Assembly: GCA_964612415.1 (NCBI GenBank)
Contig: CAZTCT010000003.1
Coordinates: 10,477 to 74,476, forward strand
Reading direction: 5' to 3'
Length of the DNA stretch: 64,000 bases
From: an uncultured Candidatus Saccharibacteria bacterium
Lineage (GTDB): Bacteria; Patescibacteriota; Minisyncoccia; Phycocordibacterales; CAYRGE01
Shown: piece by piece, positions 1 to 64,000 of the stretch
How positions within the stretch are numbered: position 1 is the first letter of the stretch
How the letters are laid out: each line of letters begins with the position of its first letter
Notes under the pieces: model-generated
What the model was told of the DNA's origin: nothing
The model's database searches: none
What the model saw: the letters and a program-made list of their open reading frames with translations, nothing else
Position numbers and translations under genes: made by a program

Positions 1-1401
1 TTTATCGGCTCGCATCTTTGCGAGCGGCTGGTCAAAGATGGGCACAAAGTTATCTCTCTTGATAACTACTTCACCGGTTCACGGGAAAATCATGTTGCTG
101 GAGTAGAGTATCGCGAAGGACATACAAAAGACATTGAGAGGCATATTTCTGAGTCTCCGGATATCGTGTATCACCTCGGGGAATATTCCCGCGTAGAAAA
201 AAGCTTTGAGGATGTAGAGCAGGTGTGGGATCTCAATCAGTACGGGACTTTTGCGGTGCTTGAATTTGCTCGCAGGCGCAAGGCAAAACTTGTTTATGCA
301 GGGAGCTCAACAAAGTTCGGGGACAAAGGACTTGGGCGCGACCAGAGTCCGTATGCATGGAGTAAAGCAAGCATGACTGATTTGGTGAAAAATTATGGAG
401 ACTGGTTTGGGCTTAATTATGCGATAACGTATTTCTATAATGTGTACGGTCCACGGGAACGAGCAAGTGACTTTGGCACGGTCGTGGCCATTTTTAAAGA
501 ACAGTATGAACGAGGGACTCCACGTTCTGTGGTAGCGCCTGGGACACAAGAGCGCATCTTTACTCATGTTGATGATGTAGTAAACGCTCTTATGTTTGTT
601 GGGGAAAAAGGAAGTGGGGATGGATATGGCGTAGGCAGTGAAGAGAGATTTTCCATCCTTGAACTCGCAAAACTTTTTGGAAATGACGTGGTGATGTTAC
701 CTGAGCGACAAGGCAATCGCATGGAAGCATCTATTGATACAGCAAAGACACAAGCATTGGGGTGGCGTCCAGAGAAATCTCTGCGCAAAGAAATTGAGGA
801 GTTCGTTGCACAAACACACCCATCTTCTTCTGCGCCAGAAAAGAGAATCCTTATCTTTACTACCACTTTTCATCCAGTTGCAGGACCTGCGGAGGAAGCA
901 CTTGCGACACTCATGGAGAAGATGCCCGATGTCAAATTTGATATTGTGACTGCTGCGTATACTAAGGATGCCCTAACAAAACCATCGCATCTTCCAAACG
1001 TTGAAATCCATCGTGTTGGGTATGGAAGCAGCACTGATAAATATTTACTCCCATTTCTGGGGAGGAAAAGAGCTCTTGAGCTTGCAGGGAAGCACAAATA
1101 TATGTTTGCATGGTCTGTGATGGCAAGTTATGGTGCGCTTCCGGCGCTTTCTGTGAGGAGGAATAAACTCATCCCACTGCTCATTACGCTTGCTGACCAG
1201 AGTCTGTCTTGGCATGAGCGGGTGTTCCTACGGGTAGTACTTTCAGGAGCTGATCAGGTCTATACTTCGACTCCAGAACAAGCAAGGAAACTCATCTCAC
1301 TTGAAGCGCGTATGCGAGCAAGAAAGTCTCTTGGAGCAGGGGATTCTTTTGCAAGCCAGATTCGGTTTGCGTATTCAGCTATTTTGCGAAAACAAAAATA
1401 A
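1..1401 (+). CDS. NAD-dependent sugar epimerase/dehydratase (extended SDR, UXS/RmlB-like; 5' end outside window) fused to a C-terminal GT4-type N-terminal-domain-like module
   Basis: Frame 1 is open from nt 1 (FIGSHLCERLVKDGHKVISLDNYFTGSRENH...); YAWSK = YxxxK catalytic motif; after ~nt 830 the sequence KRILIFTTTFHPVAGPAEE...VEIHRVGYG parallels the N-terminal half of the downstream GT4 (KKILVFSLVYYPKHVGGAEV...VLVHRIGFT). Confidence 0.7.
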   Translation, partial: FIGSHLCERLVKDGHKVISLDNYFTGSRENHVAGVEYREGHTKDIERHISESPDIVYHLGEYSRVEKSFEDVEQVWDLNQYGTFAVLEFARRRKAKLVYAGSSTKFGDKGLGRDQSPYAWSKASMTDLVKNYGDWFGLNYAITYFYNVYGPRERASDFGTVVAIFKEQYERGTPRSVVAPGTQERIFTHVDDVVNALMFVGEKGSGDGYGVGSEERFSILELAKLFGNDVVMLPERQGNRMEASIDTAKTQALGWRPEKSLRKEIEEFVAQTHPSSSAPEKRILIFTTTFHPVAGPAEEALATLMEKMPDVKFDIVTAAYTKDALTKPSHLPNVEIHRVGYGSSTDKYLLPFLGRKRALELAGKHKYMFAWSVMASYGALPALSVRRNKLIPLLITLADQSLSWHERVFLRVVLSGADQVYTSTPEQARKLISLEARMRARKSLGAGDSFASQIRFAYSAILRKQK

Positions 1402-1402
1402 C

Positions 1403-2617
1403 ATGAAGAAAATCCTTGTATTCTCACTGGTATATTACCCAAAACATGTAGGGGGTGCGGAGGTGGCAATCAAGGAGATCACAGATCGGATGGACTCGTC
1501 AGACATTGAGTTTCATATGATCGCAAACCGCTTTGATGCAACTCTTCCGGAGGTAGAGAAAGTGGGCAATGTGCTTGTGCACAGAATTGGATTTACTAAA
1601 CGGGAGCCAAACATGGCAGACCTAAAAAAGTTTCCGCTGCATTTCAATAAGTTATTCTATCAATTTAATGCGTTCTTTAAGGCGGTCTCTTTGCACAAGA
1701 AATATCATTATGATGCTATCTGGGCGATGATGGCTCATTCATGTGGAGTACCAGCAGGGCTTTTTAAAACTTTCTATCCAAAAGTGCCATATCTGCTCAC
1801 CCTTCAAGAAGGAGATCCACCTGAATATATTGAGAGAAAAATGCGTGTGCTTTGGCCGCTTTTTGTTCGTGGATTTACAAAAGCGGATTACCTCCAATCA
1901 ATATCAACATTTCTCTCTGCATGGGGGAAGAAGATGGGATTTGGCGGCGAACTTCAGATTATTCCAAACGCAGTGAACACCTCACATTTCTCGCAAGAGT
2001 ATTCAGAAGGAGAACTTGCCGATACAAGGAAAGAGCTTGGAAAGAAAGACGGGGATATTTTCTTGGTCACCACGTCGCGGCTGGTGAAGAAGAACGCTGT
2101 TGACGACGTGATTCGTGCGTTACCTGTCTTGCAAGACAACGTCCACTTTATTGTATTTGGCATTGGCCCTGACGAAGACATGCTCAAGACTCTGGCAAAA
2201 GAACTTGGTGTAGCAAATCGGGTACAGTTTCGTGGACAAATCGGGCATACGGAAATGCCAAAATATCTTAAAGCCTGCGATATTTTCATTCGTCCAAGCC
2301 GCTCAGAGGGAATGGGCAATTCTTTTGTAGAAGCAATGGCAGCGGAATTGCCAGTCATTGCAACTCAAGAAGGAGGAATCGCGGACTTTCTTTTTGACGC
2401 GAAGAGAAATCCTGACAAACAAACAACAGGATGGGCAGTAGACAAAGACTCACCTATACAAATTGCAGAGGCAGTCAAAGATATTTTGAATGATAAAGAG
2501 AGCACGAGGCAAGTTGTAAAAAATGCAAAAAAGATGGCTTTTGAAAAATATGATTGGGATATCATCGCACAAGCGATGAGAGCTCTTTTCTCGAAGATCC
2601 TTTCTGCTTCAGTGTAA
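1403..2617 (+). CDS. glycosyltransferase family 4 (GT-B)
   Basis: ATG at 1403 directly after TAA of upstream gene; N-term KILVFSLVYYPKHVGGAEV; C-term EGMGNSFVEAMAAELPVIATQEGG (E-x7-E GT4 motif). Confidence 0.85.
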   Translation: MKKILVFSLVYYPKHVGGAEVAIKEITDRMDSSDIEFHMIANRFDATLPEVEKVGNVLVHRIGFTKREPNMADLKKFPLHFNKLFYQFNAFFKAVSLHKKYHYDAIWAMMAHSCGVPAGLFKTFYPKVPYLLTLQEGDPPEYIERKMRVLWPLFVRGFTKADYLQSISTFLSAWGKKMGFGGELQIIPNAVNTSHFSQEYSEGELADTRKELGKKDGDIFLVTTSRLVKKNAVDDVIRALPVLQDNVHFIVFGIGPDEDMLKTLAKELGVANRVQFRGQIGHTEMPKYLKACDIFIRPSRSEGMGNSFVEAMAAELPVIATQEGGIADFLFDAKRNPDKQTTGWAVDKDSPIQIAEAVKDILNDKESTRQVVKNAKKMAFEKYDWDIIAQAMRALFSKILSASV

Positions 2618-2653
2618 CTTGCTCTTAGTGCCTCTTTTGTCTACACTCAAAGC

Positions 2654-3763
2654 ATGAGAATCTTGCTTGCCGCGGGCATTTATCCTCCACAGATAGGAGG
2701 TCCAGCTACCTATGCAAAACTCCTTGTTGAGGAGCTTCCTCGCCGTGGAGTAGAGGTTGACGTGGTAAAGTTTTCAGATGTATCTCATCTGCCAAAGTTT
2801 GTTAAACATGCAGCCTACTTTTGGAAGGTTATTTTAAACGGCAAAAACGCAGATCTCATATTTGCTCAAGACGGAGTCAGTGTGGGGCTCCCCGCGCTCT
2901 GTGCCGCGTTTATTCTGCGCAAGAAGTTTTTTGTGCGGCATGGAGGAGATTACGCTTGGGAGCAGGCGACTGGGCACTATGGTCTCACAGAGACACTCGA
3001 TGAGTTTACGAGTACTCCTAGACGGCGCCCACTGCAGATCACGCTTTTTCGTACTATCCAGACCTTTGTTGCGAAGCATGCCAAAAGGGTGATTGTTCCA
3101 AGCAAATATCTTGCAAGTGTTGTGGAGAGATGGGGAGTAGATTCTGAAAAGATAATTGTTGTCTACAACACATCAAATTTACCTACATTTTCTGACGCAC
3201 GCGCCACTCTCAAGCGGGAACTTGGTCTGCAAGATCAAGCTATTGTCTCAGCAGGACGATTGGTAGGCTGGAAGGGGTTTGAGGTGCTTATAGAGGCTAT
3301 GCCGGAAGTTATAAGAGCTTTTGTTGATGCCCGGCTCTATCTAATTGGGGAAGGGCCTGACCGGAATATGCTAAAGAAGAAAATCCATGACCTTGGTCTT
3401 GAAGAGAGGGTGTTTCTCCTTGGCGCATTACCACAAGAAGATCTTGCTCGTTATGTCAAAGCTGCTGATGTCTTTGTGTTAAATACAAAATATGAAGGCC
3501 TCTCGCATCAACTTATTGAGGCCATGAGTCTTGGTACTCCCATTGTGACAACCGATATACCTGGCAACAGGGAACTCATCGAGAATAAAAAAACGGGCAC
3601 TCTTGTTGGGTACAATGATAAACAAGCACTTGCGACTGCGATCAGAGATGCCCTATCTGCGGGGAAAGAAATTGATGGGATGGTTGCTCGGGCAAAAGAT
3701 AAAGCAAGTACTTTCACAACAGATCAAACTGTGCGTGGTACGCTTGCAGCACTCACCAAATGA
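2654..3763 (+). CDS. glycosyltransferase family 4
   Basis: MRILLAAGIYPPQIGGPATYAKLL N-term; EGLSHQLIEAMSLGTPIVTTDIPGNRELI GT4 donor-binding motif. Confidence 0.85.
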   Translation: MRILLAAGIYPPQIGGPATYAKLLVEELPRRGVEVDVVKFSDVSHLPKFVKHAAYFWKVILNGKNADLIFAQDGVSVGLPALCAAFILRKKFFVRHGGDYAWEQATGHYGLTETLDEFTSTPRRRPLQITLFRTIQTFVAKHAKRVIVPSKYLASVVERWGVDSEKIIVVYNTSNLPTFSDARATLKRELGLQDQAIVSAGRLVGWKGFEVLIEAMPEVIRAFVDARLYLIGEGPDRNMLKKKIHDLGLEERVFLLGALPQEDLARYVKAADVFVLNTKYEGLSHQLIEAMSLGTPIVTTDIPGNRELIENKKTGTLVGYNDKQALATAIRDALSAGKEIDGMVARAKDKASTFTTDQTVRGTLAALTK

Positions 3764-3766
3764 GAT

Positions 3767-4909
3767 ATGAAAGTACTCATGCTCTCAACAGATAGGGCAG
3801 TGTTTGATCACTCGAGCGCCACGCGGGAGAGAATGATTTCATATGGGGAGCTTGTGGATGAACTACACATCATTGTTTTTAGTAAGGGAGAGTTAGAGCA
3901 TGAAAAGGGAAAGATATCAGAGCGTGTGTATCTTTATCCCACAAATTCAAAAAATAGATTTAAGTACATTAAGGATGCCGTGAGAATAGGGAAGGCTATT
4001 GGGAAGGAAAGATCAATTAATCTTGTCACTGCCCAAGATCCATTTGAAGTTGGTCTTGCGGGGTATAAAATTGCGAAAAAACTCAACATCGCACTTGAGC
4101 TTCAAATTCATACAGACCCATTCAGCCCTTTCTTTAAGAAACTTAACCTATTAAACAGAATTCGTGTTTTGATCGCAAAAAGAATTTTACCTAAAGCGAA
4201 TTGCATTCGCGTTGTGTCGCCATTGATTAAGAAGAGTGTCTTGAAGGTTTTACCTAAAATCGGAAAGCAAGGAACATGTTTTAATGTTCTTCCTATTTTT
4301 GTCCCGCCGTTCCCAGACGTTCAGAGTACAGAACCTTTTTCTTTACCTGGAATTACCCATCAAATCCTTTTTGTTGGCAGGTTTGAAAAAGAAAAGAATC
4401 TTGCCCTTGCGCTGGAGGCTTTTGCTCTCGTTGCGGATAAGCACAAAGACTCAGCTTTTGTTTTGGTAGGCGACGGAAGTGAGCGGAATAAACTTGAGAG
4501 GAAGGCGGCATCTCTTGGTATAGCCAGTCAGGTTTTCTTCGTCGGATTTCAAAAGGATCCAACTCCGTATTATCGTGCGGCATCAGTTGTTCTACTGACC
4601 TCTGACTTTGAGGGTGCCGGGCGTATCTTTATTGAGGCAGGGATGGAAGGGAGGGCGATTGTCAGTACCAATGTCGGCTTTGCGCCGCTTTTACTTGAGG
4701 AGGAAGATAAGCAATTTTTGTGTCCTGTGGGAGATGAAAAGGCAATTGCAAAAGCGCTTACGACGCTTCTTGAGCATGATCAGCTTCGGCATGAAAGCGG
4801 GATGCGGGTTCAGAGTCGTGTCTCGCGAATAGTATCTTTGTCAAAAGAGGAGTATCTGCGAGCGCTTTCTCTAGGGTGGCAAAAATGCGTGATCGCAAAA
4901 CCAAGATGA
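3767..4909 (+). CDS. glycosyltransferase family 4
   Basis: FEGAGRIFIEAGMEGRAIVSTNVGFAPLL motif; starts 4 nt after upstream stop. Confidence 0.8.
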   Translation: MKVLMLSTDRAVFDHSSATRERMISYGELVDELHIIVFSKGELEHEKGKISERVYLYPTNSKNRFKYIKDAVRIGKAIGKERSINLVTAQDPFEVGLAGYKIAKKLNIALELQIHTDPFSPFFKKLNLLNRIRVLIAKRILPKANCIRVVSPLIKKSVLKVLPKIGKQGTCFNVLPIFVPPFPDVQSTEPFSLPGITHQILFVGRFEKEKNLALALEAFALVADKHKDSAFVLVGDGSERNKLERKAASLGIASQVFFVGFQKDPTPYYRAASVVLLTSDFEGAGRIFIEAGMEGRAIVSTNVGFAPLLLEEEDKQFLCPVGDEKAIAKALTTLLEHDQLRHESGMRVQSRVSRIVSLSKEEYLRALSLGWQKCVIAKPR

Positions 4910-5934
4910 AATTACTTATCTGTACACAAAAGGTAGACAAAGACGATCCCGTTCTCGGATTCTTCCACCGGTGGATAGAAGAATTCTCCCGTCATTGTGA
5001 GTGCGTTGTTGTGATTGCTAATAGTGTAGGCGAATATAGTTTGCCTAAAAATGTATCTGTGTACTCTCTCGGCAAAGAGAAAGGGAATTCGCGTGGTGTA
5101 AAATTCTTTAGATTTGTGTACTTTCTGTGGAAGCTCCGTGAAGAGTATGACGCCGTCTTTGTTCATATGATACCTGAGTTTGTCATTGCTGGAGGGATAA
5201 TATGGCGAATGTTCAAGAAGAAGATAGGACTTTGGTATGTTCATGGCACTGTCTCCTTGCGGCTTCGGGTTGCGGCGCTTTTAGTACACAAAGTCTTCAC
5301 TACTTCGCCGGAGAGTTGTCGTATAAAAAGCAAAAAAGTCCAGTCTATGGGCCATGGTATTGATATCCCGACTGGTCCTCCAAAGAAAGAAAGAAATGAG
5401 ATACCGTCTATCATTTCGATCGGGAGGATCTCTCCATCTAAGCAAGTTGATAAGATTCTCAATATTTTCGAAATCCTCAAGCAACGCAAAGTTACTTTTA
5501 ATGCGCAATTGGTTGGTGGACCAGCAACAAAGAGCGATGTTGTATATGCAGGCGAGGTGGAGGAAAAAGCCCGTGAGCTTGGCATTGATTACAGGGGTCC
5601 TCTGCCGCACAAAGAAGCGATGAGCCTCCTTCAATCCGCGGATATTTTTATAAGCGCTTCCATTACTGGCTCTGTAGACAAAGCCGTCCTTGAGGCGGCG
5701 GCACGAGGCGTGGTGCCTATTTTTTCAAGTCGTGCATTTGATACAGCACTCGATGTCCCTGGGCTTTGGGTTTCGCTGGATGGTGTTGGGGAACCTTTCG
5801 CAGATCGGATTCAAGAGCTTGTTGCTCATCCAAACAAACGACACGACCTTTCTTTGCAAGTGTATGAGTCTGTCTCAAAAAAACACAATTTGATCAATCT
5901 TATTCCTCGACTTGTTGCTTTGCTTGAGGAGTAA
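4906..5934 (+). CDS. glycosyltransferase (GT4-like, GT-B fold)
   Basis: ATGA overlap with upstream stop at 4906-4909; MKLLICTQKVDKDDPVLGFFHRWIEEF N-term typical of GT1/GT4 N-domain; C-term ...SVDKAVLEAAARGVVPIFSS. Confidence 0.65.
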   Translation: MKLLICTQKVDKDDPVLGFFHRWIEEFSRHCECVVVIANSVGEYSLPKNVSVYSLGKEKGNSRGVKFFRFVYFLWKLREEYDAVFVHMIPEFVIAGGIIWRMFKKKIGLWYVHGTVSLRLRVAALLVHKVFTTSPESCRIKSKKVQSMGHGIDIPTGPPKKERNEIPSIISIGRISPSKQVDKILNIFEILKQRKVTFNAQLVGGPATKSDVVYAGEVEEKARELGIDYRGPLPHKEAMSLLQSADIFISASITGSVDKAVLEAAARGVVPIFSSRAFDTALDVPGLWVSLDGVGEPFADRIQELVAHPNKRHDLSLQVYESVSKKHNLINLIPRLVALLEE

Positions 5935-6736
5935 AAAATTTTTTGCCCGTAAGGGCGACGAGTTTCCAGTTATACCAATGGTGCATCCACTCTACCCAAA
6001 AAGGCATACGTTCACCCTTGCAAAACAAAATGATACGTACATGACGCAGAAGGTAACTCAAAGAGGATCTCAATGAGCCCTTTACTGGCCCCTTGAGCCA
6101 CATGAGAAATGTATCGTTTTTGTGACGGGCCACTTCAATTCTAAGATAGTAAAGTTGTTTCAGTCGCATTTTTTCTTCCGTAGTATCTAGGGGGACATAT
6201 TCCGGGGATTTGAGCTTTCCCGTGCGCACACCCTCTCTAAGTGCTATGCGCTCATGTACTTGCTTTATAAAACCAGTGATCCCACTTTTATGAAAAAAGC
6301 GCATCTGGTAATTCGGGTAGGCCGTTGCGCATTCTATGATCTTTCCGTTTACAATAGTTTTTCTTGGGAGCCAGTATGCAAGTGCCGTCTGTGTACCTAA
6401 AGGGGAATATACTATCTCTCCAATCTCCGTTACTGCTTCGGGAGACAGATATTCATCCGAGTCAATATATAAAAACCATTCATGCTTTGCGGCCGCGAGC
6501 ATCTGGTTTCTTACGCCCGAGAAGTCAATAATTTGGCCACTCTCGTTAAGATATTTTTTATTCTGTTGGATTATGTCTGCACCAAATTCATGCGCAAGGG
6601 CCAATGTTGTATCAGTACTTCCTCCATCACATATAACAATGTGATTAAATTCACGAACAGACTCAAGCGCGCGGCGCAGGGTTTTCCCATTATTGAATGT
6701 GAGGATACCTACTGTACAAGGAATAGGCTTAGTCAT
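5900..6736 (-). CDS. glycosyltransferase family 2
   Basis: CTVGILTFNNGKTLRRALESVREF...ICDGGSTDTT...YIDSDEYLS (GT2 DxD-type signature). Confidence 0.85.
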   Translation of the reverse strand: MTKPIPCTVGILTFNNGKTLRRALESVREFNHIVICDGGSTDTTLALAHEFGADIIQQNKKYLNESGQIIDFSGVRNQMLAAAKHEWFLYIDSDEYLSPEAVTEIGEIVYSPLGTQTALAYWLPRKTIVNGKIIECATAYPNYQMRFFHKSGITGFIKQVHERIALREGVRTGKLKSPEYVPLDTTEEKMRLKQLYYLRIEVARHKNDTFLMWLKGPVKGSLRSSLSYLLRHVRIILFCKGERMPFWVEWMHHWYNWKLVALTGKKFFTPQAKQQVEE

Positions 6737-8228
6737 GTTTGTTGGCGAGAAGACCTTTTAGTGATTGGGGGCACTGTTTCAAATGCTTCGCCCATTGGGT
6801 TAGTACCTCTGCTGCAAGCTGCTGTTGCGGTGTTGTAAGTTCAATGTCTCTTATGTGAGTAGGTAACGAAGAAAAAAAAGCTGTCGATGATGTGTCTCGG
6901 TTAACCGGAACCGTGAGTCCTTTTTTGCGCTTGATCGTTGCTCTAGGGATGTTATGACGGGATGCTAACTCTTTAAATACTCGTTTTGTAATAGAAAGAC
7001 CTATTTTTGATTCATGAGACCACCCAACTCGGTGTCGAAAGGGTATTCCCAATGCGAACTCAACGACATCCATGTCATAGAACAAATTTGAAACGAGCCG
7101 ACCGTTTTTAATAGCAGGGAGAAGAACAATATCTCCATCGATGGGAGTGTGTCCAAAGAGCATTCCGACAAGAGAGAGTTGTTGTAATGGCCGATAAGAA
7201 GACAAGTCTGGTATGAAAGAGGGGAGTTTCTTTAACAAGCCAACCGTTCTAAAAGCGGTGTATTTATCACTAAGTTGCCTGTGTGCCATGGCTTTATGGA
7301 GATAACTCTGTATGAACTGGGGAAGAAGCTGGACAAAGTATATGAGTGATTGATCGGGGACAGAGCACATTGCTGTATCGCAGTTTTGCGCAAAATATAT
7401 CTGAGGCTCTTCTCCAGCGGAGGTTTCATTAAGGAGACATGATATTGCCATCTGAGATGTTGTACCAACTGGATTACTGTAAAGGGTAACTGAATTTTCT
7501 ATGTAAGAATTGTAATTATTCGTACTAAGTGGTTTTGTATGGTGTGAAGTCGCCCCTATTATGCGGGCATTCTCAAGGGCAAACCCTGACTCACTTCCCA
7601 ATACTCCCCAAGGCATTGCGGTATAGGCGTGTATTTCAGCGCCTGCCTTTTTAAGATAAATACCCGTGAGTGTTGAGTCTATACCCCCAGAAAGGTATAG
7701 ACCCATTCTTTTTTGTTTGAGTGTTCGTTTTGCAGCTTGAGTAAGGAGATGATCTGCTGTGTCTACGAGTGCCACAAGAGATTTGTTTTCTAGTAGGGCG
7801 GGAGTTATATGGTATTGATAAAGCCTCTCAGCATTTCCATTAGGAGATATTTTGAGTACTGTGCCGGGGGGAACCAGGGAGATTTCATTAAAAAGCGGCG
7901 AAACCTTTATTGTTCCTATAGAAAGATATACTCGTAGCCCCTCTTCAGATATAGTCTCATCCCCCGCGAGGAGATTCTCAAGGAATATTGAGCTTTTAAC
8001 TTTATTTTCACTCACCCGATAAAAAAGGGGAACATTTCCTAAGTGGTCTCGTCCCAAAATTACAGAGCCATCTTTTTGTGGAATACTGAACGCAAAAACT
8101 GCATCCCTTCTTCGCTTGGAGTAAAGGCGGTGGTAATCGCCATCAGAGATATCTTGAGGGTCAAAGTTATAGCTGCTGTGCTCCATGACTTGAACCCCAT
8201 CATATACCGTGAGGGACTGTTTTACCAC
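6729..8228 (-). CDS. asparagine synthetase (AsnB)-like amidotransferase, N-terminal glutaminase domain truncated (no Cys2 nucleophile)
   Basis: PP-loop motif LYLSGGIDSTLTG; GRDHLGNVPLFY resembles AsnB RDrxGxKPLyY; protein starts MVKQS.../MEHSS with no N-terminal Cys; overlaps downstream GT2 by 8 nt. Confidence 0.75.
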   Translation of the reverse strand: MVKQSLTVYDGVQVMEHSSYNFDPQDISDGDYHRLYSKRRRDAVFAFSIPQKDGSVILGRDHLGNVPLFYRVSENKVKSSIFLENLLAGDETISEEGLRVYLSIGTIKVSPLFNEISLVPPGTVLKISPNGNAERLYQYHITPALLENKSLVALVDTADHLLTQAAKRTLKQKRMGLYLSGGIDSTLTGIYLKKAGAEIHAYTAMPWGVLGSESGFALENARIIGATSHHTKPLSTNNYNSYIENSVTLYSNPVGTTSQMAISCLLNETSAGEEPQIYFAQNCDTAMCSVPDQSLIYFVQLLPQFIQSYLHKAMAHRQLSDKYTAFRTVGLLKKLPSFIPDLSSYRPLQQLSLVGMLFGHTPIDGDIVLLPAIKNGRLVSNLFYDMDVVEFALGIPFRHRVGWSHESKIGLSITKRVFKELASRHNIPRATIKRKKGLTVPVNRDTSSTAFFSSLPTHIRDIELTTPQQQLAAEVLTQWAKHLKQCPQSLKGLLANKHD

Positions 8229-8264
8229 TCTGTGTTAGACTTTTCTCATATTAAAGGGCAAGAT

Positions 8265-9371
8265 ATGAAACTCTTGTATTTGGCGAATATTCGACTTCCT
8301 ACGGAGAAGGCGCATGGGCTGCAGATAATGAAAATGTGCGAGGCTTTTATGCACGAGAACACTGAAGTGCAGCTGGTGGTACCAGCGCGCCGAAATCATA
8401 TAAGTGAGAACCCTTTTTCATATTATGGTATTAAACAGCAATTCCCGATAATCTATTTGCCTGTGTGGGATACAGTTGCTTGGGGTAGGATTGGTTTTTT
8501 ATTTGAATCCCTACAGTTTGCTCTCAAGGCTGCGATGTATACAAGAAAGTATCCTCCCGACGTATTGTATAGTCGTGACGAGTTGCCTCTTCTAGTTGCT
8601 TCATACGCAACAAAGCTTCCCGCAATATGGGAGGTACATACGGGGGCATGGAATTTCTTTGCAAAAAAGATGTCACAACTTGCGCGCGCAGTTATTGTGA
8701 TTTCTCATGGCCTGAAAGATTTTTATGTTGCGAAAGGGGTTTCTGCTGAGCGTATTGTTGTAGCACATGATGCGATAGACAGCGAGGATTTTTCTCGCAT
8801 TGAGCTCCCAGAAAATTCTCGTATGCGGTTGGGCATACCTATCGACAAGAAGATCGCACTTTATGTTGGACGCCTAGACGGCTGGAAGGGCGCGAATGTG
8901 TTTTGTGAAGCAGCCCAACTTCTTCCGAAAGATATTCTTGCGGTAGTAATTGGAGGCGAAGAACAGCAAGTGTCTCTATTCAAAAAAAAGTATCCAGAAG
9001 TTCTATTCCTCGGCTATATGCCGTATCGTGATTTGCCCTCAAATCAGGCTGCTGCTGATGTATTAGTCCTCCCGAATTCAAGCAAAGATCAAATCTCAGT
9101 TTTATTTGCGTCACCGCTCAAATTGTTTACTTACATGGCATCAGGCAAACCCATCGTTGCTTCTAACTTGCCATCTCTTAAAGAAGTGCTTCCTGACGCA
9201 GGCGCATTTTTTGTACCTCCAGATGATCCAAACGCGCTTGCTGGTGGTATAGTTCAGGCAGTTTCTAATCCTCAAGAGGGCAAGAAACGAGCCGAACAGG
9301 CGCGCGAGCTTGTCAAAGAGTACAGCTGGTATAATCGAGCGCACCACATTTTGCTATGTATCAAAAAATAA
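8265..9371 (+). CDS. glycosyltransferase family 4
   Basis: Likely start ATG 8265 (MKLLYLANIRLPTEKAHGLQIM); the longer ORF from 8043 overlaps the divergent AsnB-like gene; C-term ...LFTYMASGKPIVASNLPSLKEV. Confidence 0.75.
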   Translation: MKLLYLANIRLPTEKAHGLQIMKMCEAFMHENTEVQLVVPARRNHISENPFSYYGIKQQFPIIYLPVWDTVAWGRIGFLFESLQFALKAAMYTRKYPPDVLYSRDELPLLVASYATKLPAIWEVHTGAWNFFAKKMSQLARAVIVISHGLKDFYVAKGVSAERIVVAHDAIDSEDFSRIELPENSRMRLGIPIDKKIALYVGRLDGWKGANVFCEAAQLLPKDILAVVIGGEEQQVSLFKKKYPEVLFLGYMPYRDLPSNQAAADVLVLPNSSKDQISVLFASPLKLFTYMASGKPIVASNLPSLKEVLPDAGAFFVPPDDPNALAGGIVQAVSNPQEGKKRAEQARELVKEYSWYNRAHHILLCIKK

Positions 9372-9991
9372 CTCGCAGAGCCCTTGAGAGTTTTTTATCC
9401 CAAAACGCATCATCCGAGCGGGTTCTTGATATTGGAGCAGGAGGCTCTTCTTATTATAAGTTTTTCCCAAATCGTGTTTCTATTGATATAGACCCTGCTC
9501 GTAACCCTGATATCGTCGGTGACGCGCATAAACTTCCATTCAAAGATGGAGAGTTTAACACGATCTTATGCACAGAAGTTCTTGAACATTTAAAAGACCC
9601 GCGCGTCGCCATTTCAGAAATGAAACGAGTACTTGTAACTGGGGGTGTTTTAATTCTCACTACACGATTCGTTTATCCTATACACGATGCTCCAAATGAT
9701 TACTGGAGGTTTACAAAATACGGGCTCGCTGAACTATTTAAGGAATGGGAAATTATCAAATTGGTTCCAGAAACAGAAAATTTCTCAACAATAGCAGTTC
9801 TTCTACAAAGAATGACTTTTCAAACCTCACTTTACTTGAATAAACTTACTAAATTCTTCCTACTTTTAACGGCGCTCATTGTGCACAAGTTGAACTTTCT
9901 CATTAAAGGAGAATATGGAGATATACAAAAAAGGACGCGTGAAGACCATATCATGACAAGCGGATACTATCTTATATGCAAGAAGATTTGA
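9356..9991 (+). CDS. class I SAM-dependent methyltransferase
   Basis: Motif I VLDIGAGGSSYY; post-I FNTILCTEVLEHLKDP; LKTGGVLILTT. Confidence 0.75.
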   Translation: MYQKITRRALESFLSQNASSERVLDIGAGGSSYYKFFPNRVSIDIDPARNPDIVGDAHKLPFKDGEFNTILCTEVLEHLKDPRVAISEMKRVLVTGGVLILTTRFVYPIHDAPNDYWRFTKYGLAELFKEWEIIKLVPETENFSTIAVLLQRMTFQTSLYLNKLTKFFLLLTALIVHKLNFLIKGEYGDIQKRTREDHIMTSGYYLICKKI

Positions 9992-10422
9992 TAAAGGGGG
10001 ACCTTCTCTACTTCTTCCCCAGTAATTTATGGGGGGATATATTTGATACTACAAGCAAAGAGTTGCCTTTGCGGGCTGAAAGTCTGGAGGCAATCATAGC
10101 AAAGGAAGGAGATGATCTGGCTCATTTGTATACGCTTCTCAAAAAAGGAGGCATAATCTGCGTCAAAACATCCAGCGAGCGCAAAACGCTAAACTCCATA
10201 AAGCAGCAGGGATTCCTCCCTGAGAGCACTTATCTTCTATATCCGAGCGCTGACCTACCAAGATTTATTATTCCCAAAGGCGATGTCTGCGCACTTGGAT
10301 TTTCCATGGGAGCAATTAGCGTTGGTGCTCGGTTTGGAGGTATCTTTCGGTCTTTTGCCAAAAAGTCCTTTTTTGCACCTATGAAAGTTATGTGTGAGTA
10401 TGCGATTTTTGCAAAAAAATGA
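9976..10422 (+). CDS. hypothetical protein (148 aa), translationally coupled between methyltransferase and kinase-like genes
   Basis: Overlaps upstream gene by 16 nt and downstream gene by ATGA (10419-10422); LLKKGGIICVKT reminiscent of MTase fold but no clear motifs. Confidence 0.4.
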   Translation: MQEDLIKGDLLYFFPSNLWGDIFDTTSKELPLRAESLEAIIAKEGDDLAHLYTLLKKGGIICVKTSSERKTLNSIKQQGFLPESTYLLYPSADLPRFIIPKGDVCALGFSMGAISVGARFGGIFRSFAKKSFFAPMKVMCEYAIFAKK

Positions 10423-11237
10423 TTGAACAATTTAAAAAAGCCATACACGCACGCTCAGACCTTTTTCCTGGCATCGAGGAAGGAGAACTGGGCTTTACCA
10501 AATTTTGCCAGCGGATAGCAGGCCCAGATACCAAGGTCTTATTTTTTGTTACCCATAAAAAGAAGCCGCTATGCATCATAAAGATCATGAGAGAAAATTC
10601 TTTTAATTGGAGGCTAAAACAGGAAGCTGAAACTCAAAGAAGACTTTCAGAAAAAGAACTCAATTTTGTACCAGAGGTATATTTTGATGGAGAAATTGAT
10701 GGAAGGTATTTTTATGCAGAGCAGGTGATTATTGGAGATCCTTTAACCAAACATGATGCACAAAAAAGCGAAGACCTAATAATCAGGACAGTAGAATCTT
10801 TCCCAACCAGTGGAGCTATCCAGAGCTTGCATCTTTATAAAATTTTTAAGCAATGCAACATAGCCGACGAGAACTTCAAATTTTTGTTGGGCGTTTTTGG
10901 GGACAGAGAAATTACTTTTAAAAAGGGTATTACGCACGGTGATTTTGGTCTTCCAAATCTTATAAAAACAGAGCAAGGCGTATATGCTATTGATTGGGGT
11001 CGTGCAAACGAAAAGCCTCTTTGGCTCATTGACGCGGTCTATTTCTTGGTCCGAGTTAGGGGTATTAAAGACTTGAATGATTGGGAAAAGAGAGGTGTGC
11101 CAGCCCTTATTGAGCATTCGTCTATTGATAAAGTGACTGCAAAATCATTGTATTGTGCCTCAATTCTTTTTGAAATCCTTTATAAAAAATATCCCGCTGA
11201 ATACACTAACGTTGTAAAACAAATAAGTTTCTCATGA
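10419..11237 (+). CDS. phosphotransferase of the APH/choline-kinase (protein-kinase-like) fold
   Basis: Brenner-type motif GITHGDFGLPNLI followed by AIDWGRAN (HGDxxxxN...D); 272 aa. Confidence 0.6.
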   Translation: MIEQFKKAIHARSDLFPGIEEGELGFTKFCQRIAGPDTKVLFFVTHKKKPLCIIKIMRENSFNWRLKQEAETQRRLSEKELNFVPEVYFDGEIDGRYFYAEQVIIGDPLTKHDAQKSEDLIIRTVESFPTSGAIQSLHLYKIFKQCNIADENFKFLLGVFGDREITFKKGITHGDFGLPNLIKTEQGVYAIDWGRANEKPLWLIDAVYFLVRVRGIKDLNDWEKRGVPALIEHSSIDKVTAKSLYCASILFEILYKKYPAEYTNVVKQISFS

Positions 11238-12331
11238 AAATTCTCGTTCTGACAAGTGATCTCATAGATCGGCATGGGTGGGGGAGATATTCTCTTGATG
11301 TTATTGATGCGCTTGAGAAAGAAAATGTCGAGGTTGTCGTTGGGATGGGCAGGAAAGGTCTGAATGATACTGACAGAGAAGCTTTGCGTATCCTGCCAGC
11401 GTGGGGTAATAATTGGCGGAATTATTTTTGCGCATTTGTGTACGCACTGAGGTTGCGTCGGTATGCAAAGGACTGCGATTATATCCATGTCTTTGTTGAG
11501 CCGTATGCATATATAGCATATTGGCTGGCACTTCTTTCAAAGAAAAAATATATTATCACCACACACGGATCCTATGGACTCGTTCCTTTTCGTGGGGAAA
11601 TTATAAAATATTTTCATAAAACCGCTTTTTCTCGTGCGCACAAGATTGTTTGCGTGAGCAGTTATACAAAGGAACGCCTTACTGAATTTGGGTTTACTAA
11701 TTTGATAACGATTAACAACGGCATCAATGTGGGGGGAATGAACATTTCGAATAACCCAACATTTGATAAGAGGGAGAATTTGATACTGAGCGTTGGAGCC
11801 TTGAAATACAGAAAAGGACAGCATGTTTCAATCGAAGCGTTTTCTCGTATCGCAAAACTCGTTGCAGATGCCCGATATTATATTGTTGGTGACCAAGACG
11901 ATAAACCATATTACGCTAGATTAAAACAAATGGTGAAAGATTTGAACATTGAAGATAGGGTAGTCTTTCTCTCTGCAATTCCTAGCAGCGAACTTGCAGA
12001 TCTATATAAGAAAGCGAAAGTATTCGCCCTGCCTTCTATTAGCAGAGGCCCTTATTTTGAAGGATTTGGCCTTGTCTATTTAGAGGCAAATGCGTTCGGT
12101 CTTCCTGCTATAGGGAGTCGTGAGTCAGGAGCAAGAGATGCGATAAAAGATGGCGAGACCGGGTTTCTTGTCGCACAAAATGATGTTGATTCTCTTGCGC
12201 GGGCAATGAGTTCGCTGCTCCAAGATAATTTCCTTTGGAAAAAAATGAGTGAATGTGGTACCTTATGGGCCAAGGAACACGACTGGGAGCTTGTTATAAA
12301 AAAATATATCTCACTTTATCAAACACGATGA
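11234..12331 (+). CDS. glycosyltransferase family 4
   Basis: MKILVLTSDLIDRHGWGRYSLDV; FEGFGLVYLEANAFGLPAIGSRESGARDAIKDGETGFLV. Confidence 0.85.
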   Translation: MKILVLTSDLIDRHGWGRYSLDVIDALEKENVEVVVGMGRKGLNDTDREALRILPAWGNNWRNYFCAFVYALRLRRYAKDCDYIHVFVEPYAYIAYWLALLSKKKYIITTHGSYGLVPFRGEIIKYFHKTAFSRAHKIVCVSSYTKERLTEFGFTNLITINNGINVGGMNISNNPTFDKRENLILSVGALKYRKGQHVSIEAFSRIAKLVADARYYIVGDQDDKPYYARLKQMVKDLNIEDRVVFLSAIPSSELADLYKKAKVFALPSISRGPYFEGFGLVYLEANAFGLPAIGSRESGARDAIKDGETGFLVAQNDVDSLARAMSSLLQDNFLWKKMSECGTLWAKEHDWELVIKKYISLYQTR

Positions 12332-13662
12332 AAACTATTTTCATAAGCAGCTTTCATGCTTTAATCTCAAGAAACATTTTGCAAACCTCGATGCTTGCTG
12401 ATTTGGGGCAAAATGTGAAGGTTGTTATTTTGACCCACGAAAAGAAGACAGAATACTTTAAGCGTACTTTTGTTGGCAAGAATGTTTTCATTGAGGGGGT
12501 TGATATTCCCAAAAGGCCACTCGAAAATCTGATGCAGATGATATCATTTGGCCTTGTCGGCGTGGAGAATCACATTGTTCGAGGGTGGAAAACAGAAAGA
12601 AAATATTTTAAGTATTACTTCACCCATGCTCTTTATGCGCTGTGCTCCAGATTTTTTATATTTCATAAAGTGTTTCGTTCCCTGGCAAAGAGATATCTTC
12701 GAACCGACATCTTCGAGGGTCTTTTTCTGAAATATAATCCAGATTTAGTTTTTGCGACGGATAGTTTTGATAATGCAGATAGACTTCTTCTCCTTGAGGC
12801 GGAAAAGAAAGGGATTAAGACTTTAGGAATGATTCGCTCTTGGGACAACCCTACAACAAAAGGGGTATTCCTCCCAAACCCCAGTCATATTGTTGTGACT
12901 AACGATGTGGTCAAAGAGGAAATGATCGCAATCCATCATGTCCAAAAGGAAAAAGTGACCGTTGTGGGAGTCCCTCATTACGATAAGGTACTTCAGCCGA
13001 GGACTATTTCTAGGGGAGAACTTTTCAAAAAAGTGGGCCTTGATCCAAAAAAGAAAACAATATTTTTTTCTCCTGGAGGCAAGATGTTATACAAACATGA
13101 TGCAGAAGTAATGGCTCTTTTTAAAAAACAGCTTGATGAGAGAAGCTTTTCTGAGCCCATACAATTTTTAGTAAGCATACAACCTGGAGATACAATCAAC
13201 ACCGCAACCATTGAGGGTGATTCAAGATTTATATTGTATCAGTTTGGCACAGAAGTTACTGAACGAAGGAAAGAGAATGAAATGTCCCCAGATGAAAATA
13301 ATCGATTAAATGATCTCATTTTTTATTCTGATATTTTAGTGACACTGGTTTCAACAATGGCGATTGATGGTACTGTGTTTGGGAAGCCTGTTATCGTCCT
13401 GGGCTTTGACCCAAAGCCAGGTCTCCCTGACAAAATGTCTAAATTCGCAAAGTATAAACATTTCGAGAAATTCCTTGGAACTGGATTTGTGACTGTGGCA
13501 CATTCCAAGGAAGAGTTTGCGCAAGAGGTGAACGCATTTCTCAGTAACCCAGATCTTAGTAAAGAAAAACGCGAGGCGCTTATGAGTCGCTATATTTATA
13601 AGCTCGATGGGAATTCAACAAAAAGACTTACGGAATGTGTTTTGAGCGTGCTTGGTGATTAG
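12328..13662 (+). CDS. GT-B fold transferase, TagF/CDP-glycerol glycerophosphotransferase-like or capsule polymerase-like (family uncertain)
   Basis: ATGA overlap start at 12328 (MKTIFISSFHALISRNIL); no GT4 E-x7-E motif; C-terminal block LIFYSDILVTLVSTMAIDGTVFGKPVIVLGFDPK resembles TagF-family pattern. Confidence 0.4.
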   Translation: MKTIFISSFHALISRNILQTSMLADLGQNVKVVILTHEKKTEYFKRTFVGKNVFIEGVDIPKRPLENLMQMISFGLVGVENHIVRGWKTERKYFKYYFTHALYALCSRFFIFHKVFRSLAKRYLRTDIFEGLFLKYNPDLVFATDSFDNADRLLLLEAEKKGIKTLGMIRSWDNPTTKGVFLPNPSHIVVTNDVVKEEMIAIHHVQKEKVTVVGVPHYDKVLQPRTISRGELFKKVGLDPKKKTIFFSPGGKMLYKHDAEVMALFKKQLDERSFSEPIQFLVSIQPGDTINTATIEGDSRFILYQFGTEVTERRKENEMSPDENNRLNDLIFYSDILVTLVSTMAIDGTVFGKPVIVLGFDPKPGLPDKMSKFAKYKHFEKFLGTGFVTVAHSKEEFAQEVNAFLSNPDLSKEKREALMSRYIYKLDGNSTKRLTECVLSVLGD

Positions 13663-14441
13663 GGCAACTCAATGAGCTTAATATTCTTTGTGGGCTTTTT
13701 TAAGTGATTGGCAATAAGCCCTTCTTTGAGCTTTTGGTCGTAATCCGTGAGGGTTTGGCTGGTGATATCTTTTGTTCGGTAATACTTTGACCCTGGCTCA
13801 TCCCATTGCTTTGTGCGAGGAAGATGTTCATTTTGCTTTAGTTTTTCTAGGCAGTGAACAAGCGCAGTAGCTCCTTTCGCAATCGTCTTACAACCAATGG
13901 TATGAACGGTATCCTCGGCTTCTATTTCTGGGCGAACATGACAAATAATGTCTCCCGTGTCGACTCCAGCGTCAATGTGCAAAAGGGTCGCGCCAACATA
14001 CTCAAGCTCTTCATTTACGAACGGCCAAAAATTTGTTCCACTTCCTCGGTAGTACGGCGAAAGGCCTAAATGTAAATTTATGAATTTCCCACTAGGGATC
14101 AGAGAGAGCAGCGGATCTTTTATGATACTTGAGCCAAATACAAATCCTGCGTCAGGGTGGAAATCTTTCACGGCCGTATAGACCATAGGGAGATTTACTT
14201 CTGAGTAGAGTAAGGGAAGCGTCTTTGCCCAAAAGACGTCATTCCCAGGGAAGAACGATTGCTCTGTTTGAAAGCGCTCAACAAAAACCTCTTCTTGCTT
14301 AGTCAGGCTGCCCGGTGCCTCCGATGGGGCGTCACTTTTTTTGCCCTCAACAATTACCAGCGCCTCATCTGTATTTTTTGTGAGAGCGTTTGCGATAAAT
14401 TTGTGGCGGATCGCATTACTTGTGAAGATAACGATTTTCAT
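13659..14441 (-). CDS. sugar N-formyltransferase (formyl_trans_N family)
   Basis: FINLHLGLSPYYRGSGTNFWPF (HxSLLPxxRG-type) and LLHIDAGVDTGDII; 260 aa, size of WlaRD/VioF-type sugar formyltransferases. Confidence 0.7.
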   Translation of the reverse strand: MKIVIFTSNAIRHKFIANALTKNTDEALVIVEGKKSDAPSEAPGSLTKQEEVFVERFQTEQSFFPGNDVFWAKTLPLLYSEVNLPMVYTAVKDFHPDAGFVFGSSIIKDPLLSLIPSGKFINLHLGLSPYYRGSGTNFWPFVNEELEYVGATLLHIDAGVDTGDIICHVRPEIEAEDTVHTIGCKTIAKGATALVHCLEKLKQNEHLPRTKQWDEPGSKYYRTKDITSQTLTDYDQKLKEGLIANHLKKPTKNIKLIELP

Positions 14442-15418
14442 TGTGCCTCTAGTTTAGCAAGATTTTGTTTTAGTGTCGGCGCGTCATCCCAAGGCATTGG
14501 TTCATATCGTCCAATTTCAAATGGGCTGTTGTTAGGGGTATTCACAATCGGGTCTACTGTAAAGGCAAGACGATATTGGGTGCTCTCTTGTAAAAAGGTG
14601 GGAGTGAAACGATCCTGTGCTCCTCCGAAAGGGTAGCTGAATGCGTCAACTGTCGTGGCAAAAGTTTCTTCAAGGTATTTTTTAGGAGCGATGACCTCTT
14701 TCACAAAATCTTCCTCACTTAAATTGGCTGTTGCAACCGAGACATGGGTGTGGCTATGCGTGCCAATAGAGTGTCCCATTCCAACTATTTCAGACACCTG
14801 CTCTTTGGTCAGATGTATTTCATTGAGGATGTTCGGGAACTCGCTTAATAAAAGTTCTTCATAAATTCGAATGAGTACTTTTCGAGCTATTTTATGGGGG
14901 AGTTCATATTTGAATAACTTTTTGATCCGAGCAATAACTTCAGCTGGGTTGTCTCCACTTTGAAAAGTCATATCTTGGGGGGTCTCAAATCCCACTTCCT
15001 TTGAGATGAGGCGAAGCGTTTCAAGAAATTTTCCTATACCATGATGGGCAATACTATAATGAATGATCTGAGGGTTTGCTGGTAATTTGTCTTCAAAAAT
15101 ACAAGTAGGAATGAAAAATACTCCCTTAACCCCAGCTTCAGCAAGAATGCGTGCCGCATTATAGTGACCTGCTAAGCCATCATCGAATGTTAAGAGTACT
15201 CCTGTTTTTTTAGACTCAATTTTAGTATCTCCAGAATAAATTTCACGGATTTCATCAAGAGAGAGGGGATGGTATGTGTTCTTGAACAAAAAAGTATGTG
15301 CCCGGAGTTGGTCTTCGGTGTTCCCGTAGATTCTCGGGAAGCGCCCGATTGAAGAGGTGTTTTTAATGTAGTGGTAGCACAAGGCCAAAAAGCTCATGGA
15401 GAAGATGATAACACGCAA
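14438..15418 (-). CDS. polysaccharide deacetylase (CE4/NodB family), N-terminal membrane anchor
   Basis: NodB motif LLTFDDGLAGHY; hydrophobic N-term MRVIIFSMSFLALCY; 4-nt overlap with the formyltransferase gene. Confidence 0.8.
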   Translation of the reverse strand: MRVIIFSMSFLALCYHYIKNTSSIGRFPRIYGNTEDQLRAHTFLFKNTYHPLSLDEIREIYSGDTKIESKKTGVLLTFDDGLAGHYNAARILAEAGVKGVFFIPTCIFEDKLPANPQIIHYSIAHHGIGKFLETLRLISKEVGFETPQDMTFQSGDNPAEVIARIKKLFKYELPHKIARKVLIRIYEELLLSEFPNILNEIHLTKEQVSEIVGMGHSIGTHSHTHVSVATANLSEEDFVKEVIAPKKYLEETFATTVDAFSYPFGGAQDRFTPTFLQESTQYRLAFTVDPIVNTPNNSPFEIGRYEPMPWDDAPTLKQNLAKLEAQ

Positions 15419-15466
15419 AAAGACCTTTACTAAATTGGGATTTCCTGCATAATTACGATACTTTTT

Positions 15467-16195
15467 ATGCCTGTTTTATATGAGAATACCCTAGCCATTA
15501 TCCCTGCGAGGGGTGGAAGCAAAGGCATACCCCGAAAGAATATCAAGGAGCTTTCAGGGAAGCCCCTCATCGCGTGGTCTATTGAGGCGGCGCTTGAGGC
15601 AGATGCAACCAAGCGGGTTGTTGTTGCCACAGACGATTCTGAGATTGCCCAAATCGCAAAAAAATACGGAGCTGAGGTGCCATTCTTACTCCCAAGTGAG
15701 CTAACACAAGATGACTCTTCTATTCTTGATGTAATAAAGTATGTCCTAGAATGGTTTAAAAAAGAGATGGGAGAAGACTATAGCCAGGTCTTGTTTCTTG
15801 AGCCAACAAGCCCACTTCGCACACCACAACATATCAAGGAGTCGATTGATTTGTTTAATAACAAAGATGCAGATTCTGTGGTAAGTGTTATGCGCGTGCC
15901 AGGACATTTTAGCCCACACTGGCAGTTTGTGCTTGATAACGACAGCGCTTTGAGTATTTTCACAAATGAGAATATTAGAAACATCATTCCTAGACGGCAG
16001 CAATTACCAGCTACTTATACCCGAGATGGAGCAATTTATCTTTTCAAATCCAATTTACTTTTTAACGAAACGCCAGGTATTTATGGGGAGCGGGTGTTTG
16101 CGTATGTGATTGACCCCAAATATACGGTCGATATAGACGAACCTAGCGATTGGGATATTGCCGAAAAAAAGATGGAGAAACGAAACAAAGGATAA
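15467..16195 (+). CDS. neuA: CMP-nonulosonic acid synthetase (acylneuraminate cytidylyltransferase family, NeuA/LegF/PseF-like)
   Basis: LAIIPARGGSKGIPRKNIKELSGKPLIAWSIEAAL...VVVATDDSEIAQIAKKYGAEV (CTP_transf_3 signature). Confidence 0.8.
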   Translation: MPVLYENTLAIIPARGGSKGIPRKNIKELSGKPLIAWSIEAALEADATKRVVVATDDSEIAQIAKKYGAEVPFLLPSELTQDDSSILDVIKYVLEWFKKEMGEDYSQVLFLEPTSPLRTPQHIKESIDLFNNKDADSVVSVMRVPGHFSPHWQFVLDNDSALSIFTNENIRNIIPRRQQLPATYTRDGAIYLFKSNLLFNETPGIYGERVFAYVIDPKYTVDIDEPSDWDIAEKKMEKRNKG

Positions 16196-16200
16196 GCTAT

Positions 16201-17250
16201 ATGAATCCAAGTATACAAATTGGAAAAAGGAAGATAGGTGCTGATCACAAGCCTTTTGTGATTGCTGAAATTGGGATTAATCACGAAGGGAGTATTGAAA
16301 AAGCAAAAAGGATGATCAGGGATGCGGCGAAAAATGGTGCTGAGTGCGTAAAGTTTCAATCGCACGTCATTGAGGATGAAATGAGCAATGCTGCAAAAAG
16401 AGTTGTGCCTGGCAATGCGAAAGAGTCGATATGGGACATTATGGAGCGATGTGCTTTTTCTGAGAAACAAGAGCGTGAGCTCAAGACCTATGCCGAGAAA
16501 CTAGGATTGATGTATCTTTCCACTCCATTTTCTCGTGCGGCGGCTGATCGGCTACATAGAATGAACGTGAGTGCTTTCAAAATAGGATCAGGTGAATGTA
16601 ACAACTATCCTCTCATTGAGCATATTGCAAAATGGAAGAAGCCAATGATTGTCAGTACCGGAATGAATGATATTGCTTCAATCAAAAAAACAGTTGCGAT
16701 ACTCGAAAAATACAAAGTTCCATACGCACTTCTGCATGTGACTTCAATGTACCCAACTCCTTACGATAAGGTACGCCTCGGCGCGCTTGAGGAATTGCGC
16801 AGGGAGTTTCCACGCGCTGTTCTTGGTCTTAGCGATCATTCAATCGGGAATTATACGTGCTATGGAGCTGTTGCTCTAGGGGCTTCTATACTGGAAAAAC
16901 ATTTTGTGTCCAATCGACGCTGGAAAGGGCCAGATGTACCGATATCAATTCTCCCCGAAGAATTGTCTGAGTTGATTAAAGGAGTCAATGCAATTTACGC
17001 AGCAAGAGGAGGGCAGAAGGAGATTCTAAAAGAAGAAGCGCCAACAATTGCTTTTGCATATGCGACGGTGGTAACAATAAGGGAAATTCCCGCTGGGGCT
17101 ATTATTACAAAAGAAGACGTTTGGGTTAAAAGACCAGGGACTGGAGAAATCCCAGCAGAACATCTGCCTCAAATTATCGGGAAAAGAGCAAAACGTCCAT
17201 TGGCCCAAGATGAGCAGTTATCCTGGAAAGACATAGAGGAAAATAAATAA
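16201..17250 (+). CDS. neuB: N-acetylneuraminate (nonulosonate) synthase with C-terminal SAF domain (NeuB/LegI/PseI family)
   Basis: Start ATG 16201 preceded by AAGGA; IGADHKPFVIAEIGINHEGSIEKAKRMIRDAAKNGAECVKFQSH; C-term SAF domain. Confidence 0.85.
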   Translation: MNPSIQIGKRKIGADHKPFVIAEIGINHEGSIEKAKRMIRDAAKNGAECVKFQSHVIEDEMSNAAKRVVPGNAKESIWDIMERCAFSEKQERELKTYAEKLGLMYLSTPFSRAAADRLHRMNVSAFKIGSGECNNYPLIEHIAKWKKPMIVSTGMNDIASIKKTVAILEKYKVPYALLHVTSMYPTPYDKVRLGALEELRREFPRAVLGLSDHSIGNYTCYGAVALGASILEKHFVSNRRWKGPDVPISILPEELSELIKGVNAIYAARGGQKEILKEEAPTIAFAYATVVTIREIPAGAIITKEDVWVKRPGTGEIPAEHLPQIIGKRAKRPLAQDEQLSWKDIEENK

Positions 17251-17252
17251 AT

Positions 17253-18428
17253 ATGAAGAAGAGAAAAATTTGTGTCATTACGAATACTCGCGCGGATTAC
17301 TCTCGTTTAAGAACGCTTCTTTTCGCGCTGCGGGACCGGAAGGATGTTGATCTTTTTTTGTGCGTGGCAGGGGCGCATCTCCTTTCTGTTGGCGGGTATA
17401 CCATTGAGGAAATTAAGCGGGATGGTTTCAATATAGACTATCGTATTTACACGGAAGTAGATGGGCATGTACTTTCAACAATGACCAAATCAACAGGACT
17501 TGCGATCATTGAGTTCTCCAGTTTTTTTGAAAATCATCGTCCTGACATTGTTGTTGTGCATGGGGATCGCTTTGAAGCGTTTGCTGCTGCTACCGCCGCC
17601 TCAATGATGAATATTTATGTTGCGCATCTACAAGGAGGCGAGATAACGGGGACGATAGATGAACATTTGCGACATGCCATAACAAAGCTTGCACATTTTC
17701 ATTTTGCATCAAACGAACAAGCCAAAGAGCGTATCATTGAATTGGGCGAAAACCCAGAGTATGTTTTCAATGTAGGATGTCCATCTGTTGATGTTCTCCT
17801 TTCTGCGCCCAAATATCCTTTTAGTAAGTTAAAGAAAGGGCTTGCTGACAAGATCAAAAAAGAGGGATGGCTTGATGGTTTTGATGGAGAATTTTTACTC
17901 TTGGTTCAGCACCCTGTCACGACAGAATTCAGCAAAGCTGCTGAGGAAATGGTAGAGACGCTACATGCACTTAGGAAATATCCTCGACATATTCTAGCTC
18001 TCTGGCCTAACATAGATGCTGGGGCTGAGCTTATGGTGCAAGAGATTAAAAAATTTGAGCGAGAAGTTGATGGGAAATTTGCAGTAGTAAACAGCATGCC
18101 CATGGAAGTTTTTGTGAATGTCATGCGGCACACAACTGTCATGGTAGGGAATTCTTCTGCAGGGGTTCGAGAAGCTTGCTATTTCGGGACTCCTGTAGTT
18201 AACGTGGGCACACGACAAGAGGGACGCGTAAAAACACCCAATGTTATAAATGTTCCCGATGAGCGCAAGGCAATTGAGAAAGCTATTAAAATGCAGCTAA
18301 AGAGTGGACGGTTTAAGCCCGTGTACCCCTATGGAGAGGGTGGTGCAGGAGAGAAGATCGCTGACATCCTTGCTACAATCCCACTGGGTAACTCTCAGAA
18401 AAGACTTATTTCTAAAGTCCAAAATTAA
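17253..18428 (+). CDS. neuC: UDP-N-acetylglucosamine 2-epimerase (hydrolysing), NeuC/LegG family
   Basis: KICVITNTRADYSRLRTLLFAL...DIVVVHGDRFEAFAAATAASMMNIYVAHLQGGEITGTIDEHLRHAITKLAHFHF. Confidence 0.85.
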   Translation: MKKRKICVITNTRADYSRLRTLLFALRDRKDVDLFLCVAGAHLLSVGGYTIEEIKRDGFNIDYRIYTEVDGHVLSTMTKSTGLAIIEFSSFFENHRPDIVVVHGDRFEAFAAATAASMMNIYVAHLQGGEITGTIDEHLRHAITKLAHFHFASNEQAKERIIELGENPEYVFNVGCPSVDVLLSAPKYPFSKLKKGLADKIKKEGWLDGFDGEFLLLVQHPVTTEFSKAAEEMVETLHALRKYPRHILALWPNIDAGAELMVQEIKKFEREVDGKFAVVNSMPMEVFVNVMRHTTVMVGNSSAGVREACYFGTPVVNVGTRQEGRVKTPNVINVPDERKAIEKAIKMQLKSGRFKPVYPYGEGGAGEKIADILATIPLGNSQKRLISKVQN

Positions 18429-19681
18429 TATTTTGCGCGAACAAAGAGTGTGGCAAGCAGTATCAGGCTAAACAGTTGTGTGGTAAGTTCAGAAAAGATT
18501 GCCCCTAAAATCCCAAAAGTAGGCACAAGAATTACCAAAAGGATTAATTTTATGATCGGAATCGCAATTGAGTTTATATAAAGTGCTTTAATATAGCCGT
18601 GTGCGTTGAGGATGGTTCCAAGTATTTTCTTTGGGAATAGAAGCAATGTGAGTACATATAATTGAGAATAGAATATTGCTTCAATATATTGCGGGAAAAA
18701 TATTTTATAGATATAAGGTGCAGCGACAATATACACTAGGACAATTACAGCAAGACCAGCAAACATTACGAGCATTCTATGAAGAAGCGTTTTTTTGATA
18801 CTCGCTATGTCCCTTTGGGCGAACTTTGGTAAAGATAATGGGACTATACGTTTGAGCGCGGTGCTCATGTTAAGGGGGATTGCCTTTGCGAATGAATAAA
18901 CCGCCAAAGCTGCTGGACCCAAGAATTGCCAAAGCAACATACTCTCTGCTGTTTCTGCAATCGTGCCTAAAACCTCCATGGCGCTTAGATGTTTCCCATA
19001 TCCAATTGCCGATCCATCAACCTTTTTATTTGTTGTGTGTCGGTGTATCGCTAAACGCAAAGCAATAAATCTTGTGATTGTATATGCAAGGAAGTAAGAA
19101 AGCAGTATCAGCAAGAGATTTTTTGTATAAAAAAGTGTTGCGATAATTACGGCAATGGAAATGGCTTGTACTGTTATCTCGTAAGCAGCAGAGAGCCTAA
19201 AGAATTTTTTCCCATTCAAAATCGTTGTAAAGATTCCAAGAGTATCAACAAAAGGAAGGAAAATTGCTGAGATAAGAAATGCTTCTGCGAGCCTTTCGTT
19301 GCCCTGTATAAAGTAGTACAACGCAACTGCAAGTGCCCCCAAGCTCCCAAGCATACCCCAACGTATTTTTGTTTTGAAGGCAGCTGACGCTGTTCCATCG
19401 AACCCTTGAGCGATTGCTTTAACAACAGATGTCCCCATACCAGGAAGGGTTGCCAGCGCCAATAGTCCAAATATTGAGAATATATATTTATATTCACCAA
19501 AGGTTGCTTGTGGGAGGAGGTTTGCGAATGCAAGAGAAAGACCAAAGGCCAAAATCGCCCCAGCAAAGACCTTTACAGAAAGCCAGAAACCCCCAGAAGC
19601 AAGGTACACCATATCTGTTTTGGTGTATTTCTCGGTCTTCCTTAAAAAGTGGTACCCTGTGTTTTTTAGACGCTCGATCAT
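18425..19681 (-). CDS. polysaccharide flippase (Wzx/oligosaccharide flippase family, multi-TM)
   Basis: 418 aa, ~12 predicted TM segments, N-term ...LASGGFWLSVKVFAGAIL typical of the Polysacc_synt family; convergent with neuC (4-nt overlap). Confidence 0.7.
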   Translation of the reverse strand: MIERLKNTGYHFLRKTEKYTKTDMVYLASGGFWLSVKVFAGAILAFGLSLAFANLLPQATFGEYKYIFSIFGLLALATLPGMGTSVVKAIAQGFDGTASAAFKTKIRWGMLGSLGALAVALYYFIQGNERLAEAFLISAIFLPFVDTLGIFTTILNGKKFFRLSAAYEITVQAISIAVIIATLFYTKNLLLILLSYFLAYTITRFIALRLAIHRHTTNKKVDGSAIGYGKHLSAMEVLGTIAETAESMLLWQFLGPAALAVYSFAKAIPLNMSTALKRIVPLSLPKFAQRDIASIKKTLLHRMLVMFAGLAVIVLVYIVAAPYIYKIFFPQYIEAIFYSQLYVLTLLLFPKKILGTILNAHGYIKALYINSIAIPIIKLILLVILVPTFGILGAIFSELTTQLFSLILLATLFVRAKY

Positions 19682-19765
19682 TGTTTTATTCTACTCTGGG
19701 AGGGGGCTATCTGACCAATGGGGCTTGTCTCGTATTAAGGAGAAGTATAGTATACATCTCATACG

Positions 19766-20470
19766 ATGAGACTTTCCCACGCCTCTATTTTCCAAAAATA
19801 TTTGTATTTTCTCGTCCACTTTAAAGGGTTATTAACGAATAGCTTTGCTAAAAAGTACTATGGGCAATGGGGAGAAGATGTAATTCTAATTGGGATGTTT
19901 CCAGACAAGAAAGATGGTTTCTATGTTGACGTTGGCGCATTCCATCCAATGCACTATTCAAATACATATCTACTCTACAAAAAAGGATGGCATGGTATTA
20001 ATATCGACCCAAATCCTTGGAGCATCCGCTTATTTAACCTACACAGAAGAAGAGACGTCAATCTAAATTATGGAGTCAATAAGGAGGCGTCCATACAGCC
20101 TTATTTTATTTTTAATCATCAAAGTTGCAATACATTTTCCGAGAAGCAAAAAGAAGAAATGCTCAAAAGACCATTTATGCGGTTAATAAAAGAGACAGAG
20201 GTTTCATGTCTGCCCCTTAGAACCATTCTCTCGGAACATGCGCAAGGGCGAGAGATTGACCTTCTTAATATTGACGTAGAGGGAATGAGCATGGAAGTGC
20301 TTCAATCATTCGACTGGGGAGGGAATAAACCAAAAGTGATTGCCATTGAAGATGACGATTTTGATCTTAAAAATAAAGAAGAAAGCCATGTCTTTGCATT
20401 CTTATCGGAACAAGGCTATGTATTCCATGTGCGTGTCGGAGTAACGTGCATATATAAGCGTAACTTCTGA
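19766..20470 (+). CDS. FkbM-family methyltransferase
   Basis: YYGQWGEDVILIGMFPDKKDGFYVDVGAFHP matches the FkbM domain core (GxxxEDxxL...FVDVGA). Confidence 0.6.
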   Translation: MRLSHASIFQKYLYFLVHFKGLLTNSFAKKYYGQWGEDVILIGMFPDKKDGFYVDVGAFHPMHYSNTYLLYKKGWHGINIDPNPWSIRLFNLHRRRDVNLNYGVNKEASIQPYFIFNHQSCNTFSEKQKEEMLKRPFMRLIKETEVSCLPLRTILSEHAQGREIDLLNIDVEGMSMEVLQSFDWGGNKPKVIAIEDDDFDLKNKEESHVFAFLSEQGYVFHVRVGVTCIYKRNF

Positions 20471-22125
20471 TGATTAAAGAAGCATCAAAAACTGTCGGTG
20501 TACTCAGTGAATATCTGGAAGAGGGGGATGTCGTCTTTTTTGGGTACAAAGGAGCTCCCCCAGATTTTTTGATAGAGAAAAAGATAGGAAGAGTCCGATT
20601 TTTTGTCAAAGAAAAGAAAATTTTTACAGATGACCCTAAAGATTTTTACATAGCTTCATATGTGGATATTTCTGAAATCCGAGATCAATATGCTGATGTT
20701 TATTTTTTGGACAAAGAGGCGACAAGAGTTCTTTTGACAGGTTTCCCAATTTCAGCACAGTATCTTTTGGTCCGGCTTACTCCACATTTTAGTTGGGGCA
20801 TAGCTTTTTTGGGGCTAGTGCGGCGCGTCTGGTTAAACCACGTCTCTTTTGAGGGGATTAGAAAGATTAAATCTGACGGGAAGAATCAATCATGGCTGGT
20901 ATTAAAACATAATCTAAAAGAGAATCTTTCACATTGTCTTTCGCTTGATGAGAGTATAGGGGTGCCGAATTTTTTTCGGTACTTAAGAGATAAAAAAGTC
21001 AACTATGTTGTTTTACGCTTTTTTGAGAGGTTGCCAGAATTATATCGGAAAGGGGGCGACTTGGATTTATTAGTCAAAGATGAAGATGAACCTATTGTGC
21101 GTGGCTTTCTTTTACAACATCGAGGTTCTACCCCTATTCATGTTTTTACACCCAATAAGACTGTTTCTAATGATATAACATATTACCCGCCGCCTATCGC
21201 ACAGCGCATAATTAAGAGCGGTGTTGCAGGGCCTGCGAATTCCAGAATCCCTTCTCCAAAAGAAGCTTTTTTGTCATTTGCATATCACGTGCTGTATCAC
21301 AAGGGTCTTTTGGCTGGAGTTCCAACAAAGACTTTGTTAAAGGTTAATGCTAGTCCTGACAATGATTACACGAAGGAGTTAAAAAGACTTGCAGATTTAT
21401 GCGGAGTGACAATTGAACCAATGACCATGGAGAACATCAGTAATATTTTAGAAAAGGAGGGATGGCAGCCAAAGCTAGATACACTTGCAAAAATATCAGA
21501 ACGAAACACATGGGTGCGCAAGTATTTTTTCAGTAATCAAAGTAAGAAGAAAAATGAGATGGGGTTAGGTGTATTTATTTTGAAAAAGCGAGCATTTATT
21601 CATGGGGTGTCAGAGGCTATATTAAAAGACATCGAATCGAATGGGAGATTTAGTGTTCTGTTTATAAAAAAATTTTCTCAGCAAGATATTCAGCGTGTCA
21701 CTGAACACTTGAGAGGAGGCGTATGGAGTAATGAGGTCGAGATGGGCGATGGACTTTCTCCAGCAATGGTAATTGTTGTGTTAGACACACATGTGGCACG
21801 CCTATCAAAATTCATAAAAAGCAGGGGAGTTCATCCTGGGGGGATTAAAGATCTCAAAAAAGTTCTAAGGGCCAAATTTGACACAACGAAAGAAAGTAGC
21901 ATGATTCATTCTACAGACAACACAAATGAGGCAAATGAGTATCTGCGGTGGTGTTTTTCTCCTGATGAGGTAGCGTGGATACAAGATAAACTAAACCATG
22001 AATATGGACGCCTCCAAGTTTCTGTGGTGGAAAAGTTTCAATATCTTGTGAAAAGTTCCATACTATTTTTCCCTGATCAAGTTAGGCATCTTAAAGAAAG
22101 GATAGTAAAATACCTTATCCAATGA
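20470..22125 (+). CDS. hypothetical protein (551 aa) in polysaccharide locus
   Basis: No confident family; central block NYVVLRFFERLPELYRKGGDLDLLVKDED...PIHVF could be a nucleotidyltransferase-like or phosphotransferase core (weak). Confidence 0.45.
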   Translation: MIKEASKTVGVLSEYLEEGDVVFFGYKGAPPDFLIEKKIGRVRFFVKEKKIFTDDPKDFYIASYVDISEIRDQYADVYFLDKEATRVLLTGFPISAQYLLVRLTPHFSWGIAFLGLVRRVWLNHVSFEGIRKIKSDGKNQSWLVLKHNLKENLSHCLSLDESIGVPNFFRYLRDKKVNYVVLRFFERLPELYRKGGDLDLLVKDEDEPIVRGFLLQHRGSTPIHVFTPNKTVSNDITYYPPPIAQRIIKSGVAGPANSRIPSPKEAFLSFAYHVLYHKGLLAGVPTKTLLKVNASPDNDYTKELKRLADLCGVTIEPMTMENISNILEKEGWQPKLDTLAKISERNTWVRKYFFSNQSKKKNEMGLGVFILKKRAFIHGVSEAILKDIESNGRFSVLFIKKFSQQDIQRVTEHLRGGVWSNEVEMGDGLSPAMVIVVLDTHVARLSKFIKSRGVHPGGIKDLKKVLRAKFDTTKESSMIHSTDNTNEANEYLRWCFSPDEVAWIQDKLNHEYGRLQVSVVEKFQYLVKSSILFFPDQVRHLKERIVKYLIQ

Positions 22126-22132
22126 GTTAATT

Positions 22133-22915
22133 TTGTGGAGATTTATGTTATTTACACGGAAAGACCCAGAACCAAAATTTGTGCAAAGTTCATACAACAC
22201 GTTTCTTAAAAAACTTCCCGGTAGCTATAGTGATTATCGATGGAGAAGGGATGCTGCTATGAGGTCCCATTTTCAACAAACCTTACGTAGCCTTGACTTT
22301 GTGGTGGCACGGTTAAATCTGAGCAAAGTCAATTCCCATATTCTTGAGGTTGGTGGAGGAGATGGCATGTGGGTGGAGCAAATTTGGGGTCCTCGCGTTG
22401 GTGCAATTGACTTTCTTGATATTTCAGAAGAAATGCTCGAGCAAGCAAAAGCTCGGCTTGCATCTTGTGGGCATATTTCTTATATTCATTCAGATTTTCT
22501 GGCATGGACAGCTCCAGTAGATAAGTATGATGTCGTGAGTATTATCCGGAACCTGGAATATATGGAGGATAAACATGCGGCCCTTATAAAAACTAAGCAA
22601 GTGCTCAAGCCGGGCGGAACATTAGTGCTCATTACAAAAAATCCTGAAAGCGATTTTTTGGGTTATTACAAAAAGCACAAATTGCATGCAGGCAGAATTT
22701 CAATAAAAGAGCTTCGGGCACTTCTTATCAGTGCAGGGTTTTCTGATGTTTATATTTACCCTGCTATCATTGGGAAGAAATTGCAGTACTCATTTTCCCG
22801 GTTTATCTGGCAGGGCATTCAATGGGTGTTACTTCGTGCGCCAAAATTAGTTTCGTTGCCATGGTTCTCCCGTATTTTTGCTGAAAGTTTTTTGATTACA
22901 GCCCGAAAGCCCTAA
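22133..22915 (+). CDS. class I SAM-dependent methyltransferase
   Basis: Motif I ILEVGGGDGMWVEQIW; LKPGGTLVLITKNPES. Confidence 0.7.
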   Translation: MWRFMLFTRKDPEPKFVQSSYNTFLKKLPGSYSDYRWRRDAAMRSHFQQTLRSLDFVVARLNLSKVNSHILEVGGGDGMWVEQIWGPRVGAIDFLDISEEMLEQAKARLASCGHISYIHSDFLAWTAPVDKYDVVSIIRNLEYMEDKHAALIKTKQVLKPGGTLVLITKNPESDFLGYYKKHKLHAGRISIKELRALLISAGFSDVYIYPAIIGKKLQYSFSRFIWQGIQWVLLRAPKLVSLPWFSRIFAESFLITARKP

Positions 22916-23031
22916 ACCCTCTAGTGTTTTCTTGGTATAGCGAATTGCTCTGGGAACGGTGGTTTATCTTCCATCAAAGAAAAAACCAGGATTTCCTAGG
23001 CATGCAATTTTGCCTGTGTTATAGTGGGCCC

Positions 23032-25200
23032 ATGAAAATAGAGAATATCCTACGCTCTGTCGTCCTTGGAGGGGCGTTCCTCGTTTTGCTCACACCACTT
23101 ATTGTGGTTGGGGACATGTTCTTTCCGTATATTACAGGGAAGGCATTTTACTTTAGAATCGTCGTGGAGATTATGGCCGCTGCTTGGCTTGGGCTTCTCT
23201 ACATTAACCCTATTTATCGCCCCAAAAAATCGCTTATCATCGCACTTGTAGGCGTGTTCCTAGCCATTATCGCTCTTGCTGACATTTTTGGCACAAATAC
23301 CTTTGCAAGTCTTTGGAGTAATTATGAGCGCATGGAAGGATTCGTGGGGCTTGCGCATGTGGCGCTATATTTTGTAATCATCGCCACAACTCTTTCAACG
23401 GAGAAACTTTGGGAGAGATTTTTCCAGGCGTCCATCCTAGTCGGTGTGATTGTGAATTTCATGGCGCTCAAAGAATTTGCTACTGCGGAGGGGGCGGTTC
23501 GTCTTGCGGCAAGTCTTGGAAATCCGACATACTTGGCCGTATACACACTAGTCCACGCCTTCCTTGCAGCGTTTCTTCTGGTCCGTACGTCTATAAAATG
23601 GGAGAAAGTAGGATACGTGATGATAGGGTTGTTGAATGTTTTTGTTCTGTACTATACAGCAACCCGAGGAGCGCTACTCGGACTTATTGCGGGGGTGATG
23701 CTCGCGGCAATTCTCATTGCGTTTTTTGGTAAATCAAAGCACCCGCAGGCGTGGAAATTTTCAGTCGGAGCGATTGCTACTATCGTAATACTAATTGGCG
23801 GTTTCTTGAGTATTAAGAACACCGAGTTTGTACAAAATAGCCCAGTATTGTCACGCTTCGCCTCTATTTCTCTTGAAGAACAGACGACGCGTTCGCGATT
23901 CATGGTGTGGAATATGGCCTGGCAAGGATTTAAGGAACGACCTGTACTTGGATGGGGGCAGGAGAATTTCCTTGAAGTGTTCAATAAGTACTACAACCCA
24001 AAGATGTATAATCAGGAGCCATGGTTTGATCGGGCGCACAATGTCTTCTTTGATTGGCTTGTCGCCGGAGGATTCCTCGGGCTTTTGGGGTATCTCGCGC
24101 TTTTTGCTGCTGCAGCTTTTGTTTTGTGGCGCAGAACCTCTTTCTCCGTTGTGGAGAAAAGCATTCTAACAGGACTTTTTGGGGGATATTTCGTGCACAA
24201 CTTGTTTGTTTTTGACCATCTTGTGAGCTACATTCTTTTCTTTGGGTTGCTCGGGTTTCTTGCTCACCATGAGCGCACGGACTACATCAAGGAGCACAAA
24301 GGGAGTAAGTATAAAAATCCAGCGCATGTATCTCTTGTAGTTTCCGTAATTGTTATCGTTGTGATAGTTGGCGGGTATCTACTGAACCAGAGGGGGCTTA
24401 TCGGGAATATCACCCTCCTTAAAGGATTGAAATATCAATCTCAGCAGAATTGGGAGAATAGCCTAAACTCCTTTAAGAGCGCTATAAAAGATACCAGTAG
24501 GGGATTGGGGGAGGTTGAAGTTCGAGAACACTTAACAAGGGCGACTATTGGGGCGCTCTCTAGTACACCTCCGGCCTCACAAGAGATTCAAAATGAAATG
24601 GTGTCCTTAACTCTAGATGAATTAAAAAAGGAGACGGAAAGGATGCCCAATAACATCATGCCCCATCTTTTCTTGGGAACTTTTTTGCAGCAGATAGGGA
24701 AAGTTGACGATGGGATTGTGGAGCTCAAAAAAGCCCAAGAGCTTTCACCCAGAAAACAGGACATTCTCTTGCAACTTGGGTCTGCTTATTTAGACAAAGC
24801 AGATTACTCAACAGCCCTAGATTTATTTAAAGAAGCATATGAGCTTGAACCTGCGTATTCACAAGCTCAAAAAGGGTACGCGGTTGCTGCTATTTATGCC
24901 GGAAAGGAACAAATAGCAAAGGATCTTTACGGAGGAGAGTTGCCAGCAGAGCCTAGTTTTGCTGATGCCTATGTCACAAAGAAACAGTACGGAAAAGCGG
25001 TAAGTCTCTGGGAAAAAATTGTCCAAGAGAATCCGGATAATTATCAGTACAGGCTTTATCTAGGAGCAAATTACCTTACTATCGGGCGTTCGGATTTAGC
25101 TATGCAGCAACTTGATAAAGCTGCTGAAATAAACCCGGAGGTCAAAGATCAAGTGGAGTATTATCTCCAGCAAATTAAATCTGGGAATGTCACGTTTTAA
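23032..25200 (+). CDS. O-antigen ligase/Wzy-like membrane protein with C-terminal TPR repeats
   Basis: Probable start ATG 23032 (MKIENIL); ~10 TM N-terminal region with Wzy_C-like ...HNVFFDWLVAGGFLGLLGYLALFAAAAFVL; C-term TPR-like AYLDKADYSTALDLFKEAYELEPAYSQ. Confidence 0.7.
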   Translation: MKIENILRSVVLGGAFLVLLTPLIVVGDMFFPYITGKAFYFRIVVEIMAAAWLGLLYINPIYRPKKSLIIALVGVFLAIIALADIFGTNTFASLWSNYERMEGFVGLAHVALYFVIIATTLSTEKLWERFFQASILVGVIVNFMALKEFATAEGAVRLAASLGNPTYLAVYTLVHAFLAAFLLVRTSIKWEKVGYVMIGLLNVFVLYYTATRGALLGLIAGVMLAAILIAFFGKSKHPQAWKFSVGAIATIVILIGGFLSIKNTEFVQNSPVLSRFASISLEEQTTRSRFMVWNMAWQGFKERPVLGWGQENFLEVFNKYYNPKMYNQEPWFDRAHNVFFDWLVAGGFLGLLGYLALFAAAAFVLWRRTSFSVVEKSILTGLFGGYFVHNLFVFDHLVSYILFFGLLGFLAHHERTDYIKEHKGSKYKNPAHVSLVVSVIVIVVIVGGYLLNQRGLIGNITLLKGLKYQSQQNWENSLNSFKSAIKDTSRGLGEVEVREHLTRATIGALSSTPPASQEIQNEMVSLTLDELKKETERMPNNIMPHLFLGTFLQQIGKVDDGIVELKKAQELSPRKQDILLQLGSAYLDKADYSTALDLFKEAYELEPAYSQAQKGYAVAAIYAGKEQIAKDLYGGELPAEPSFADAYVTKKQYGKAVSLWEKIVQENPDNYQYRLYLGANYLTIGRSDLAMQQLDKAAEINPEVKDQVEYYLQQIKSGNVTF

Positions 25201-25215
25201 TGCAAGGGTAAAAAT

Positions 25216-25247
25216 GGGGCAGCCATCTGGCTGCCCCATTTTTTTTA
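25216..25247 (+). terminator. intrinsic terminator (GGGGCAGCC-ATCT-GGCTGCCCC + T9)
   Basis: Perfect 9-bp GC-rich stem at 25216-25237 followed by TTTTTTTTT. Confidence 0.8.
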
Positions 25248-25260
25248 TCCCCCAAAGCGG

Positions 25261-25266
25261 TACAAT
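25261..25266 (+). promoter_or_regulatory. -10 box TACAAT 6 nt upstream of murB ATG (leaderless-type)
   Basis: TACAAT at 25261-25266, ATG at 25273. Confidence 0.4.
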
Positions 25267-25272
25267 ATCAAA

Positions 25273-26298
25273 ATGAATCTCGAGGAACAGGTACCCCTAA
25301 AGAGTCTTACCACTATGCGTACTGGGGGATCTGCGCAGTTTGTGGCGCACATTACTTCTGTTCAAGATATTGAGGATGCTTTAAAGTTTGCAGACTCTAA
25401 GCAGATCCCCACAATGATCATTGGGGGAGGGTCTAATATGGTTGCTCCTGATCATGGGTTTGCGGGGGTTGTTCTTCTGATGAAAAGTAAAGGGATCACT
25501 TTTGAAGAAAAAGGGAATGATGTGGTCCGCGTTGTTGTTGCCGCCGGGGAAAGCTGGGACACATTGGTTTCAGAAACAACAAAGAGAGAGTTTTATGGGC
25601 TTGAAAATCTTTCGTACATTCCAGGAACAGTAGGAGGTGCCTGTGTGCAAAATATTGGTGCCTATGGATCAGAGATCAAAGATGCTATTGAATCTGTTGA
25701 AGTCTTTGATCGCAGCACCTTTAAAGTCCACGTGTTTACCAAAGACGAGTGCCATTTTGGCTACAGGGATAGTATTTTTAAACATCAAGATGGGAAAAAT
25801 TTTATCGTCACGGGGGCATCCTTTTTGCTCTCAAAAAAACCTTACCAAAATCTTTCGTATAAAGCGCTCAGTGATTATTTAACCCAGCATGCTATAAGTG
25901 AACCATCCGCAATAGAGATTCGAAACGCGGTTATTGCTATTCGAAAAGAGAAACTCCCTGAAATAACCGACGTAGGAACGGCTGGGTCATTCTTTAAAAA
26001 CCCTATTATCGATACGTCTGTAGCTGACGCACTTAAGGCGCAATTTCCACAACTTCCACTTATTCCTTTAAAGGGTGGGATGGTAAAAGTACCTGCCGCA
26101 TGGCTCATAGAAAATATTGGGGGATGGAAGTCTTATAGAAAAGGAAATGCTGGTGTGTATGAAAAGCATGCTCTTGTCTTGGTAAATTATAAAGATGCAA
26201 GTGCAAAAGACATTATCTCAATTGCAATTCAAATCGAAGAAAGTGTTTTCAGAAAAACAGGAATTCGTTTGGAAAGAGAAGTAATTGTGTGGGATTAG
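25273..26298 (+). CDS. murB: UDP-N-acetylenolpyruvoylglucosamine reductase
   Basis: FAD-binding N-term LKSLTTMRTGGSAQFVAHITSVQDIEDALKFA...IIGGGSNMV; C-terminal MurB domain. Confidence 0.85.
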   Translation: MNLEEQVPLKSLTTMRTGGSAQFVAHITSVQDIEDALKFADSKQIPTMIIGGGSNMVAPDHGFAGVVLLMKSKGITFEEKGNDVVRVVVAAGESWDTLVSETTKREFYGLENLSYIPGTVGGACVQNIGAYGSEIKDAIESVEVFDRSTFKVHVFTKDECHFGYRDSIFKHQDGKNFIVTGASFLLSKKPYQNLSYKALSDYLTQHAISEPSAIEIRNAVIAIRKEKLPEITDVGTAGSFFKNPIIDTSVADALKAQFPQLPLIPLKGGMVKVPAAWLIENIGGWKSYRKGNAGVYEKHALVLVNYKDASAKDIISIAIQIEESVFRKTGIRLEREVIVWD

Positions 26299-26557
26299 CA
26301 GAAAATATTTTAAAAAGTGTTTTTTGGTTATCCACAATTTGTGTACAAAATGTATTGTGTTTGTTTTTAGATGTACGATAATAAATATTAGAAATGTTTG
26401 TGTTCTTTGTTTTTGTACGCACAGACATTTTTACAAACAGCACTCGTTGTCTGTTGTTGCCAATCGTTTGTTTGAGTGAAGCTAATATTCCTCACTACAA
26501 ACCTGGACAACGGTCGATATTGCAAGATAATTTTTTTGGTTATACCAAAGCGATATC

Positions 26558-26677
26558 ATGGCAGCAAAAAAGAAAGCTCGCAAGACGAAGAAGAAGGCTA
26601 CCCGCAAAACAACCAAGCGCAAGACAACCAAGCGCAAGACAACCAAGCGCAAGGCTTCGCGAAGGAAGAAGAGGTAA
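26558..26677 (+). CDS. small Lys/Arg-rich basic protein (39 aa) containing a 3x 'TTKRK' tandem repeat
   Basis: ATG 26558 ... TAA 26675-26677: MAAKKKARKTKKKATRKTTKRKTTKRKTTKRKASRRKKR; followed within 20 nt by a strong intrinsic terminator; not in the >=60 aa ORF track. Confidence 0.45.
   Translation: MAAKKKARKTKKKATRKTTKRKTTKRKTTKRKASRRKKR
26609..26653 (+). repeat. perfect 15-nt tandem repeat x3 (ACAACCAAGCGCAAG)
   Basis: Three exact head-to-tail copies at 26609-26623, 26624-26638 and 26639-26653; in-frame within the small basic ORF. Confidence 0.9.
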
Positions 26678-26694
26678 TCTTCTCCCACTTCACT

Positions 26695-26727
26695 AAAATC
26701 CCCCGGTATCGGGGGATTTTAGTTTTT
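26695..26727 (+). terminator. intrinsic terminator (AAAATCCCCC-ggtatc-GGGGGATTTT + T-tract)
   Basis: 10-bp stem 26695-26704 / 26711-26720, followed by AGTTTTT. Confidence 0.85.
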
Positions 26728-26728
26728 A

Positions 26729-26737
26729 TGCTACAAT
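26729..26737 (+). promoter_or_regulatory. extended -10 box TGcTACAAT, 8 nt upstream of secA ATG (leaderless-type)
   Basis: TGCTACAAT 26729-26737; secA ATG at 26746. Confidence 0.4.
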
Positions 26738-26745
26738 ACGTGCCT

Positions 26746-29229
26746 ATGAAATTCCTGGAGCGCATGTTTGGTTCTCCTGGGGGGCAGGCAAGTAAATTTC
26801 TCCCTATAGTAGAGCGTATAAACGCCCTTGAAGCCGAAATGGAGGCTCTTCCGGCGGAGGGGCTTATTGCCAAGACCACTGAGTTTAAGCAGCGGCTCGC
26901 TGGGGGTGAGGCGCTTGATGATATTTTGCCAGAGAGCTTTGCGGTGGTTCGTGAAGCATCGAAAAGAACTCTGGGACAACGGCATTACGATGTGCAGCTT
27001 CTTGGCGGGATTGTTTTGCACAAAGGGGGTATTGCTGAGATGATGACGGGTGAAGGGAAAACACTTGTAGCAACACTCCCTGCGTATCTCAATGCACTTG
27101 CAGGCAATGGCGTTCATGTCGTCACCGTGAACGATTATCTTTCTCGTCGTGATGCTGTGTGGATGGGGCAGATCTACTCTGCGCTTGGGCTCAGTGTGGG
27201 TGTCATCAACGGGAATAACGCCTCGTATCTTTATGACCCAGGGCATACTGACGCGGATAAGCAGCGCGATGAGTTAGGAGGATTTAAAGTGCAGTATGAA
27301 TTCTTGCGCCCGTCGACCAGAAAGGAATCTTACGCCGCTGACATTACCTATGGAACCAATAATGAGTTTGGTTTTGATTATTTGCGTGACAATATTGCGT
27401 ACTCTGGAGAGGCTCTTGCACAAAGAGGACACCACTATGCCATTATTGACGAGATAGACTCTATTTTAATTGATGAGGCGCGTACCCCGCTTATTATTTC
27501 TGCTCCAGCAGAAGAGTCTGGGGATTTGTATACAACCTTCGCCCGCATTGTGATGTCGCTCAAAGAGGAGACAGACTATACCGTCGACGAGAAACTAAAA
27601 GCAATTTCTTTGACAGATGAAGGGATTACCAATGCCGAGAAAGCTCTTGGGATAGATGATATTTATACAGAAAAAGGCATTAAATATGTACATCATCTTG
27701 AGACCGCTGTGAAAGCGAAGGCGCTTTTCAAGAAGGATAAAGAGTATGTGGTAAGGGATGGTGAGATCGTTATTGTAGACGAGTTTACTGGACGCCTCCA
27801 GCCAGGACGCCGATGGTCTGAAGGCTTACATCAAGCAATTGAGGCAAAGGAAGGGGTTCCAATTCAAAAAGAATCCCGTACTATTGCGTCAATTACATTC
27901 CAAAACCTTTTTAAAGGGTATGAGAAAATTGCAGGAATGACTGGTACAGGTATGACTTCTCACGAAGAATTCTTCAGTGTCTACAGTCTTGAGGTTACCC
28001 CGATTCCGACCCATCGTCCGCCGGCGCGCCTTGATAGAAACGATCTTATTTTCCAAACCACACAAGGGAAGTTCAAGGCGATTGCAAAAAAAGTTAAAGA
28101 GGTTCACGAAAAAGGGCAGCCGGTACTCATCGGAACTGTCTCCATTGATACCAATGAACTTCTTTCAGCATATCTACAAAAAGAAGGTATTCCACACGAA
28201 ATTCTTAACGCAAAAAATCATGAGCGGGAAGGAGAGATTATCGCACAAGCTGGGACTAAGGGTAAAGTTACGATTGCAACGAACATGGCTGGGCGCGGAG
28301 TCGATATTAAACTTGGAGGGAACCCTGCGACCGATGAGCAGTACAACGAGGTCAAGGGAATCGGAGGTCTTTTTGTGCTTGGTACAGAGCGCCACGAAGC
28401 ACGGCGCATTGATAATCAGCTGCGCGGTCGTTCGGGTCGCCAAGGAGATCCAGGAGAGACACAATTTTTTGTTTCTTTGGAGGACAGTCTCATGAGGGTC
28501 TTTGCTTCAGATACTATCAAAAAAATGATGGGTACTTTTGGTATCCCTGAAGATGAGCCAATTGAGAATCGTATTATCACCCGTTCGCTTGAGAAAGCGC
28601 AGGAGAAGATTGAAGGGTTTTATTTTGACGCACGAAAACATGTCTTTGAGTACGACAATGTTATGAATCAACAGCGTGACTATGTATACTCTCGCAGACG
28701 CGGCCTCCTCCTTGGAGACAAAGAGGTTATAAATGAGTTTATGGGTGAGATAATCGCCGATCACCCTAACACTGAGGCCATTCTCGAAGAAAAGAAAAAG
28801 GTTCTCGGGGACGAAGCATATTATGAATCTGTGCGAAGACTTTCGCTGCAGGCGATTGATCTCTACTGGATGCAGCATCTCGAAGACATGAATTATTTGC
28901 GAAATAGCGTAGGCTTACGTGCCTATGGGCAACGCGATCCTCTCGTAGAATACAAAAAAGAGGGCCTACGATTATTCAAAGAAATGCAGGGTGCTATCAA
29001 AGGGCACATTGCATCGCTTGCAGGCAATCTCTCAGCAGGGGCATTCTCAAAAGAGCAAGAAGAGGCGAAGAAGCTTTATGAATCAGCGCAAGCAAGCGGA
29101 GGGGAAGACGAGAAGAAGCAACCAACTAAAAGCGCCGAGCCCAAAAAAGAAGATGGGAGCAAAGTCGGACGCAATGACCCATGTCCATGTGGGAGCGGTA
29201 AGAAATATAAAAAGTGCCATGGACAATAA
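26746..29229 (+). CDS. secA: preprotein translocase ATPase SecA
   Basis: MKFLERMFG start; Walker A MMTGEGKTLVATLP; DEAD-like IIDEIDSILIDEARTPLIIS; C-terminal zinc tail CPCGSGKKYKKCHG. Confidence 0.9.
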   Translation: MKFLERMFGSPGGQASKFLPIVERINALEAEMEALPAEGLIAKTTEFKQRLAGGEALDDILPESFAVVREASKRTLGQRHYDVQLLGGIVLHKGGIAEMMTGEGKTLVATLPAYLNALAGNGVHVVTVNDYLSRRDAVWMGQIYSALGLSVGVINGNNASYLYDPGHTDADKQRDELGGFKVQYEFLRPSTRKESYAADITYGTNNEFGFDYLRDNIAYSGEALAQRGHHYAIIDEIDSILIDEARTPLIISAPAEESGDLYTTFARIVMSLKEETDYTVDEKLKAISLTDEGITNAEKALGIDDIYTEKGIKYVHHLETAVKAKALFKKDKEYVVRDGEIVIVDEFTGRLQPGRRWSEGLHQAIEAKEGVPIQKESRTIASITFQNLFKGYEKIAGMTGTGMTSHEEFFSVYSLEVTPIPTHRPPARLDRNDLIFQTTQGKFKAIAKKVKEVHEKGQPVLIGTVSIDTNELLSAYLQKEGIPHEILNAKNHEREGEIIAQAGTKGKVTIATNMAGRGVDIKLGGNPATDEQYNEVKGIGGLFVLGTERHEARRIDNQLRGRSGRQGDPGETQFFVSLEDSLMRVFASDTIKKMMGTFGIPEDEPIENRIITRSLEKAQEKIEGFYFDARKHVFEYDNVMNQQRDYVYSRRRGLLLGDKEVINEFMGEIIADHPNTEAILEEKKKVLGDEAYYESVRRLSLQAIDLYWMQHLEDMNYLRNSVGLRAYGQRDPLVEYKKEGLRLFKEMQGAIKGHIASLAGNLSAGAFSKEQEEAKKLYESAQASGGEDEKKQPTKSAEPKKEDGSKVGRNDPCPCGSGKKYKKCHGQ

Positions 29230-29434
29230 AGTACCACTGGGCAGGTACCGGCATTATAAAGGGAGAGAATACGAAGTTATTGGAGTTGCAAAACATAGTG
29301 AGACCGAAGAGGAACTAGTGGTTTATCGAGCACTTTATGGGCAAGGAAGTCTCTGGGTGCGTCCTCTCAAAATGTTCATCGAAACTCTTGAGATTGACGG
29401 GAGGCCTGTCAAAAGGTTTGAATATCTTGGGTAA
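29219..29434 (+). CDS. DUF1653 (YodC-like) small protein
   Basis: MDNKVPLGRYRHYKGREYEVIGVAKHSETEEELVVYRALYG matches the DUF1653 consensus; overlaps secA 3' end by 11 nt. Confidence 0.6.
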   Translation: MDNKVPLGRYRHYKGREYEVIGVAKHSETEEELVVYRALYGQGSLWVRPLKMFIETLEIDGRPVKRFEYLG

Positions 29435-29490
29435 AGGTATTTAAAGAGAAGAAAAGCAAAACCCTCGCATGATTTTCTAGAAGTCCCCCG

Positions 29491-29499
29491 TGCTATAAT
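29491..29499 (+). promoter_or_regulatory. extended -10 promoter element TGCTATAAT
   Basis: TGCTATAAT 29491-29499; downstream RBS AAGAGGA (29514-29520) and ATG 29525. Confidence 0.45.
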
Positions 29500-29524
29500 T
29501 GTCTAAAGAGGAACTTAAGAGGAT

Positions 29525-30019
29525 ATGTCCATGAGCGAGAAACTTATACGCGACAAAATTCTTGCACGAATACAGCAAGAAAAATTAGGGAAAGGAGAAC
29601 GACCGATTAGGTTTCGCCAGGTGAGTGGGGCTGAGAAACAGGATTTTCTCCTTAAAAAATTGACTGAAGAGGTTGGGGAATTTGTAGATGCAAAAAATAC
29701 CGAGGAAGCCGGTGATGTCTTCACTGTGCTTGATGCTATTGCCGCATCTGGGCATTTTGACCAGCAAGAAATAGAGTGGAGAAGAGGGGAAAAAGTACGG
29801 CGGGATTGGATACCTGATTTTACCACACTTGAGAAGAAGGTAGATGAGTTTAAAAATAGCCAAAACGAGACGAATCTCGGAGATATTTTCTGGATCATGG
29901 AGCGGCTTCTTGACCAACTTGGTGTTGATTTACAAAGAGTAGAGGAAGTCCGCTTAGATAAGCAAAACAAAAGTGGCGTCTTCGAGGAGGGTATTGTTGT
30001 TGACACAGAGGATTTGTAG
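29525..30019 (+). CDS. MazG/HisE-like nucleotide pyrophosphohydrolase superfamily protein
   Basis: LLKKLTEEVGEFVDAKNTEEAGDVFTVLDAIAA resembles the MazG EExxE...D motif; low-complexity C-term. Confidence 0.4.
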   Translation: MSMSEKLIRDKILARIQQEKLGKGERPIRFRQVSGAEKQDFLLKKLTEEVGEFVDAKNTEEAGDVFTVLDAIAASGHFDQQEIEWRRGEKVRRDWIPDFTTLEKKVDEFKNSQNETNLGDIFWIMERLLDQLGVDLQRVEEVRLDKQNKSGVFEEGIVVDTEDL

Positions 30020-30048
30020 AAAAGTACTAGAGACACTTTCATTTTAGT

Positions 30049-31458
30049 ATGTTTAAGACCCCACAGTGGGTCTTTTGTTTTACGCCAAAGAAAAATGTGG
30101 AAAGTGAGTTTATTGGATGTGGTACGATAATGAACGTGGAAACTGTATCTCAAGAAGGGAAAATGCACCTTATCAAAAATTTTGAATCACTCACAACAAC
30201 TCCTCTTCGAGCTGACGCCCTTTCTATTTTAGAGGAGGGGTACATTTCTATTCAAACTGACACAGTTGTGCGTGCTAGTATGCGACGTGACGGAGATGTG
30301 CTCATTATACGAGGGAATGAGATTCACCTTGATCGGTATGAGAAGATCTTTTTTGTGGGTATCGGGAAGTGTGCTGCAGATGCAGCAAAAGCCATAGAGC
30401 CACTAATTGAGGATAAATTAACAGGAGGGATTGTTATTGATGTGCGAGGGGTTTCTCTTGGGAAGATATCCTCTCGAATAGGAACACATCCGCTTCCATC
30501 GGAACAAAATATTTCTGCTGCTCAGGAAATCAAAGAACTTTTGCAGGGTGTTACCGAAAAAGATCTCATCATTACTGTCATATCAGGAGGGGGTTCGGCG
30601 CTTCTGTGTCTACCCCACGACATGTCTTGCCAGTCGCTTTCAGACATTACGGAGTCTTTGATGAATCAAGGAGCAACTATCGAGGAAATTAATACTGTAC
30701 GAAAACATACTTCTGATATTCAAGGGGGACAATTTGCGGCACTTGCATATCCAGCAGAAGTCTATGCAATCATTTTTTCCGATGTTCCAGGGAACGAGAT
30801 CGGAACCATTGCATCAGGCCCTACTGTTATGGATACGAGCACTAAAGAGGATGCGGAAAGAATTCTGGTAAAGTATCAGGTGCGCACCCTTTGCAAACTT
30901 CCTCACTGTGATGTCATTGAAACCCCCAAAGAGGAAAAGTATTTTGAGAGAGTTAGGAATATTTTAGTGCTTACAAATCTCACACCCCTCCGGGCTATGG
31001 CCCGGAAGGCAAAAGAGCTTGGGTATCAATGTGAAATTGTTGATGCTCGTATTGAAGGAGAAGCACGGGATGTTGGTGCTCGAATTGCAAGCGAAGCGCG
31101 TGTCCCGGGAACATGCTTGTTATATGGAGGGGAAACGACTGTGACAGTAAAGAAAAAAGGTGCAGGTGGTAGGAGTCAGGAATTTGTTCTTGGAGCACTT
31201 GCACATCTTGGAGATAACACAGCTATTGTTGCAGCGGCATCGGATGGATGGGATAATAGTGACAAAGCTGGGGCCATTGCTGATAAAGAAACTTTGGCGA
31301 CTGCACAGAAACTTTCTCTTGACCCCGAGATGTTTCTTGCAAACAATACATCATACGAATTCTTTCGAGCTGCGGGGGGACATGTTGAAACAGGGAGAAT
31401 GGGAAGTAATGTTTCGGATATGTATTTCACCCTCACGGGAGTTTCCAAGCAGGGTTAA
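30049..31458 (+). CDS. glycerate 2-kinase (MOFRL/GckA family)
   Basis: IFFVGIGKCAADAAKAIE (DUF4147) and C-terminal MOFRL region ...GGGSALLCLPH...; true start may be the internal ATG ~30163 (MHLIKNFESL). Confidence 0.6.
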   Translation: MFKTPQWVFCFTPKKNVESEFIGCGTIMNVETVSQEGKMHLIKNFESLTTTPLRADALSILEEGYISIQTDTVVRASMRRDGDVLIIRGNEIHLDRYEKIFFVGIGKCAADAAKAIEPLIEDKLTGGIVIDVRGVSLGKISSRIGTHPLPSEQNISAAQEIKELLQGVTEKDLIITVISGGGSALLCLPHDMSCQSLSDITESLMNQGATIEEINTVRKHTSDIQGGQFAALAYPAEVYAIIFSDVPGNEIGTIASGPTVMDTSTKEDAERILVKYQVRTLCKLPHCDVIETPKEEKYFERVRNILVLTNLTPLRAMARKAKELGYQCEIVDARIEGEARDVGARIASEARVPGTCLLYGGETTVTVKKKGAGGRSQEFVLGALAHLGDNTAIVAAASDGWDNSDKAGAIADKETLATAQKLSLDPEMFLANNTSYEFFRAAGGHVETGRMGSNVSDMYFTLTGVSKQG

Positions 31459-31463
31459 TTTTA

Positions 31464-33908
31464 TTGTTCCTTATGATTCCTGAAGACAAAGCACAACGAC
31501 TTATTCTATGGTTTGATCAAGTTACTAATGCCGATACCGCTCTTGTGGGTGGTAAAAATGCATCACTTGGGGAGATGTATACACGGTTGGTCCCGGAAGG
31601 AGTCAATGTGCCGAATGGATTTGCGGTAACGGCACATGCATACAGGGTTTTTCTTGATGGAACCAATCTGAGGAAAATTATTCAAAGCGAACTCTCTGGT
31701 TTTGATGCCCGTGACGTTCGTGCGCTTGCCCGCAAGGGGTCTTTGATACGCAAGGCTTTTCTTAAAGAGGAGTTTCCCCCCATCCTTGTAGAAGAGATTA
31801 AAAAAGCTTACAAAGACCTCTCTGGGGCATATCAAGCAAAGGATGTTGATGTCGCGGTGCGATCTTCTGCGACCGCGGAGGATCTCCCTGGTGCATCATT
31901 TGCTGGTGAGCATGAAACCTTTTTGAATATTTCAGGCGAGAGAGCGCTTATGACTGCCGTAAGAGCCGCGATGGCGTCTCTCTTCACTGATCGAGCAATT
32001 TCATATCGCATTGATAAGGGGTTTGATCACCTAAGCGTCTCGCTTTCCGTTGGTGTTCAAAAAATGGTCCGTTCTGACAAAGCATGTTCGGGTGTAATGT
32101 TTACTCTCGATACGGAGACGGGCTTCCCAAATGTAGTCGAAATCAACGCATCATGGGGGCTTGGGGAAATGGTGGTACAAGGGAAAGTTACTCCAGATGA
32201 ATTTATTGTTTTTAAGCCGACTCTTGCTGAAGGATATGCTCCTATTATTCGGAGACAACTTGGAGCTAAGCGCGACAAGATGATATATGCATCTTACGGG
32301 AGTAATCCAGTTAAAGAAATAAAGACAACTCCAAAAGAGCGCTCACGATTTACTCTCTCTGATGAGGAAGTTTTGCGTCTGGCGCGGTGGGGTGTGACCA
32401 TTGAAAGCCATTATTCTCGAGTTGCGGGAAGGAATATGCCGATGGATATTGAGTGGGCAAAAGACGGAAACACGGGAGATTTATTTATCGTGCAAGCTCG
32501 TCCTGAAACAGTCCAATCAGAAAAAAAGAAGTTTGAAATACGGCGGTATACTTTACAGGAAAAAAGTGAAGTAATTGTGGAGGGTATTCCAGTCGGTGCA
32601 AAAATTGCTACTGGGAAAGCGCGTATTCTACTTTCAACAAAAGACCTCAGCTCATTCAAAGATGGTGAAATTCTTGTCACAGAGATCACAGATCCTGATT
32701 GGGAGCCTATTATGAAAAAAGCTGCGGCTATTATTACCGAAAAAGGTGGACGAACTTCTCATGCAGCAATCGTCTCACGTGAACTCGGTATCCCTGCGGT
32801 GATTGGCGCGCAAGGAGCTACTCATGCCATTAAGACAGGAACAGAGATTACTACAGATTGTTCCTCTGGAGATAAAGGAGTTGTATACAAAGGTAGATTA
32901 AAATGGACTGAGAAAGCCTACAACTTAGATACATTACCGCGAATCAAAACGCATCTTGCGCTTAATATCGGGAGCCCTGAGGGAGCGTTTGTGCACGGGC
33001 TTCTCCCACACCATGGGGTAGGACTTGCGAGGGAAGAGTTTATTATTGCTTCGCACATCGGGGTACATCCCTTGGCGCTCATTCATTACGACAAAATTAA
33101 AAATATTCAGTTAAAGCAAAAGATAGACAAAATCACTGAAGGGTATAAAGACAAAAAAGAATTTTATATTGAACGACTTTCCTTGGGTATTGGTCAAATT
33201 GCCGCTGCTTTTTGGCCACACCAGGTAATCGTAAGATTCTCTGATTTTAAAACGAATGAATATCGGTCACTCATTGGAGGAGACATGTATGAGCCACATG
33301 AAGAAAATCCAATGCTTGGGTGGAGAGGTGCTGCTCGATATGCGCATGAAGATTTTCGCCTCGCGTTTCGACTTGAATGCGAAGCGGTGAAAAGGGTGAG
33401 AGAGCGTTTTGGGCTCAAGAATCTTGCAACGATGGTGCCATTTTGTCGTACTCCTGATGAAGGAAGGAGGGTTGTGCGTCTAATGAAAGAGTTCGGACTT
33501 ACTCGAGGAGAGAATGGTCTCCGCGTGTATATGATGTGTGAAATACCTACAAATGTATTGCGAGCAGATGAATTCTTAGATATTTTTGATGGATTCTCAA
33601 TTGGCTCAAATGATTTGGCGCAAACAACATTAGGGCTTGATCGTGACTCCAGTATTGTCGCAGGAATCTCAAATGAAAACGATCCTGCTGTGCGCTCTCT
33701 TGTTGCAACAGCTATCTCGGCGTGCAAAAAACGGGGGAAGTACATTGGTTTTTGTGGACAGGCACCATCTGATTACCCAGAGTTCCTACGCTTTTTAGTG
33801 GAACAAGAGCTTGATGCCATCTCACTAAACCCTGATGTCTTATTGCCCATGATGTCTGAAGTTGCTGAGGAGGAGGGAAAGATGCAGCAGAAAAGATCAC
33901 TCCCATGA
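31464..33908 (+). CDS. ppsA: phosphoenolpyruvate synthase (pyruvate, water dikinase)
   Basis: LILWFDQVTNADTALVGGKNASLGEMY; phosphohistidine domain GGRTSHAAIVSRELGIPAVIG; C-terminal PEP-utilising TIM barrel. Confidence 0.85.
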   Translation: MFLMIPEDKAQRLILWFDQVTNADTALVGGKNASLGEMYTRLVPEGVNVPNGFAVTAHAYRVFLDGTNLRKIIQSELSGFDARDVRALARKGSLIRKAFLKEEFPPILVEEIKKAYKDLSGAYQAKDVDVAVRSSATAEDLPGASFAGEHETFLNISGERALMTAVRAAMASLFTDRAISYRIDKGFDHLSVSLSVGVQKMVRSDKACSGVMFTLDTETGFPNVVEINASWGLGEMVVQGKVTPDEFIVFKPTLAEGYAPIIRRQLGAKRDKMIYASYGSNPVKEIKTTPKERSRFTLSDEEVLRLARWGVTIESHYSRVAGRNMPMDIEWAKDGNTGDLFIVQARPETVQSEKKKFEIRRYTLQEKSEVIVEGIPVGAKIATGKARILLSTKDLSSFKDGEILVTEITDPDWEPIMKKAAAIITEKGGRTSHAAIVSRELGIPAVIGAQGATHAIKTGTEITTDCSSGDKGVVYKGRLKWTEKAYNLDTLPRIKTHLALNIGSPEGAFVHGLLPHHGVGLAREEFIIASHIGVHPLALIHYDKIKNIQLKQKIDKITEGYKDKKEFYIERLSLGIGQIAAAFWPHQVIVRFSDFKTNEYRSLIGGDMYEPHEENPMLGWRGAARYAHEDFRLAFRLECEAVKRVRERFGLKNLATMVPFCRTPDEGRRVVRLMKEFGLTRGENGLRVYMMCEIPTNVLRADEFLDIFDGFSIGSNDLAQTTLGLDRDSSIVAGISNENDPAVRSLVATAISACKKRGKYIGFCGQAPSDYPEFLRFLVEQELDAISLNPDVLLPMMSEVAEEEGKMQQKRSLP

Positions 33909-35113
33909 AGATCTCAAAAATTCTTGTGAATGAAATTGCCGACTCACGTGGAGTGGCGACTCTAGAAGTGGTACTTTCCTCTGGTGGCATGGAGGCAAAG
34001 GGCGCTGTCCCCTCCGGGAAAAGTACAGGCTCTCACGAGGCTCTAGAATTACGCGATGCTGATGGTGGAGTTTCGATAGCCAAAAAAAATGTTTTGGAAA
34101 TCATCGGGCCCGGGCTTATGGCGAAGGAATGGAGCTCTCCAGAAGAAATCGATCAAGTTCTCATTTCTCTGGATGGGACTAAAAATAAAACTCGCCTTGG
34201 TGCCAATGCGCTCCTTGGTGTAAGTATTGCTGCGCACAGGTTGTTTGCGAAAGCCGCGAGTGTTCCATTATGGAAACTTATTGCACAGAGCAATAACACC
34301 ACGCCAAAAACACCAAGATTGTTCATGAATGTCATGAACGGAGGCGCGCATGCTGATTTTCGGCTCCCATTCCAAGAATACATACTTATTGTAAATGGGA
34401 AGACAGCGAGAGATTCATATGAACGTGCCCAGGTTGCTTTTGCCACACTTGGCAATATGCTCAAGGATTGTTGCGGTAATATACCATTAGGTGATGAAGG
34501 CGGGTATTCTCCCTTATTCTCTGACGTTGAACAGCCGTTCTCTCTTCTTTCCTCCCTGACGGTGGGGTTACATGATATATCTATCGGCATTGATGCAGCA
34601 GCCACGGAGTTTTTTAAAAAAGAGCAGTACATCGTATCTGGACAGGCCCATTCTCGCGCTGAACTTCTTGCGCTCTATGAAACACTCATAGATTCGTACC
34701 ATTTAGCGAGCATCGAAGATCCATTTGCTGAGCACGATATAGAAGGATTTACTGAGCTAACAAAAAGAGCTCAGGGCAAGGCACTCGTGATTGGCGACGA
34801 TCTTACGGTGACAAACCCAGAACTCATCAAGAAATTCTCGGCAAGCCACTCTGCAACAGGAGTTATTATTAAACCAAACCAAATTGGAACTGTTACAGAA
34901 ACCTGCGAAGCAGCACGTGTGGCGCGAGATGCTGGCTGGGAGATCGTTGTCTCGCATCGTTCTGGAGAGACCCGCGATACATTTGTTTCGGACCTTGCAT
35001 TTGGGCTTGGTGCATATGGGCTCAAGGCTGGGGCACCAACACAGGAGGTGAGAAGAGTAAAGTACGAGCGTCTACTTGAAGCAGAGGAAGAATTTCTTCA
35101 TAATACAAAATAA
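33905..35113 (+). CDS. eno: enolase
   Basis: MKISKILVNEIADSRGVATLEVVLSSGGMEAKGAVPSGKSTGSHEALELRD. Confidence 0.85.
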   Translation: MKISKILVNEIADSRGVATLEVVLSSGGMEAKGAVPSGKSTGSHEALELRDADGGVSIAKKNVLEIIGPGLMAKEWSSPEEIDQVLISLDGTKNKTRLGANALLGVSIAAHRLFAKAASVPLWKLIAQSNNTTPKTPRLFMNVMNGGAHADFRLPFQEYILIVNGKTARDSYERAQVAFATLGNMLKDCCGNIPLGDEGGYSPLFSDVEQPFSLLSSLTVGLHDISIGIDAAATEFFKKEQYIVSGQAHSRAELLALYETLIDSYHLASIEDPFAEHDIEGFTELTKRAQGKALVIGDDLTVTNPELIKKFSASHSATGVIIKPNQIGTVTETCEAARVARDAGWEIVVSHRSGETRDTFVSDLAFGLGAYGLKAGAPTQEVRRVKYERLLEAEEEFLHNTK

Positions 35114-35115
35114 AT

Positions 35116-36126
35116 ATGCGCGTTGTTTATTTTTATAAAGAAGAGTGGGAGCAAGAATTTGTGAGATCAAGGGCATCTGATATTGACTTTGTAATGCATT
35201 CTGGCACAACTCAAGACAACCCTGATATCCGCGATGAAAATGCAGAGGTCCTCTCCGTGTTCACTAATTCGCATGTAGGGAAGCGGGAGATGGATCGTTT
35301 CCCAAATCTCAAGCATATTGCTACACGCTCTACGGGATATGATCACATTGATCTTGGCGAGGCGGCAGCGCGTGGAATCGTTGTTTCAAATGTTCCGATG
35401 TATGGAGAGAATACTGTTGCGGAGTTCACCTTTGCGTTACTCCTTACATTGTCCCGTAAGGTTTACGATGCATATAAACGCATTGAGCAGACGGGCTCAT
35501 TCTCCCAGGATGGATTAAGAGGCTTTGACTTAAAAGGGAAAACCCTTGGTATCGTTGGTGGTGGGCACATTGGCCTTCACAGCGCAAGAATCGCTCGTGG
35601 CTTTGATATGAATGTGGTCGTCTTTGATGTACATCCCAATAACGCGCTTGCGGAGGAAATAGGATTCAAATATGTCGGCTTTGATGAGCTTCTTGGCGCA
35701 TCTGACGTAATTACACTTCATGTGCCGTACAATCCACATACACACCATCTCATCAACCAAGGGAATATTGGGAAAATAAAAAGAGGGGCATACCTCATCA
35801 ATACTTCTCGAGGTCCTGTTGTAGAAACCCTGGCTCTCGTGAAGGCTCTTGAAGAGGGGATTCTTGCTGGAGCAGGGCTAGATGTCTTAGAAGAAGAAGG
35901 GGAGATGGTGGATGAAACAGAGCTTCTTTTCTCACCTCACCCCAATGCAGAAAAACTTCACAGCGTTCTTGCTAATCACTATTTCATTGACCATCCTCGC
36001 GTGATAGTCACGCCGCACAATGCATTCAATACCCAAGAAGCGATTGAGCGTATTTTGCAGACAACCGCAGAAAATATTCTCGCATTCAAGAACGGTGCCT
36101 CGCAAAATATAGTTTCAAAATCATAA
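35116..36126 (+). CDS. D-isomer specific 2-hydroxyacid dehydrogenase (NAD-binding)
   Basis: GKTLGIVGGGHIGLHSARIARGFDMNVVVFD Rossmann motif; catalytic ...TPHNAFNT. Confidence 0.75.
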   Translation: MRVVYFYKEEWEQEFVRSRASDIDFVMHSGTTQDNPDIRDENAEVLSVFTNSHVGKREMDRFPNLKHIATRSTGYDHIDLGEAAARGIVVSNVPMYGENTVAEFTFALLLTLSRKVYDAYKRIEQTGSFSQDGLRGFDLKGKTLGIVGGGHIGLHSARIARGFDMNVVVFDVHPNNALAEEIGFKYVGFDELLGASDVITLHVPYNPHTHHLINQGNIGKIKRGAYLINTSRGPVVETLALVKALEEGILAGAGLDVLEEEGEMVDETELLFSPHPNAEKLHSVLANHYFIDHPRVIVTPHNAFNTQEAIERILQTTAENILAFKNGASQNIVSKS

Positions 36127-36171
36127 AGGGATTTGTTTGCAAATATAACGAGGTGGAGTATCCTTAAGTTT

Positions 36172-36534
36172 ATGAAACTTATTGTTAAATGGTTTATCTC
36201 TGCGCTTGCTCTTCTTTTAGTCGCCTATCTTGTGCCAGATATTGTTGTTGCGTCGTTTTGGACGGCACTTCTCATTGCGGCTGTTTTAGGGATCGTGAAT
36301 ATCTTGCTTAAGCCATTGCTTATTATCTTCACTTTGCCAATCAATATTTTAACCCTTGGCTTGTTTACTTTTGTAATCAACGGGTTTCTTTTCTGGTTTG
36401 TTGCTTCCTTTATTGAAGGGTTTGATATTACTTCTACTGGGTGGAGAGGGTTCGGTGTTGCTATTTTAGGAGCGTTTATTGTCTCTATATTTAGTTATAT
36501 AGGGAATCAACTCATTCTTCGCGATCATGACTAA
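36172..36534 (+). CDS. phage-holin-family-4/DUF360-type small membrane protein
   Basis: MKLIVKWFISALALLLVAYLVPDIVVASFWTALLIAAVLGIVNILLKPLLIIFTLPINILTLGLFTFVINGFLFW; 4 TM. Confidence 0.55.
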   Translation: MKLIVKWFISALALLLVAYLVPDIVVASFWTALLIAAVLGIVNILLKPLLIIFTLPINILTLGLFTFVINGFLFWFVASFIEGFDITSTGWRGFGVAILGAFIVSIFSYIGNQLILRDHD

Positions 36535-37396
36535 GGGTATGGATGAAGATTCGGCAACAAAAGCACCAACTGCTGTTATCTACCACGCAGAATGTCCTGA
36601 TGGTTTTGCTGGTGCGTTTGCTGCATGGCGAAAGTTTGGGCCCAATGCAGAGTATATCCCACTTCACCACACCAATCCTCTGCCTGTTGATCGTATAAAA
36701 GGATGTGATGTATATTGTGTTGACTTCACCTATGGTCCAGGACCATCTCTGGATCTTCTTCTTGAGCATGCTCATCGCGTGATTCTCATTGATCACCATA
36801 AATCATCAGAGCCTATTCTTGGGAGGTTCGACGAGACACACTTTGCGATAAATCACTCTGCTGCAGTCCTTTCGTGGCAATATTTTCACCCCAATACTCC
36901 AATTCCAAAACTTTTTCAACGTATTGAATCCATAGATCTGGGGCGATTTGATGATCCTGAAGTCCGTGAGACGGATCGTATCCTCACACTTACAAGTCTT
37001 GATTTTAATGAGTGGGATGGGTTTGTTGATGAATTTGAGGATGATGCTCGTCGAGCAGTGTTGCTTCGTGACGGAGCGCTCCTTGATCAATATATGAAAA
37101 TCCAACTTGGTAAACTCCTTAACCATGCGGAAACAGTGAATTTTGAGGGGTATAGGTGCCTTATGGTTAATTCCCCTGTACATGTTTCCTATGTCGGGAA
37201 GGCTCTTTATGAAAAAATGCCACCCATTGGTATTGTGTGGTCTCGTCGTTGCAAGGATATTGTCGTTTCGCTCCGGTCTGATGGGACTGTTGATGTTGCT
37301 GCCCTCGCTGAGAAATATGGAGGTGGAGGGCACAAGCAAGCTGCTGCGTTCTCGTGGGAACAGCAAGAATTGCTCTCATTTTTTGCAAAACAATAG
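36527..37396 (+). CDS. DHH-family phosphoesterase (NrnA-like nanoRNase/pAp phosphatase)
   Basis: VIYHAECPDGFAGAFAAW and ILIDHHK (DHH motif); DHHA1-like C-term GGGGHKQAAAF; 8-nt overlap with upstream gene. Confidence 0.7.
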   Translation: MTKGMDEDSATKAPTAVIYHAECPDGFAGAFAAWRKFGPNAEYIPLHHTNPLPVDRIKGCDVYCVDFTYGPGPSLDLLLEHAHRVILIDHHKSSEPILGRFDETHFAINHSAAVLSWQYFHPNTPIPKLFQRIESIDLGRFDDPEVRETDRILTLTSLDFNEWDGFVDEFEDDARRAVLLRDGALLDQYMKIQLGKLLNHAETVNFEGYRCLMVNSPVHVSYVGKALYEKMPPIGIVWSRRCKDIVVSLRSDGTVDVAALAEKYGGGGHKQAAAFSWEQQELLSFFAKQ

Positions 37397-37419
37397 GCAC
37401 TGTCAGGCCTCTTAATCCG

Positions 37420-37428
37420 TGCTATAAT
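37420..37428 (+). promoter_or_regulatory. extended -10 promoter element TGCTATAAT
   Basis: TGCTATAAT 37420-37428, ~60 nt upstream of ATG 37491. Confidence 0.4.
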
Positions 37429-37490
37429 GGCACAACCCGCGTTTGCTACTATTCCCTGCGGGATAGAATTGCTCAAACACATAAAAATCT

Positions 37491-37976
37491 ATGAACAAAA
37501 AAGTACTCACACTTATCATCGTTATTATTTTGGTCGTGGTAGGATTGTTTGTTTTCAATTCATTTCTTAAGAAGACAACGCTTCCTCAAGATGGAACATC
37601 GCCCACGCAAACACAAGTCCAGAACACTCTTGATGTTCCTGACCAGGCAGGCGGGCAGGAAATATTCATTAATTCAGTTTCAACTAAAGACGGAGGATTT
37701 GTTGTTGTGTACCGAGATAACAATGGCACCCCAGGTTCTGTGATTGGGGTATCTCCGCTCATCTCCGCCGGAACCACAATGAAGAACTTGCGCTTCACGC
37801 TCAATGAGGCAGTAAAAGAGGGAGATGTGGTGTATGCAGCGCTTCACAAAGATAACGGAGATGGAGTATTTGATCCGGCGACAGATGTCATGGCAAAAGA
37901 TCAAAGTGGTAACCCACTCATTAGGAGAGTCGTTATCCTTGGACAGGGCTCTCTTGAAGACGAAGTTAAGCTCTAA
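37491..37976 (+). CDS. hypothetical exported/membrane-anchored protein
   Basis: N-terminal signal-anchor MNKKVLTLIIVIILVVVGLFVF; no recognised domain. Confidence 0.5.
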   Translation: MNKKVLTLIIVIILVVVGLFVFNSFLKKTTLPQDGTSPTQTQVQNTLDVPDQAGGQEIFINSVSTKDGGFVVVYRDNNGTPGSVIGVSPLISAGTTMKNLRFTLNEAVKEGDVVYAALHKDNGDGVFDPATDVMAKDQSGNPLIRRVVILGQGSLEDEVKL

Positions 37977-38002
37977 GTTTGTCCAAGAAGCAGGCAGTGT
38001 CT

Positions 38003-39409
38003 ATGTCTGAATATCGTCCCACGATTGGAATTGAAGTACATGCTGAACTCAAGACGCAGACAAAAATGTTCTGCGCTTGTAAGAATGACCCAGATGAACG
38101 TAATCCCAATGTGAATGTATGTCCAGTGTGCCTCGCACACCCGGGGACCCTACCTGTTGCAAACAAAACTGCAATAAGACATGTGCTTAAGGTTGGCATG
38201 GCGATTGGTGGTACACTCGCTGATTTTACCGAGTTTGATCGCAAGAATTATTTTTATCCCGATCTTCCAAAGGGGTATCAAATAAGTCAGTACGAGCATC
38301 CTTTTGTTTCTGGAGGGGAACTCTCCGGTGTAAAGATCACACGCATCCATCTCGAAGAAGATACTGGACGCTCCTCTCATGACAGCTCTGAAGGGAGTCT
38401 TGTGGATTTCAATCGTGCCGGGGTCCCGCTTATGGAGCTTGTGACTGAGCCTGTGGTACATAGCGTAGAAGAAGCAGGGAAGTTTGGACGGGAACTTCAA
38501 TTACTTCTGCGCACACTTGGCGTGTCGGATGCCAACATGGAAAAAGGGGAGATGCGCGTGGAGGCCAACATATCTATAAGTAAAACTGACAAGTTGGGGA
38601 CTAAGGTTGAGGTGAAAAATCTCAACTCATTTCGTAGTCTTGAGCAAGCAATTAAATTTGAAGTTGAGCGGCAGGAAGAGTTGCTTGAAAAGGGAGAAAG
38701 TGTCGTTCAAGAAACGCGCGGATGGGATGAGAATAAAGGCAAGACCTTCTCACAGAGGAGCAAAGAGTCGGCACATGATTATCGCTATTTCCCTGATCCA
38801 GATTTGCCCAAATTACGGCTAAGCGAAATACCAGAATTCAATGAAGAAGTGCTCAAAAAAGAGTTGCCAGAATTGCCGTGGCAAAAGAGGGAGCGACTTG
38901 CGTCCCTAGGGCTTGCGCCTTCTGTTGTTGAGATGTTCGTTGCAAGCAAAGTATATGGGCCATTTTTTGACGCCGCAACAAAAAATGAAACTGACAAAAA
39001 GGCGAGTGTTCTTGCTGCAAATTATATAAGTTCTGATCTTGCAGGGCTTGCCGCAGGAGAAGAGTCTGTTGGTAAAGTCACCACAGAAGCTTTTGTGGTA
39101 CTTATCAAAATGGCAATTGGCGGAGAAGTTTCTTCTCGGGGGGTAAAAGATATTCTTGCTGTTATGTATACTGAAGGAGGCGATCCAAAACAAATTGCCG
39201 AAGCAAAAGGGCTTATTCAAAAAAATGATGAGGGAGAACTCAAAAAAGTCGTTGAGAAAATTCTTACTGACCACAAGGCGGCCGTAGAAGAGTATAAGGC
39301 TGGGAAAGGACAAGCTCTCCAGTTTCTCGTGGGGCAAGGGATGAAGGCGACGAAAGGTGCAGCAAACCCAGCTCTTTTGGGGAAAATCATCAAAGAGCTC
39401 CTCTCGTAG
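38003..39409 (+). CDS. gatB: Asp-tRNA(Asn)/Glu-tRNA(Gln) amidotransferase subunit B
   Basis: MSEYRPTIGIEVHAELKTQTKMFCACKNDPDERNPNVNVCPVCLAHPGTLPV; start ATG 38003. Confidence 0.85.
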   Translation: MSEYRPTIGIEVHAELKTQTKMFCACKNDPDERNPNVNVCPVCLAHPGTLPVANKTAIRHVLKVGMAIGGTLADFTEFDRKNYFYPDLPKGYQISQYEHPFVSGGELSGVKITRIHLEEDTGRSSHDSSEGSLVDFNRAGVPLMELVTEPVVHSVEEAGKFGRELQLLLRTLGVSDANMEKGEMRVEANISISKTDKLGTKVEVKNLNSFRSLEQAIKFEVERQEELLEKGESVVQETRGWDENKGKTFSQRSKESAHDYRYFPDPDLPKLRLSEIPEFNEEVLKKELPELPWQKRERLASLGLAPSVVEMFVASKVYGPFFDAATKNETDKKASVLAANYISSDLAGLAAGEESVGKVTTEAFVVLIKMAIGGEVSSRGVKDILAVMYTEGGDPKQIAEAKGLIQKNDEGELKKVVEKILTDHKAAVEEYKAGKGQALQFLVGQGMKATKGAANPALLGKIIKELLS

Positions 39410-39423
39410 TGTTTCCCACAATT

Positions 39424-39439
39424 CCCGCAATCATGCGGG
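39424..39439 (+). terminator. short hairpin (CCCGCA-atca-TGCGGG) downstream of gatB, possible weak terminator
   Basis: 6-bp stem; followed by TCTGTT and the gap promoter element. Confidence 0.3.
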
Positions 39440-39441
39440 TC

Positions 39442-39450
39442 TGTTATAAT
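39442..39450 (+). promoter_or_regulatory. extended -10 promoter element TGTTATAAT
   Basis: TGTTATAAT 39442-39450 upstream of gap ATG 39484. Confidence 0.45.
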
Positions 39451-39483
39451 TAAGGCATTAAAGAGTCTTAATTTGCTATTTTT

Positions 39484-40521
39484 ATGAAAAAAGTACGTGT
39501 TGGTATTAACGGTCTTGGGCGCATTGGTCGTTCATTTTTCAAACTTGCATGGCCCAACGACAATATAGAAATTGTTGCGGTGAACGATCTTGGTACCGCT
39601 GACAACCTTGCGTACCTCCTTCGTTACGACACGGCATACGGAAGAAGCAATCTTGATATCAATATTCGCCAAGATGGCGAGAAAGCATATTTTCGTGTAG
39701 ATGGGCGAGACGTACTTTTCCTCCAGCAGCGTGAGCCGGCTCTTCTTCCTTGGAATGAACTTGATATTGATGTGGTGGTTGAGTCAACGGGATTCTTCAC
39801 CAGCTACGAAAAAGCAAAAGCTCACCTTGATGCGGGGGCGAAGCGCGTAGTCATCTCTGCTCCAGTCAAGGGCGATCCAGTAGAAGGTATTTCTGGTGCA
39901 ACAGTGCTCATGGGCATCAATGACGGACTCCTTGAGGGCTGCCAGATCTCCTCCAATGCATCTTGTACCACCAACGCGGCAAGTCCACTCGTGCAGATAT
40001 TGCACGAAGCTATTGGTATTGAGAAGGCCATGTTAAACACCACACACGGATATACTGCCACACAGGCAATCGTAGACGCTCCAGATGCGAAAGATTTCCG
40101 ACGCGGACGCGCGGGTGCGCAAAACATTGTTCCTTCTACTACCGGGGCTGCAGAGGCGGTGACACAAGCGATTACAGATCTTGAAGGGAAGTTTGATGGT
40201 ATCTCTATGCGCGTCCCCGTAGTTACAGGCTCAATTGCTGACATCACATTTCTCGCCAAGCGCAATACGAGCGTTGAAGAAGTGAACTCAATTTTAAAGA
40301 ATGCGGCAAAAGAAGATCGCTGGAACAAAGTGTTTAGCACAACCGAGGAACCCCTTGTCTCTTCGGATATCATCGGCAGCAAATATGCAGCGATTGCGGA
40401 CCTCGGACTCACGCGAGTTGTTGATGGGAATTTGGTCAAAGTACTCTCATGGTATGACAACGAGGCAGGCTATACTCATGCGATGATTGAGCATGTCATT
40501 AAGACAGGACAATTCGCATAA
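39484..40521 (+). CDS. gap: glyceraldehyde-3-phosphate dehydrogenase
   Basis: VGINGLGRIGRSFFKLAW; active site SNASCTTNA. Confidence 0.9.
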   Translation: MKKVRVGINGLGRIGRSFFKLAWPNDNIEIVAVNDLGTADNLAYLLRYDTAYGRSNLDINIRQDGEKAYFRVDGRDVLFLQQREPALLPWNELDIDVVVESTGFFTSYEKAKAHLDAGAKRVVISAPVKGDPVEGISGATVLMGINDGLLEGCQISSNASCTTNAASPLVQILHEAIGIEKAMLNTTHGYTATQAIVDAPDAKDFRRGRAGAQNIVPSTTGAAEAVTQAITDLEGKFDGISMRVPVVTGSIADITFLAKRNTSVEEVNSILKNAAKEDRWNKVFSTTEEPLVSSDIIGSKYAAIADLGLTRVVDGNLVKVLSWYDNEAGYTHAMIEHVIKTGQFA

Positions 40522-40525
40522 ATTT

Positions 40526-41008
40526 ATGCACAAAGAGACGCACATTTTTTTGGGCTCGGATCATGCAGGATTTGCATTAAAAAATGTGCTAGTGGAGTAT
40601 GTGCGTGAGCTTGGATACACAGCCGTAGACCTCGGCCCAGAAAATCTCAATGCTAAAGATGATTACCCCGACCTCATTGCGCCCGTTGCGCGCGAGGTGA
40701 TGAAAAAGAAGGGGAATGGACGAGGTATCATCCTGGGTGGCTCAGGGCAAGGTGAGGCGATCGTCGCAAATCGATTCAAGGGTATTCGCGCTGCGGTGTA
40801 TTACGGGGGTCCCATTGAAATAGTGAAACTTTCTCGAGAGCACAACGATTCAAATATCTTATCTCTTGGCGCTCGTTTTGTACGAGAAGAAGATGCCAAG
40901 GAAGCTGTGCGCGTCTGGCTTGAAACAGGATTTTCAGAGGATCCACGGCATGTACGTCGCATCGGAAAGCTTGCGCGACTCACCAAGAAGATCTTGCGAT
41001 TCAAATAA
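40526..41008 (+). CDS. rpiB: ribose-5-phosphate isomerase B
   Basis: HIFLGSDHAGFALKNVLVEYVRELGY...ILGGSGQGEAIVANRF. Confidence 0.8.
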   Translation: MHKETHIFLGSDHAGFALKNVLVEYVRELGYTAVDLGPENLNAKDDYPDLIAPVAREVMKKKGNGRGIILGGSGQGEAIVANRFKGIRAAVYYGGPIEIVKLSREHNDSNILSLGARFVREEDAKEAVRVWLETGFSEDPRHVRRIGKLARLTKKILRFK

Positions 41009-41009
41009 T

Positions 41010-41702
41010 ATGGCAGAAGTCATCCCAGCAATAATGCCGCGTGATTTCCACGAGCTTGAAAATGCAGCACGTAAATTTCGTGGTTTGGTCAAAAGCATTC
41101 AAATTGATGTAATGGATGGCAAGTTCGTCCCAGAGAAAACATGGCCATATAGTGGTGATCGTACAATATTTGATGAGCTTGTTTCTGAAGAGGAAGCTTT
41201 TCCGCTTTGGAAGGAGATTGATTATGAAGCCGATCTTATGATTGCGAACCCGGAAGCTGATGCGCAGAAATGGCTCAACACGGGAGTGAAGCGTCTTATT
41301 TTCCATATTGAATCCATCAAAGACCCAAATGCCTTCTTCGCCCAAGAAGCTATCGCCGATGAAGTGCGCCGGTCATTTATACAGATCGGAGTTGCTATTG
41401 GTGTAGATACACCCAACGAGACTCTCTATCCCATATTAGACGCGCATCATGCAGATTTCGTGCAGTTTATGGGGATTGCGCGTATTGGGTACCAAGGGGA
41501 GGCCTTTGATGAGCGAGTTCTCCCCAAGATAAAGAGTTTACGCGAGCGGTACCCGGAGCTTATAATGAGTATTGACGGGGGTGTAAATTTTAAAACCGCA
41601 GAAGAATTGGTAAAGGCGGGTATCAACCGGTTAGTGTCAGGTTCGCTCATTCTCCAAAGCGATGATCCTGCGGAAGTGGTAAAGCAGCTTTCTCTGCTCT
41701 AA
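41010..41702 (+). CDS. rpe: ribulose-phosphate 3-epimerase
   Basis: Start ATG 41010 right after rpiB TAA; IPAIMPRDFHELENAARKFRGLVKSIQIDVMDGKFVP; C-term IDGGVN. Confidence 0.75.
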   Translation: MAEVIPAIMPRDFHELENAARKFRGLVKSIQIDVMDGKFVPEKTWPYSGDRTIFDELVSEEEAFPLWKEIDYEADLMIANPEADAQKWLNTGVKRLIFHIESIKDPNAFFAQEAIADEVRRSFIQIGVAIGVDTPNETLYPILDAHHADFVQFMGIARIGYQGEAFDERVLPKIKSLRERYPELIMSIDGGVNFKTAEELVKAGINRLVSGSLILQSDDPAEVVKQLSLL

Positions 41703-41721
41703 AGTTCCCCACATTTTTCAT

Positions 41722-42582
41722 ATGATCCATGTAAGCGACCAACAAATAAAAGATCTTGAATGGCGCGCAAATGAAGTGCGCAAGTCTATTATTGAAATGC
41801 TACTTTCTGCAGGGTCGGGACACACCGCGGGCCCTCTCGGCATGGCGGATATTTTCACCGCATTTTATTTTCATATTCTCAATCACAAGCCGAAGGATCC
41901 TGAGTGGGAAGACCGAGACCGACTTATTCTCTCCAATGGGCACATTGTCCCTGTCCGATATGCGACCATGGCACATGCAGGGTATTTCCCTCTAGAGGAG
42001 CTCAAGACGTTGCGTAAATTTGGCTCACGTCTCCAAGGACATCCTGAGCGAGAGAAACTGCCTGGCGTTGAGACGACATCAGGTCCGCTTGGCTCCGGAC
42101 TAGGGCAGGCGGCAGGCATTGCGTATGGTGCGCGCATGGACAAAAAGAAATTCCGCGTGTATTGCTGCATGTCCGATGGCGAGCTTGATGCGGGCAATAT
42201 TTGGGAGTCAGCAATGTTCGCTGCGAAAAACAAACTCTCAAATCTTACCGCTATCATTGACCGCAATAACATTCAGATTAATGGATACACAGAGGATGTA
42301 ATGCCGCTTGATTCGCTGCGCGACAAATTTGAAGCGTTCAATTGGCATGTACTTGAGATAAACGGACATGATATGGAGGAGATCATTGATGCAGTCGAGC
42401 AGGCCAAGGCGATTTACGAGAAGCCGACAGTCATCATTGCGCACACGATTCCCGGGAAGGGTATTAAAGAAATTGAATTTGATTACAACTGGCACGGCAA
42501 GCCACCGAGTAAAGAAGAGGCAGCAAAATTCTTAGCGGAATTAAGAACGCTAGGTGGTAAAATCCAAAGCGAACACGAATAG
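41722..42582 (+). CDS. transketolase, N-terminal (TPP-binding) subunit
   Basis: GSGHTAGPLGMADIFTAFYFHILNHKP...ILSNGH; GDGELDAGNIWE (TPP Mg-binding). Confidence 0.85.
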   Translation: MIHVSDQQIKDLEWRANEVRKSIIEMLLSAGSGHTAGPLGMADIFTAFYFHILNHKPKDPEWEDRDRLILSNGHIVPVRYATMAHAGYFPLEELKTLRKFGSRLQGHPEREKLPGVETTSGPLGSGLGQAAGIAYGARMDKKKFRVYCCMSDGELDAGNIWESAMFAAKNKLSNLTAIIDRNNIQINGYTEDVMPLDSLRDKFEAFNWHVLEINGHDMEEIIDAVEQAKAIYEKPTVIIAHTIPGKGIKEIEFDYNWHGKPPSKEEAAKFLAELRTLGGKIQSEHE

Positions 42583-42583
42583 C

Positions 42584-43585
42584 ATGACTAATCCTGATGC
42601 AAAATTGGTTGCAAATATCGCAGATGCAAAATCGTTGGAGCAAAAACCAACGCGTGATGGCTTCGGCAAAGGACTTGTAGAAGCAGGAGAGAAGGACAAG
42701 CGCGTTGTTGCACTTTGTGCGGACCTGGCGGAATCTACGCGAGTACTGTGGTTTCAGGAGAAATTCCCAGATCGCTATATTGAGCTTGGGGTTGCCGAGC
42801 AAAACTTGGCGACGGTTGCATCCGGTCTTGCAAACTACGGCAAGATCCCATTTATCACTTCATACGCAGCATTCTCTCCTGGGCGCAATAATGAGCAGAT
42901 AAGGACTACTGCTGCACTCAATTATGTTCCAGTAAAGATCGCTGGTGCTCATGCCGGAATATCTGTGGGCCCTGATGGAGCCACTCATCAAGCGCTTGAG
43001 GATATTGCGCTCATGCGCGTTATTCCCAATATGACAGTACTTGTGCCTGCTGATGCAGAAGAAGCACGCAAGGCCACTATTGCCGCGGCAGAGCATCCAG
43101 GCCCGGTGTATATCCGTCTTGGACGCGAGAAGACGCCGATTTTTACTACAGGAGACACGCCATTTGAGATAGGGAAGGCGCAAGTACTTTTCACTCCACG
43201 CGAAGGGCTTACCTCCGAAGTTGGAATAATTGGCGCCGGCGCACTTCTCTACAACGCACTTGTAGCCGCGATGCAGCTTGAAGAAGAGGGCGTCGGTGTA
43301 TCAGTGCTTAATGTTGCAACGATTAAGCCGTTGGACAGAGAGGGGATTATCAATTTCGTGAACGCGGCAGGAGGCAAGGTAGTTACCGTTGAAGAGCATC
43401 AGGTTGCCGGTGGTCTCGGCTCGGCGGTGTCCGAGCTTCTTGCGTCGGAGCGTCCTGCGCCTATAGAATTTATTGGAGTACATGATCGCTTTGGGCAATC
43501 GGGCAATACAGAAGAGCTCATGAAAGAATATGGGCTCAATACGGAGTCAATCACTGCCGCAATTAAAAAAGTACGAGGACGATAA
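42584..43585 (+). CDS. transketolase, C-terminal (pyrimidine-binding) subunit
   Basis: RDGFGKGLVEAGEKDKRVVALCADLAEST...FPDRYIELGVAEQNLATVASGLA; start 2 nt after upstream stop. Confidence 0.85.
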   Translation: MTNPDAKLVANIADAKSLEQKPTRDGFGKGLVEAGEKDKRVVALCADLAESTRVLWFQEKFPDRYIELGVAEQNLATVASGLANYGKIPFITSYAAFSPGRNNEQIRTTAALNYVPVKIAGAHAGISVGPDGATHQALEDIALMRVIPNMTVLVPADAEEARKATIAAAEHPGPVYIRLGREKTPIFTTGDTPFEIGKAQVLFTPREGLTSEVGIIGAGALLYNALVAAMQLEEEGVGVSVLNVATIKPLDREGIINFVNAAGGKVVTVEEHQVAGGLGSAVSELLASERPAPIEFIGVHDRFGQSGNTEELMKEYGLNTESITAAIKKVRGR

Positions 43586-43598
43586 TTTTAAATAAAAC

Positions 43599-43901
43599 AT
43601 GAAAGGATTTCTTGATTTCATTCGTGAGCAGGGTGTCGTAGGACTTGCAGTTGGTTTTATCCTCGGCGGTGCGGTTTCAAAAGTGGTGAGCGCATTTGTA
43701 ACAGATATCATCAATCCATTGCTCGGGCTTATTCTCGGTGCGGTAGATGGACTTAAGTTTGCGTCCCTCAAGATTGGAACAGCCGAGATTCTCTACGGTG
43801 ATATGCTAAGTGTTCTGGTGGACTTCATTGTCATTGCTGCGGTGGTGTATTACGGAGTGAAGATGATAGGGCTTGATAAGTTAGACAAGAAGAAGGCGTA
43901 A
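43599..43901 (+). CDS. mscL: large-conductance mechanosensitive channel
   Basis: MKGFLDFIREQGVVGLAVGFILGGAVSKVVSAFVTDIINPLLG. Confidence 0.85.
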   Translation: MKGFLDFIREQGVVGLAVGFILGGAVSKVVSAFVTDIINPLLGLILGAVDGLKFASLKIGTAEILYGDMLSVLVDFIVIAAVVYYGVKMIGLDKLDKKKA

Positions 43902-43906
43902 GAAAA

Positions 43907-43936
43907 AGCCGCCCATATGCTCGGGCGGCTCAGTTT
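43907..43936. terminator. bidirectional intrinsic terminator (AGCCGCCC-atatgctc-GGGCGGCT)
   Basis: 8-bp stem flanked by AGAAAAA (5') and CAGTTTTCC (3'); lies between convergent mscL (+) and 43948-44253 (-). Confidence 0.7.
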
Positions 43937-43947
43937 TCCTGTTCGGT

Positions 43948-44253
43948 TCATGCGTACCTTTTTCTTTCTTTTGGGGTTATTAGATTTGAAGACCTCGGGT
44001 CGAGATAATTGATGACTATGTCCATTCCGAGTGGTTCAAGTAAGCGAGAGATTGCGAGTGGGTTTGTATATTGAGTGCCTGTAAAAAGCAGAAACTGGCG
44101 CGGTTCCCCGTTTAGGTCTTCGACCTCGGGTGGCCCGTTAGTGATGACAATATCTTGGCCTTTCGCCCACTCGTATCTCTTTATAGCCTCCTTGATCATT
44201 GAGCGAACGCGCTCACGATCCTTGCTGATGCCGTAAGGGGTTATAATGATCAT
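43948..44253 (-). CDS. hypothetical protein (101 aa)
   Basis: Intact ORF bounded by terminators on both sides; no recognised motif. Confidence 0.4.
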   Translation of the reverse strand: MIIITPYGISKDRERVRSMIKEAIKRYEWAKGQDIVITNGPPEVEDLNGEPRQFLLFTGTQYTNPLAISRLLEPLGMDIVINYLDPRSSNLITPKERKRYA

Positions 44254-44370
44254 CTTGTATTCCTCCTTGCAAGACAGTTAAAAGTGCCGAGGGTACTATA
44301 GCGCAAAAGACCCTGTTTCGGAAGCCTATTTTCTTAAAATGCTCGTACATTTCAAAAGTACGAGGGAAAC

Positions 44371-44407
44371 AGAAAAACGGCTCAACCGATCGGTTGAGCC
44401 GTTTTTT
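44371..44407. terminator. 24-nt perfect palindrome CGGCTCAACCGATCGGTTGAGCCG flanked by A- and T-tracts (bidirectional terminator; repeated element)
   Basis: Palindrome 44378-44401; AGAAAAA upstream, TTTTTTGG downstream; sits 3' of PfkB gene (-); identical copy at 53916-53939. Confidence 0.75.
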
Positions 44408-44425
44408 GGGCCTAAGAATCGTTAG

Positions 44426-45421
44426 TTAGCCTACCTTTTTAGGTTCGTAGTCGGTGGGGCGTTTTGCGAGGTATTCTTCAAGTTCCGCTCGGCTAAGGAG
44501 TCCTTCTTGTGCTCCAACTTTCTGTACTACGGACATTGAGTTCACCGGTCCCCACATGAGAGCCTCGGAAACATCTTTGCCAAGTGCAAGCGCTGAAGTA
44601 AATGTACTTGCAAATGAATCTCCTGCACCAGTGCGCTCATACGGAGGTGCGATATCTGGATATGGTGGCATAAACCACACATCTGTGCCGTCAAATGCAA
44701 ACGCTCCCTTTGGTCCGTCGGTGATGACAGCTATCTTCGGTCCAAATTCTGATACGCCTCGGGCAAGTGCGGGGATGCTGTCTTCTTGTGTTTTTAAAAT
44801 AAGCTGTGCTTCTTCTTTGTTGCAGAAGAATACTTCTGTGTGTTTGTAGAGTTCTGCAAGGCGGTCTTTCCCAAGTTTGATTTGAAATGTTCCAGGCTGG
44901 AATGCAAGCTTGATATCTGGATGTGCTGCCAAATATGTTGCGATTTCATCATGGTAAGGAAGTGAGTTCTCTCCAAGCGAACTTAGATACATCCAGCGCG
45001 GTGAGCCTATATCGGGGAGAGCGTATGGGTACTCTTCGTGCTTGATGAGGATGGTGCGTTCTGCTTTGTGCCAGAGTACGAAGTGATAGTTGCTCTTCTT
45101 GCCCTCATGTACTTGTACAAAGCGCGTATCAATACCATTACTTTTGAGAGTCTCAATGTCTTCTTTCCCAAAGTCATCGTCGCCGAGATTTGTGATAAGT
45201 GCGGTTTTGAGTCCGAGTCTTGTCGCAGAGACGGCTGCGTTTGGACTGTTGCCAACTGCCGCGATGACTTTCAAAAATTCGTAAGGGATTTTTGATCCAT
45301 TAGTGAGGCAGATTTTTTCCATGCCGTCCGGGTCGTCGGTGTGGATGCTTGCCTGCTTGATACGTATAAAGGCGTCCGTAACAATATCTCCTACTGCGAT
45401 AAAATCAAATTCCTCATTCAT
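44426..45421 (-). CDS. PfkB-family carbohydrate/nucleoside kinase (ribokinase-like)
   Basis: DFIAVGDIVTDAFIRI (GG-type N motif) and TGAGDSFASTFTSALALG (DTxGAGD motif). Confidence 0.8.
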   Translation of the reverse strand: MNEEFDFIAVGDIVTDAFIRIKQASIHTDDPDGMEKICLTNGSKIPYEFLKVIAAVGNSPNAAVSATRLGLKTALITNLGDDDFGKEDIETLKSNGIDTRFVQVHEGKKSNYHFVLWHKAERTILIKHEEYPYALPDIGSPRWMYLSSLGENSLPYHDEIATYLAAHPDIKLAFQPGTFQIKLGKDRLAELYKHTEVFFCNKEEAQLILKTQEDSIPALARGVSEFGPKIAVITDGPKGAFAFDGTDVWFMPPYPDIAPPYERTGAGDSFASTFTSALALGKDVSEALMWGPVNSMSVVQKVGAQEGLLSRAELEEYLAKRPTDYEPKKVG

Positions 45422-45495
45422 GTGATTATTTTTCTAGCGGTCAATTAGTTCTGAGTATATCACAGCCCCAATAAAGCCGATCGGGAGAGGTGGTG

Positions 45496-45501
45496 TATAA
45501 T
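45496..45501 (+). promoter_or_regulatory. -10 box TATAAT 8 nt upstream of fba ATG (leaderless-type)
   Basis: gtgTATAAT at 45493-45501; ATG 45510. Confidence 0.4.
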
Positions 45502-45509
45502 GCGTCTAT

Positions 45510-46373
45510 ATGAAATCACTCAAAGAAACTCTTTACGAAGCAAAAGAAAAAGGTGTTGGCATAGGGCATTTCAATGCGACGACTGTTGAGATGGTGCAGG
45601 GAATATTCCAATCCGCACAGAGTCTCAATGTGCCGGTGGTCATTGGGTTTTCTGAAGGGGAGCGCGATTTTTTTGGCGTACGACAAGCTGTTGATTACAT
45701 CAAGAGTCTTCGAGAAACATACGATTTTCCGATTTACTCAAACGCAGACCACACATATTCGCTTGAGCGAGTAAAAGAAGCCGTGGACGTTGGGTTTGAC
45801 GCAGTGATATTTGATGGGGCGAAACTCCCAAAGGAAGAGAATGCCAAAATCACAAAAGAGTGTGTTGATTATGCACGCGCAAGTGGGCGTGAAGTACTTG
45901 TAGAAGCTGAGCTTGGCTATATAGGTTCGTCATCCAAAATTTGGGATGAAGTGCCAGAGGGAGCGAGTCTTGGTGAAGCACTTACCACACCCGAAGAGGC
46001 GGTAGAATTTGTGAAAGGTACGGGCATTGATCTCTTTGCTCCAGCGGTGGGTAATATCCACGGCATGTCATCTAAAGGACTCAATCCGGAGCTCAATATT
46101 ACGCGCATCGGAGAGATAAGCCAGGCGACAGGCATTCCACTTGTGCTTCATGGCGGCTCTGGTAGCTCTGATGCCGATTTTCAGAATGCGATCAAAGCAG
46201 GTATGCCCCTTATCCACGTCAGCACAGAGATTCGTCTTGCATATCGGAAAGCGCTTGATAAAAGCCTTGCAGATGCTCCCGACGAGCTTGCGCCGTATCG
46301 CTATATGAAGCCAACAGTTGACGCAGTGATTGAGGTGGTGAGCGGGAGACTGAAGCTATTTAGTGGTCAATAG
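45510..46373 (+). CDS. fba: class II fructose-bisphosphate aldolase
   Basis: GVGIGHFNATTVEMVQGIF...LHGGSGSSDADFQNAIKAG (class II FBA/TBP aldolase family). Confidence 0.8.
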   Translation: MKSLKETLYEAKEKGVGIGHFNATTVEMVQGIFQSAQSLNVPVVIGFSEGERDFFGVRQAVDYIKSLRETYDFPIYSNADHTYSLERVKEAVDVGFDAVIFDGAKLPKEENAKITKECVDYARASGREVLVEAELGYIGSSSKIWDEVPEGASLGEALTTPEEAVEFVKGTGIDLFAPAVGNIHGMSSKGLNPELNITRIGEISQATGIPLVLHGGSGSSDADFQNAIKAGMPLIHVSTEIRLAYRKALDKSLADAPDELAPYRYMKPTVDAVIEVVSGRLKLFSGQ

Positions 46374-46383
46374 GACGAGAATA

Positions 46384-46415
46384 CGGCTCAGCCAATTGGA
46401 TGAGCCGTTTTTATT
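46384..46415 (+). terminator. intrinsic terminator, variant of the repeated palindrome (CGGCTCAGCCAATTGGATGAGCCG + T5)
   Basis: 7-bp outer stem CGGCTCA/TGAGCCG with inner palindrome CCAATTGG; followed by TTTTTATT. Confidence 0.75.
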
Positions 46416-46445
46416 CAACCACCTTCACTTTTTTATGCCTTTGTG

Positions 46446-46451
46446 TATAAT
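46446..46451 (+). promoter_or_regulatory. -10 box TATAAT 8 nt upstream of L25 ATG (leaderless-type)
   Basis: TATAAT 46446-46451; ATG 46460. Confidence 0.4.
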
Positions 46452-46459
46452 GGGGCTTC

Positions 46460-47107
46460 ATGTTGAATCTGAAGGCAGAAAAACGAGAGAATAAGGCAAA
46501 TCCAAAGACCCTCCGAGCAGAGGGGGGTATTCCTGCTGTTTTTTACGGAAGGAAGGCAAAGTCTACTCCTATTACTATCAATAAAGGTGAATTTGATAAG
46601 GTGTGGAGGGAAGCCGGAGAAACGACCATCATTACTCTCGATACTCCAGAGGGGAAAGTAGACACTCTCATCCACGATGTACAGTTTGACCCGATTACGG
46701 ATGTTCCAACTCACATCGATTTTTATGTAGTAGAAGCTGGACAGGAAATTGAGGTTGAGGTTCCGCTTGAATTCGTTGGCGTTGCTCCTGCTGTCAAAGA
46801 GCTCGGTGGTATCTTGGTCAAGGTGGTACACGAAGTTGAAGTCAAAGCTCCTGCAAACAAGATTCCTCGTCATATTGAGGTAGATATCTCTGCACTTGCA
46901 ACACTGGAAAGTCATATCGCGATCGGCGACCTCAAATTCCCTGAAGGAGTCAAACCAACAGCTGAAGCAAATGAAATTGTCGCAGCGGTTTCGGTTGTGG
47001 AAGAGGAGAAGGAAGACGCACCAACAACGATTGATATGTCTGCTATTGAAGTCGAGAAGAAAGGAAAGAAAGAAGAGGAAGCTCCAGCTGAAGGAGAAGG
47101 AAAATAA
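46460..47107 (+). CDS. rplY: 50S ribosomal protein L25 / general stress protein Ctc
   Basis: MLNLKAEKRENKANPKTLRAEGGIPAVFYGRKAKSTPITINKGEFDKV; acidic C-terminal tail. Confidence 0.85.
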   Translation: MLNLKAEKRENKANPKTLRAEGGIPAVFYGRKAKSTPITINKGEFDKVWREAGETTIITLDTPEGKVDTLIHDVQFDPITDVPTHIDFYVVEAGQEIEVEVPLEFVGVAPAVKELGGILVKVVHEVEVKAPANKIPRHIEVDISALATLESHIAIGDLKFPEGVKPTAEANEIVAAVSVVEEEKEDAPTTIDMSAIEVEKKGKKEEEAPAEGEGK

Positions 47108-47129
47108 TACATCTCCATTTAATACAAAA

Positions 47130-47158
47130 AGCCCTCCACAAAATGGAGGGCTTTTTGT
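47130..47158 (+). terminator. intrinsic terminator (AGCCCTCCA-caaaa-TGGAGGGCT + T5)
   Basis: 9-bp stem 47130-47138 / 47144-47152, then TTTTT. Confidence 0.8.
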
Positions 47159-47181
47159 ATCCAAGGACTCCTCTTTATGCA

Positions 47182-47190
47182 TGGTATAAT
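47182..47190 (+). promoter_or_regulatory. extended -10 promoter element TGGTATAAT
   Basis: TGGTATAAT 47182-47190; downstream AGGA (47195-47198) and GTG start 47214. Confidence 0.45.
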
Positions 47191-47213
47191 AGCGAGGATA
47201 GATACTTTTAATT

Positions 47214-48518
47214 GTGGAACGTTCACTTACAAAAAGACGAAAAACAGTGTGGTTATTGAGCGCTATGGCGCTTATAGCCGTGCCGCTACTCTCTGCCTCA
47301 GCGCAGACAAGCGTTTCTGAACGGCAGGCGCAACTTGAAGCCCAACTTAAAGCAATTGAAGAAGAGATCAGCCAACAGCAGGTTATTTTGCAGGAAAAAC
47401 AGAGGGAATCTGTCTCACTTGAGCGTGATGTTGCGATTCTCGATGCCCAAATAGAGAAGACCAAACTTTCATTGCAAGCAAGTAATCTTGCAATTCGGTC
47501 TCTTGAGGGGGACATTTCCGGGAAGGAAAATACCATTCGCGATCTCGATGGCCATTTAGATAAACAAAAGGCAGCACTTGCCGAACTCATTCGCAGGACT
47601 GGGGAAATGGACGACTACTCTCTTGTTGAAGTAGCGCTCTCAAAAGAAGCGCTCTCTGACTTTTTTATTGATCTTGATTCATTCTCATCTATTCAGCAGA
47701 CTCTCCAAGAAGTAGCTGTTGAAATCGTAGAGACAAAAAATACTACAGAGACACAAAAGCAGGCGCTTGAGGAGAAGAAACAGGAGGAAGTAAACATTAG
47801 GCAACTTCAGCAGCTTGAGCAACAGCGTCTCCAGGCAGCAGAAAGTAAAAAGAATAGCTTGCTCAAAGAAACGAAGGGTCAAGAGGCGGTATATGCGACC
47901 ATGATCAAACAGCGCCAACAGACTGCCGCGGAGATTCGGACTGCGCTCTTCCAACTGCAGGGCTCAGCAGCAATCCCATTTGAAAAAGCACTTGATTACG
48001 CGACAAGGGCAGGGGCAAAGACTGGTGTTCGTCCGGCGCTCATTTTGGGTATTGTCGCTGAAGAATCAAACCTTGGCGAAAATGTGGGTACGGGAACATG
48101 GACCGTGGATATGCATCCAACTCGCGATGTACCTGTATTTAAAGAGATTACGGCAAGACTTGGACTTGATCCTGATGCAATGCCAGTATCAAAGAAGCCT
48201 TGGTATGGCTGGGGAGGCGCTATGGGGCCTGCGCAGTTTATCCCTTCCACTTGGGTATTGTATGAGGATCGCATAGCTGCGCTCTCTGGCAACAATCCTC
48301 CGAACCCATGGAATCCAGAGGACGCATTTATGGCAGCAGCAATATTGCTCGCTGATAACGGAGCCACTGATCATGCCTATGCGTCTGAGCGCCTCGCTGC
48401 ACTGCGCTATTTTGCCGGCTGGGCAAATGCCAAGAAGGCTGCCTACGCTTTTTACGGGGATGATGTGATGGATTTGGCCACGAAATACCAGAGCCAGATC
48501 AATATCCTAAACGGCTAG
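47214..48518 (+). CDS. secreted coiled-coil protein with C-terminal lytic transglycosylase (SLT/MltB-like) domain
   Basis: Signal peptide VWLLSAMALIAVPLLSASA; ~250 aa Q/E/L-rich coiled coil; C-term ILGIVAEESNLGEN (catalytic Glu) and GPAQFIPSTW lytic-transglycosylase motifs. Confidence 0.65.
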   Translation: MERSLTKRRKTVWLLSAMALIAVPLLSASAQTSVSERQAQLEAQLKAIEEEISQQQVILQEKQRESVSLERDVAILDAQIEKTKLSLQASNLAIRSLEGDISGKENTIRDLDGHLDKQKAALAELIRRTGEMDDYSLVEVALSKEALSDFFIDLDSFSSIQQTLQEVAVEIVETKNTTETQKQALEEKKQEEVNIRQLQQLEQQRLQAAESKKNSLLKETKGQEAVYATMIKQRQQTAAEIRTALFQLQGSAAIPFEKALDYATRAGAKTGVRPALILGIVAEESNLGENVGTGTWTVDMHPTRDVPVFKEITARLGLDPDAMPVSKKPWYGWGGAMGPAQFIPSTWVLYEDRIAALSGNNPPNPWNPEDAFMAAAILLADNGATDHAYASERLAALRYFAGWANAKKAAYAFYGDDVMDLATKYQSQINILNG

Positions 48519-48573
48519 TCTTATGGGGGGATGTGTTGCAAAATATTGCCTTTTTTGATAAGCTCCACCCAAC

Positions 48574-48792
48574 ATGAAGAAAGAAACCCACCCAACATAT
48601 TACCCACAGGCGAGCGTTACATGCGCCTGCGGGAACAAGTTCTCGGTTGGCTCTACACTTGAGGACATCAATGTGGAAATTTGCAGTGCCTGCCACCCAT
48701 TTTTCACAGGAGAGGAGAAGATCATGGATACTGGAGGACGCGTAGAGAGATTCAAGCAGCGTCGTGCGGCAGCTGGGAAGAAGAAGTCTTAA
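48574..48792 (+). CDS. rpmE: 50S ribosomal protein L31
   Basis: [46 protein letters not shown]. Confidence 0.9.
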
Positions 48793-48816
48793 CAAAAAAG
48801 TGCAGTTTACTATTTT

Positions 48817-48850
48817 GCGTGCGTGCCCTGTAGGGCACGCACGCTTTGCT
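48817..48850 (+). terminator. intrinsic terminator (GCGTGCGTGCCCT-gt-AGGGCACGCACGC + T-rich)
   Basis: 13-bp perfect stem 48817-48829 / 48832-48844, then TTTGCTTTA. Confidence 0.8.
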
Positions 48851-48851
48851 T

Positions 48852-48857
48852 TATAAT
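48852..48857 (+). promoter_or_regulatory. -10 box TATAAT 6 nt upstream of prfA ATG (leaderless-type)
   Basis: TATAAT 48852-48857 directly after the rpmE terminator; ATG 48864. Confidence 0.4.
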
Positions 48858-48863
48858 GTTTTT

Positions 48864-49826
48864 ATGGACCTAACTCCATACAAAGAGAATCCGAAGACCG
48901 CATACCTTGTTGCGGAATACGAACGCCTTGAGAAGGAAGAGGCGCGTGTTCATGATGTATTGGCTCAAGACCCAACACTCGCAGAGCTTGCTCAGTCTGA
49001 ACTTGAAGATTTACGTATCCAAAAGGAAAGTGCGCAGAAGCAAATGGAACAAATCGTTGCAACTGAAAAAGAAGAAGCAAAAACTCCCAAGGAGCTTATT
49101 CTTGAAGTTCGTGCTGGTGCGGGAGGAGATGAGGCAGCTCTTTTTGCACGTCAACTTGCTGAAATGTATGAGAAGTATGCCGCGCAAAAAGGGTGGGATT
49201 TTACCAAAGTGGATTCTTCCGAAAATGAGATTGGTGGGTACAAAGAAGCTTCTTTTGAGATTAAAGGGAAAGATGCTTATCGTGCACTTGAACATGAAAT
49301 GGGTGTACATCGTGTGCAGCGTGTGCCAGTGACAGAGAAGGCGGGGCGCATACACACATCAACAGCTTCCGTCGCCATTTTGCCTGTTTTTGAGCGGAGA
49401 AATACATTAATCAATCCTGCCGATATTGAGATGGAGTTTACTCGTTCTGGCGGAGCAGGAGGACAGAACGTGAATAAAGTTGAAACAGCGGTTCGTCTTG
49501 TCCACAAGCCCTCTGGTATCGTGGTCCGCTGCCAAAGCGAGCGCACGCAGCAGCGTAATCGCGAGAAGGCCATGCAGATTCTTGCAGCAAAACTAGAAGA
49601 ATTAGAAACATCCAAAGATGCAGATGCTATTGCTGAGAAGAGAAAGACCCAAATTGGCACAGGAGACAGATCTGAAAAGATTCGTACGTATAATGTGCCA
49701 CAAGATCGTGTCACAGACCATCGTATTAAGGAGACATGGAGTAACGTTGAAGGGATACTTGGAGGTAGTCTGGGGGAAATTTCAGAAGCACTTGTAAAAG
49801 CCGCGGAAGAAAAATCAGGAGATTAA
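48864..49826 (+). CDS. prfA: peptide chain release factor 1
   Basis: GGQ motif [42 protein letters not shown]; PxT-region RVQRVP; start taken as ATG 48864 because the TTG at 48846 lies inside the terminator hairpin. Confidence 0.85.
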
Positions 49827-49877
49827 TGTGGATAAGTTTGTTTCTGGAGTGGTGTGTGGTGCGCTAGAATAAAGCCA

Positions 49878-51650
49878 ATGAAGAAAATAACGCACTATTC
49901 GCGCGTTGCTCTCGATACGCTAGTTTTTTCTCTGTCTGGGCTTGCGCTTGGAGCGGCCGGAATGTTCTCGTTCTTTTTCTTGATGACGGCTTTCCCTGAC
50001 GCTGGCACTGTAGTGGTGCCACCAACACTTCATGGACCACAGATTGCATTTGCAGCACCACCGGCTGGATATACGGAATTGAAAGGATTTGCATGGGCAG
50101 GATCACACAACAGTGGAACGATCGGATCGCCGGATATTGGAAGTGGGTGGATTAGTTTCAATAGGAAAGATTGCGATACCGATGGGGATGGCGATAACGA
50201 TGTTGCTGCATGTGGTGCACTTGGGAGTGCTGTGCCTGACTATCAAGTCTCTGTTGATACGAGCAATTACTCCAATGAGCTACCAAACCCAACCACAGGT
50301 GATTTTACCGGGTATGCCTGGAGCCCAAACATTGGGTGGATATCTTTTAATCCAGCTGACCTTGTTGGGTGTCCTGTTGGTGCAGCAAACCCTGATGGAG
50401 ATGGTACGACTTGTGAGGCAACAATAAATTGGTATACCGGCACTGTGGCTGGCTGGGCTCGCGTTCTTTCAAACGATACCGCCGCGGGATGGAGCGGATG
50501 GATTCGGCTGGACCTCCCTGTTCCTTATGGGGGGTATTCTGTTAAGCCAGCGTTCACTGGGTATGCCTGGGGCGCAGACAATGTTGGTGGGTCTCCGACG
50601 CCTGGGGTTGGGTGGATAAGTTTCAGCAGTTTTGATTGTGACACTGATCAGAATGGCACCATTTCTGGTGGTTTGCCCGCGTGTGGAACTACCGGGAATC
50701 CAATTGCGCAATATGGGGTTACTTTAGGCAGTATTGCCCCTGGGCTTCCTATTGTGTTTGCTCCAACCGAGATTGTTCTAGATACCCCTCCTGGGTATGC
50801 GCAAGCAAATCTAATATACGAATCCTACAACGGGTTTTACCCAATTGATCCTGATGATGAGCCAGTTCAGTATGGCTTTGACTGGGATGGCGATGGGCTT
50901 GGGTATGTATGGGAAACCAACCCCGTTAATGGTCTACCGGTCTATATCGGTGCGCCAGGCACTGGAGGTACGTCAACGCCTCGATGGACCACCTTGGGCA
51001 TGAAGACATTTAATGTGAAGTTGCGTGATGGCGATCTGAATGAATCAGCCGTACGCTCATATTCTATAAATGTGATTCCTCCACCACCAACAGCAACCTT
51101 TACTGTCCAGCCGACCAATGCGCTTGGTACGGGAATCACAGGAAGTACAGTGGGAATTTTGGATGGGGGTACTCCAGGAGCTTTTCTTTATTCATGGACA
51201 AGTAATCATACAACGTCATGTGCTGTTACCCGAAATCCAGGATCTGTAGCGGTTGCTTCGTCTGGTTCATCAAATTCATCTGGGTCAGGGGCAGATACCC
51301 CTGCGACCAACACTACACAGTATTCAATTACCTGCCAGGGATTGCCATTTTCTAATCCCGCTAGTGTCACCATTAATCGCTCTGTCACTGTAAACACCAC
51401 ATGTTGGAACAATATTGACGACGACCCTGCGGGGAGGATTGGCAATGGACTTTGTGACTATCCATCTCAATCCTGTCCGGGAGTGATTGCTGGAGATCCA
51501 AATTGTATGGACCCTGATCCAGCAACATATCCTCATGAGGGTGGCACAGGAGTGGCCGCGGCGTGTGGCAACGGGGTGTGTAACGTTGAGGCAGGGGAGG
51601 GGCCATTTACCTGCACCACCGACTGCAGGCAGAACTTCCAGGAGCGATAG
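49878..51650 (+). CDS. large secreted/cell-surface repeat protein (GxAW...GWISF repeats, Cys-rich C-terminus)
   Basis: Signal/TM ALDTLVFSLSGLALGAAGMFSFFFLMTAF; four or more repeats of G[FY]AW(x4-10)GWI[SR][FL] with DCDTD(G/Q)(D/N)G; PPPP linker; C-terminal CxxC-rich region. Confidence 0.55.
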   Translation: MKKITHYSRVALDTLVFSLSGLALGAAGMFSFFFLMTAFPDAGTVVVPPTLHGPQIAFAAPPAGYTELKGFAWAGSHNSGTIGSPDIGSGWISFNRKDCDTDGDGDNDVAACGALGSAVPDYQVSVDTSNYSNELPNPTTGDFTGYAWSPNIGWISFNPADLVGCPVGAANPDGDGTTCEATINWYTGTVAGWARVLSNDTAAGWSGWIRLDLPVPYGGYSVKPAFTGYAWGADNVGGSPTPGVGWISFSSFDCDTDQNGTISGGLPACGTTGNPIAQYGVTLGSIAPGLPIVFAPTEIVLDTPPGYAQANLIYESYNGFYPIDPDDEPVQYGFDWDGDGLGYVWETNPVNGLPVYIGAPGTGGTSTPRWTTLGMKTFNVKLRDGDLNESAVRSYSINVIPPPPTATFTVQPTNALGTGITGSTVGILDGGTPGAFLYSWTSNHTTSCAVTRNPGSVAVASSGSSNSSGSGADTPATNTTQYSITCQGLPFSNPASVTINRSVTVNTTCWNNIDDDPAGRIGNGLCDYPSQSCPGVIAGDPNCMDPDPATYPHEGGTGVAAACGNGVCNVEAGEGPFTCTTDCRQNFQER

Positions 51651-51684
51651 CAAAAAGGGGATTCCAGGAGGCTTTTAGGCGGCA

Positions 51685-51713
51685 TTGCAATTCGCCACCC
51701 TTTCTGTTAGACT
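51685..51713 (+). promoter_or_regulatory. sigma70-like promoter: TTGCAA -35, 17-nt spacer, TAGACT -10, 8 nt upstream of rpsB ATG
   Basis: TTGCAA 51685-51690; TAGACT 51708-51713; ATG 51722. Confidence 0.35.
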
Positions 51714-51721
51714 TTGGGTTC

Positions 51722-52468
51722 ATGACTGAAAAGAATTCAATTACCAAAGAAGACGCAGGGCTTATTGACCGCATGTTTGCGGCAGGAGCCCACTATGGAT
51801 TCCTTCGCTCTCGAAGGCATCCTTCTGCGCGCCCATTCCTTTTTGGGACGAAGGACAAGGTTGAAATCATCAATCTTGAGAAGACCCTTGATGCATTGAA
51901 AGAAGCGGAAGAGTTTGTTGCATCTCTTGCTGCAAGCGGTAAAAAGGTGCTCTTTATTGGTACCAAAAACGAAGGGCGCCGCATCATCAAAGGGGGCGCA
52001 AAAGCTATCGGAATGCCGTACGTTGACATCCGATGGATCGGAGGCATCTTCAGCAATTTTTCTGAGATCAAGCGCCGCATTGACTGGATGAAGACACTTG
52101 AAGATCGACGCGAGCGAGGAGAGCTTCAAAAGTACACTAAGAAAGAGAGATTGCTTTTTGATCGCGAGATCGAAGATCTTGAGCGAAACTTTGGCGGGTT
52201 GCGTGATATGGACACATTGCCTGCGGCGGTATTCATTCTTGATGTGAGACATGAAGAGATTGCGCTTAAAGAAGCACGCAAATCAAAGATCCCAGTTATC
52301 AGTCTTTCAAGTTCAGACTGTGACTTTAGGGGGATTGATTATCCACTTCCTGCAAATGATAGTTCAGTTGCAAGTATTACATTTTTCGTAGATCGTCTTG
52401 TAGAGGCATATAAGGCTGGCAAGATGAGCGCGAAGCCCGCACAAAAAGAAGCTGGTTCAGAGAAATAA
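51722..52468 (+). CDS. rpsB: 30S ribosomal protein S2
   Basis: LIDRMFAAGAHYGFLRSRRHPSARPFLFGTKDKVEIINLEKT. Confidence 0.9.
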   Translation: MTEKNSITKEDAGLIDRMFAAGAHYGFLRSRRHPSARPFLFGTKDKVEIINLEKTLDALKEAEEFVASLAASGKKVLFIGTKNEGRRIIKGGAKAIGMPYVDIRWIGGIFSNFSEIKRRIDWMKTLEDRRERGELQKYTKKERLLFDREIEDLERNFGGLRDMDTLPAAVFILDVRHEEIALKEARKSKIPVISLSSSDCDFRGIDYPLPANDSSVASITFFVDRLVEAYKAGKMSAKPAQKEAGSEK

Positions 52469-52498
52469 TATTGCTAGGGGAGTTAAGTTCTTTTAGAT

Positions 52499-53089
52499 AT
52501 GATAACCACAGACCAAGTAAAAGAATTACGAGAACAAACAGGCATCTCTGTTATGCAGTGCAAGAAGGCGCTGGAAGAGGCTGGTGGGGATATGGACAAG
52601 GCTCTTTTGTTGCTTAAAACAAAAAGCAAAGCCGCAGCTTCAAAAAAGGCTGACCGCACATTGGGTGCGGGTATTGTACAAGCATATATCCATACTGGTG
52701 GTACAGTGGGAGCGATGGTCGAGCTTTCATGCGAGACCGATTTCGTTTCTCGCAACGAAGAGTTTAAGTCACTTGCCTATAACATTGCACTTCACATTGC
52801 TGCAATGAAGCCCCAATACATCAACCCAGAAGATGTTTCCGATGCTGACAGAGAGAAAGTAAAGGCTCTCTTTGTTGAGGACGCAAAAGCGTCTGGCAAG
52901 CCTGTGGCAATGCAGGAGAAAATGGTAGAAGGAAAACTCGGGGCTCACTTCGGAGAGAAAACACTTCTTACACAGGCGTTTGTGAAGGAGCCAGAAGTTA
53001 CCATTGGGGAATTAATAGAGCAAGCAATTCAGAAATTCGGAGAAAAGATTGTGGTGACGCGCATGACATGCTTTGCAGTTGGTGCATAG
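52499..53089 (+). CDS. tsf: elongation factor Ts (short form)
   Basis: MITTDQVKELREQTGISVMQCKKALEEAGGDMDKALLLLK (UBA-like N-term) + single dimerisation domain. Confidence 0.85.
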   Translation: MITTDQVKELREQTGISVMQCKKALEEAGGDMDKALLLLKTKSKAAASKKADRTLGAGIVQAYIHTGGTVGAMVELSCETDFVSRNEEFKSLAYNIALHIAAMKPQYINPEDVSDADREKVKALFVEDAKASGKPVAMQEKMVEGKLGAHFGEKTLLTQAFVKEPEVTIGELIEQAIQKFGEKIVVTRMTCFAVGA

Positions 53090-53093
53090 CACT

Positions 53094-53528
53094 ATGGAAT
53101 CTTTTCTTATCGGACTATTTTCATTCTCAGTACTTGGCGCAGGATTGCTCATTGCGGTGCGCCTGGTGGGGCCGTTTGGTCGTCGCTTTGACGATGTTAC
53201 TACGGGAAGAGAGAGTGTTGATCAAGTAGGGGACTTTCTCTTCATATTCTTCCCCATGTTCAAATTCCTGGGGAAGATCGGGTTTTTCAAAGCGCTAGAA
53301 TTTTTGCACGAAAAGACACGAACGATGACTTCTCGCGCCATGAGGACCGCGAAGAAAATCAAAGAGGAGTACCAGAGGTCTCTACTTGATGCAATCAGGC
53401 TTCGCGTTGCAAAGCATCTCTTCAATCACCCATCCACCCACGAGCACAAAGCGACAACCTCATTTTTCTTGAAGGACATTGCTGAATATAAAAAGAAAAT
53501 CAGCAATGGGCACCACGAAGCACCTTAG
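53094..53528 (+). CDS. hypothetical membrane protein
   Basis: N-terminal TM MESFLIGLFSFSVLGAGLLIAVRLV; no recognised domain. Confidence 0.4.
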   Translation: MESFLIGLFSFSVLGAGLLIAVRLVGPFGRRFDDVTTGRESVDQVGDFLFIFFPMFKFLGKIGFFKALEFLHEKTRTMTSRAMRTAKKIKEEYQRSLLDAIRLRVAKHLFNHPSTHEHKATTSFFLKDIAEYKKKISNGHHEAP

Positions 53529-53597
53529 TATTGCGCTTGGTGGCCAGAATAGGGTAGTATCTTCTAGTACACCTGGGCAGATATACAACAAACAAAC

Positions 53598-53615
53598 GCC
53601 ACCTTAGCTGTTTTG
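53598..53615 (+). repeat. tRNA-Thr 5'-fragment (GCCACCTTAGCT + GTTTTG), degenerate partial copy upstream of the tRNA
   Basis: 12-nt identity to tRNA positions 1-12 followed by 6 nt matching the anticodon-arm segment. Confidence 0.6.
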
Positions 53616-53676
53616 GCAGATATGGAACAAACAGCAAGGACGTTAATGTAATGAGGTAGAACAAAATAATACACAC

Positions 53677-53752
53677 GCCACCTTAGCTCAGTTGGTAGAG
53701 CAACTGTTTTGTAAACAGTAGGTCCCCGGTTCAAGCCCGGGAGGTGGCTCCA
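53677..53752 (+). tRNA. tRNA-Thr (anticodon UGU), CCA encoded
   Basis: Cloverleaf: acceptor GCCACCT/AGGTGGC, D-arm GCTC-AGTTGGTA-GAGC, anticodon stem ACTGT/ACAGT with loop TTTGTAA (TGT at 34-36), T-arm CCCGG-TTCAAGC-CCGGG, 3' TCCA. Confidence 0.9.
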
Positions 53753-53885
53753 CAAAGTGCGAGACGACTAAGCGAGCAAACTGCTTTGCTCGCGTCCGGG
53801 CTTGAAAGACGGAGCCCTCCGCTTTTGGCGGAGGCGAGTCCGGGCAGGAGGCACTTATGAGCGGAGCGAATTTGTGACCTGACGC

Positions 53886-53906
53886 CAAGCCCGGGAGGTG
53901 GCTCCA
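53886..53906 (+). repeat. 21-nt direct repeat of the tRNA-Thr 3' end (CAAGCCCGGGAGGTGGCTCCA), att-like
   Basis: Exact copy of tRNA positions 56-76, located 133 nt downstream of the tRNA. Confidence 0.8.
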
Positions 53907-53908
53907 TA

Positions 53909-53947
53909 AAATAAACGGCTCAACCGATCGGTTGAGCCGTTTATTTT
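53909..53947. terminator. second exact copy of 24-nt palindrome CGGCTCAACCGATCGGTTGAGCCG flanked by AAATAAA / TTTATTTT
   Basis: Palindrome 53916-53939 identical to 44378-44401. Confidence 0.75.
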
Positions 53948-53968
53948 GGGAAGTTTATGTGTTTTGTA

Positions 53969-53974
53969 TATAAT
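53969..53974 (+). promoter_or_regulatory. -10 box TATAAT 6 nt upstream of pheS ATG (leaderless-type)
   Basis: TATAAT 53969-53974; ATG 53981. Confidence 0.4.
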
Positions 53975-53980
53975 GGGCGG

Positions 53981-54724
53981 ATGAAGGAATCTTCTCAAAA
54001 GCCCTCAGAAGGACATCTCCATCCCGTGACATTGCTTACCAATGAGCTTCTTGCTGCCTGTACCAAACTTGGGTTTGAGATTGTTACAGGCCCTGAAATA
54101 GAGGAGGAGTATTTCAATTTTGATGCGCTTAATGTTCCTAAAGATCATCCTGCCCGAGACATGCAGGACACCTTTTGGCTTAAAGGAGAGCCGGGGAAGC
54201 TACTTCGTACTCATACCTCCGCAGTGCAGGCACGTTTCTTACGTGAACATGCTCCACCGCTTCGTATCGTTGTGCCAGGCAAGGTGTTTCGTTATGAAGC
54301 GACTGATGCTACCCATGAGACACAATTTTTCCAATTAGAAGGACTTGCAATTGATAAAGACATTACACTTGCACAGCTTAAGGAAGTATTGGAAACACTC
54401 TTTAAAATACTTTTTGGCGACAATGCAATGATTCGTTTCCGTCCGGCGTTCTTTCCCTTTGTTGAACCCGGAGTGGAGGTTGATGTGTCTTGTTTTCTTT
54501 GCAGTCAAAAAGGCTGTTCGCTATGCAAACAGTCTGGGTGGATAGAAGTTATGGGAGCGGGGATGGTCCACCCCAATGTGCTTTCAGAAGCTGGTATTCA
54601 TCCTCGTGAGTGGCGTGGGTTTGCGTTTGGATTCGGCATTGACCGACTTGTGATGCTTAAATACGGGATTGAGGATATCCGCCTTTTCTACTCAGGGGAT
54701 CTTCGTCTGATTAATCAATTTTAA
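53981..54724 (+). CDS. pheS: phenylalanine--tRNA ligase alpha subunit (short form)
   Basis: FNFDALNVPKDHPARDMQDTFWL (motif 1 region); GWIEVMGAGMVHPNVL; FGFGIDRLVML (motif 3). Confidence 0.85.
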   Translation: MKESSQKPSEGHLHPVTLLTNELLAACTKLGFEIVTGPEIEEEYFNFDALNVPKDHPARDMQDTFWLKGEPGKLLRTHTSAVQARFLREHAPPLRIVVPGKVFRYEATDATHETQFFQLEGLAIDKDITLAQLKEVLETLFKILFGDNAMIRFRPAFFPFVEPGVEVDVSCFLCSQKGCSLCKQSGWIEVMGAGMVHPNVLSEAGIHPREWRGFAFGFGIDRLVMLKYGIEDIRLFYSGDLRLINQF

Positions 54725-54728
54725 AAAT

Positions 54729-57089
54729 ATGCTCATTTCCTATAGGTGGCTTTCTACATATTTCAAAGACCCGTTGCCTGCACCCCGTGACCTTGCTGAT
54801 GTTATCACTATGCATGCGTATGCGGTTGATCGGGTTTATGAACAAGGAGGAGACACCATTTTAGATATAGATGTGTTGCCAAACCGTGCGCCTGACAGTC
54901 TTTCTCATCGAGGCGTTGCAAAAGAAGTCGCTGCGCTTTTACAAAAAGAGCTTGTGTTGCCCGCACGCTTCCTCCCCGAGAAATTATCTGAACATGAGGG
55001 GATAAACATCAAGATTGAGAATTTGTATGAATGCGGACGGTATGTGGGAAGGGTGATACACGGTGTTAAGATTGGCCCTTCTCCTGATTGGCTTGTTGAG
55101 CGGCTCACTGCCGTTGGACAAAAGTCTATTAACAACATTGTTGATATTACAAATTACATTCTTTTGGACATGGGGCAGCCGATGCATGCTTTTGATCTGG
55201 ATAAAATATCCGGGAAAGAAATTTCTGTCAGGAAGGCAAAAGACGGTGAGCATATAAGCACACTTGATGGGAAAGATGTTGTACTTACATCAACAATGCT
55301 TGTTATTGCTGATACGGAAGGACCACTTGCCATTGCGGGGGTTAAAGGGGGTAAAAAAGCAGAGATTACTAGCGAAACGAAAAGCATCGTTCTTGAGGCT
55401 GCTCATTTCAACTCTGTTTCTGTGCGGAAGACCGCTCGAAGCACTGGGATTTTGACTGACTCTTCGAAACGTTTTGAAAACGGCATTACCCCAGAGTTGG
55501 CTGGGTATGCCATGGATGAAGCATCTGCGCTCATCTATGAAATTTTTCCTGAAGCGCAAGTTTCTCCGACGATCGACCAGTATCTTTGGAAACCAAATCC
55601 ATATACCACAGGACTGAGCACCGCCGAAGCCAATGCCATACTGGGGACAAAGCTCGACGATGACCAAGTTAAAGAAGCCCTAGAGCGCGTTGGGTGCACT
55701 GTGTATTTTGAGAGGAATCCTATTTCGCGCGTGTTCACTGTCGCAAAACAAGGCGTAGGAGCTACTTACAAAAATGGAGCGAGCATACAATATCAGGCGC
55801 CACACTTATTTGATTGCTCGTCTTTTACTGCGTATGTTTTTGCTCAAGCAGGAGTGAGTATCCCGAGAATGACCGTGGATCAATATATGTATGGTGCAGA
55901 TATTGGAGAGCATGATCTTTCCCTCGGGGACTTGGTATTTGCTAATACTAAATCTGGACAGATCCATCATGAAGGGAAAGAATTTTTCCCTGGCAAAGCA
56001 GTGCCTGAAGGAGTTGATCATTGCGGGATCTATCTTGGCGATGGAAAGATCGTGCATGCTACACGGCACGGAAAAGGTAAGGTAGTTATAGAGGAGCTGG
56101 CAGGTAGCGAAGCGTTTGAGAATATCATTGGGTATAGAAGGATTCCCGAAGTCCATGCCCCAAGGTTTGTGGTGGTAGTGCCGGCAGAGAGACTTGATCT
56201 GCGGGACGTTGTCTCGCTCTCTGAAGAAGTGGGACGTATTGTCGGCTATGATACATTACCGGACAGTATACTTTCAAAATTATCTCAGTCTCCACAAATC
56301 AACAAGAGTTTCTACTACACACAAGCAATCAGGCAAACCCTTAAGGAAGAAGGATACTCTGAGGTAATAACCTATGCGTTTACAGACAAAGGAGAGATTG
56401 AGACTGCAAATCCAATTGCATCAGACAAAGGTTTTCTTCGCCCCAATCTGACCAGTGGAATCACAAAAAGTCTCGAAATGAATGCGCGAAATGCTGATTT
56501 AATCGGTGAGAAGTGCATCAGAATATTTGAAATTGGGACTGTGTTTACAAAAACGAGTGAGCACCTCTCGTTTGGTATTGGGGCATGGCATCCGAAGGGC
56601 TATAAAGATAAAGCGATAGATGAAATCACTCGTGTACTCGGTGTCCTTGAGAAAAAGCACGGGTGTGTGTTTGGGGGCAGCTCGCAAGGAGATAAAGAGA
56701 AAGCAATTTACGAATCAAATTTTAAAGAAATCATTCTTTCCTCACCGGAACCGTCGGACTACGGTTCACTCTTTGAAGCACAAGAGAAAGTGATTGAATA
56801 TAAAAAGATATCTCCGTATCCGTTCGTTACTCGTGATATCGCATTTTGGGCAAGTGGCGGGACGAAAGAGGAGGAGGTAATGGCCACCTTAGTATCTAGC
56901 GCTGGACCGCTTTTAATCCGAGAGCCGAGACTCTTTGATGTATTTGAGAAGAAAGATGAAGGGAAGGTATCATATGCGTACAGACTTGTTTTTCAATCGT
57001 ATGAAAAAACGCTCACTGATGATGAGGTGAATAAGCACATGGAAAATGTAGTACGTGCGGTTGAAGAAAAAGGGTGGACAGTGAGATGA
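54729..57089 (+). CDS. pheT: phenylalanine--tRNA ligase beta subunit carrying an inserted NlpC/P60 (papain-like) domain
   Basis: B1 N-term MLISYRWLSTYFKD; B3/4 ...MHAFDLDKISGKEISVRKAKDGEHISTLDGKDVVL...; B5 start; then DCSSFTAYVFAQAGVSIPRMT...GDLVFANTKSG...DHCGIYLGDGKIVHATRHG (NlpC/P60 Cys-His-His) at ~55750-56110; B5 end/B6-7 resumes at RFVVVVPAERLDLRDV; C-terminal FDX-ACB. Confidence 0.85.
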   Translation: MLISYRWLSTYFKDPLPAPRDLADVITMHAYAVDRVYEQGGDTILDIDVLPNRAPDSLSHRGVAKEVAALLQKELVLPARFLPEKLSEHEGINIKIENLYECGRYVGRVIHGVKIGPSPDWLVERLTAVGQKSINNIVDITNYILLDMGQPMHAFDLDKISGKEISVRKAKDGEHISTLDGKDVVLTSTMLVIADTEGPLAIAGVKGGKKAEITSETKSIVLEAAHFNSVSVRKTARSTGILTDSSKRFENGITPELAGYAMDEASALIYEIFPEAQVSPTIDQYLWKPNPYTTGLSTAEANAILGTKLDDDQVKEALERVGCTVYFERNPISRVFTVAKQGVGATYKNGASIQYQAPHLFDCSSFTAYVFAQAGVSIPRMTVDQYMYGADIGEHDLSLGDLVFANTKSGQIHHEGKEFFPGKAVPEGVDHCGIYLGDGKIVHATRHGKGKVVIEELAGSEAFENIIGYRRIPEVHAPRFVVVVPAERLDLRDVVSLSEEVGRIVGYDTLPDSILSKLSQSPQINKSFYYTQAIRQTLKEEGYSEVITYAFTDKGEIETANPIASDKGFLRPNLTSGITKSLEMNARNADLIGEKCIRIFEIGTVFTKTSEHLSFGIGAWHPKGYKDKAIDEITRVLGVLEKKHGCVFGGSSQGDKEKAIYESNFKEIILSSPEPSDYGSLFEAQEKVIEYKKISPYPFVTRDIAFWASGGTKEEEVMATLVSSAGPLLIREPRLFDVFEKKDEGKVSYAYRLVFQSYEKTLTDDEVNKHMENVVRAVEEKGWTVR

Positions 57090-57090
57090 C

Positions 57091-57639
57091 ATGAAAAAAG
57101 TTTTGTCGGTCCCATATATATCCCAACGCAAAGAAACCCAAGATCCATTTTGGTGGGAGAGGGCATGTGGTATTTTCGTGGTTTCAATGCTGCTTAAGTA
57201 TTTTGGGGAATCATTCAAATCGATAGACGATCTACTTAGTGAAGGGGTAAAAACGGGAGGGTATATTCAAAATGTCGGGTGGCGGCACGACGCTCTTGTT
57301 GATTTGGCGCGCGCCCATGGCGTTGCGCTTGAACGAAGAGAATATAAAGCTCAGTCGTCTAATGACGGGGAAACACTCCTTGTGCAAGGACTAGAAGATA
57401 TTGTAAGTGCAATTGATGGAGAAAAACCTGTGGTTGTTTCTGTGACACGCCCAAGTGGGTCTTCGCACCTCGCGGTAGTGGTTGGGTACGACAAACAGGA
57501 GGGTCATAAAGGGTTCTATATTCACGACTTTGATCCCGACGCAGAAGGGCCTGGGGAGGGGCAATTTGTACCTGAGGACTTGCTTAAATCATCATGGCGC
57601 AGACTTGCTATTTTTTGTAAAAATAAGCCCGCAAAATAA
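57091..57639 (+). CDS. Peptidase_C39-like (BtrH-like) domain protein
   Basis: VPYISQRKETQDPFWWERACGIFVVSMLLKYFG (C39_2-like VPxIxQ...CG signature) and downstream His in SSHLAVVVGYD; start 1 nt after pheT stop. Confidence 0.55.
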   Translation: MKKVLSVPYISQRKETQDPFWWERACGIFVVSMLLKYFGESFKSIDDLLSEGVKTGGYIQNVGWRHDALVDLARAHGVALERREYKAQSSNDGETLLVQGLEDIVSAIDGEKPVVVSVTRPSGSSHLAVVVGYDKQEGHKGFYIHDFDPDAEGPGEGQFVPEDLLKSSWRRLAIFCKNKPAK

Positions 57640-57648
57640 GGCTTTTTT
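57625..57648 (+). terminator. weak hairpin (AAGCC-N10-GGCTT) + T6 overlapping stop codon
   Basis: 5-bp stem then TTTTTT at 57643-57648. Confidence 0.3.
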
Positions 57649-57681
57649 GACTACTTTAGACTTCCTTCTCACCCCAAAATT

Positions 57682-57690
57682 TGCTATAAT
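57682..57690 (+). promoter_or_regulatory. extended -10 promoter element TGCTATAAT upstream of gyrB
   Basis: TGCTATAAT 57682-57690; gyrB ATG 57738. Confidence 0.45.
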
Positions 57691-57692
57691 AA

Positions 57693-59795
<2,103 letters not shown>

Positions 59796-59814
59796 GTCAA
59801 ATATTGATGTACAG

Positions 59815-59844
59815 AAAAAATCCCGCATTGTCGCGGGATTTTTG
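59815..59844. terminator. bidirectional intrinsic terminator (A6-TCCCGC-attgtc-GCGGGA-T5) between gyrB and thrS
   Basis: Stem 59821-59826 / 59833-59838 with A-tract 5' and T-tract 3'. Confidence 0.75.
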
Positions 59845-59855
59845 TTTGGACCATG

Positions 59856-61622
59856 TTATGGTTTTTCTGAAACGATGCGTTCTATAAATTGTTCTGGTGT
59901 GATAGCACCTATCTTTTCTCCATCTCTATTCTCAACAGTTACTGTTTTTGCTTCAATTTCTTTATCACCAACAACGAGCAGGTAAGGGATTTTCTCTGTC
60001 TTGCCTGTGCGGATGCGTTTGCCAAGTGTTTCACCCGATTCATCTAGTTCCACGCGGATGCCAGACTTTTTCAAAGTATTAAAAATCTCACGTGCATATT
60101 CGGAATGCTTTTCTGAAACGGGCAAGATCCGTGTTTGTACTGGGGCAAGCCATGAAGGGAATGCACCGGCGTAGTGCTCAATGAGAATGCCTAAAAATCT
60201 ATCCGGGGATCCGACAAGTGCTCTGTGGATCATGATAGGCATTTTCTCGCTCCCGTCTTTATCTGTGTAAGATAGTTTAAATCGCGTTGGTTGGTTGAAA
60301 TCAAGCTGGACGGTTGAGATCTGCCACTCGCGTTTCATTGCATCAACGGCAATAATATCAATCTTTGGTCCGTAAAAGGCTGCTTCGCCGAGAGCCTCCT
60401 TAAATGTAATGTCCTTCTCTTTAAGAAGTTCACGCATAATATTTTCTGATTGATCCCAGACGGCTCCCTCACCAATATATTTTTCTTTATTTTCTGGGTC
60501 ACGCATTGATAGGCGCATCCAGTAATCAATCTTGTATGTTTTGAGAGCTTCTTCTATGGCGGCGAGCACATTGCCGATCTCATCTTTTATTTGATCTTCG
60601 CGACAAAAGATATGCCCATCGTCTTGAGAAAATGCACGAAGGCGAGTGAGTCCAGCAAGTTCTCCTGGGCGCTCATCGCGATAAAGATTTGCAAAGTCGG
60701 AGTAGCGGATAGGGAGATCGCGGTAGCTTCGCATCTGGCTTGCGTAGATCTGAGTATGCTGCGGGCAGTTCATTGGCTTCAAAAACATCTCGTCATCAAC
60801 ATACTGCGACTCTACCGAGAGCATGTCGTCTTTGTACTGATCGTAATGTCCTGAAATTTTAAAAAGCTCTGCCTTGTTTATGTTTGGCGTATGTACTTCG
60901 CCGAAACCCAGACGCTCATTGAGCGCTCGAGAATAATTGATAATGGCATTTCTGACGGTATTACCCTTTGGTGTGTAAAGAGGAAGTCCTGAGCCTACAA
61001 GTGGGGAGAAAAGAAAAAGGTCCAGCTCTTTGCCAAGTTTCTTATGGTCGCGTTTCTTTGCTTCTTCTTGCTCCGCAATATACGCATCAAGCTCTTGCTT
61101 GTTACCGAACGCAAGCCCGTAGATACGAGTGAGCATTTTGTTCTGCTCACTGCCACGCCAGTATGCGCCGGCAATATGAGAGAGGGTAAATGCATCAGCG
61201 GCGATCGTGTCCGTATTCTCTACATGTCCGCCTTTGCATAGATCAGTAAAGGTTCCGCTCGTGTAGGCAGTGAGTGCTTTGCCTTCAGTGGCGAAGTCCT
61301 CAATGAGCTCAATTTTATATGGTTCGCCGGCGAACATCTTGAGCGCTTCATCACGCGAGATCTCTTTGCGCTCAAACTGTATATGCTGACCCACAAGCTC
61401 ACGCATGCGCGTTTCGAGCGCAGGAAGGTCTTCTGCTTTGGGTGCTTCTCCCTCGGAGAAATCAAAGTCGTAATAAAATCCGTTGTGGATGGAGGGACCA
61501 ATACCAAGCTTGGCTTTCGGGTACTTCTCTTTTATGGCTGTGGCAAGTATATGTGCCAACGAGTGTCGGGATTGCTCAAGCGTATTTTCCATGGGCTTCA
61601 CTATATCACAAAAAGGCTTCAC
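59856..61622 (-). CDS. thrS: threonine--tRNA ligase lacking the N-terminal TGS domain
   Basis: Begins at N2/editing domain (SRHSLAHILATAIKEKYP...GPSIHNGFYYDFDF); class II core (RDHKKLGKELDLFLFS, motif 2/3) and anticodon-binding domain; ATG at 61592 may be the real start (GTG at 61622 abuts the dnaE stop). Confidence 0.85.
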   Translation of the reverse strand: MKPFCDIVKPMENTLEQSRHSLAHILATAIKEKYPKAKLGIGPSIHNGFYYDFDFSEGEAPKAEDLPALETRMRELVGQHIQFERKEISRDEALKMFAGEPYKIELIEDFATEGKALTAYTSGTFTDLCKGGHVENTDTIAADAFTLSHIAGAYWRGSEQNKMLTRIYGLAFGNKQELDAYIAEQEEAKKRDHKKLGKELDLFLFSPLVGSGLPLYTPKGNTVRNAIINYSRALNERLGFGEVHTPNINKAELFKISGHYDQYKDDMLSVESQYVDDEMFLKPMNCPQHTQIYASQMRSYRDLPIRYSDFANLYRDERPGELAGLTRLRAFSQDDGHIFCREDQIKDEIGNVLAAIEEALKTYKIDYWMRLSMRDPENKEKYIGEGAVWDQSENIMRELLKEKDITFKEALGEAAFYGPKIDIIAVDAMKREWQISTVQLDFNQPTRFKLSYTDKDGSEKMPIMIHRALVGSPDRFLGILIEHYAGAFPSWLAPVQTRILPVSEKHSEYAREIFNTLKKSGIRVELDESGETLGKRIRTGKTEKIPYLLVVGDKEIEAKTVTVENRDGEKIGAITPEQFIERIVSEKP

Positions 61623-64000
61623 TATGGAGATTTCAGCGCGAGCTCTTTCACCGCATCTATAACGATACTTTTCTCCCCATTGCGCTCAGAGATTCTCCCC
61701 TTGATCTTGATACAACGGTCTTTTGCTTCAAGTAGACTCCGAAACTCAGTGTAAGTCTTTGGAAACGCTACCGCCTCTATTTCTTCGTTGTAGTCTGCGA
61801 GACGTACAAAGGCCATGCGAGTCCCATTCTTTGTATTTACGACACGGACATCGTCAATTATTCCAGATACAACAGCGATCATCCCTTCACGCAGTTTGAG
61901 TGTGTTCTTAATTTCTGTGGGGACATTATATTGATCAAGTGGGTGCCCTGACACATACAGTCCAAGAAGCTCTTTTTCCCACGCGAGCCTTTCTGCCGCA
62001 CTCGCGTGAGGAGTATTTTTAAGTACGAGCGTTGATGTATCAGCATGTTCGGCGATATCGCCAAAAAGGGAAGTCTGATCTTTTGGCCCCTGGGCAAACT
62101 CACGATTGTAGGCAAGCGCCTCTTCCATGTTTGCAAGTAGATTGCCACGCTCTCCAAATTCATCAAGCGTTCCAGATTTGATTAGTGCTTCGAGAGACTT
62201 TTTATTCAAATTGCGGTGGGTTACGCGCTCAAGAAAGTTTGCAAAGGAAGTGAACTTACCATTTTCCTTACGTTCTTCAATGATCGCATGTGAAATATCA
62301 GAGCCGAGGTTTTTAATAGTGAAGAGGCCGAAGCGAATCTTGTCCTCCTCTGGTTTCTTGCCCTTTATTACCGCGAAATCCTCATAGCTTTCGTTAATAT
62401 CTGGCGGGAGCACGGGTATCTTCATGTGTTTGCACTCGCGGATGATCTCGGCGATTTTTTCTACATCACCAGAATCTGCGGTAAGTACAGCTGCCATATA
62501 CTCAGCAGGGTAGTTTGCTTTCATATATGCCGTTTGATATGCAACGCGGCCATAACTTGCAGAGTGTGCTTTATTAAAACCATACGCGGCAAAGGGTTCA
62601 ATCCAGGCCCAGATCTCCTCTGCTTTTTTGCGCGCCCACTTTGAATGCTCTACGCATCCCTCAATAAACTTCTCCTTTTGCTTTGCCATTTCTTCGGGAA
62701 TTTTCTTCCCAACAGCTTTACGGAATTTGTCGACTTCGCCCCAACTATATCCAGCAAGTTTGTTTGCCATGATGAGAAGATCATCTTGGTAGACAAGAAT
62801 TCCGTACGTCTGTTTCAAAATGTCTTCAAGCGCTGGGTCAAGGTAGGAAATGAGCTTTGGATTGTGTTTGCGGGCAATGTAATCAGGAATAAATTGCATT
62901 GGGCCAGGTCGATAGAGGGCAACCATAGCGTTGATGTCGTGGATAGATGTCGGCTTGAGTTCTACAAGCCATTTTGTCATGCCGTCTCCATTGAGCTGGA
63001 AGAGTCCGACTGTTTCGCCGCGAGCAAGCATTTCAAACGTCAGTTTGTCATCAAGCGGGATTTGCTCAATATCAATTTTTTCTCCACGAAGTTTTTCAAC
63101 GCGGCGCACTGCATTTGCAAGGATGGTCAGGTTTTTGATACCAAGAAAATCAAATTTGGTAAGACCAACTCCATCTTCGCCGACAGTGTACATGTCATAT
63201 TGGGTGATAATTTTTCCACCCTTCGGGTCAAACTGTACGGGTGTGTATTCAATGAGTGGCTTGGGTGCGATTACAACTCCTGCTGCGTGCACTGAAATGT
63301 GTCGAACACAACCTTCAAGACGTTTCGCAATGTCCAGAATTTCTTTTGCCGACTTATCGTCTTTGTACATTTTGGAGAGTTCTGGTTCAAGCTCCATTGC
63401 ATGATCAATGGTCATAGGGAATCCCTGCGAGCCCATAGGGATAAGCTTTGAGATACGGTCTCCAACCGCGTATTCATAACCGAGTGCACGTGCGACATCA
63501 CGTACTGCGCCGCGTGCCATCATAGTACCGAATGTTCCGATTTGGGCGACTTTATCTTCGCCATATTGTTTTTTTGTATACTCAAGCACTTCTTCTCGTC
63601 TGTTATCTGCGAAGTCCATATCAATATCGGGGGCAGAAGGACGGTCAGGATTGAGGAAGCGTTCGAATGGAATATTGTACTCCAGTGGATTGAGCTTTGT
63701 AATGCCAAGTACGTACGTCGTCATTGACCCTGCAACTGACCCTCGAATGTTGGTGTAAATATCGTGATCATGTGCAAAACGAATAAGGTCTTCCACAACA
63801 AGGAAATACGGTTCGTATCCTTTGAATTTGATGATACCGAGCTCGTATTCAAGACGTTCTTTTGCTGCAGCGTCTTTTTCAAGCCCACGGACCTTTAGTC
63901 CTGCGTATGCAAGTTCACGCAACTTTTCTGTCGGGGTGATTCCAGGTGGAAGAGGGAAGTCGGGGAAAAGAAAATGCCCAAGTTCAAGAGAAACATCACA
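61622..64000 (-). CDS. dnaE: DNA polymerase III alpha subunit (5' end beyond window)
   Basis: Minus-strand frame open to the window edge; ...ELAYAGLKVRGLEKDAAAKERLEYELGIIKFKGYEPYFLVVEDLI...; fingers/palm region, C-terminal OB-fold. Confidence 0.85.
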   Translation of the reverse strand, partial: CDVSLELGHFLFPDFPLPPGITPTEKLRELAYAGLKVRGLEKDAAAKERLEYELGIIKFKGYEPYFLVVEDLIRFAHDHDIYTNIRGSVAGSMTTYVLGITKLNPLEYNIPFERFLNPDRPSAPDIDMDFADNRREEVLEYTKKQYGEDKVAQIGTFGTMMARGAVRDVARALGYEYAVGDRISKLIPMGSQGFPMTIDHAMELEPELSKMYKDDKSAKEILDIAKRLEGCVRHISVHAAGVVIAPKPLIEYTPVQFDPKGGKIITQYDMYTVGEDGVGLTKFDFLGIKNLTILANAVRRVEKLRGEKIDIEQIPLDDKLTFEMLARGETVGLFQLNGDGMTKWLVELKPTSIHDINAMVALYRPGPMQFIPDYIARKHNPKLISYLDPALEDILKQTYGILVYQDDLLIMANKLAGYSWGEVDKFRKAVGKKIPEEMAKQKEKFIEGCVEHSKWARKKAEEIWAWIEPFAAYGFNKAHSASYGRVAYQTAYMKANYPAEYMAAVLTADSGDVEKIAEIIRECKHMKIPVLPPDINESYEDFAVIKGKKPEEDKIRFGLFTIKNLGSDISHAIIEERKENGKFTSFANFLERVTHRNLNKKSLEALIKSGTLDEFGERGNLLANMEEALAYNREFAQGPKDQTSLFGDIAEHADTSTLVLKNTPHASAAERLAWEKELLGLYVSGHPLDQYNVPTEIKNTLKLREGMIAVVSGIIDDVRVVNTKNGTRMAFVRLADYNEEIEAVAFPKTYTEFRSLLEAKDRCIKIKGRISERNGEKSIVIDAVKELALKSP

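Follow-up and report, generated by a model that had tools for sequence, protein, structure and literature searches.

In a 64-kb window (the whole stretch of DNA analysed here), we identified a three-gene module for CMP-nonulosonate synthesis beside a divergent gene pair that encodes a putative CE4 deacetylase and a putative N-formyltransferase. We propose, with about an even chance of being right, that a Neu pathway whose N5 acyl group is edited by this pair feeds a Wzx/Wzy-type surface glycan. The cassette probably replaces the N-acetyl group of the sugar with a free amine or with N-formyl prior to its attachment at the cell surface. Positions 1–25200 appear to form a Wzx/Wzy-type surface-glycan locus with the 13659–18428 segment as its sugar-precursor core:

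1403–12331, remainder of the glycan-assembly block (Pfam matches and Logan-contig gene calls)
Within 1403–5934, 8265–9371 and 11234–12331, five GT4 genes (Pfam)
5900–6736, GT2 (Pfam)
6729–8228, minus strand, degenerate AsnB-like PP-loop protein (Asn_synthase, 50 bits)
9356–9991, methyltransferase (Pfam)
9976–11237, two unknown ORFs
12328–13662, plus strand, TagB/TagF-like GT-B glycosyltransferase (Pfam Glyphos_transf, 50 bits)
13659–14441, minus strand, predicted formyltransferase, 260 aa (Pfam Formyl_trans_N, 41.6 bits, E 1.4e-10)
14438–15418, minus strand, predicted CE4 deacetylase (Pfam Polysacc_deac_1, 54.2 bits, E 1.8e-14)
15419–15466, divergent intergenic spacer of 48 nt between the CE4 and NeuA start codons (read from the sequence)
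15467–16195, plus strand, predicted NeuA (Pfam CTP_transf_3, 99.3 bits)
16201–17250 (ORF from 16150), plus strand, NeuB with SAF domain (Pfam NeuB, 242.1 bits; SAF, 51.4 bits)
17253–18428, plus strand, predicted hydrolysing NeuC (Pfam Epimerase_2, 254.3 bits)
18425–19681, minus strand, Wzx-type oligosaccharide flippase (Polysacc_synt, PF01943, 50 bits)
19766–20470, plus strand, FkbM methyltransferase (Pfam)
20470–22125, plus strand, unknown 551-aa ORF
22145–22915, plus strand, SAM methyltransferase (Pfam)
22924–25200, plus strand, Wzy_C/O-antigen-ligase-like protein with TPR repeats (Pfam)

The five-gene arrangement at 13659–18428 in the original prediction was confirmed, with all ORFs in place and domain scores far above chance. 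NeuA, NeuB and NeuC are contiguous, and the CE4 and formyltransferase genes diverge from that trio. Packing is tight: the CE4 and formyltransferase genes share 4 nt, only 2 nt separate NeuB from NeuC, the flippase gene is convergent with NeuC (4-nt overlap) and the Glyphos_transf gene is convergent with the formyltransferase gene. Gene calls made independently on a metagenome contig (Logan SRR15237813_145154) agree with this gene set and place the start of NeuB at 16201 (349 aa). Family searches with the 551-aa ORF gave no match. The 48-nt spacer holds one promoter-like site upstream of NeuA (TTTACT-16-CATAAT, 15426–15453, plus strand), and such sites were no more numerous in the region than in shuffled sequence. 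The host appears to be a Paceibacterota-like CPR bacterium. In agreement with the CPR-type genome predicted earlier, the named best matches of the window enolase came only from Yonathbacteria, Azambacteria, Lloydbacteria, Paceibacterota and Parcubacteria (∼54–55% identity).

NeuC is predicted to be a hydrolysing UDP-GlcNAc 2-epimerase that converts UDP-GlcNAc to ManNAc and UDP. It scored 400.6 with the hydrolysing NeuC/NnaA model TIGR03568 (cutoff 235.9) and 92.4 with WecB (NCBIfam), and the GNE motifs HGDRF, GGExxGxxD and QHPVTT are kept in the alignment. Among PDB entries, the human GNE epimerase domain gave 275 bits, Acinetobacter baumannii LegG 196 and WecB-type entries <60; the GNE-to-LegG ratio is not diagnostic, as NeuCs from genuine three-gene Neu modules reach LegG scores that equal or exceed those for GNE. 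NeuB scored 360.6 with NeuB_NnaB, below the TIGR03569 equivalog cutoff of 399.65, versus 223.4 with PseI (NCBIfam). It matched Neisseria meningitidis NeuB (1xuu) with 387 bits and 51% identity, compared with 139 bits for PseI (8h2c), and shares 60.6% identity with Bacillus cereus pBC210 BpsE, 53.5% with an Alistipes copy and ∼49% with that of Sinorhizobium meliloti pSymB. Each of these last three homologues sits in a module of NeuA, NeuB and NeuC only, and such modules of this clade adjoin GT52 or polysialyltransferase-family genes. NeuB is therefore placed within the N. meningitidis NeuB/B. cereus BpsE/S. meliloti Neu5Ac-synthase clade. NeuA appears to be a CMP-nonulosonate synthetase with a cytidylyltransferase domain only and no esterase domain. 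It scored 177 with the PseF model (cutoff 205.7) and at most 65 with KdsB models (NCBIfam), and its best PDB matches were CMP-Neu5Ac synthetases (6ifd, 138 bits; 9ftb, 130; 1eyr, 102; KdsB entries at most 45). Given the NCBIfam scores of the three proteins, KDO-8-P synthase and WecB readings do not apply, and the predicted nonulosonate module stands.

The pathway looks Neu-type, not Leg- or Pse-type. A tblastn search of the 64-kb window detected neither a DegT aminotransferase nor a PseB/LegB-type dehydratase, and the first gene of the window encodes a generic SDR (70 bits with the LegB model; cutoff 475). Pse5Ac7Fo chemistry requires a 4-amino group made by PseB/PseC. The Pse5Ac7Fo analogy drawn originally is thus not supported, both from the lack of these genes in 64 kb and because the formyltransferase matches PseJ only locally, with 31 bits. 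The legionaminic or pseudaminic alternative is likewise disfavoured by the NeuB clade, with its three-gene Neu modules and sialyltransferase-family genes. Leg synthases can resemble Neu5Ac synthases closely and can partly replace them, and Leg genes normally cluster with legG/I/F.

Chemical precedent comes from Ca. Kuenenia, whose NulO cluster encodes both a deacetylase and a formyltransferase, and in which CMP-nonulosonates with no acetyl, one free amine and one N-formyl group were detected (2026 preprint, bioRxiv 10.64898/2026.04.20.719630). In Halorubrum, 5-N-formyl-legionaminic acid exists (PMC6137143). The Kuenenia sugar is of the diamino Leg/Pse type, which counts against the Neu-type reading, and its genes are at most putative homologues of the cassette. 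A Kuenenia-type route to a legionaminic-type 5,7-diamino nonulosonate, with LegB and LegC encoded outside the window, has a modest chance of being correct. Here, the formyltransferase would take over the role of an acetyltransferase at the amine installed by LegC (N7), and removal of the N5 acetyl by CE4 would give a free-amine/N-formyl sugar. Kuenenia, the one organism with chemistry to go with a gene pair of this kind, is indeed diamino-type, and the view covers 64 kb of an 80.8-kb contig, so that LegB, LegC and acyltransferase genes could be located elsewhere in the genome. Polysacc_synt_2-type SDR genes also occur near the cassette in 12/40 loci, and a Yanofskybacteria locus (L026) has a NulO set containing DegT and SDR genes at one cassette flank. 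However, among the L026 copies the window NeuB clusters with the one in a DegT-free set (57% identical to N. meningitidis NeuB) and not with the DegT-linked one (38%), and DegT genes lie ≤10 kb from the cassette in few loci only. The absence of DegT and dehydratase genes from 64 kb, despite the usual clustering of Leg genes, and the ties of the NeuB clade to Neu modules also count against this route.

The first cassette gene is predicted to encode a metal-dependent de-N-acetylase resembling PgaB and PplD. Residues H16 (YHY), T77-F-D79-D80 and H221-x3-H225 are kept in at least 32 of 33 cassette homologues; H16 aligns to the PgaB WHN motif, and the catalytic acid, base and metal triad are all retained. 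The AlphaFold model (pLDDT 90.1) contains a helical insertion of ∼90 aa, and its best Foldseek matches are the de-N-acetylases PplD (TM 0.83), PgaB, IcaB and BpsB. The enzyme shows no sign of a signal peptide, with strand 1 beginning at residue 10, and is probably cytoplasmic. It counts against the editing role proposed here that PgaB/PplD-type CE4 enzymes normally act outside the cytoplasm on polymer- or lipid-bound GlcNAc. The second cassette gene encodes a 260-aa putative N-formyltransferase that appears to represent a distinct, highly conserved family, with relatives in 284 species genomes of many phyla. Its best PDB sequence matches are sugar N-formyltransferases (QdtF-type 4xcz, ArnA, WlaRD and WbkC), and 18 homologues all share N122, H124 and D161 as well as the SPYYRGSGTNFWP motif. 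The model (pLDDT 91.8) adopts a formyltransferase fold (TM ∼0.6 to Fmt, ArnA and WbkC). With intact catalytic residues and confident models, both enzymes look active.

A further reading is an ArnA/ArnD-like scheme. In its favour, the formyltransferase has ArnA as one of its top matches in both sequence and fold, and ArnD is a CE4-family deformylase. Formylation would be transient, driving or committing a step, and CE4 would later deformylate the sugar to leave a free amine, as exists in Kuenenia nonulosonates. This scheme is very improbable. In a Neu-type pathway, an amine open to formylation arises only once the acetyl has been removed, and a deacetylase is therefore needed in any case. Furthermore, the significant Foldseek matches of CE4 are headed by de-N-acetylases and include no ArnD-type structure, and the formyl group is kept on the Kuenenia CMP-sugars.

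The CE4–formyltransferase pair is a widely conserved cassette linked to NeuABC. In 17/19 close-relative loci, CE4 lies ≤300 nt from the formyltransferase gene, and NeuA, NeuB and NeuC are all present in 9/11 of those with ≥5 kb of flank on either side. For distant formyltransferase relatives, NeuABC was found in 14/16 loci with CE4 versus 5/44 without (Fisher p = 6.5e-8). A Paceibacterota MAG (L016) has the identical order of NeuC-NeuB-NeuA, divergent CE4–formyltransferase and convergent Glyphos_transf genes. These data support the earlier proposal that the pair is functionally tied to the CMP-nonulosonate module. They do not bear out the view that it is unusual for a reduced genome, as the cassette, often with NeuABC, occurs in many Patescibacteria MAGs, among them those of Saccharibacteria, Paceibacterota, Yanofskybacteria and Parcubacteria. 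The cassette accompanies at least three NeuB clades, which is consistent with a target that every nonulosonate has, the N5 acetamido group derived from GlcNAc. Five loci (L005, L009, L011, L012, L022) have the cassette next to AsnB, Glyphos_transf and ABC genes and lack NeuB and NeuC over a distance of 10 kb, so that in some cases its target may be something other than a nonulosonate. Accordingly, the cassette could edit another amino sugar, for example UDP-HexNAc or lipid-linked GlcNAc/ManNAc to a form with N-formyl or a free amine, with NeuCBA providing unmodified CMP-Neu5Ac. NDP-hexosamines are the substrates of known sugar N-formyltransferases, and the nearest CE4 folds (PplD, PgaB, IcaB) deacetylate GlcNAc residues. 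We nevertheless regard this as unlikely, because the NeuABC linkage is strong and specific, the cassette often sits between neu genes (L010, L015, L059, L061, L072) and the CMP-activated nonulosonates of Kuenenia already carry the modifications.

In the N5-editing pathway that we favour, NeuC would hydrolyse and epimerise UDP-GlcNAc to ManNAc, NeuB would condense ManNAc with PEP to Neu5Ac, and NeuA would activate Neu5Ac as the CMP-sugar. The divergent, translationally coupled pair would edit the N-acyl group: CE4, as a cytoplasmic metallo-amidase, would take off the N5 acetyl, which all nonulosonates derive from GlcNAc, and the N10-formyl-tetrahydrofolate-dependent transferase would formylate the amine thus freed. 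With deacetylation followed by formylation, the donor for the glycan machinery would be CMP-Neu5Fo, possibly with some free-amine CMP-Neu. We infer the substrate (nonulosonate N5) and product from synteny alone, neither cassette family having a characterised enzyme. The editing stage (UDP-sugar, free sugar or CMP-sugar), step order, final product and transferase assignment are likewise proposals.

A modified nonulosonate on the surface glycan was also part of the original prediction. The N-formyl part gains support from the CMP-nonulosonate module beside the formyltransferase and CE4 genes, and the acetamidino part does not. An AsnB-like gene is present in the locus as described, at 6729–8228, but its domain matches are weak and degenerate. 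The Asn_synthase match covers residues 159–269 only, the asn_synth profile matches from position 121 onward (64 bits; cutoff 267) and the glutaminase domain is a GATase_7 remnant (E 0.012). PDB searches returned almost nothing (E-values of 0.004 or worse). With these degenerate domains and no match to the PseA/WbuX N-acetyl-sugar amidotransferase model, the protein does not look PseA/WbuX-type, and the acetamidino idea is not supported.

The adjacent TagB-like GT-B is a candidate transferase for the edited CMP-sugar. It scored 43.8 bits with the BFO_1060 family of Tannerella forsythia Pse/Leg transferases (cutoff 200), and a search for the sialyltransferase motifs HP and D/E-D/E-G did not find them in this protein; its candidacy therefore comes from position only. 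A Glyphos_transf gene lies near the cassette in 19/35 loci.

In the window, a sialic acid-type NeuA/NeuB/NeuC module is coupled to a conserved, biochemically uncharacterised N-acyl editing cassette, which consists of a CE4 de-N-acetylase gene and a formyltransferase (FT) gene. The five open reading frames (ORFs) named in the original prediction were present where it had placed them, with domain scores far above chance, and the same ORFs were called independently on a metagenome contig with identical genes, where NeuB starts at 16201. Spacing is tight: CE4 and FT share 4 nt, the gap between NeuB and NeuC is 2 nt, and the divergent CE4 and NeuA genes are separated by a spacer of 48 nt. A promoter and terminator scan of 13400-19900 gave site counts that were not above those of shuffled sequences. 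The main features are as follows.

Features of the window
1-25200: one glycan-assembly locus; its glycosyltransferases are GT4 genes, one GT2 and the TagB/TagF-like GT-B enzyme, and its other parts are a generic SDR, three methyltransferases, a Wzx-type flippase, a Wzy_C/TPR protein and a few unknown ORFs
6729-8228, minus strand: AsnB-like gene
12328-13662, plus strand: TagB/TagF-like GT-B enzyme (Glyphos_transf)
13659-14441, minus strand: formyltransferase (FT) of the cassette
14438-15418, minus strand: CE4 de-N-acetylase of the cassette
15467-16195, plus strand: NeuA
16201-17250, plus strand: NeuB
17253-18428, plus strand: NeuC
Beyond the glycan locus: housekeeping genes for MurB, SecA, PPDK, enolase, GatB, GAPDH, transketolase, PheT, GyrB and DnaE

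The assignment of this DNA to a CPR-type genome holds, since the named relatives of the enolase are all from Patescibacteria (Yonath-, Azam- and Lloydbacteria, Paceibacterota and Parcubacteria; ∼54-55% identity).

To assign the sugar, we compared the three core proteins with family models and characterised enzymes. NeuC (Epimerase_2, 254.3 bits in Pfam) matched the hydrolysing NeuC/NnaA equivalog TIGR03568 with 400.6 bits (cutoff 235.9), compared with 92.4 bits for WecB (NCBIfam), and the catalytic motifs of the human epimerase GNE are kept. It scored 259-275 bits against GNE and 196-201 against Acinetobacter baumannii LegG, a ratio that is not diagnostic of NeuC versus LegG; we rejected it as a discriminator because, in bona fide three-gene Neu modules, NeuC scores at least as highly on LegG as on GNE. 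NeuB contains the NeuB domain (PF03102, 242.1 bits) and a C-terminal SAF domain (PF08666, 51.4 bits). Its NCBIfam score for NeuB_NnaB (TIGR03569) was 360.6 bits, below the equivalog cutoff of 399.65, and the PseI model gave 223.4 bits (cutoff 340). The full-length alignment with the Neisseria meningitidis Neu5Ac synthase (NmNeuB, PDB 1xuu) reached 387 bits and 51% identity, compared with 139 bits for PseI and with 38% identity to NmNeuB for the DegT-linked copy at L026, a related locus in Ca. Yanofskybacteria. The window NeuB instead sides with the L026 copy from a DegT-free gene set. For NeuA, scores were 99.3 bits for CTP_transf_3 (Pfam), 177 for PseF (cutoff 205.7) and at most 65 for KdsB models (NCBIfam). 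By DNA similarity, there was no match to the E. coli reference neuB and neuC.

The closest named NeuB relatives, drawn from tblastn against annotated plasmids, all lie in three-gene modules.

Closest named relatives of the window NeuB
Bacillus cereus G9241 pBC210 BpsE: 60.6% identity; bpsE-bpsF-bpsG correspond to NeuB-NeuC-NeuA, with a GT52-family gene nearby
Alistipes plasmid NeuB: 53.5% identity; neuA-neuB-neuC, then a true N-acetyl sugar amidotransferase
Sinorhizobium meliloti pSymB NeuB: ∼49% identity; neuA-neuB-neuC, then polysialyltransferase-family genes and capsule export

These NeuBs are each 52-62% identical to NmNeuB and, judged by sequence, the window NeuB, NmNeuB and the three plasmid copies form one clade tied to aminotransferase-free three-gene modules. 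The window NeuB therefore groups with characterised Neu5Ac synthases and NeuABC-only modules, and not with PseI or DegT-linked copies. In agreement with the original prediction, the NeuB and NeuC scores place neither protein in the KDO-8-P synthase or WecB clades, the two outcomes it had named as counting against a nonulosonate module. Like N. meningitidis SiaA/SiaC/SiaB, B. cereus bpsF/bpsE/bpsG and S. meliloti pSymB, the window has three contiguous families with a hydrolysing NeuC, lacks an aminotransferase or dehydratase, and encodes a NeuB 49-61% identical to theirs. Unlike those modules, it has the attached CE4 and FT genes, it belongs to a CPR bacterium, and a TagB-like GT-B enzyme takes the place of GT52, GT38 or any other recognised sialyltransferase.

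The upstream genes of the diamino pathways are missing from the 64 kb. DegT aminotransferases and PseB/LegB-type dehydratases were absent by tblastn with queries from related loci, and there is no hexapeptide acyltransferase in the locus; thus the dehydratase, DegT aminotransferase and N-acetyltransferase genes that mark a Leg pathway do not accompany the synthase genes here. Neither is a Pse pathway indicated, with PseI below cutoff, a NeuC-type epimerase instead of PseG, and no DegT. Because the NeuB clade is tied to three-gene modules and the Leg/Pse upstream genes are lacking from the visible 64-kb window, which belongs to an 80.8-kb MAG contig, the pathway is probably Neu-type (UDP-GlcNAc → ManNAc → Neu5Ac → CMP-Neu5Ac). 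The first gene (window 1-1401; 83-1528 of L003, a related contig) could not be assigned as LegB. It encodes a 481-aa extended-SDR epimerase/dehydratase that scored 70 bits on the LegB model (cutoff 475), with a C-terminal extension of ∼180 aa that has a faint GT4-like match (E 0.049) and could represent a domain that is fused or novel. L003, obtained by exact-protein look-up among short Logan contigs, added 126 nt of sequence 5′ of window nt 1.

Editing of nonulosonates by a deacetylase and a formyltransferase has a precedent. In Ca. Kuenenia stuttgartiensis, a recent preprint detected CMP-nonulosonates that each bear a single free amine and a single N-formyl group, and it points to a Leg-type cluster in which both a deacetylase and a formyltransferase are encoded, with editing proposed at the nucleotide-sugar level (SugarBase preprint, bioRxiv 10.64898/2026.04.20.719630, April 2026). 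The window resembles this cluster in having deacetylase and formyltransferase genes among the nonulosonate genes (NeuC-NeuB-NeuA, then divergent CE4-FT), a likeness by description, as the preprint gives no protein families or locus tags for the accessory genes. The Kuenenia cluster differs in having legB and legC, for a diamino sugar. By analogy, the window genes could serve a Leg-type diamino pathway whose legB and legC lie elsewhere in the genome, but this is rather unlikely given the NeuB clade and the lack of DegT/PseB/LegB-type genes in 64 kb. 5-N-formyl-legionaminic acid is a known sugar of Halorubrum (PMC6137143), for which a different formyltransferase has been predicted and no deacetylase reported; for the latter reason, and because the formyltransferase gene there is longer (PCR product of 953 bp), we did not equate that cluster with the window cassette. 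Given the Kuenenia and Halorubrum reports, the concept of deacetylase and formyltransferase editing is already known. Our literature search found no work on the definition of the two-gene cassette, its breadth of distribution or its linkage statistics, none on CPR bacteria in which it is joined to a three-gene pathway of the Neu type, and none on Patescibacteria/CPR that dealt with nonulosonates or sialic acid.

We then examined both cassette proteins for catalytic competence. FT is a putative folate-dependent sugar N-formyltransferase, in which the domain (Formyl_trans_N, PF00551; 41.6 bits, cutoff 26.1), the Asn-x-His and Asp residues, and a modelled formyltransferase fold (pLDDT 91.8) are all present. 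It belongs to a family of ∼260 aa, and the best 120 of 1957 matches were all 52-97% identical. The catalytic N122, H124 and D161 are invariant among homologues, as is a SPYYRGSGTNFWP motif, and the best sequence matches were NDP-amino-sugar N-formyltransferases. FT shares its fold and Asn-His-Asp catalytic triad with PseJ (Anoxybacillus, PDB 6ci2), WlaRD, QdtF, WbkC and ArnA, but is set apart, as a distinct family of 260 aa, by C-terminal helices and an invariant SPYYRGSGTNFWP motif of its own. Furthermore, those enzymes use an amine made by an aminotransferase, whereas the amine for the window FT must come from de-N-acetylation. Membership of the PseJ family was rejected, as the match was local (31 bits, residues 118-181). 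On plasmids of cultured organisms, FT had no match.

The CE4 protein (Polysacc_deac_1, 54.2 bits in Pfam) has its catalytic motifs in the PgaB-type order: H16 in YHY, at the position of PgaB WHN, then T77-F-D79-D80 and H221-x3-H225. At least 32 of 33 homologues conserve D79, D80, H221, H225 and H16, and in a set of 21 these residues are invariant. The protein has the Asp base, Asp-His-His metal triad, His acid and (β/α) barrel of a CE4 de-N-acetylase, and its model (pLDDT 90.1) includes a helical insertion of ∼90 aa and lacks a signal peptide. The closest solved folds in Foldseek were all de-N-acetylases, namely PplD (TM 0.83, E 4e-15), PgaB, IcaB and BpsB. CE4 is like PgaB, IcaB and PplD in fold and catalytic order (His acid near the N-terminus, TFDD, HxxxH) but differs in the missing signal peptide, the ∼90-aa insertion and the folate-dependent formyltransferase as its genomic partner, which implies a cytoplasmic role on a soluble substrate.

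Next, we surveyed the distribution of the cassette in one genome per species. FT relatives were found in 284 genomes of bacteria and archaea, with carriers including Saccharibacteria, Paceibacterota, Yanofskybacteria, Omnitrophota, Thaumarchaeota/Nitrosopumilus, SAR324, Gemmatimonadota, Planctomycetota, Verrucomicrobiota and Bacteroidota, and two cultured organisms, Gillisia mitskevichiae DSM 19839 and Zunongwangia atlantica 22II14-10F7. The cassette is present in many Patescibacteria MAGs, which contradicts the expectation that such a system would be unusual for so reduced a genome, and in one of these MAGs (L016, Paceibacterota) the architecture is exactly as in the window. In the FT class with at least 48% identity, CE4 lay within 300 nt of FT in 17 of 19 loci, and NeuA, NeuB and NeuC occurred together in nine of the 11 loci whose flanks each covered at least 5 kb. 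In the distant FT class, neu genes were present in 14/16 loci with CE4 compared with 5/44 without it (Fisher P = 6.5e-8). The distant class includes a Phycisphaerae-dominated subfamily without CE4 and without neu genes, which probably acts on another substrate. This subfamily (loci L030-L087, mostly from Phycisphaerae MAGs; 34-39% identity) served as an internal negative control. Clustering of neighbouring ORFs gave CE4 (33 loci), NeuA (26), NeuB (25), NeuC (23) and Glyphos_transf (19) as companions, and at least three NeuB clades travel with the cassette. Editing of some other amino sugar would be consistent with the fold relatives of CE4 and with five loci that have no nearby NeuB or NeuC; we consider this unlikely, as it is weakened by the neu linkage of the cassette.

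Several related loci carry additional genes. At L026 (PCXQ01000004.1), a single cassette lies between two complete NeuA/B/C sets, one with two DegT genes and an SDR (Leg/Pse-like) and the other without either, and a 170-aa ORF separates its CE4 and FT genes. An ORF of ∼545 aa (cluster 10, e.g. L014:334-1971) adjoins the cassette or NeuA in L013, L014, L020, L025 and L075 and is absent from the window. It has a CxxxCxxC-like motif, read by eye as that of a B12-binding radical-SAM enzyme, and might also be involved in tailoring nonulosonates. Full-length AsnB-type amidotransferases (GATase plus Asn_synthase, ∼590-640 aa) adjoin the cassette in L005, L009, L012, L015, L029, L059, L068 and L072, often immediately upstream of CE4 or downstream of NeuA, and differ from the degenerate 499-aa AsnB-like gene of the window.

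A bolder reading, less likely than not, is that the two genes form a portable N5-acyl editing cassette for any nonulosonate class, which here would turn a true sialic acid, at the level of the nucleotide sugar, into Neu5Fo, free-amine neuraminic acid or both. Since the CE4 and FT genes are almost inseparable, the simplest coupled chemistry is deacetylation and then formylation: CE4 would remove the N-acetyl group and the folate-dependent FT would formylate the freed amine. Both steps are predicted to be cytoplasmic and to precede sugar transfer, because FT would draw on N10-formyl-THF and CE4 lacks a signal peptide. The target would be N5, inherited from GlcNAc and the one nitrogen common to all nonulosonate classes, as would suit a cassette passing from one NeuB clade to another. 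As N5 is the sole nitrogen in a Neu-type pathway, the predicted donor is CMP-Neu5Fo, possibly beside some free-amine CMP-Neu. We infer the editing stage (UDP-sugar, free sugar or CMP-sugar) as well as the final product. To our knowledge, neither Neu5Fo nor free-amine neuraminic acid has been described as a prokaryotic biosynthetic product. Transient formylation as in ArnA/ArnD, with CE4 as the deformylase, is highly improbable because a Neu-type pathway would require prior deacetylation anyway. The original proposal of a modified nonulosonate on the surface glycan retains its N-formyl (and de-N-acetyl) part and loses its acetamidino part, and the suggested analogy with Pse5Ac7Fo does not fit a pathway without PseB and PseC.

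The acetamidino proposal had relied on the AsnB-like gene, which was rejected as a PseA/WbuX/LfnA amidotransferase for want of any such NCBIfam match. Its product lacks the N-terminal glutaminase nucleophile region, and the weak matches are confined to the C-terminal PP-loop region of AsnB (asparagine synthase 64 bits, cutoff 267; PDB E-values of at least 0.004). An annotated N-acetyl sugar amidotransferase does follow neuA-neuB-neuC on a human-gut Bacteroidota plasmid (L091; Alistipes indistinctus p2BBH45, 7331-11337), which hints that a Neu-type sugar is made there with an N5-acetimidoyl group.

By position, the TagB-like GT-B enzyme is a candidate nonulosonate transferase. TagB-like Pse/Leg transferases are genetically proven in Tannerella forsythia (Tanf_01245, TFUB4_00887 and BFO_1060; PMC5420450), where, as in the window, a TagB/TagF-like GT-B gene adjoins the nonulosonate genes. 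The window protein was rejected as a member of the BFO_1060 family (43.8 bits, cutoff 200), and it lacks the HP and D/E-D/E-G sialyltransferase motifs.

Nonulosonic acids are capping sugars of microbial surfaces, where they control charge, contact between cells, and phage and host recognition. Exchange of the N-acetyl group for a free amine would make the sugar zwitterionic, and exchange for a formyl group would alter its size and recognition. So far, a deacetylase and a formyltransferase have been linked to such sugars in one organism, Kuenenia, in a preprint, and the enzymes are uncharacterised. The two-gene cassette is specific, has intact catalytic residues, is tightly linked to neuABC and occurs here on an apparently plain Neu5Ac pathway; it would thus provide a concrete genetic marker for N5-edited nonulosonates. 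If the portable-cassette reading is true, the cassette would explain why nonulosonates are N5-formylated or zwitterionic across hundreds of uncultured lineages, among them Thaumarchaeota, Saccharibacteria and Planctomycetota. For CPR bacteria, whose episymbiotic lifestyle depends on surface contact, it would add a defined and probably charge-modified surface glycan. The cultured carriers G. mitskevichiae and Z. atlantica (loci L059 and L072) make the prediction testable.

Five ORFs in the window had no significant Pfam or NCBIfam match (20470-22125, 9976-10422, 10419-11237 and 49854-51650 on the plus strand; 46433-47590 on the minus strand), and a permissive Pfam scan of the unannotated ORFs in the locus gave nothing usable. 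Among them, a 272-aa ORF has a weak APH/kinase-like motif (18.5 bits), and a 551-aa ORF in the glycan locus is flanked by two methyltransferase genes. Finally, the PheRS beta-chain ORF (54729-57089, plus strand), with B3_4, B5, tRNA_synthFbeta and FDX-ACB domains, contains an NlpC/P60 peptidase-like match (PF00877, 62 bits, residues 355-414), an unusual insertion between the B5 and catalytic-like domains.

Follow-up and report, generated by a model that had tools for sequence, protein, structure and literature searches.

A conserved structured module bounded by copies of the tRNA 3' end at the tRNA-Thr(UGU) gene of a Patescibacteria genome

Introduction

What is recorded by a second, exact copy of the 3' end of a tRNA gene, lying just downstream of the gene itself? 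Duplications of this kind are usually read as the endpoints of genomic islands or as dead scars. Genomic islands are able to regenerate the tRNA gene that they target, leaving a displaced fragment of it behind (PMC4383910), and the T-loop has been described as the attB site of phage Ms6 (PMC1762012). Decayed ICEs and IMEs that keep attL and attR, without recombination genes, are referred to as CIMEs (PMC5704250), and tRNA gene fragments have been found to arise pervasively from integration (10.1101/2022.07.05.498093). A sequence-only reading of the 64 kb window analysed here (the whole stretch of DNA, 64,000 nucleotides long) placed such a duplication at a tRNA-Thr(UGU) gene and proposed that it was the remnant of an excised or decayed integrative element, or a hotspot for integration. 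Here, we examined what the two copies enclose and whether the same arrangement is found in related genomes.

Results

The window genome belongs to the Patescibacteria (Paceibacteria-type), with all of its best PheS matches coming from Patescibacteria MAGs and the best match among GTDB species representatives being 67% identical. Its tRNA-Thr locus sits inside a block of housekeeping genes in the order rpmE, prfA, the gene for a 598-aa protein of unassigned function, rpsB, tsf, a small hypothetical gene, tRNA-Thr, pheS, pheT, a C39-like peptidase gene and gyrB, and the same gene order is found at locus L088 of a relative. Both ARAGORN and Rfam (RF00005, 70.8 bits) agree on one intact tRNA-Thr(UGU) with an encoded CCA at 53677-53752 on the + strand, as claimed before, and neither detects any other tRNA in the window. 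As far as a view limited to 64 kb can tell, this is possibly the sole tRNA-Thr(UGU) of the genome. The pheS promoter (TTGGGA-17-TATAAT) and the pheS start (53981) occupy 53946-53981 on the + strand and are context that lies outside the insert discussed below.

The 21-mer CAAGCCCGGGAGGTGGCTCCA occurs exactly twice in the 64 kb. Its proximal copy (53732-53752, + strand) is nt 56-76 of the tRNA itself and forms an attL-like junction, while the distal copy (53886-53906, + strand) is an exact repetition of the same nucleotides, attR-like, and presumably the displaced native 3' end. The block of identity runs from the start of the T-loop through the CCA, and 3 of the 4 nucleotides that follow it also agree (CAAA vs TAAA). 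No second match to the 21-mer was obtained in any of 100 shuffles, even with 3 mismatches allowed, and the exact copy announced by the sequence-only reading, separated from the gene by a spacer of exactly 133 nt, was therefore confirmed. The shuffles bear on an alternative in which the similarity at this conserved tRNA arose by chance or from faulty assembly. Contigs of relatives do often end at the tRNA-Thr or at the palindrome described next, which could point to an artefact, but the same architecture is present in three independent assemblies and we give this explanation almost no weight.

The distal copy leads into an A-rich stretch and a terminator, as the intact tRNA-Thr genes of L088 and L011 do. 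This terminator is the palindrome reported previously, and it is indeed perfect over 40 nt (20+20 nt, 53908-53947), with A/T runs at its sides that would make it a bidirectional intrinsic terminator, presumably the native one of the tRNA. It is kept in L087 with a central change that is itself palindromic, and its 30-nt core recurs at 44375-44404. The proximal, intact tRNA showed on inspection of the sequence no terminator of its own before 53908. The native-looking flank of the distal copy and the lack of a terminator behind the intact tRNA support an attL/attR-like behaviour of the downstream repeat, and we infer that the 21-nt repeats may have functioned as att sites.

Comparison with relatives showed that the segment between the repeats is a unit that can be present or absent. 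A homologous module is found at L019, a locus from a Minisyncoccia MAG, and in L096, L097 and L098, whose PheS is 93% identical to that of L019, the intact tRNA-Thr is joined directly to the flank GAAAGTTGTTAAAATCTC. In these three loci the CCA is immediately followed by GAAAGTTGTTAAAATCTCTTTTTTCGTTATAAT, and the same flank trails the tRNA copy at the end of the L019 module, so that L019 and L096-L098 are collinear from the repeat onward, whereas upstream of it L019 carries the module and the others carry the body of the tRNA. The polymorphism that the earlier reading suggested looking for in relatives was thereby found, with its junction exactly at the repeat. The module is also absent from L095 (84% identical to L019), from L088, which is fully syntenic with the window and consists of a plain promoter-tRNA-terminator unit, and from about 10 other tRNA-Thr loci. 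The module thus amounts to a polymorphic insertion or deletion whose limits are set by the tRNA 3'-end repeat, the evidence for the empty site covering only the homologous module in the L019 lineage, and the polymorphism may reflect either a gain in L019 or a repeat-mediated loss in L096. Nearer to the window, the contig of P0001 (PheS 88%) begins within the terminator palindrome, and in a relative at 80-82% the gap between the hypothetical gene and pheS measures 397 nt, compared with 452 nt in the window and ~298 nt expected without the cassette, which only hints that something similar to the cassette is present there. The empty-site junction expected for the window locus is GGTTCAAGCCCGGGAGGTGGCTCCATAAAATAAACGG.

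The 133-nt spacer can be divided into several parts, all of them read on the + strand. It begins with an 18-nt linker, CAAAGTGCGAGACGACTA (53753-53770), which has a weak similarity to the linker of the L093 locus in alignment. The first hairpin, HP1 (53772-53793), folds into a 9-bp stem (53772-53780 with 53785-53793) closed by a CUGC loop, and its core CAAACTGCTTTGC is kept in L019 and L093. An anti-T segment, UCCGGGCUUGAA (53795-53806), follows and is the complement of the T-loop and of the 3' strand of the T-stem (inverted repeat 11/11), the stretch 53796-53806 being the exact reverse complement of 53730-53740 in the tRNA. The second hairpin, HP2 (53816-53834), pairs CCTCCGC (53816-53822) with GCGGAGG (53828-53834), forming a CCUCCGC/GCGGAGG stem in RNA. 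The remainder (53838-53881), delimited by repeat search and covariation, contains a second segment complementary to the 3' strand of the T-stem, GUCCGGGC (53838-53845), a degenerate forward copy, CCGGGCAGGAGGCAC (53840-53854), and the HP3 helix. The two hairpins noticed earlier thus exist as HP1 and HP2, but are longer than was described. Neither could be taken for a terminator, as they lack a U tract.

Some of these parts resemble the tRNA. The core of HP1 is similar to tRNA nt 21-35 (13/15, p~0.03), and a hairpin-CGNG-UCCGGGC unit occurs twice in the spacer. The anti-T segment can pair over 9 bp with the distal copy. It also covers U54, U55 and C56; the distal copies of the window and L019 both lack U54 and U55, and that of L019 lacks C56 too. 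The spacer is partly tRNA-derived and not random debris. It holds no credible ORF, in agreement with the previous description, and a search for a small ORF within it gave no credible candidate, the only open frames being antisense ones of 58-66 aa that run through the tRNA.

A BLAST search of the spacer against all fetched loci matched the first bases of L019. The L019 module is composed of HP1 AGCAAGCAAACTGCTTTGCTTGCG, then UCCAGAUUUGAA, a hairpin GUUUUUCU/AGAAAAAC, a third helix, AAATCTGGGAGGTGGCTCCA and the pheS promoter, and the module of L093 is composed of HP1, UUCGGAGCUCGAA, a hairpin GUCCCGC/GCGGGAC and a run of N. The former adjoins pheS and the latter lies downstream of tRNA-Thr, with an order of elements that is common to both and to the window. 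All three share HP1, HP2 and a segment of 11-12 nt that is complementary to the local T-loop/T-stem, and HP3 and the tRNA 3'-end copy are seen in the window and L019, in a comparison where the L019 contig breaks before the tRNA side and L093 is a gapped scaffold. The hosts are distant, with PheS sequences 58% (L019) and 67% (L093) identical to that of the window, and despite the 58% of PheS the modules of L019 and the window retain 62% identity over 136 aligned nt. Among 94 loci the HP1 pattern matched only L019 and L093, and a covariance model search of ~390 kb of related loci plus the window matched only the window, L019 and L093. Judged by sequence comparison, the spacer belongs to an undescribed family of small, structured modules that Patescibacteria carry at the 3' end of tRNA-Thr, with members at this site in two or more other Paceibacteria lineages.

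The structure of the module seems to be better conserved than its sequence. All of the 32 pairs of the consensus structure are formed in both the window and L019, and 10 of them are compensatory, with both sides changed, against 0-3 in controls with slid partners, the structure having been derived from the same 2-3 sequences that were used for this count. One compensatory pair falls in HP1 (relative to L019), three in the anti-T helix (helix 2) and three in the HP3 region (consensus helix 4), and the HP2 stem has been fully replaced across the three lineages, remaining perfect in L019 and L093. The L019 module alone folds with a z of -3.7. Covariation of the stems is a sign that their structure is under selection, as that of a dead scar would not be, and a covarying module conserved in lineages with 58-67% PheS identity is unlike a scar that decays freely. 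The proposal of an excised or decayed integrative element is consequently upheld by the repeats and by the presence/absence polymorphism, but not by the conserved, covarying spacer or by the lack of an integrase.

Further partial tRNA copies are found in the flanks of tRNA-Thr genes in relatives. In a statistical comparison of 14 tRNA-Thr loci for partial tRNA copies, several had significant ones nearby, direct or inverted. In L005 a decayed pseudo-tRNA of full length stands in tandem, a 50-nt insert interrupting its 3' copy, which leads into a terminator. L007 and L011 carry an inverted and then a forward copy of the T-arm/acceptor, and L088 carries an inverted degenerate copy (18/22) past its terminator. 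Outside this comparison, L093 carries the displaced 3' half of a different tRNA-Thr allele. The abundance of these copies indicates a rearrangement hotspot, in line with the integration hotspot that had been proposed. The module could be neutral debris from decayed tandem tRNA-Thr duplicates or displaced 3' fragments, such as those of L005 and L093, whose similarity is kept by gene conversion; the degenerate forward 3' pieces, the repeated unit and the tRNA-like core of HP1 would all fit. We nevertheless consider this unlikely. The module is collinear at saturated divergence, its stems are fully compensated, and collinearity between very distant hosts marks it as a single unit, not as pieces of debris that were truncated independently.

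The anti-T segment also speaks against debris. In L019 the corresponding segment exactly complements TTCAAATCTGG, the sequence that tRNA-Thr has at the T-loop/T-stem in the 93% relatives of L019, and in L093 it matches the intact tRNA of the same scaffold with one indel; the L019 equivalent of the second T-stem-complementary piece, placed after HP2, is CCCAGA. Because the match extends to lineage-specific loop bases, in reverse complement, the segment is not a decayed forward copy, and gene conversion in the forward direction cannot maintain it.

Covariation and an anti-T segment that tracks its host fit a functional RNA equally well as a cassette. The 133 nt and the 3' copy could be an old tRNA-derived trailer of the host, inherited vertically and lost repeatedly between the repeats, that would act either as a stable trailer-derived sRNA or through an alternative fold in which the anti-T segment captures the T-loop/T-stem. 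A precedent for a functional 3' external transcribed spacer of a tRNA is the 3'ETS-leuZ of E. coli, which is likewise a noncoding segment after a tRNA that ends at the operon terminator, with co-transcription predicted for the window; unlike it, the window segment holds both a copy and an anti-copy of the 3' part of its tRNA. The covariation extends across four helices, including the HP2 stems swapped in three lineages, the anti-T segment can pair with 11-12 nt of the intact tRNA, U54 and U55 included, G-U pairs are found on the + strand, and the terminator comes directly after the distal copy. Thermodynamic modelling predicted a fold of -109.5 kcal/mol (z -4.6) for the 230-nt precursor, against -99 for the tRNA and trailer apart, and the best predicted fold pairs the 5' strand of the tRNA with the distal copy, the proximal T-arm with the anti-T segment, and the second T-complement with the distal T-stem. 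Joining the L096 tRNA to the L019 module gives a composite that is predicted to form the same tRNA with a giant T-loop insert, 4-7 kcal/mol better than its parts.

Other observations make a host RNA, the chief rival of the cassette, a rather unlikely, though not a trivial, alternative. The module is patchy even among close relatives (L096-L098, L095, L088 and the other empty loci), which argues against an essential role. Sequestering the T-arm of what may be the only tRNA-Thr(UGU) would be costly, and the long form would be at a disadvantage to the normal tRNA during co-transcriptional folding and processing. The putative RNA belongs to no Rfam family and its existence is suggested by comparing 2-3 sequences, from which the structure was also drawn. 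Searches with Rfam 15 matched the tRNA only, with nothing credible (E<0.3) for the spacers of the window, L019 and L093, so the Infernal/Rfam check recommended before returned no known small-RNA family. A tmRNA and a T-box were discarded, with no tmRNA found by ARAGORN and no Rfam match for a T-box.

The region upstream of the tRNA appears to have another history. A gap-free, degenerate copy that takes in 6 nt of the 5' flank and positions 1-23 of the tRNA-Thr lies at 53592-53620 on the + strand (83% over 29 nt; 24/29 identical to 53671-53699, local alignment p~0 in 200 shuffles), and within it ACGCCACCTTAGCT is exact at 53596-53609 and 53675-53688. The tRNA 5' fragment claimed earlier is thus real, including its exact core, but is better described in this way than as positions 1-12 joined to a piece of the anticodon arm. 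Its position also has to be corrected: it was placed 62 nt upstream of the 3' CCA, but its start is 79 nt ahead of the 5' end of the tRNA, with a 61-nt gap between fragment and gene. The copy is bracketed by a 19-nt direct repeat, GGCAGATAT..AACAAACA, at 53576-53594 and 53615-53633 (+ strand, 89% identity), and overlaps a 27-mer, CGCCACCTTAGCTGTTTTGGCAGATAT (53597-53623, + strand), that is identical at all 27 positions to nt 868-894 of L004. In L004 (PheS 62% identical) the 27-mer is also upstream of tRNA-Thr and after the same small gene, with the remaining intergenic region unalignable, and in none of the other loci compared was it found, L088 having a compact promoter in its place. In the window and in L004 alike, the 27-mer departs from the tRNA D-arm by identical substitutions, which indicates that it predates their split and makes it look constrained.

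An att-like scar, as proposed for this upstream copy, is not the obvious reading of a partial duplicate of the flank and 5' tRNA whose first 27 nt are identical in L004, and a separate, older partial duplication is the best explanation for it. The 27-mer has no consistent -35/-10 spacing across the window and L004 that would make it a promoter, and no pairing partner was found that would explain it. We also considered that the upstream copy (nt 1-23) and the module (which seems to start near nt 22) were halves of one old tRNA, comparing GAGCAAACTGCTTTG with GAGC-AACTGTTTTG, and rejected this idea given its weak support (p~0.03) and the presence of the first half without the second in L004. When metagenomes were scanned for the upstream 20-mer TTAGCTGTTTTGGCAGATAT, six matches came up, all ascribed to chance and none of them beside a tRNA-Thr, and the motif is not widespread.

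Genes for mobility were searched in the window and around the tRNA-Thr loci of relatives. None of 42 window ORFs tested contains an integrase, transposase or other recombinase domain; they are housekeeping or cell-envelope genes or have no Pfam match. The larger, integrase-bearing insertions that the sequence-only reading expected between such repeats were not found among the relatives' loci. In some relatives 1-2.6 kb separates tRNA-Thr from pheS, with genes in either orientation, but these genes look ordinary and none was accepted as an integrase: judged by sequence they code for a thioredoxin-like membrane protein, a family-2 glycosyltransferase and other ordinary proteins, with Pfam matches for one only. 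Viral scans with the repeat 21-mer, the upstream 20-mer and the HP1 pattern gave no match, and neither an element with a corresponding attP nor an integrase-bearing relative of the cassette was found in IMG/VR, INPHARED or PLSDB. The spacer and terminator had no BLAST match in phages or plasmids, and a 20-mer of L019 present in five related IMG/VR contigs lies within coding sequence and was dismissed as chance. A MITE or IS-derived miniature transposon was rejected as well, the cassette ends, CAAAGTGCGAG... and ...GTGACCTGACGC, not being inverted repeats and the repeat being 21 nt of the tRNA.

These results also bear on a recombination site guided by structure or RNA, in which folded ssDNA or RNA would present the anti-T segment to the T-arm, in the manner of guide or bridge RNAs, and a recombinase would be encoded elsewhere. 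In integron attC sites and the attP of CTX phage it is structure rather than sequence that is conserved. Similarly, the hairpins of the module keep their form under free sequence change and an internal strand mimics the target duplex, with a target complement that adjoins a target-identical copy, and the site is polymorphic for occupancy. The window, however, has neither an integron integrase nor a Xer context, no gene for a recombinase, TnpB, IscB or IS110-type protein was found in it or in any locus, and terminal inverted repeats are absent. Argued by analogy, such a mechanism would be very improbable here.

Discussion

The observation that started this work is real and non-random, and its reading as an att scar is right in outline and incomplete. 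The explanation that we prefer, with a probability of about 0.5, is a site-specific insertion that regenerated the tRNA and is now an ORF-less cassette of ~154 bp, CIME-like or miniature. The cassette would comprise a replacement for tRNA nt 56-76 and the 133-nt structured spacer, placed at the tRNA 3' end, and would have displaced the original 3' end and its terminator downstream. We infer from the arrangement of the repeats that the insertion would have been of the tyrosine-integrase kind, and that the cassette may be mobile. Having no recombinase gene at present, it may be either an extreme CIME-like remnant kept by selection or a non-autonomous mini-element. Since no terminator separates the tRNA from the spacer, transcription would run on from the tRNA into the cassette, giving a hairpin-rich 3' trailer that ends at the native terminator. 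The flanking direct repeats of 20-21 nt would permit precise loss, which would explain the patchy distribution.

Several points count against an insertion. A length of 154 bp is near the lower limit for excision by a recombinase. The attR lacks the T-stem-like inverted half-site that a crossover in the T-loop predicts. In addition, the anti-T segment tracks the T-loop of each lineage, and a long residence with co-evolution would fit this sequence pattern better than a recent horizontal arrival. We know of no ICE or IME in Patescibacteria that could have been the parent of the cassette.

The preferred insertion can be compared with systems already described. As in islands of the tyrosine-integrase kind, an intact tRNA is accompanied by a displaced 3' fragment, the duplicated block extends from the T-loop to the CCA, the native flank is distal and an empty site exists; in contrast to them, the window has 133 nt only, with no integrase, no cargo, no inverted core half-site at attR, and an insert that is tRNA-like and conserved (PMC4383910). 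With CIMEs it shares att-like repeats without genes for recombination or transfer, as well as the accumulation of fragments at the site, seen in L093, but CIMEs are kb-sized and contain pseudogenes, whereas the insert of the window is ORF-less and, at ~150 bp, ~100 times smaller (PMC5704250). Pseudo-tRNA fragments are also partial tRNA copies beside a canonical gene, while those of the window bring with them conserved non-tRNA hairpins and a reverse-complement segment of the T-arm that tracks the host (10.1101/2022.07.05.498093).

It is also conceivable, although we doubt it, that the module is active and not a fossil, being either a non-autonomous mini cassette whose folded DNA or RNA would choose its site by pairing the anti-T segment with the T-arm, served by a recombinase in trans, or a regulatory trailer that switches between the tRNA and a form with a giant T-loop closed by the distal copy.

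The module between the repeats is tiny and carries no gene, yet its architecture is conserved across deeply divergent Patescibacteria. Modules and repeats of this kind break metagenomic assemblies and can confuse the annotation of tRNAs. Were the module mobile, it would make an integrative cassette of unusually small size and offer a first way into the study of site-specific recombination in these reduced genomes. As a host RNA, it would represent an undescribed tRNA-derived trailer that could modulate the maturation of tRNA-Thr(UGU).

Results and discussion

The perfect 40-nt palindrome that lies between the distal copy of the tRNA-Thr 3' end and pheS has a 30-nt core, AAACGGCTCAACCGATCGGTTGAGCCGTTT (53913-53942), with a second exact copy at 44375-44404 and a degenerate version at 46383-46410, both intergenic. 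These further copies point to a single palindromic terminator/REP-like element that is used repeatedly in the genome. In the related contig L087 the centre of the palindrome has changed from ATCG to TACG, with palindromic symmetry kept. Contigs of relatives also tend to break here: L087, L019, L003, L097 and L098 begin (position 1), and L092 ends, at tRNA-Thr or at the terminator palindrome. Such repeated breaks arise during assembly, at sequence that is conserved or repeated, and because of them the closest comparisons were lost.

Upstream of the tRNA, a 27-nt stretch corresponding to a degenerate tRNA 5' part (53597-53623) is identical to positions 868-894 of the related locus L004, although PheS of the window and that of L004 are only 62% identical and the intergenic DNA surrounding the stretch is otherwise unalignable between the two.

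Duplications of tRNA-Thr were found in other relatives as well. In L093 (3116-3255) a tRNA-Thr that looks intact, its anticodon region containing 'nn' in the scaffold, is followed after 34 nt by a tRNA-Thr 3' half and then by the module, that is, the structured ORF-less spacer. The 3' half is clean from the anticodon loop to the 3' end and comes from a different tRNA-Thr allele; either the scaffold is chimeric or integrations have occurred here one after another. L005 (1623-1790) holds a decayed, full-length tandem pseudo-tRNA-Thr, in whose 3' copy a 50-nt hairpin-forming insert splits the acceptor 3' strand; a terminator follows this copy.

Within the pheS coding sequence, ACATTGCTTACCAATGAGCT (54029-54048) is similar to tRNA-Thr nt 9-31 in reverse complement, with an equal or higher score in none of 200 shuffles; this likeness is probably a coincidence in a conserved coding region. 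In PheT, the PheRS beta subunit (54729-57089), the B5 domain is followed by an inserted NlpC/P60 peptidase-like domain (aa 355-414), an architecture shared by PheT of L088, L090, L094 and L095 according to precomputed annotation. Between prfA and rpsB, a 598-aa ORF (49854-51650), for which a Pfam search returned no match, has a hydrophobic N-terminal segment and a Cys-rich C-terminus.

Six relatives (L004, L007, L011, L022, L037 and L059) carry genes for a thioredoxin-like membrane protein and a family-2 glycosyltransferase, identified by sequence inspection rather than domain search, between tRNA-Thr and pheS. Both orientations of these genes occur, and in L011 tRNA-Thr is inverted along with them. 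Taken together, the two orientations and the inverted tRNA imply inversions whose breakpoint would be the tRNA-Thr 3' end, the same place at which L007 and L011 have inverted partial tRNA copies.

Follow-up and report, generated by a model that had tools for sequence, protein, structure and literature searches.

Few known proteins are as conserved as the aminoacyl-tRNA synthetases (aaRSs), and to our knowledge each appended domain found in them so far has revealed new biology, including editing, cytokine signalling, and regulation. The closest described relative of the protein considered here is the beta subunit of the bacterial (αβ)2 phenylalanyl-tRNA synthetase (PheRS), represented by the TIGR00472 model and the structures 1PYS/2IY5, 3PCO, and 2RHQ. 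A second PheRS type is the mitochondrial-type monomer (FARS2, 3CMQ; NCBIfam pheS_mito, 'PheS-related mystery ligase SrmL'). Enzymes with the two other domains found at this locus are the NlpC/P60 DL-endopeptidases (Acd24020 7cfl, MepS/Spr, LytE, CwlO, YkfC) and the Peptidase_C39_2/C39 enzymes. The latter include the Bacillus anthracis YvpB-like protein 3erv and the double-glycine leader peptidases LahT150, PCAT1, and ComA. No publication combining NlpC/P60 or C39_2 with an aaRS was found, and the initial annotation of this DNA knew of none either.

The window, meaning the whole analysed stretch of 64,000 nucleotides, carries on its forward strand the pheS-pheT operon, a housekeeping operon, of a Patescibacterium of the Paceibacteria type. 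The alpha subunit gene pheS (53957-54724) matches Pfam tRNA-synt_2d at 2.7e-94 and TIGR00468 at 294.6 bits (cut-off 237.45). Its product is short, at most 255 aa with in-frame stop codons upstream, and lacks the N-terminal coiled coil, unlike the usual bacterial PheS. Four nucleotides separate the pheS stop from the ATG of pheT (54729-57089), which encodes a 786-aa beta subunit with a nested NlpC/P60 domain. The pheT stop TGA (57087-57089) is followed by one base and then by the ATG of a 182-aa open reading frame (57091-57639), exactly as first annotated. This downstream gene is probably translationally coupled to pheT, another departure from the usual bacterial arrangement.

PheT scores 444.7 bits against TIGR00472 pheT_bact, over the equivalog cut-off of 402.65, and PDB PheRS beta chains match it at 1e-65 to 1e-69. 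Like the bacterial (αβ)2 beta subunits, it has the B1, B3/4, B5, catalytic-like, and FDX-ACB regions in canonical order and lies immediately 3' of pheS. The B3/4 editing domain (residues 102-273; 55032-55547) is matched by Pfam B3_4 at 8.7e-66 and 221 bits. Its editing-site residues are intact, with Escherichia coli R244, N254, H265, G315, E334, and T354 corresponding to K/R132, N142, H153, G204, E223, and T243, conserved in 115-120 of the best 120 homologues. B5 is split into an N-terminal half (residues 290-328; 55596-55712; Pfam B5 positions 3-32) and a C-terminal half (residues 479-515; 56163-56273). The latter retains the VP..R.D....EE motif, of which P485, R488, D490, E499, and E500 show no variation across 43 homologues. 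The catalytic-like module (CLM, B6/B7) and the FDX-ACB anticodon-binding domain follow at 56292-57086 (tRNA_synthFbeta 7.9e-11; FDX-ACB 4e-20). In contrast to most bacterial beta subunits, the window PheT has no B2 domain: tRNA_bind (PF01588) gives no match in it, and residue 42 aligns to position 158 of the TIGR00472 model. B2 is typical of bacterial PheT and not universal, and two homologues of about 900 aa possess it. By its sequence, pheT encodes a genuine beta subunit of bacterial PheRS, with predicted aminoacylation and editing activity. The database names 'C40 family peptidase' and 'PheRS beta subunit-related protein' need correcting, as these proteins are the organism's real PheT.

A further difference from known beta subunits is the NlpC/P60 (C40) cysteine hydrolase domain within B5 (residues 329-478; 55713-56162). 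It is matched by Pfam NLPC_P60 (PF00877) at 62 bits and 5.8e-17, with a gathering score of 23. The initial annotation placed the insert correctly in B5 and underestimated its size, which is about 150 aa and not about 130. It sits between Pfam B5 positions 32 and 33, corresponding to a point between residues 442 and 451 of the Staphylococcus haemolyticus PheT structure 2rhs_B. The motifs named earlier are all present and hold the catalytic residues: DCSSF contains Cys363 (codon 55815-55817), DHCGIY His431 (56019-56021), and HATRHG His443 (56055-56057), while GDLVF occupies residues 400-404. With the insert present, B5 is matched in two stretches at 39 bits; its removal in silico gives a single contiguous match over positions 3-67 of 67 at 53.6 bits.

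The suggestion of a separately folded lobe is borne out by structure prediction. The AlphaFold2 model of the insert has a pLDDT of 87.6, and Foldseek aligns it to the Clostridioides difficile DL-endopeptidase 7cfl (E 5e-12, target-normalised TM 0.88, 35% identity), which the sequence also matches at 4e-14. Among 65 PDB matches at E<=1e-3, the 50 listed are all NlpC/P60 enzymes. The insert is predicted from this model to be a distinct lobe with the papain-like alpha+beta fold, and it shares the Cys-His-His triad order of the DL-endopeptidases. Its close sequence and structure relatives, among the matches listed, are all peptidoglycan DL-endopeptidases, including Acd24020, MepS, LytE, CwlO, RipB, and the YkfC-type 3h41. 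Unlike these enzymes, the domain is nested in an aaRS, is not secreted, and has no LysM, SH3b, or coiled-coil targeting modules. No export signal or cell-wall targeting was found for this internal domain of a cytoplasmic synthetase; such features are typical of autolysins and do not define NlpC/P60. The insert further differs from the characterised enzymes in a 'GAS..YDAPxxFDCSS' motif and an extra conserved, family-specific loop at residues 405-428. The loop and the 'YDAPxxFDCSS' variant suggest a specificity differing from that of characterised DL-endopeptidases.

An assembly or frameshift error joining a separate NlpC/P60 gene into pheT was foreseen as a possible refutation, and this explanation now has practically no probability left. 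The gene is a single uninterrupted open reading frame with unchanged GC content across the insert, an identical protein is encoded on an independent contig, and B5 becomes contiguous again on excision. Moreover, the same architecture occurs in all of the best 120 homologues (43-50% identity), in 80 of 80 metagenomic loci, and altogether in hundreds of independent assemblies from NCBI, JGI, ENA, and Logan. The artefact is refuted by the intact frame, the independent assemblies, and the restored B5.

The insert is found at the same position in more than 200 PheT clusters of Paceibacteria-type Patescibacteria, and 231 of the 242 proteins with an insert-type domain of at least 120 bits are PheT. 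The triad Cys, His, and His are kept in 119, 119, and 118 of the best 120 homologues (~99%). Among 83 locus-encoded PheTs, all have the Cys and the first His; 76 have the full C-H-H triad, and in the remaining 7 Y or F takes the place of the third residue. Mean pairwise identity is 52.8% for the insert, 50.1% for the whole PheT, and 41% for the CLM; the inserted domain is as conserved as the essential synthetase domains. One might regard the insert as a non-catalytic structural or regulatory lobe, or as a passenger tolerated in a permissive loop. The B5 hairpin is indeed a permissive surface loop, and the lineage of PheT P0119 has lost all three catalytic residues (S/R/Y) and keeps the domain. 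However, such a role is very improbable given a triad retained in ~99% of sequences diverging to ~45% identity, an insert more conserved than the protein average, and, as described below, retention of the module as a gene of its own after the rest of PheT was lost.

The 182-aa protein encoded downstream is a cytoplasmic papain-fold enzyme of the Peptidase_C39_2 type (PF13529; 5.5e-11, 43.7 bits, gathering score 24). The earlier C39_2/BtrH-like call holds for the C39_2 part, whereas the protein has no match to the BtrH_N profile (PF14399). Its clan CA centre consists of the catalytic Cys26 (57166-57168) and His126 (57466-57468) with the oxyanion Gln12 (57124-57126) and Asp146 (57526-57528); across 24 members Q12, C26, and H126 never vary, and conservation of D146 reaches at least 90%. 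The protein has the C39-type papain fold, and among its fold relatives are PeiR, a pseudomurein endoisopeptidase, Alr0975, which cleaves glutathione, and a C39-like effector of a T6SS, with at most 27% sequence identity to any solved structure. Unlike 3erv, LahT150, PCAT1, and ComA, it is of a minimal 160-200-aa type, is cytoplasmic, carries neither an ABC-transporter fusion nor a secretion signal, and is tied to PheT::NlpC/P60. A C39 double-glycine leader peptidase of ABC exporters was considered and rejected because of the missing transporter fusion or linkage and the missing GG-leader substrate gene: no linked ABC transporter, GG-leader, or precursor-peptide gene occurs in the window or in ~80 related loci.

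The two enzymes are genetically linked, as had been proposed. A C39_2 gene lies downstream on the same strand in 44 of 70 insert-bearing loci, directly adjacent in 35 of these. In contrast, it is found at none of 78 insert-less pheT loci, which include 12 evaluable loci of Patescibacteria (for these, Fisher p = 3e-5, for loci that are not phylogenetically independent). The adjacency persists where the C39_2 proteins are only 29% identical, and in the fusion proteins P0220 and P0237 NLPC_P60 and Peptidase_C39_2 occur in one chain. At the P0119 locus, where the triad is dead, gyrB directly follows pheT and the C39_2 gene is missing. Insert and C39_2 belong together, judging by the conserved adjacency, the gene fusions, and this one joint loss. 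The partnership is not obligatory in cis, since a C39_2 gene is missing from the surrounding 6 kb in 26 of the 70 insert-bearing loci and from the neighbourhood of one of the stand-alone genes described next. None of the PADLOC models of anti-phage defence proteins matched the insert, the C39_2 protein, or the P0220 fusion.

In several lineages the module exists apart from PheT. Loci L167 and L171 have, at the pheS position, a mitochondrial-type monomeric PheRS (tRNA-synt_2d + FDX-ACB) whose best PDB match is human mitochondrial PheRS at 3e-60, and which shares the alpha core and FDX-ACB of that type. Adjoining it, in the same rpsB-tsf...gyrB-thrS-dnaE synteny, is a 222-233-aa stand-alone B5::NlpC/P60 gene, without a C39_2 neighbour in L171. 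In these lineages the beta gene survives only as the B5::NlpC/P60 mini-gene, which otherwise still adjoins C39_2. The window enzyme is of the alpha + beta type, unlike these monomers, which serve here only as a natural experiment. At L164, B5::NlpC/P60 is followed by C39_2 and then gyrB, and no PheRS gene adjoins; at L163 a fusion sits beside ftsW, murG, mraY, and a Peptidase_S11 gene, and here too PheRS genes are absent from the immediate surroundings. In the stand-alone forms the chain begins at once with the B5 half and has no signal sequence. Their nearest neighbours are different PheT-embedded inserts, which indicates that they escaped several times. Both B5 halves are retained in the stand-alone modules, which usually lie beside a PheRS gene (L167, L171). 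Nevertheless, the B5 score falls from 53.6 to 39 to 15 bits and then to none, and the remnants lose PheRS-specific motifs. The adjacency, the stand-alone and fused forms, and the joint loss together mark the pair as a two-enzyme module that is under selection and can exist apart from aminoacylation.

These forms bear directly on the reading preferred in the initial annotation, an aminoacyl-tRNA-coupled activity. The thiol of NlpC/P60, of C39_2, or of both would pick up the aminoacyl moiety of (mis)acylated tRNA(Phe) or Phe-AMP, either hydrolysing it as extra proofreading or transferring it to an amine acceptor. In more than 200 protein clusters the domain forms part of the PheRS chain itself, and the kept B5 halves and the usual PheRS proximity could reflect a real functional tie to PheRS or tRNA. 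Moreover, the mitochondrial-type PheRS of the stand-alone-module lineages lacks the B3/4 editing domain, and retention of the module there would make sense if it edited in trans. The chemistry is also established: papain-fold thiol enzymes such as LRAT and BtrH-type transferases can form acyl-thioesters from esters. However, insert-bearing PheTs show full conservation of the B3/4 editing site, and therefore this genome has no editing gap to fill. The module persists, stand-alone or fused, without an adjoining PheRS in L163 and L164, the B5 remnants lose their PheRS motifs, and the near relatives of the insert are all peptidoglycan amidases. We know of no NlpC/P60 or C39 enzyme that acts on aminoacyl-tRNA, and the net charge of the insert is indistinguishable from that of the other domains. 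The tRNA-coupled reading gained no positive support, some of these observations speak against it, and it is considered unlikely.

A more specific version, in which the module is a hitherto undescribed thiol-based PheRS partner acting on Phe-tRNA(Phe), mis- or N-acylated tRNA(Phe), or Phe-AMP, with the B5 halves docking onto PheRS, is somewhat less likely still. As a second proofreading step it would become the only one in lineages with an editing-less monomeric PheRS; as an aminoacyl transferase it could feed Phe into a cell-envelope or small-molecule acceptor. The locus resembles other cases of aaRS domain accretion, in which an extra hydrolytic domain is attached to a synthetase, and, as with the free-standing aaRS-editing relatives (B3/4-derived CtdA, AlaX, YbaK), a synthetase piece (here B5 + insert) also occurs as an autonomous gene. 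Unlike those relatives, the insert descends from cell-wall amidases and is a papain-like thiol enzyme without a known tRNA-editing fold, and homology implies no editing activity for it. Searched against Pfam and NCBIfam, the insert and the downstream protein match NlpC/P60 and C39_2 only, and none of the trans-editing folds AlaX, YbaK/ProX, Dtd, and CtdA.

The fallback of the initial annotation, a moonlighting peptidoglycan-type hydrolase, fits the data better than the tRNA-coupled reading, with the activity placed in the cytoplasm: neither PheT nor the C39_2 protein has an N-terminal signal sequence, and the NlpC/P60 enzyme must therefore act there. The explanation we favour, to which we give about an even chance as a whole, is a PheT-borne module of two thiol hydrolases with a cytoplasmic amide substrate. 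The ancestor of the Paceibacteria-type clade would have acquired a complete NlpC/P60 domain in the hairpin loop in mid-B5, with PheT acting chiefly as a scaffold that is expressed constitutively, and the module taking no part in tRNA chemistry. The two enzymes would act together or sequentially, NlpC/P60 cutting a gamma-Glu-diamino acid bond and C39_2 a second bond. The substrate would most probably be a gamma-D-glutamyl or peptidoglycan stem-type peptide; this best guess draws on homology and on a single suggestive neighbourhood, that of L163. Bacillus subtilis YkfC, a cytoplasmic NlpC/P60 enzyme that recycles murein tripeptide, is a precedent for action on free murein peptides. Possible roles are muropeptide turnover or salvage, or trimming of cell-wall precursors, in organisms unable to make most amino acids.

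A general cytoplasmic peptidase pair with no cell-wall link would also suit two cytoplasmic proteins in Patescibacteria, which rely on scavenged amino acids. Such a pair would serve peptide or amino-acid salvage, for example by freeing Phe or another residue from gamma-glutamyl peptides or from imported ones, or process a specific peptide or protein, as in C39 double-glycine-like cleavage. The family-specific loop and motif changes of the insert hint at a non-canonical substrate. On the other hand, the NlpC/P60 relatives are specific for gamma-D-Glu-diamino acid bonds, the pair has neither an ABC transporter nor a precursor-peptide gene linked to it, and no conserved Gly-Gly site occurs at the insert boundaries. 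These points make a peptidase pair of this kind rather improbable.

On the favoured hydrolase-module reading, an entire clade of host-dependent, ultra-small bacteria incorporated a predicted-active cell-wall-type cysteine hydrolase into an essential synthetase and has kept it, along with its dedicated partner enzyme, over a very long period. The swap of the beta subunit for a mitochondrial-type PheRS is a natural deletion experiment from which the hydrolase module alone was saved. What the two thiol enzymes cut is a concrete biochemical question that bears on the acquisition or recycling of cell-wall and amino-acid building blocks in genome-reduced Patescibacteria; the minority tRNA-linked reading, if true, would mean a new kind of tRNA-linked chemistry. 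The insert family itself is a distinct NlpC/P60 subfamily, its stand-alone and fused members scoring 158-218 bits per domain against no more than about 81 bits for the other NlpC/P60 proteins listed.

The window protein belongs to bacterial PheT as a synthetase. It scores 444.7 bits against the bacterial pheT equivalog model (cut-off 402.65) and gives Pfam matches to B3_4 (8.7e-66), a split B5, tRNA_synthFbeta, and FDX-ACB. Its gene, pheT (54729-57089, + strand, 786 aa), forms a tight + strand operon with pheS (53957-54724, +), which encodes the PheRS alpha subunit, and with an ORF of 182 aa (57091-57639, +) of the Peptidase_C39_2 type on the 3' side of pheT. Only 4 nt separate the pheS stop from the pheT ATG, and the TGA stop of pheT is followed by one base and then by the ATG of the 182-aa ORF. 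The GC content is flat throughout this region. Upstream of pheS lie rpsB, tsf, and one tRNA-Thr, while gyrB follows the 182-aa ORF, and thrS and dnaE are encoded by the other strand. The tRNA-Thr (anticodon UGU, 53677-53752, +, found by Rfam/ARAGORN) lies within the ~430-nt gap separating pheS from a 151-aa ORF after tsf, and is the sole Rfam or ARAGORN match in the 64-kb window.

From its sequence, the synthetase part of the window PheT looks fully functional. When E. coli PheT (from NC_000913) is mapped onto the family of 120 insert-bearing PheT sequences, the editing residues R244, N254, H265, G315, E334, and T354 correspond to K/R132, N142, H153, G204, E223, and T243 in the window PheT, and these are kept in 115-120 of the 120 sequences. 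Because of this conservation, the insert is not compensating for a decayed editing site, and its role as a replacement for a degenerate one is rejected, the B3/4 editing site being intact. The B2/tRNA_bind domain was not found in the window PheT by Pfam and equivalog model searches; two homologues of ~900 aa, P0026 and P0051, retain it (tRNA_bind/OB). The window PheS is short, at most 255 aa, and is devoid of the N-terminal coiled coil, which binds tRNA in other bacteria. The stretches 53957-54724 and 54729-54850 represent a minimised PheRS, with PheS lacking the coiled coil and PheT lacking B2.

The NLPC_P60 model of Pfam matches PheT at roughly residues 333-470 with 62 bits against a gathering score of 23, and several peptidoglycan-endopeptidase models match the same residues. 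All of the signature motifs quoted by the initial annotation exist in the sequence, where they mark Cys363, His431, and His443. Solved PheRS beta chains align to the query up to residue ~323-326 and resume at ~480; the gap maps to between residues 442 and 451 of S. haemolyticus PheT, in the middle of B5. The insert breaks the Pfam B5 model between positions 32 and 33, so that the unspliced protein matches B5 in two pieces (39 bits), whereas in-silico deletion of residues 329-478 rejoins these into a single match of 53.6 bits that spans positions 3-67 of the 67. The alignment gap and the restoration of B5 upon excision together establish a clean nested insertion of ~150 aa (residues 329-478, nt 55713-56162, +). 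The location within B5 proposed initially thus stands, and the insert is somewhat larger than the ~130 aa then estimated.

Modelled on its own with AF2, the insert gives a confident structure (pLDDT 87.6). Its top fold match in the PDB is C. difficile Acd24020 (7cfl; 35% identity, TM 0.88), followed by MepS, LytE, CwlO, RipB, SagA, and YkfC-type proteins, and every one of the best matches is a peptidoglycan DL-endopeptidase. The loop 405-428 and the motif GAS..YDAPxxFDCSS are specific to the subfamily. A conserved Gly-Gly processing site, sought as a target for C39-type cutting, was absent from the insert boundaries in the homologue alignment. The insert, the C39_2 family, and the remaining domains of PheT were also compared in net charge and pI, and these values say nothing on tRNA binding since the tRNA-contacting PheT domains are equally acidic.

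The identical PheT protein occurs on one independent contig, and all of the 120 best database homologues have PF00877 together with PheT domains (43-50% identity, full coverage). Their source names, where available, indicate Yonath-, Campbell-, Lloyd-, and Pacebacteria/Paceibacterota, and such proteins carry automatic database labels of 'C40 family peptidase' or 'PheRS beta subunit-related'. Scanning metagenomes with a profile built from the insert alone gave 80 loci, and in 80/80 the domain lies at ~residue 335-480 of a PheT-length ORF. In addition, 1.84 billion representatives were searched exhaustively with a profile, which returned 171 clusters at E<=1e-30. Among 242 proteins with an insert-type domain of at least 120 bits, 231 are PheT, nine are stand-alone, and two are fusions; the stand-alone and fused members score 158-218 bits per domain, and the other NlpC/P60 proteins in the list reach ~81 bits at most. 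Six proteins (P0123 of 1183 aa, P0124, P0143, P0240, P0246, and P0248) are unrelated, with 5-11 tandem NlpC/P60-like domains per chain, and ranked high in the profile search only because domain scores are summed. A contig scan by B3/4 motifs gave mostly insert-less PheT, with the insert present only in loci L003 and L004, and the rest serves as a negative control. An assembly artefact is excluded by the identical protein on the independent contig and by the same architecture across homologues and loci.

The catalytic residues are retained almost without exception: Cys363 in 119, His431 in 119, and His443 in 118 of the 120 homologues. Among the PheTs encoded by the loci, the Cys and the first His are present in 83/83 and the full C-H-H in 76, the third position being Y/F in seven. 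Pairwise identity averages 52.8% within the insert, compared with 50.1% over the full-length protein; B3/4 is more conserved (60%) and the catalytic-like module less so (41%). An inert passenger domain is rejected, as the triad is conserved in ~99% and the insert identity is above the whole-protein mean; such a reading is highly improbable and ranks below a tRNA-linked role. In the window PheT, an intact PheRS beta subunit houses an NlpC/P60 thiol hydrolase that is itself intact, under selection, and predicted to be active.

Insert-bearing pheT has a genuine partner in the C39_2 gene that follows it. The 182-aa protein matches Peptidase_C39_2 with 43.7 bits (gathering score 24) and is not a member of the BtrH_N family; a specific BtrH-type assignment is rejected. 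A word-indexed search returned two matches, and six with a 24-sequence profile, which reflects low sensitivity and not rarity. Local jackhmmer on the fetched loci recovered a family member in 46. Of the 70 insert-bearing loci whose sequence extends 500 nt or more beyond pheT, 44 have a family member downstream on the same strand: in 35 it immediately follows pheT, in many cases with an overlap, and in nine it is 0.5-4 kb away. None was found within 6 kb of pheT in 78 insert-less loci, among them all 12 evaluable Patescibacteria loci with insert-less PheT (Fisher p = 3e-5, for loci that are not phylogenetically independent). A homologue with only 29% identity to the window C39_2 protein again begins 1 nt after a PheT::NlpC/P60 gene and precedes gyrB. 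Gln12, Cys26, and His126 are invariant in the family, and Asp146 is nearly so. Both PheT and the C39_2 protein lack an N-terminal signal sequence. One PheT, P0119 (L169 27-2366; L170 70-2409), is the only one in the set to have lost all three catalytic residues (Ser/Arg/Tyr); there gyrB follows pheT at a distance of ~250 nt and the C39_2 gene is missing, joint loss being seen in this one case. The insert-bearing PheT and the C39_2 thiol hydrolase form a conserved genetic partnership, and it is very probable that the two constitute a real, active, and coupled two-enzyme module. In L004 (3796-4518), L159 (7357-8082), and L161 (1536-2333), which are also insert-bearing, the gene after pheT encodes a conserved ~240-aa protein of no assigned family, not C39_2, that contains ...KGAETKILGSKEEILELLSKGVVA....

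The B5::NlpC/P60 unit, with or without C39_2, is separable from the rest of PheRS. The representative search yielded short proteins of 199-233 aa that comprise the B5 N-half, NlpC/P60, and the B5 C-half with their own start and stop, and two proteins of 392-397 aa in which the unit is fused to a C39_2 domain (P0220, with both Pfam models above threshold, and P0237, with a C39_2 match of 21.6 bits). Locus L167 keeps the synteny of the window (rpsB-tsf, then the PheRS gene, the module, C39_2, gyrB, thrS, and dnaE), and its beta-subunit gene is cut down to a 233-aa B5::NlpC/P60 gene. Its PheRS (6853-8001, +, 382 aa) is monomeric, with tRNA-synt_2d and FDX-ACB, and among solved structures it is closest to human mitochondrial PheRS (3e-60, with bacterial alpha subunits at 5e-37). 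L171-L173 likewise combine a monomeric PheRS (in L171 at 4794-5963, -) with a stand-alone module; the orientation differs there, and no C39_2 gene adjoins. These mitochondrial-type enzymes of Patescibacteria relatives measure 382-389 aa, occupy the pheS position, and fall slightly short of the NCBIfam thresholds for both pheS_mito and 'PheS-related mystery ligase SrmL'. The four loci show no B3/4 editing domain encoded close by, and a literature search turned up no publication on bacterial monomeric PheRS. L164 has the module followed by C39_2 and gyrB, with no PheRS gene adjoining.

The fusion gene of P0220 (L163 8001-9194) adjoins ftsW, murG, mraY, and a Peptidase_S11 gene of the D-Ala-D-Ala carboxypeptidase type; its surroundings are a cell-division and cell-wall neighbourhood. 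The gene order over L163 1-9194 is ftsW, murG, scpA, scpB, Peptidase_S11, mraY, a CAP-domain gene, and the fusion. By identity, without a formal tree, the nearest neighbours of the stand-alone and fused inserts are different PheT-embedded inserts, which implies that the module escaped from PheT independently several times. In these forms the spliced B5 score decays from 53.6 to 39 to 15 bits and then below detection, the R..D....EE motif of the B5 halves erodes, and the PheRS-type signature is lost.

Because the module survives the loss of the tRNA-handling domains of the beta subunit and occurs away from PheRS genes, its function would not require them, and independence from tRNA chemistry is somewhat favoured. 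The main rival, a tRNA-linked role, draws on the near-universal embedding of the insert-type domain in PheRS, the retention of the B5 halves, and the maintenance of the module in exactly those lineages that have a monomeric PheRS devoid of an editing domain; it is nonetheless considered unlikely. For a module acting apart from tRNA, cytoplasmic hydrolysis of an amide bond in a gamma-D-glutamyl or stem-type peptide may be proposed since every near relative performs it, and B. subtilis YkfC is a precedent for a cytoplasmic NlpC/P60 enzyme. A specific peptidoglycan-peptide substrate, suggested by this analogy and by the position of the L163 fusion among genes for cell-wall precursors, is a tentative assignment, less likely than not. 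A generic role in peptide salvage or processing is ranked below the tRNA-linked role and is rather improbable. The full statement, joining a coupled active module, tRNA independence, and a peptidoglycan-type peptide substrate, has about an even chance of being correct.

The two hydrolases of the window are members of NLPC_P60 and Peptidase_C39_2, respectively. They fall outside the ABC-linked double-glycine peptidases and the known trans-editing folds, and the module proteins had no matches among the PADLOC defence models. In 7.7 million PMC papers and bioRxiv we could not find described this form of aaRS domain accretion, in which an aaRS domain harbours a papain-like hydrolase that has its own partner gene and also exists in autonomous and fused forms. 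The system is unusually well placed for a decisive experiment on function.

In E. coli K-12 (L168, NC_000913 1792267-1797944), nlpC, which encodes a lipoprotein, is located five genes away from pheT (pheT-ihfA-btuC-btuE-btuD-nlpC), which is almost certainly a coincidence. Elsewhere in the window, a 598-aa ORF (49854-51650, +) combines a hydrophobic segment at its N-terminus with repeated GWISF/GWIS motifs and a C-terminus rich in Cys, and looks like a repetitive surface protein. The region 166-18428 is a large envelope-glycan gene cluster with at least six GT4 glycosyltransferases, an NAD-dependent epimerase/dehydratase, a CDP-glycerol glycerophosphotransferase-like protein, NeuB (sialic/legionaminic acid synthase type), and UDP-GlcNAc 2-epimerase.
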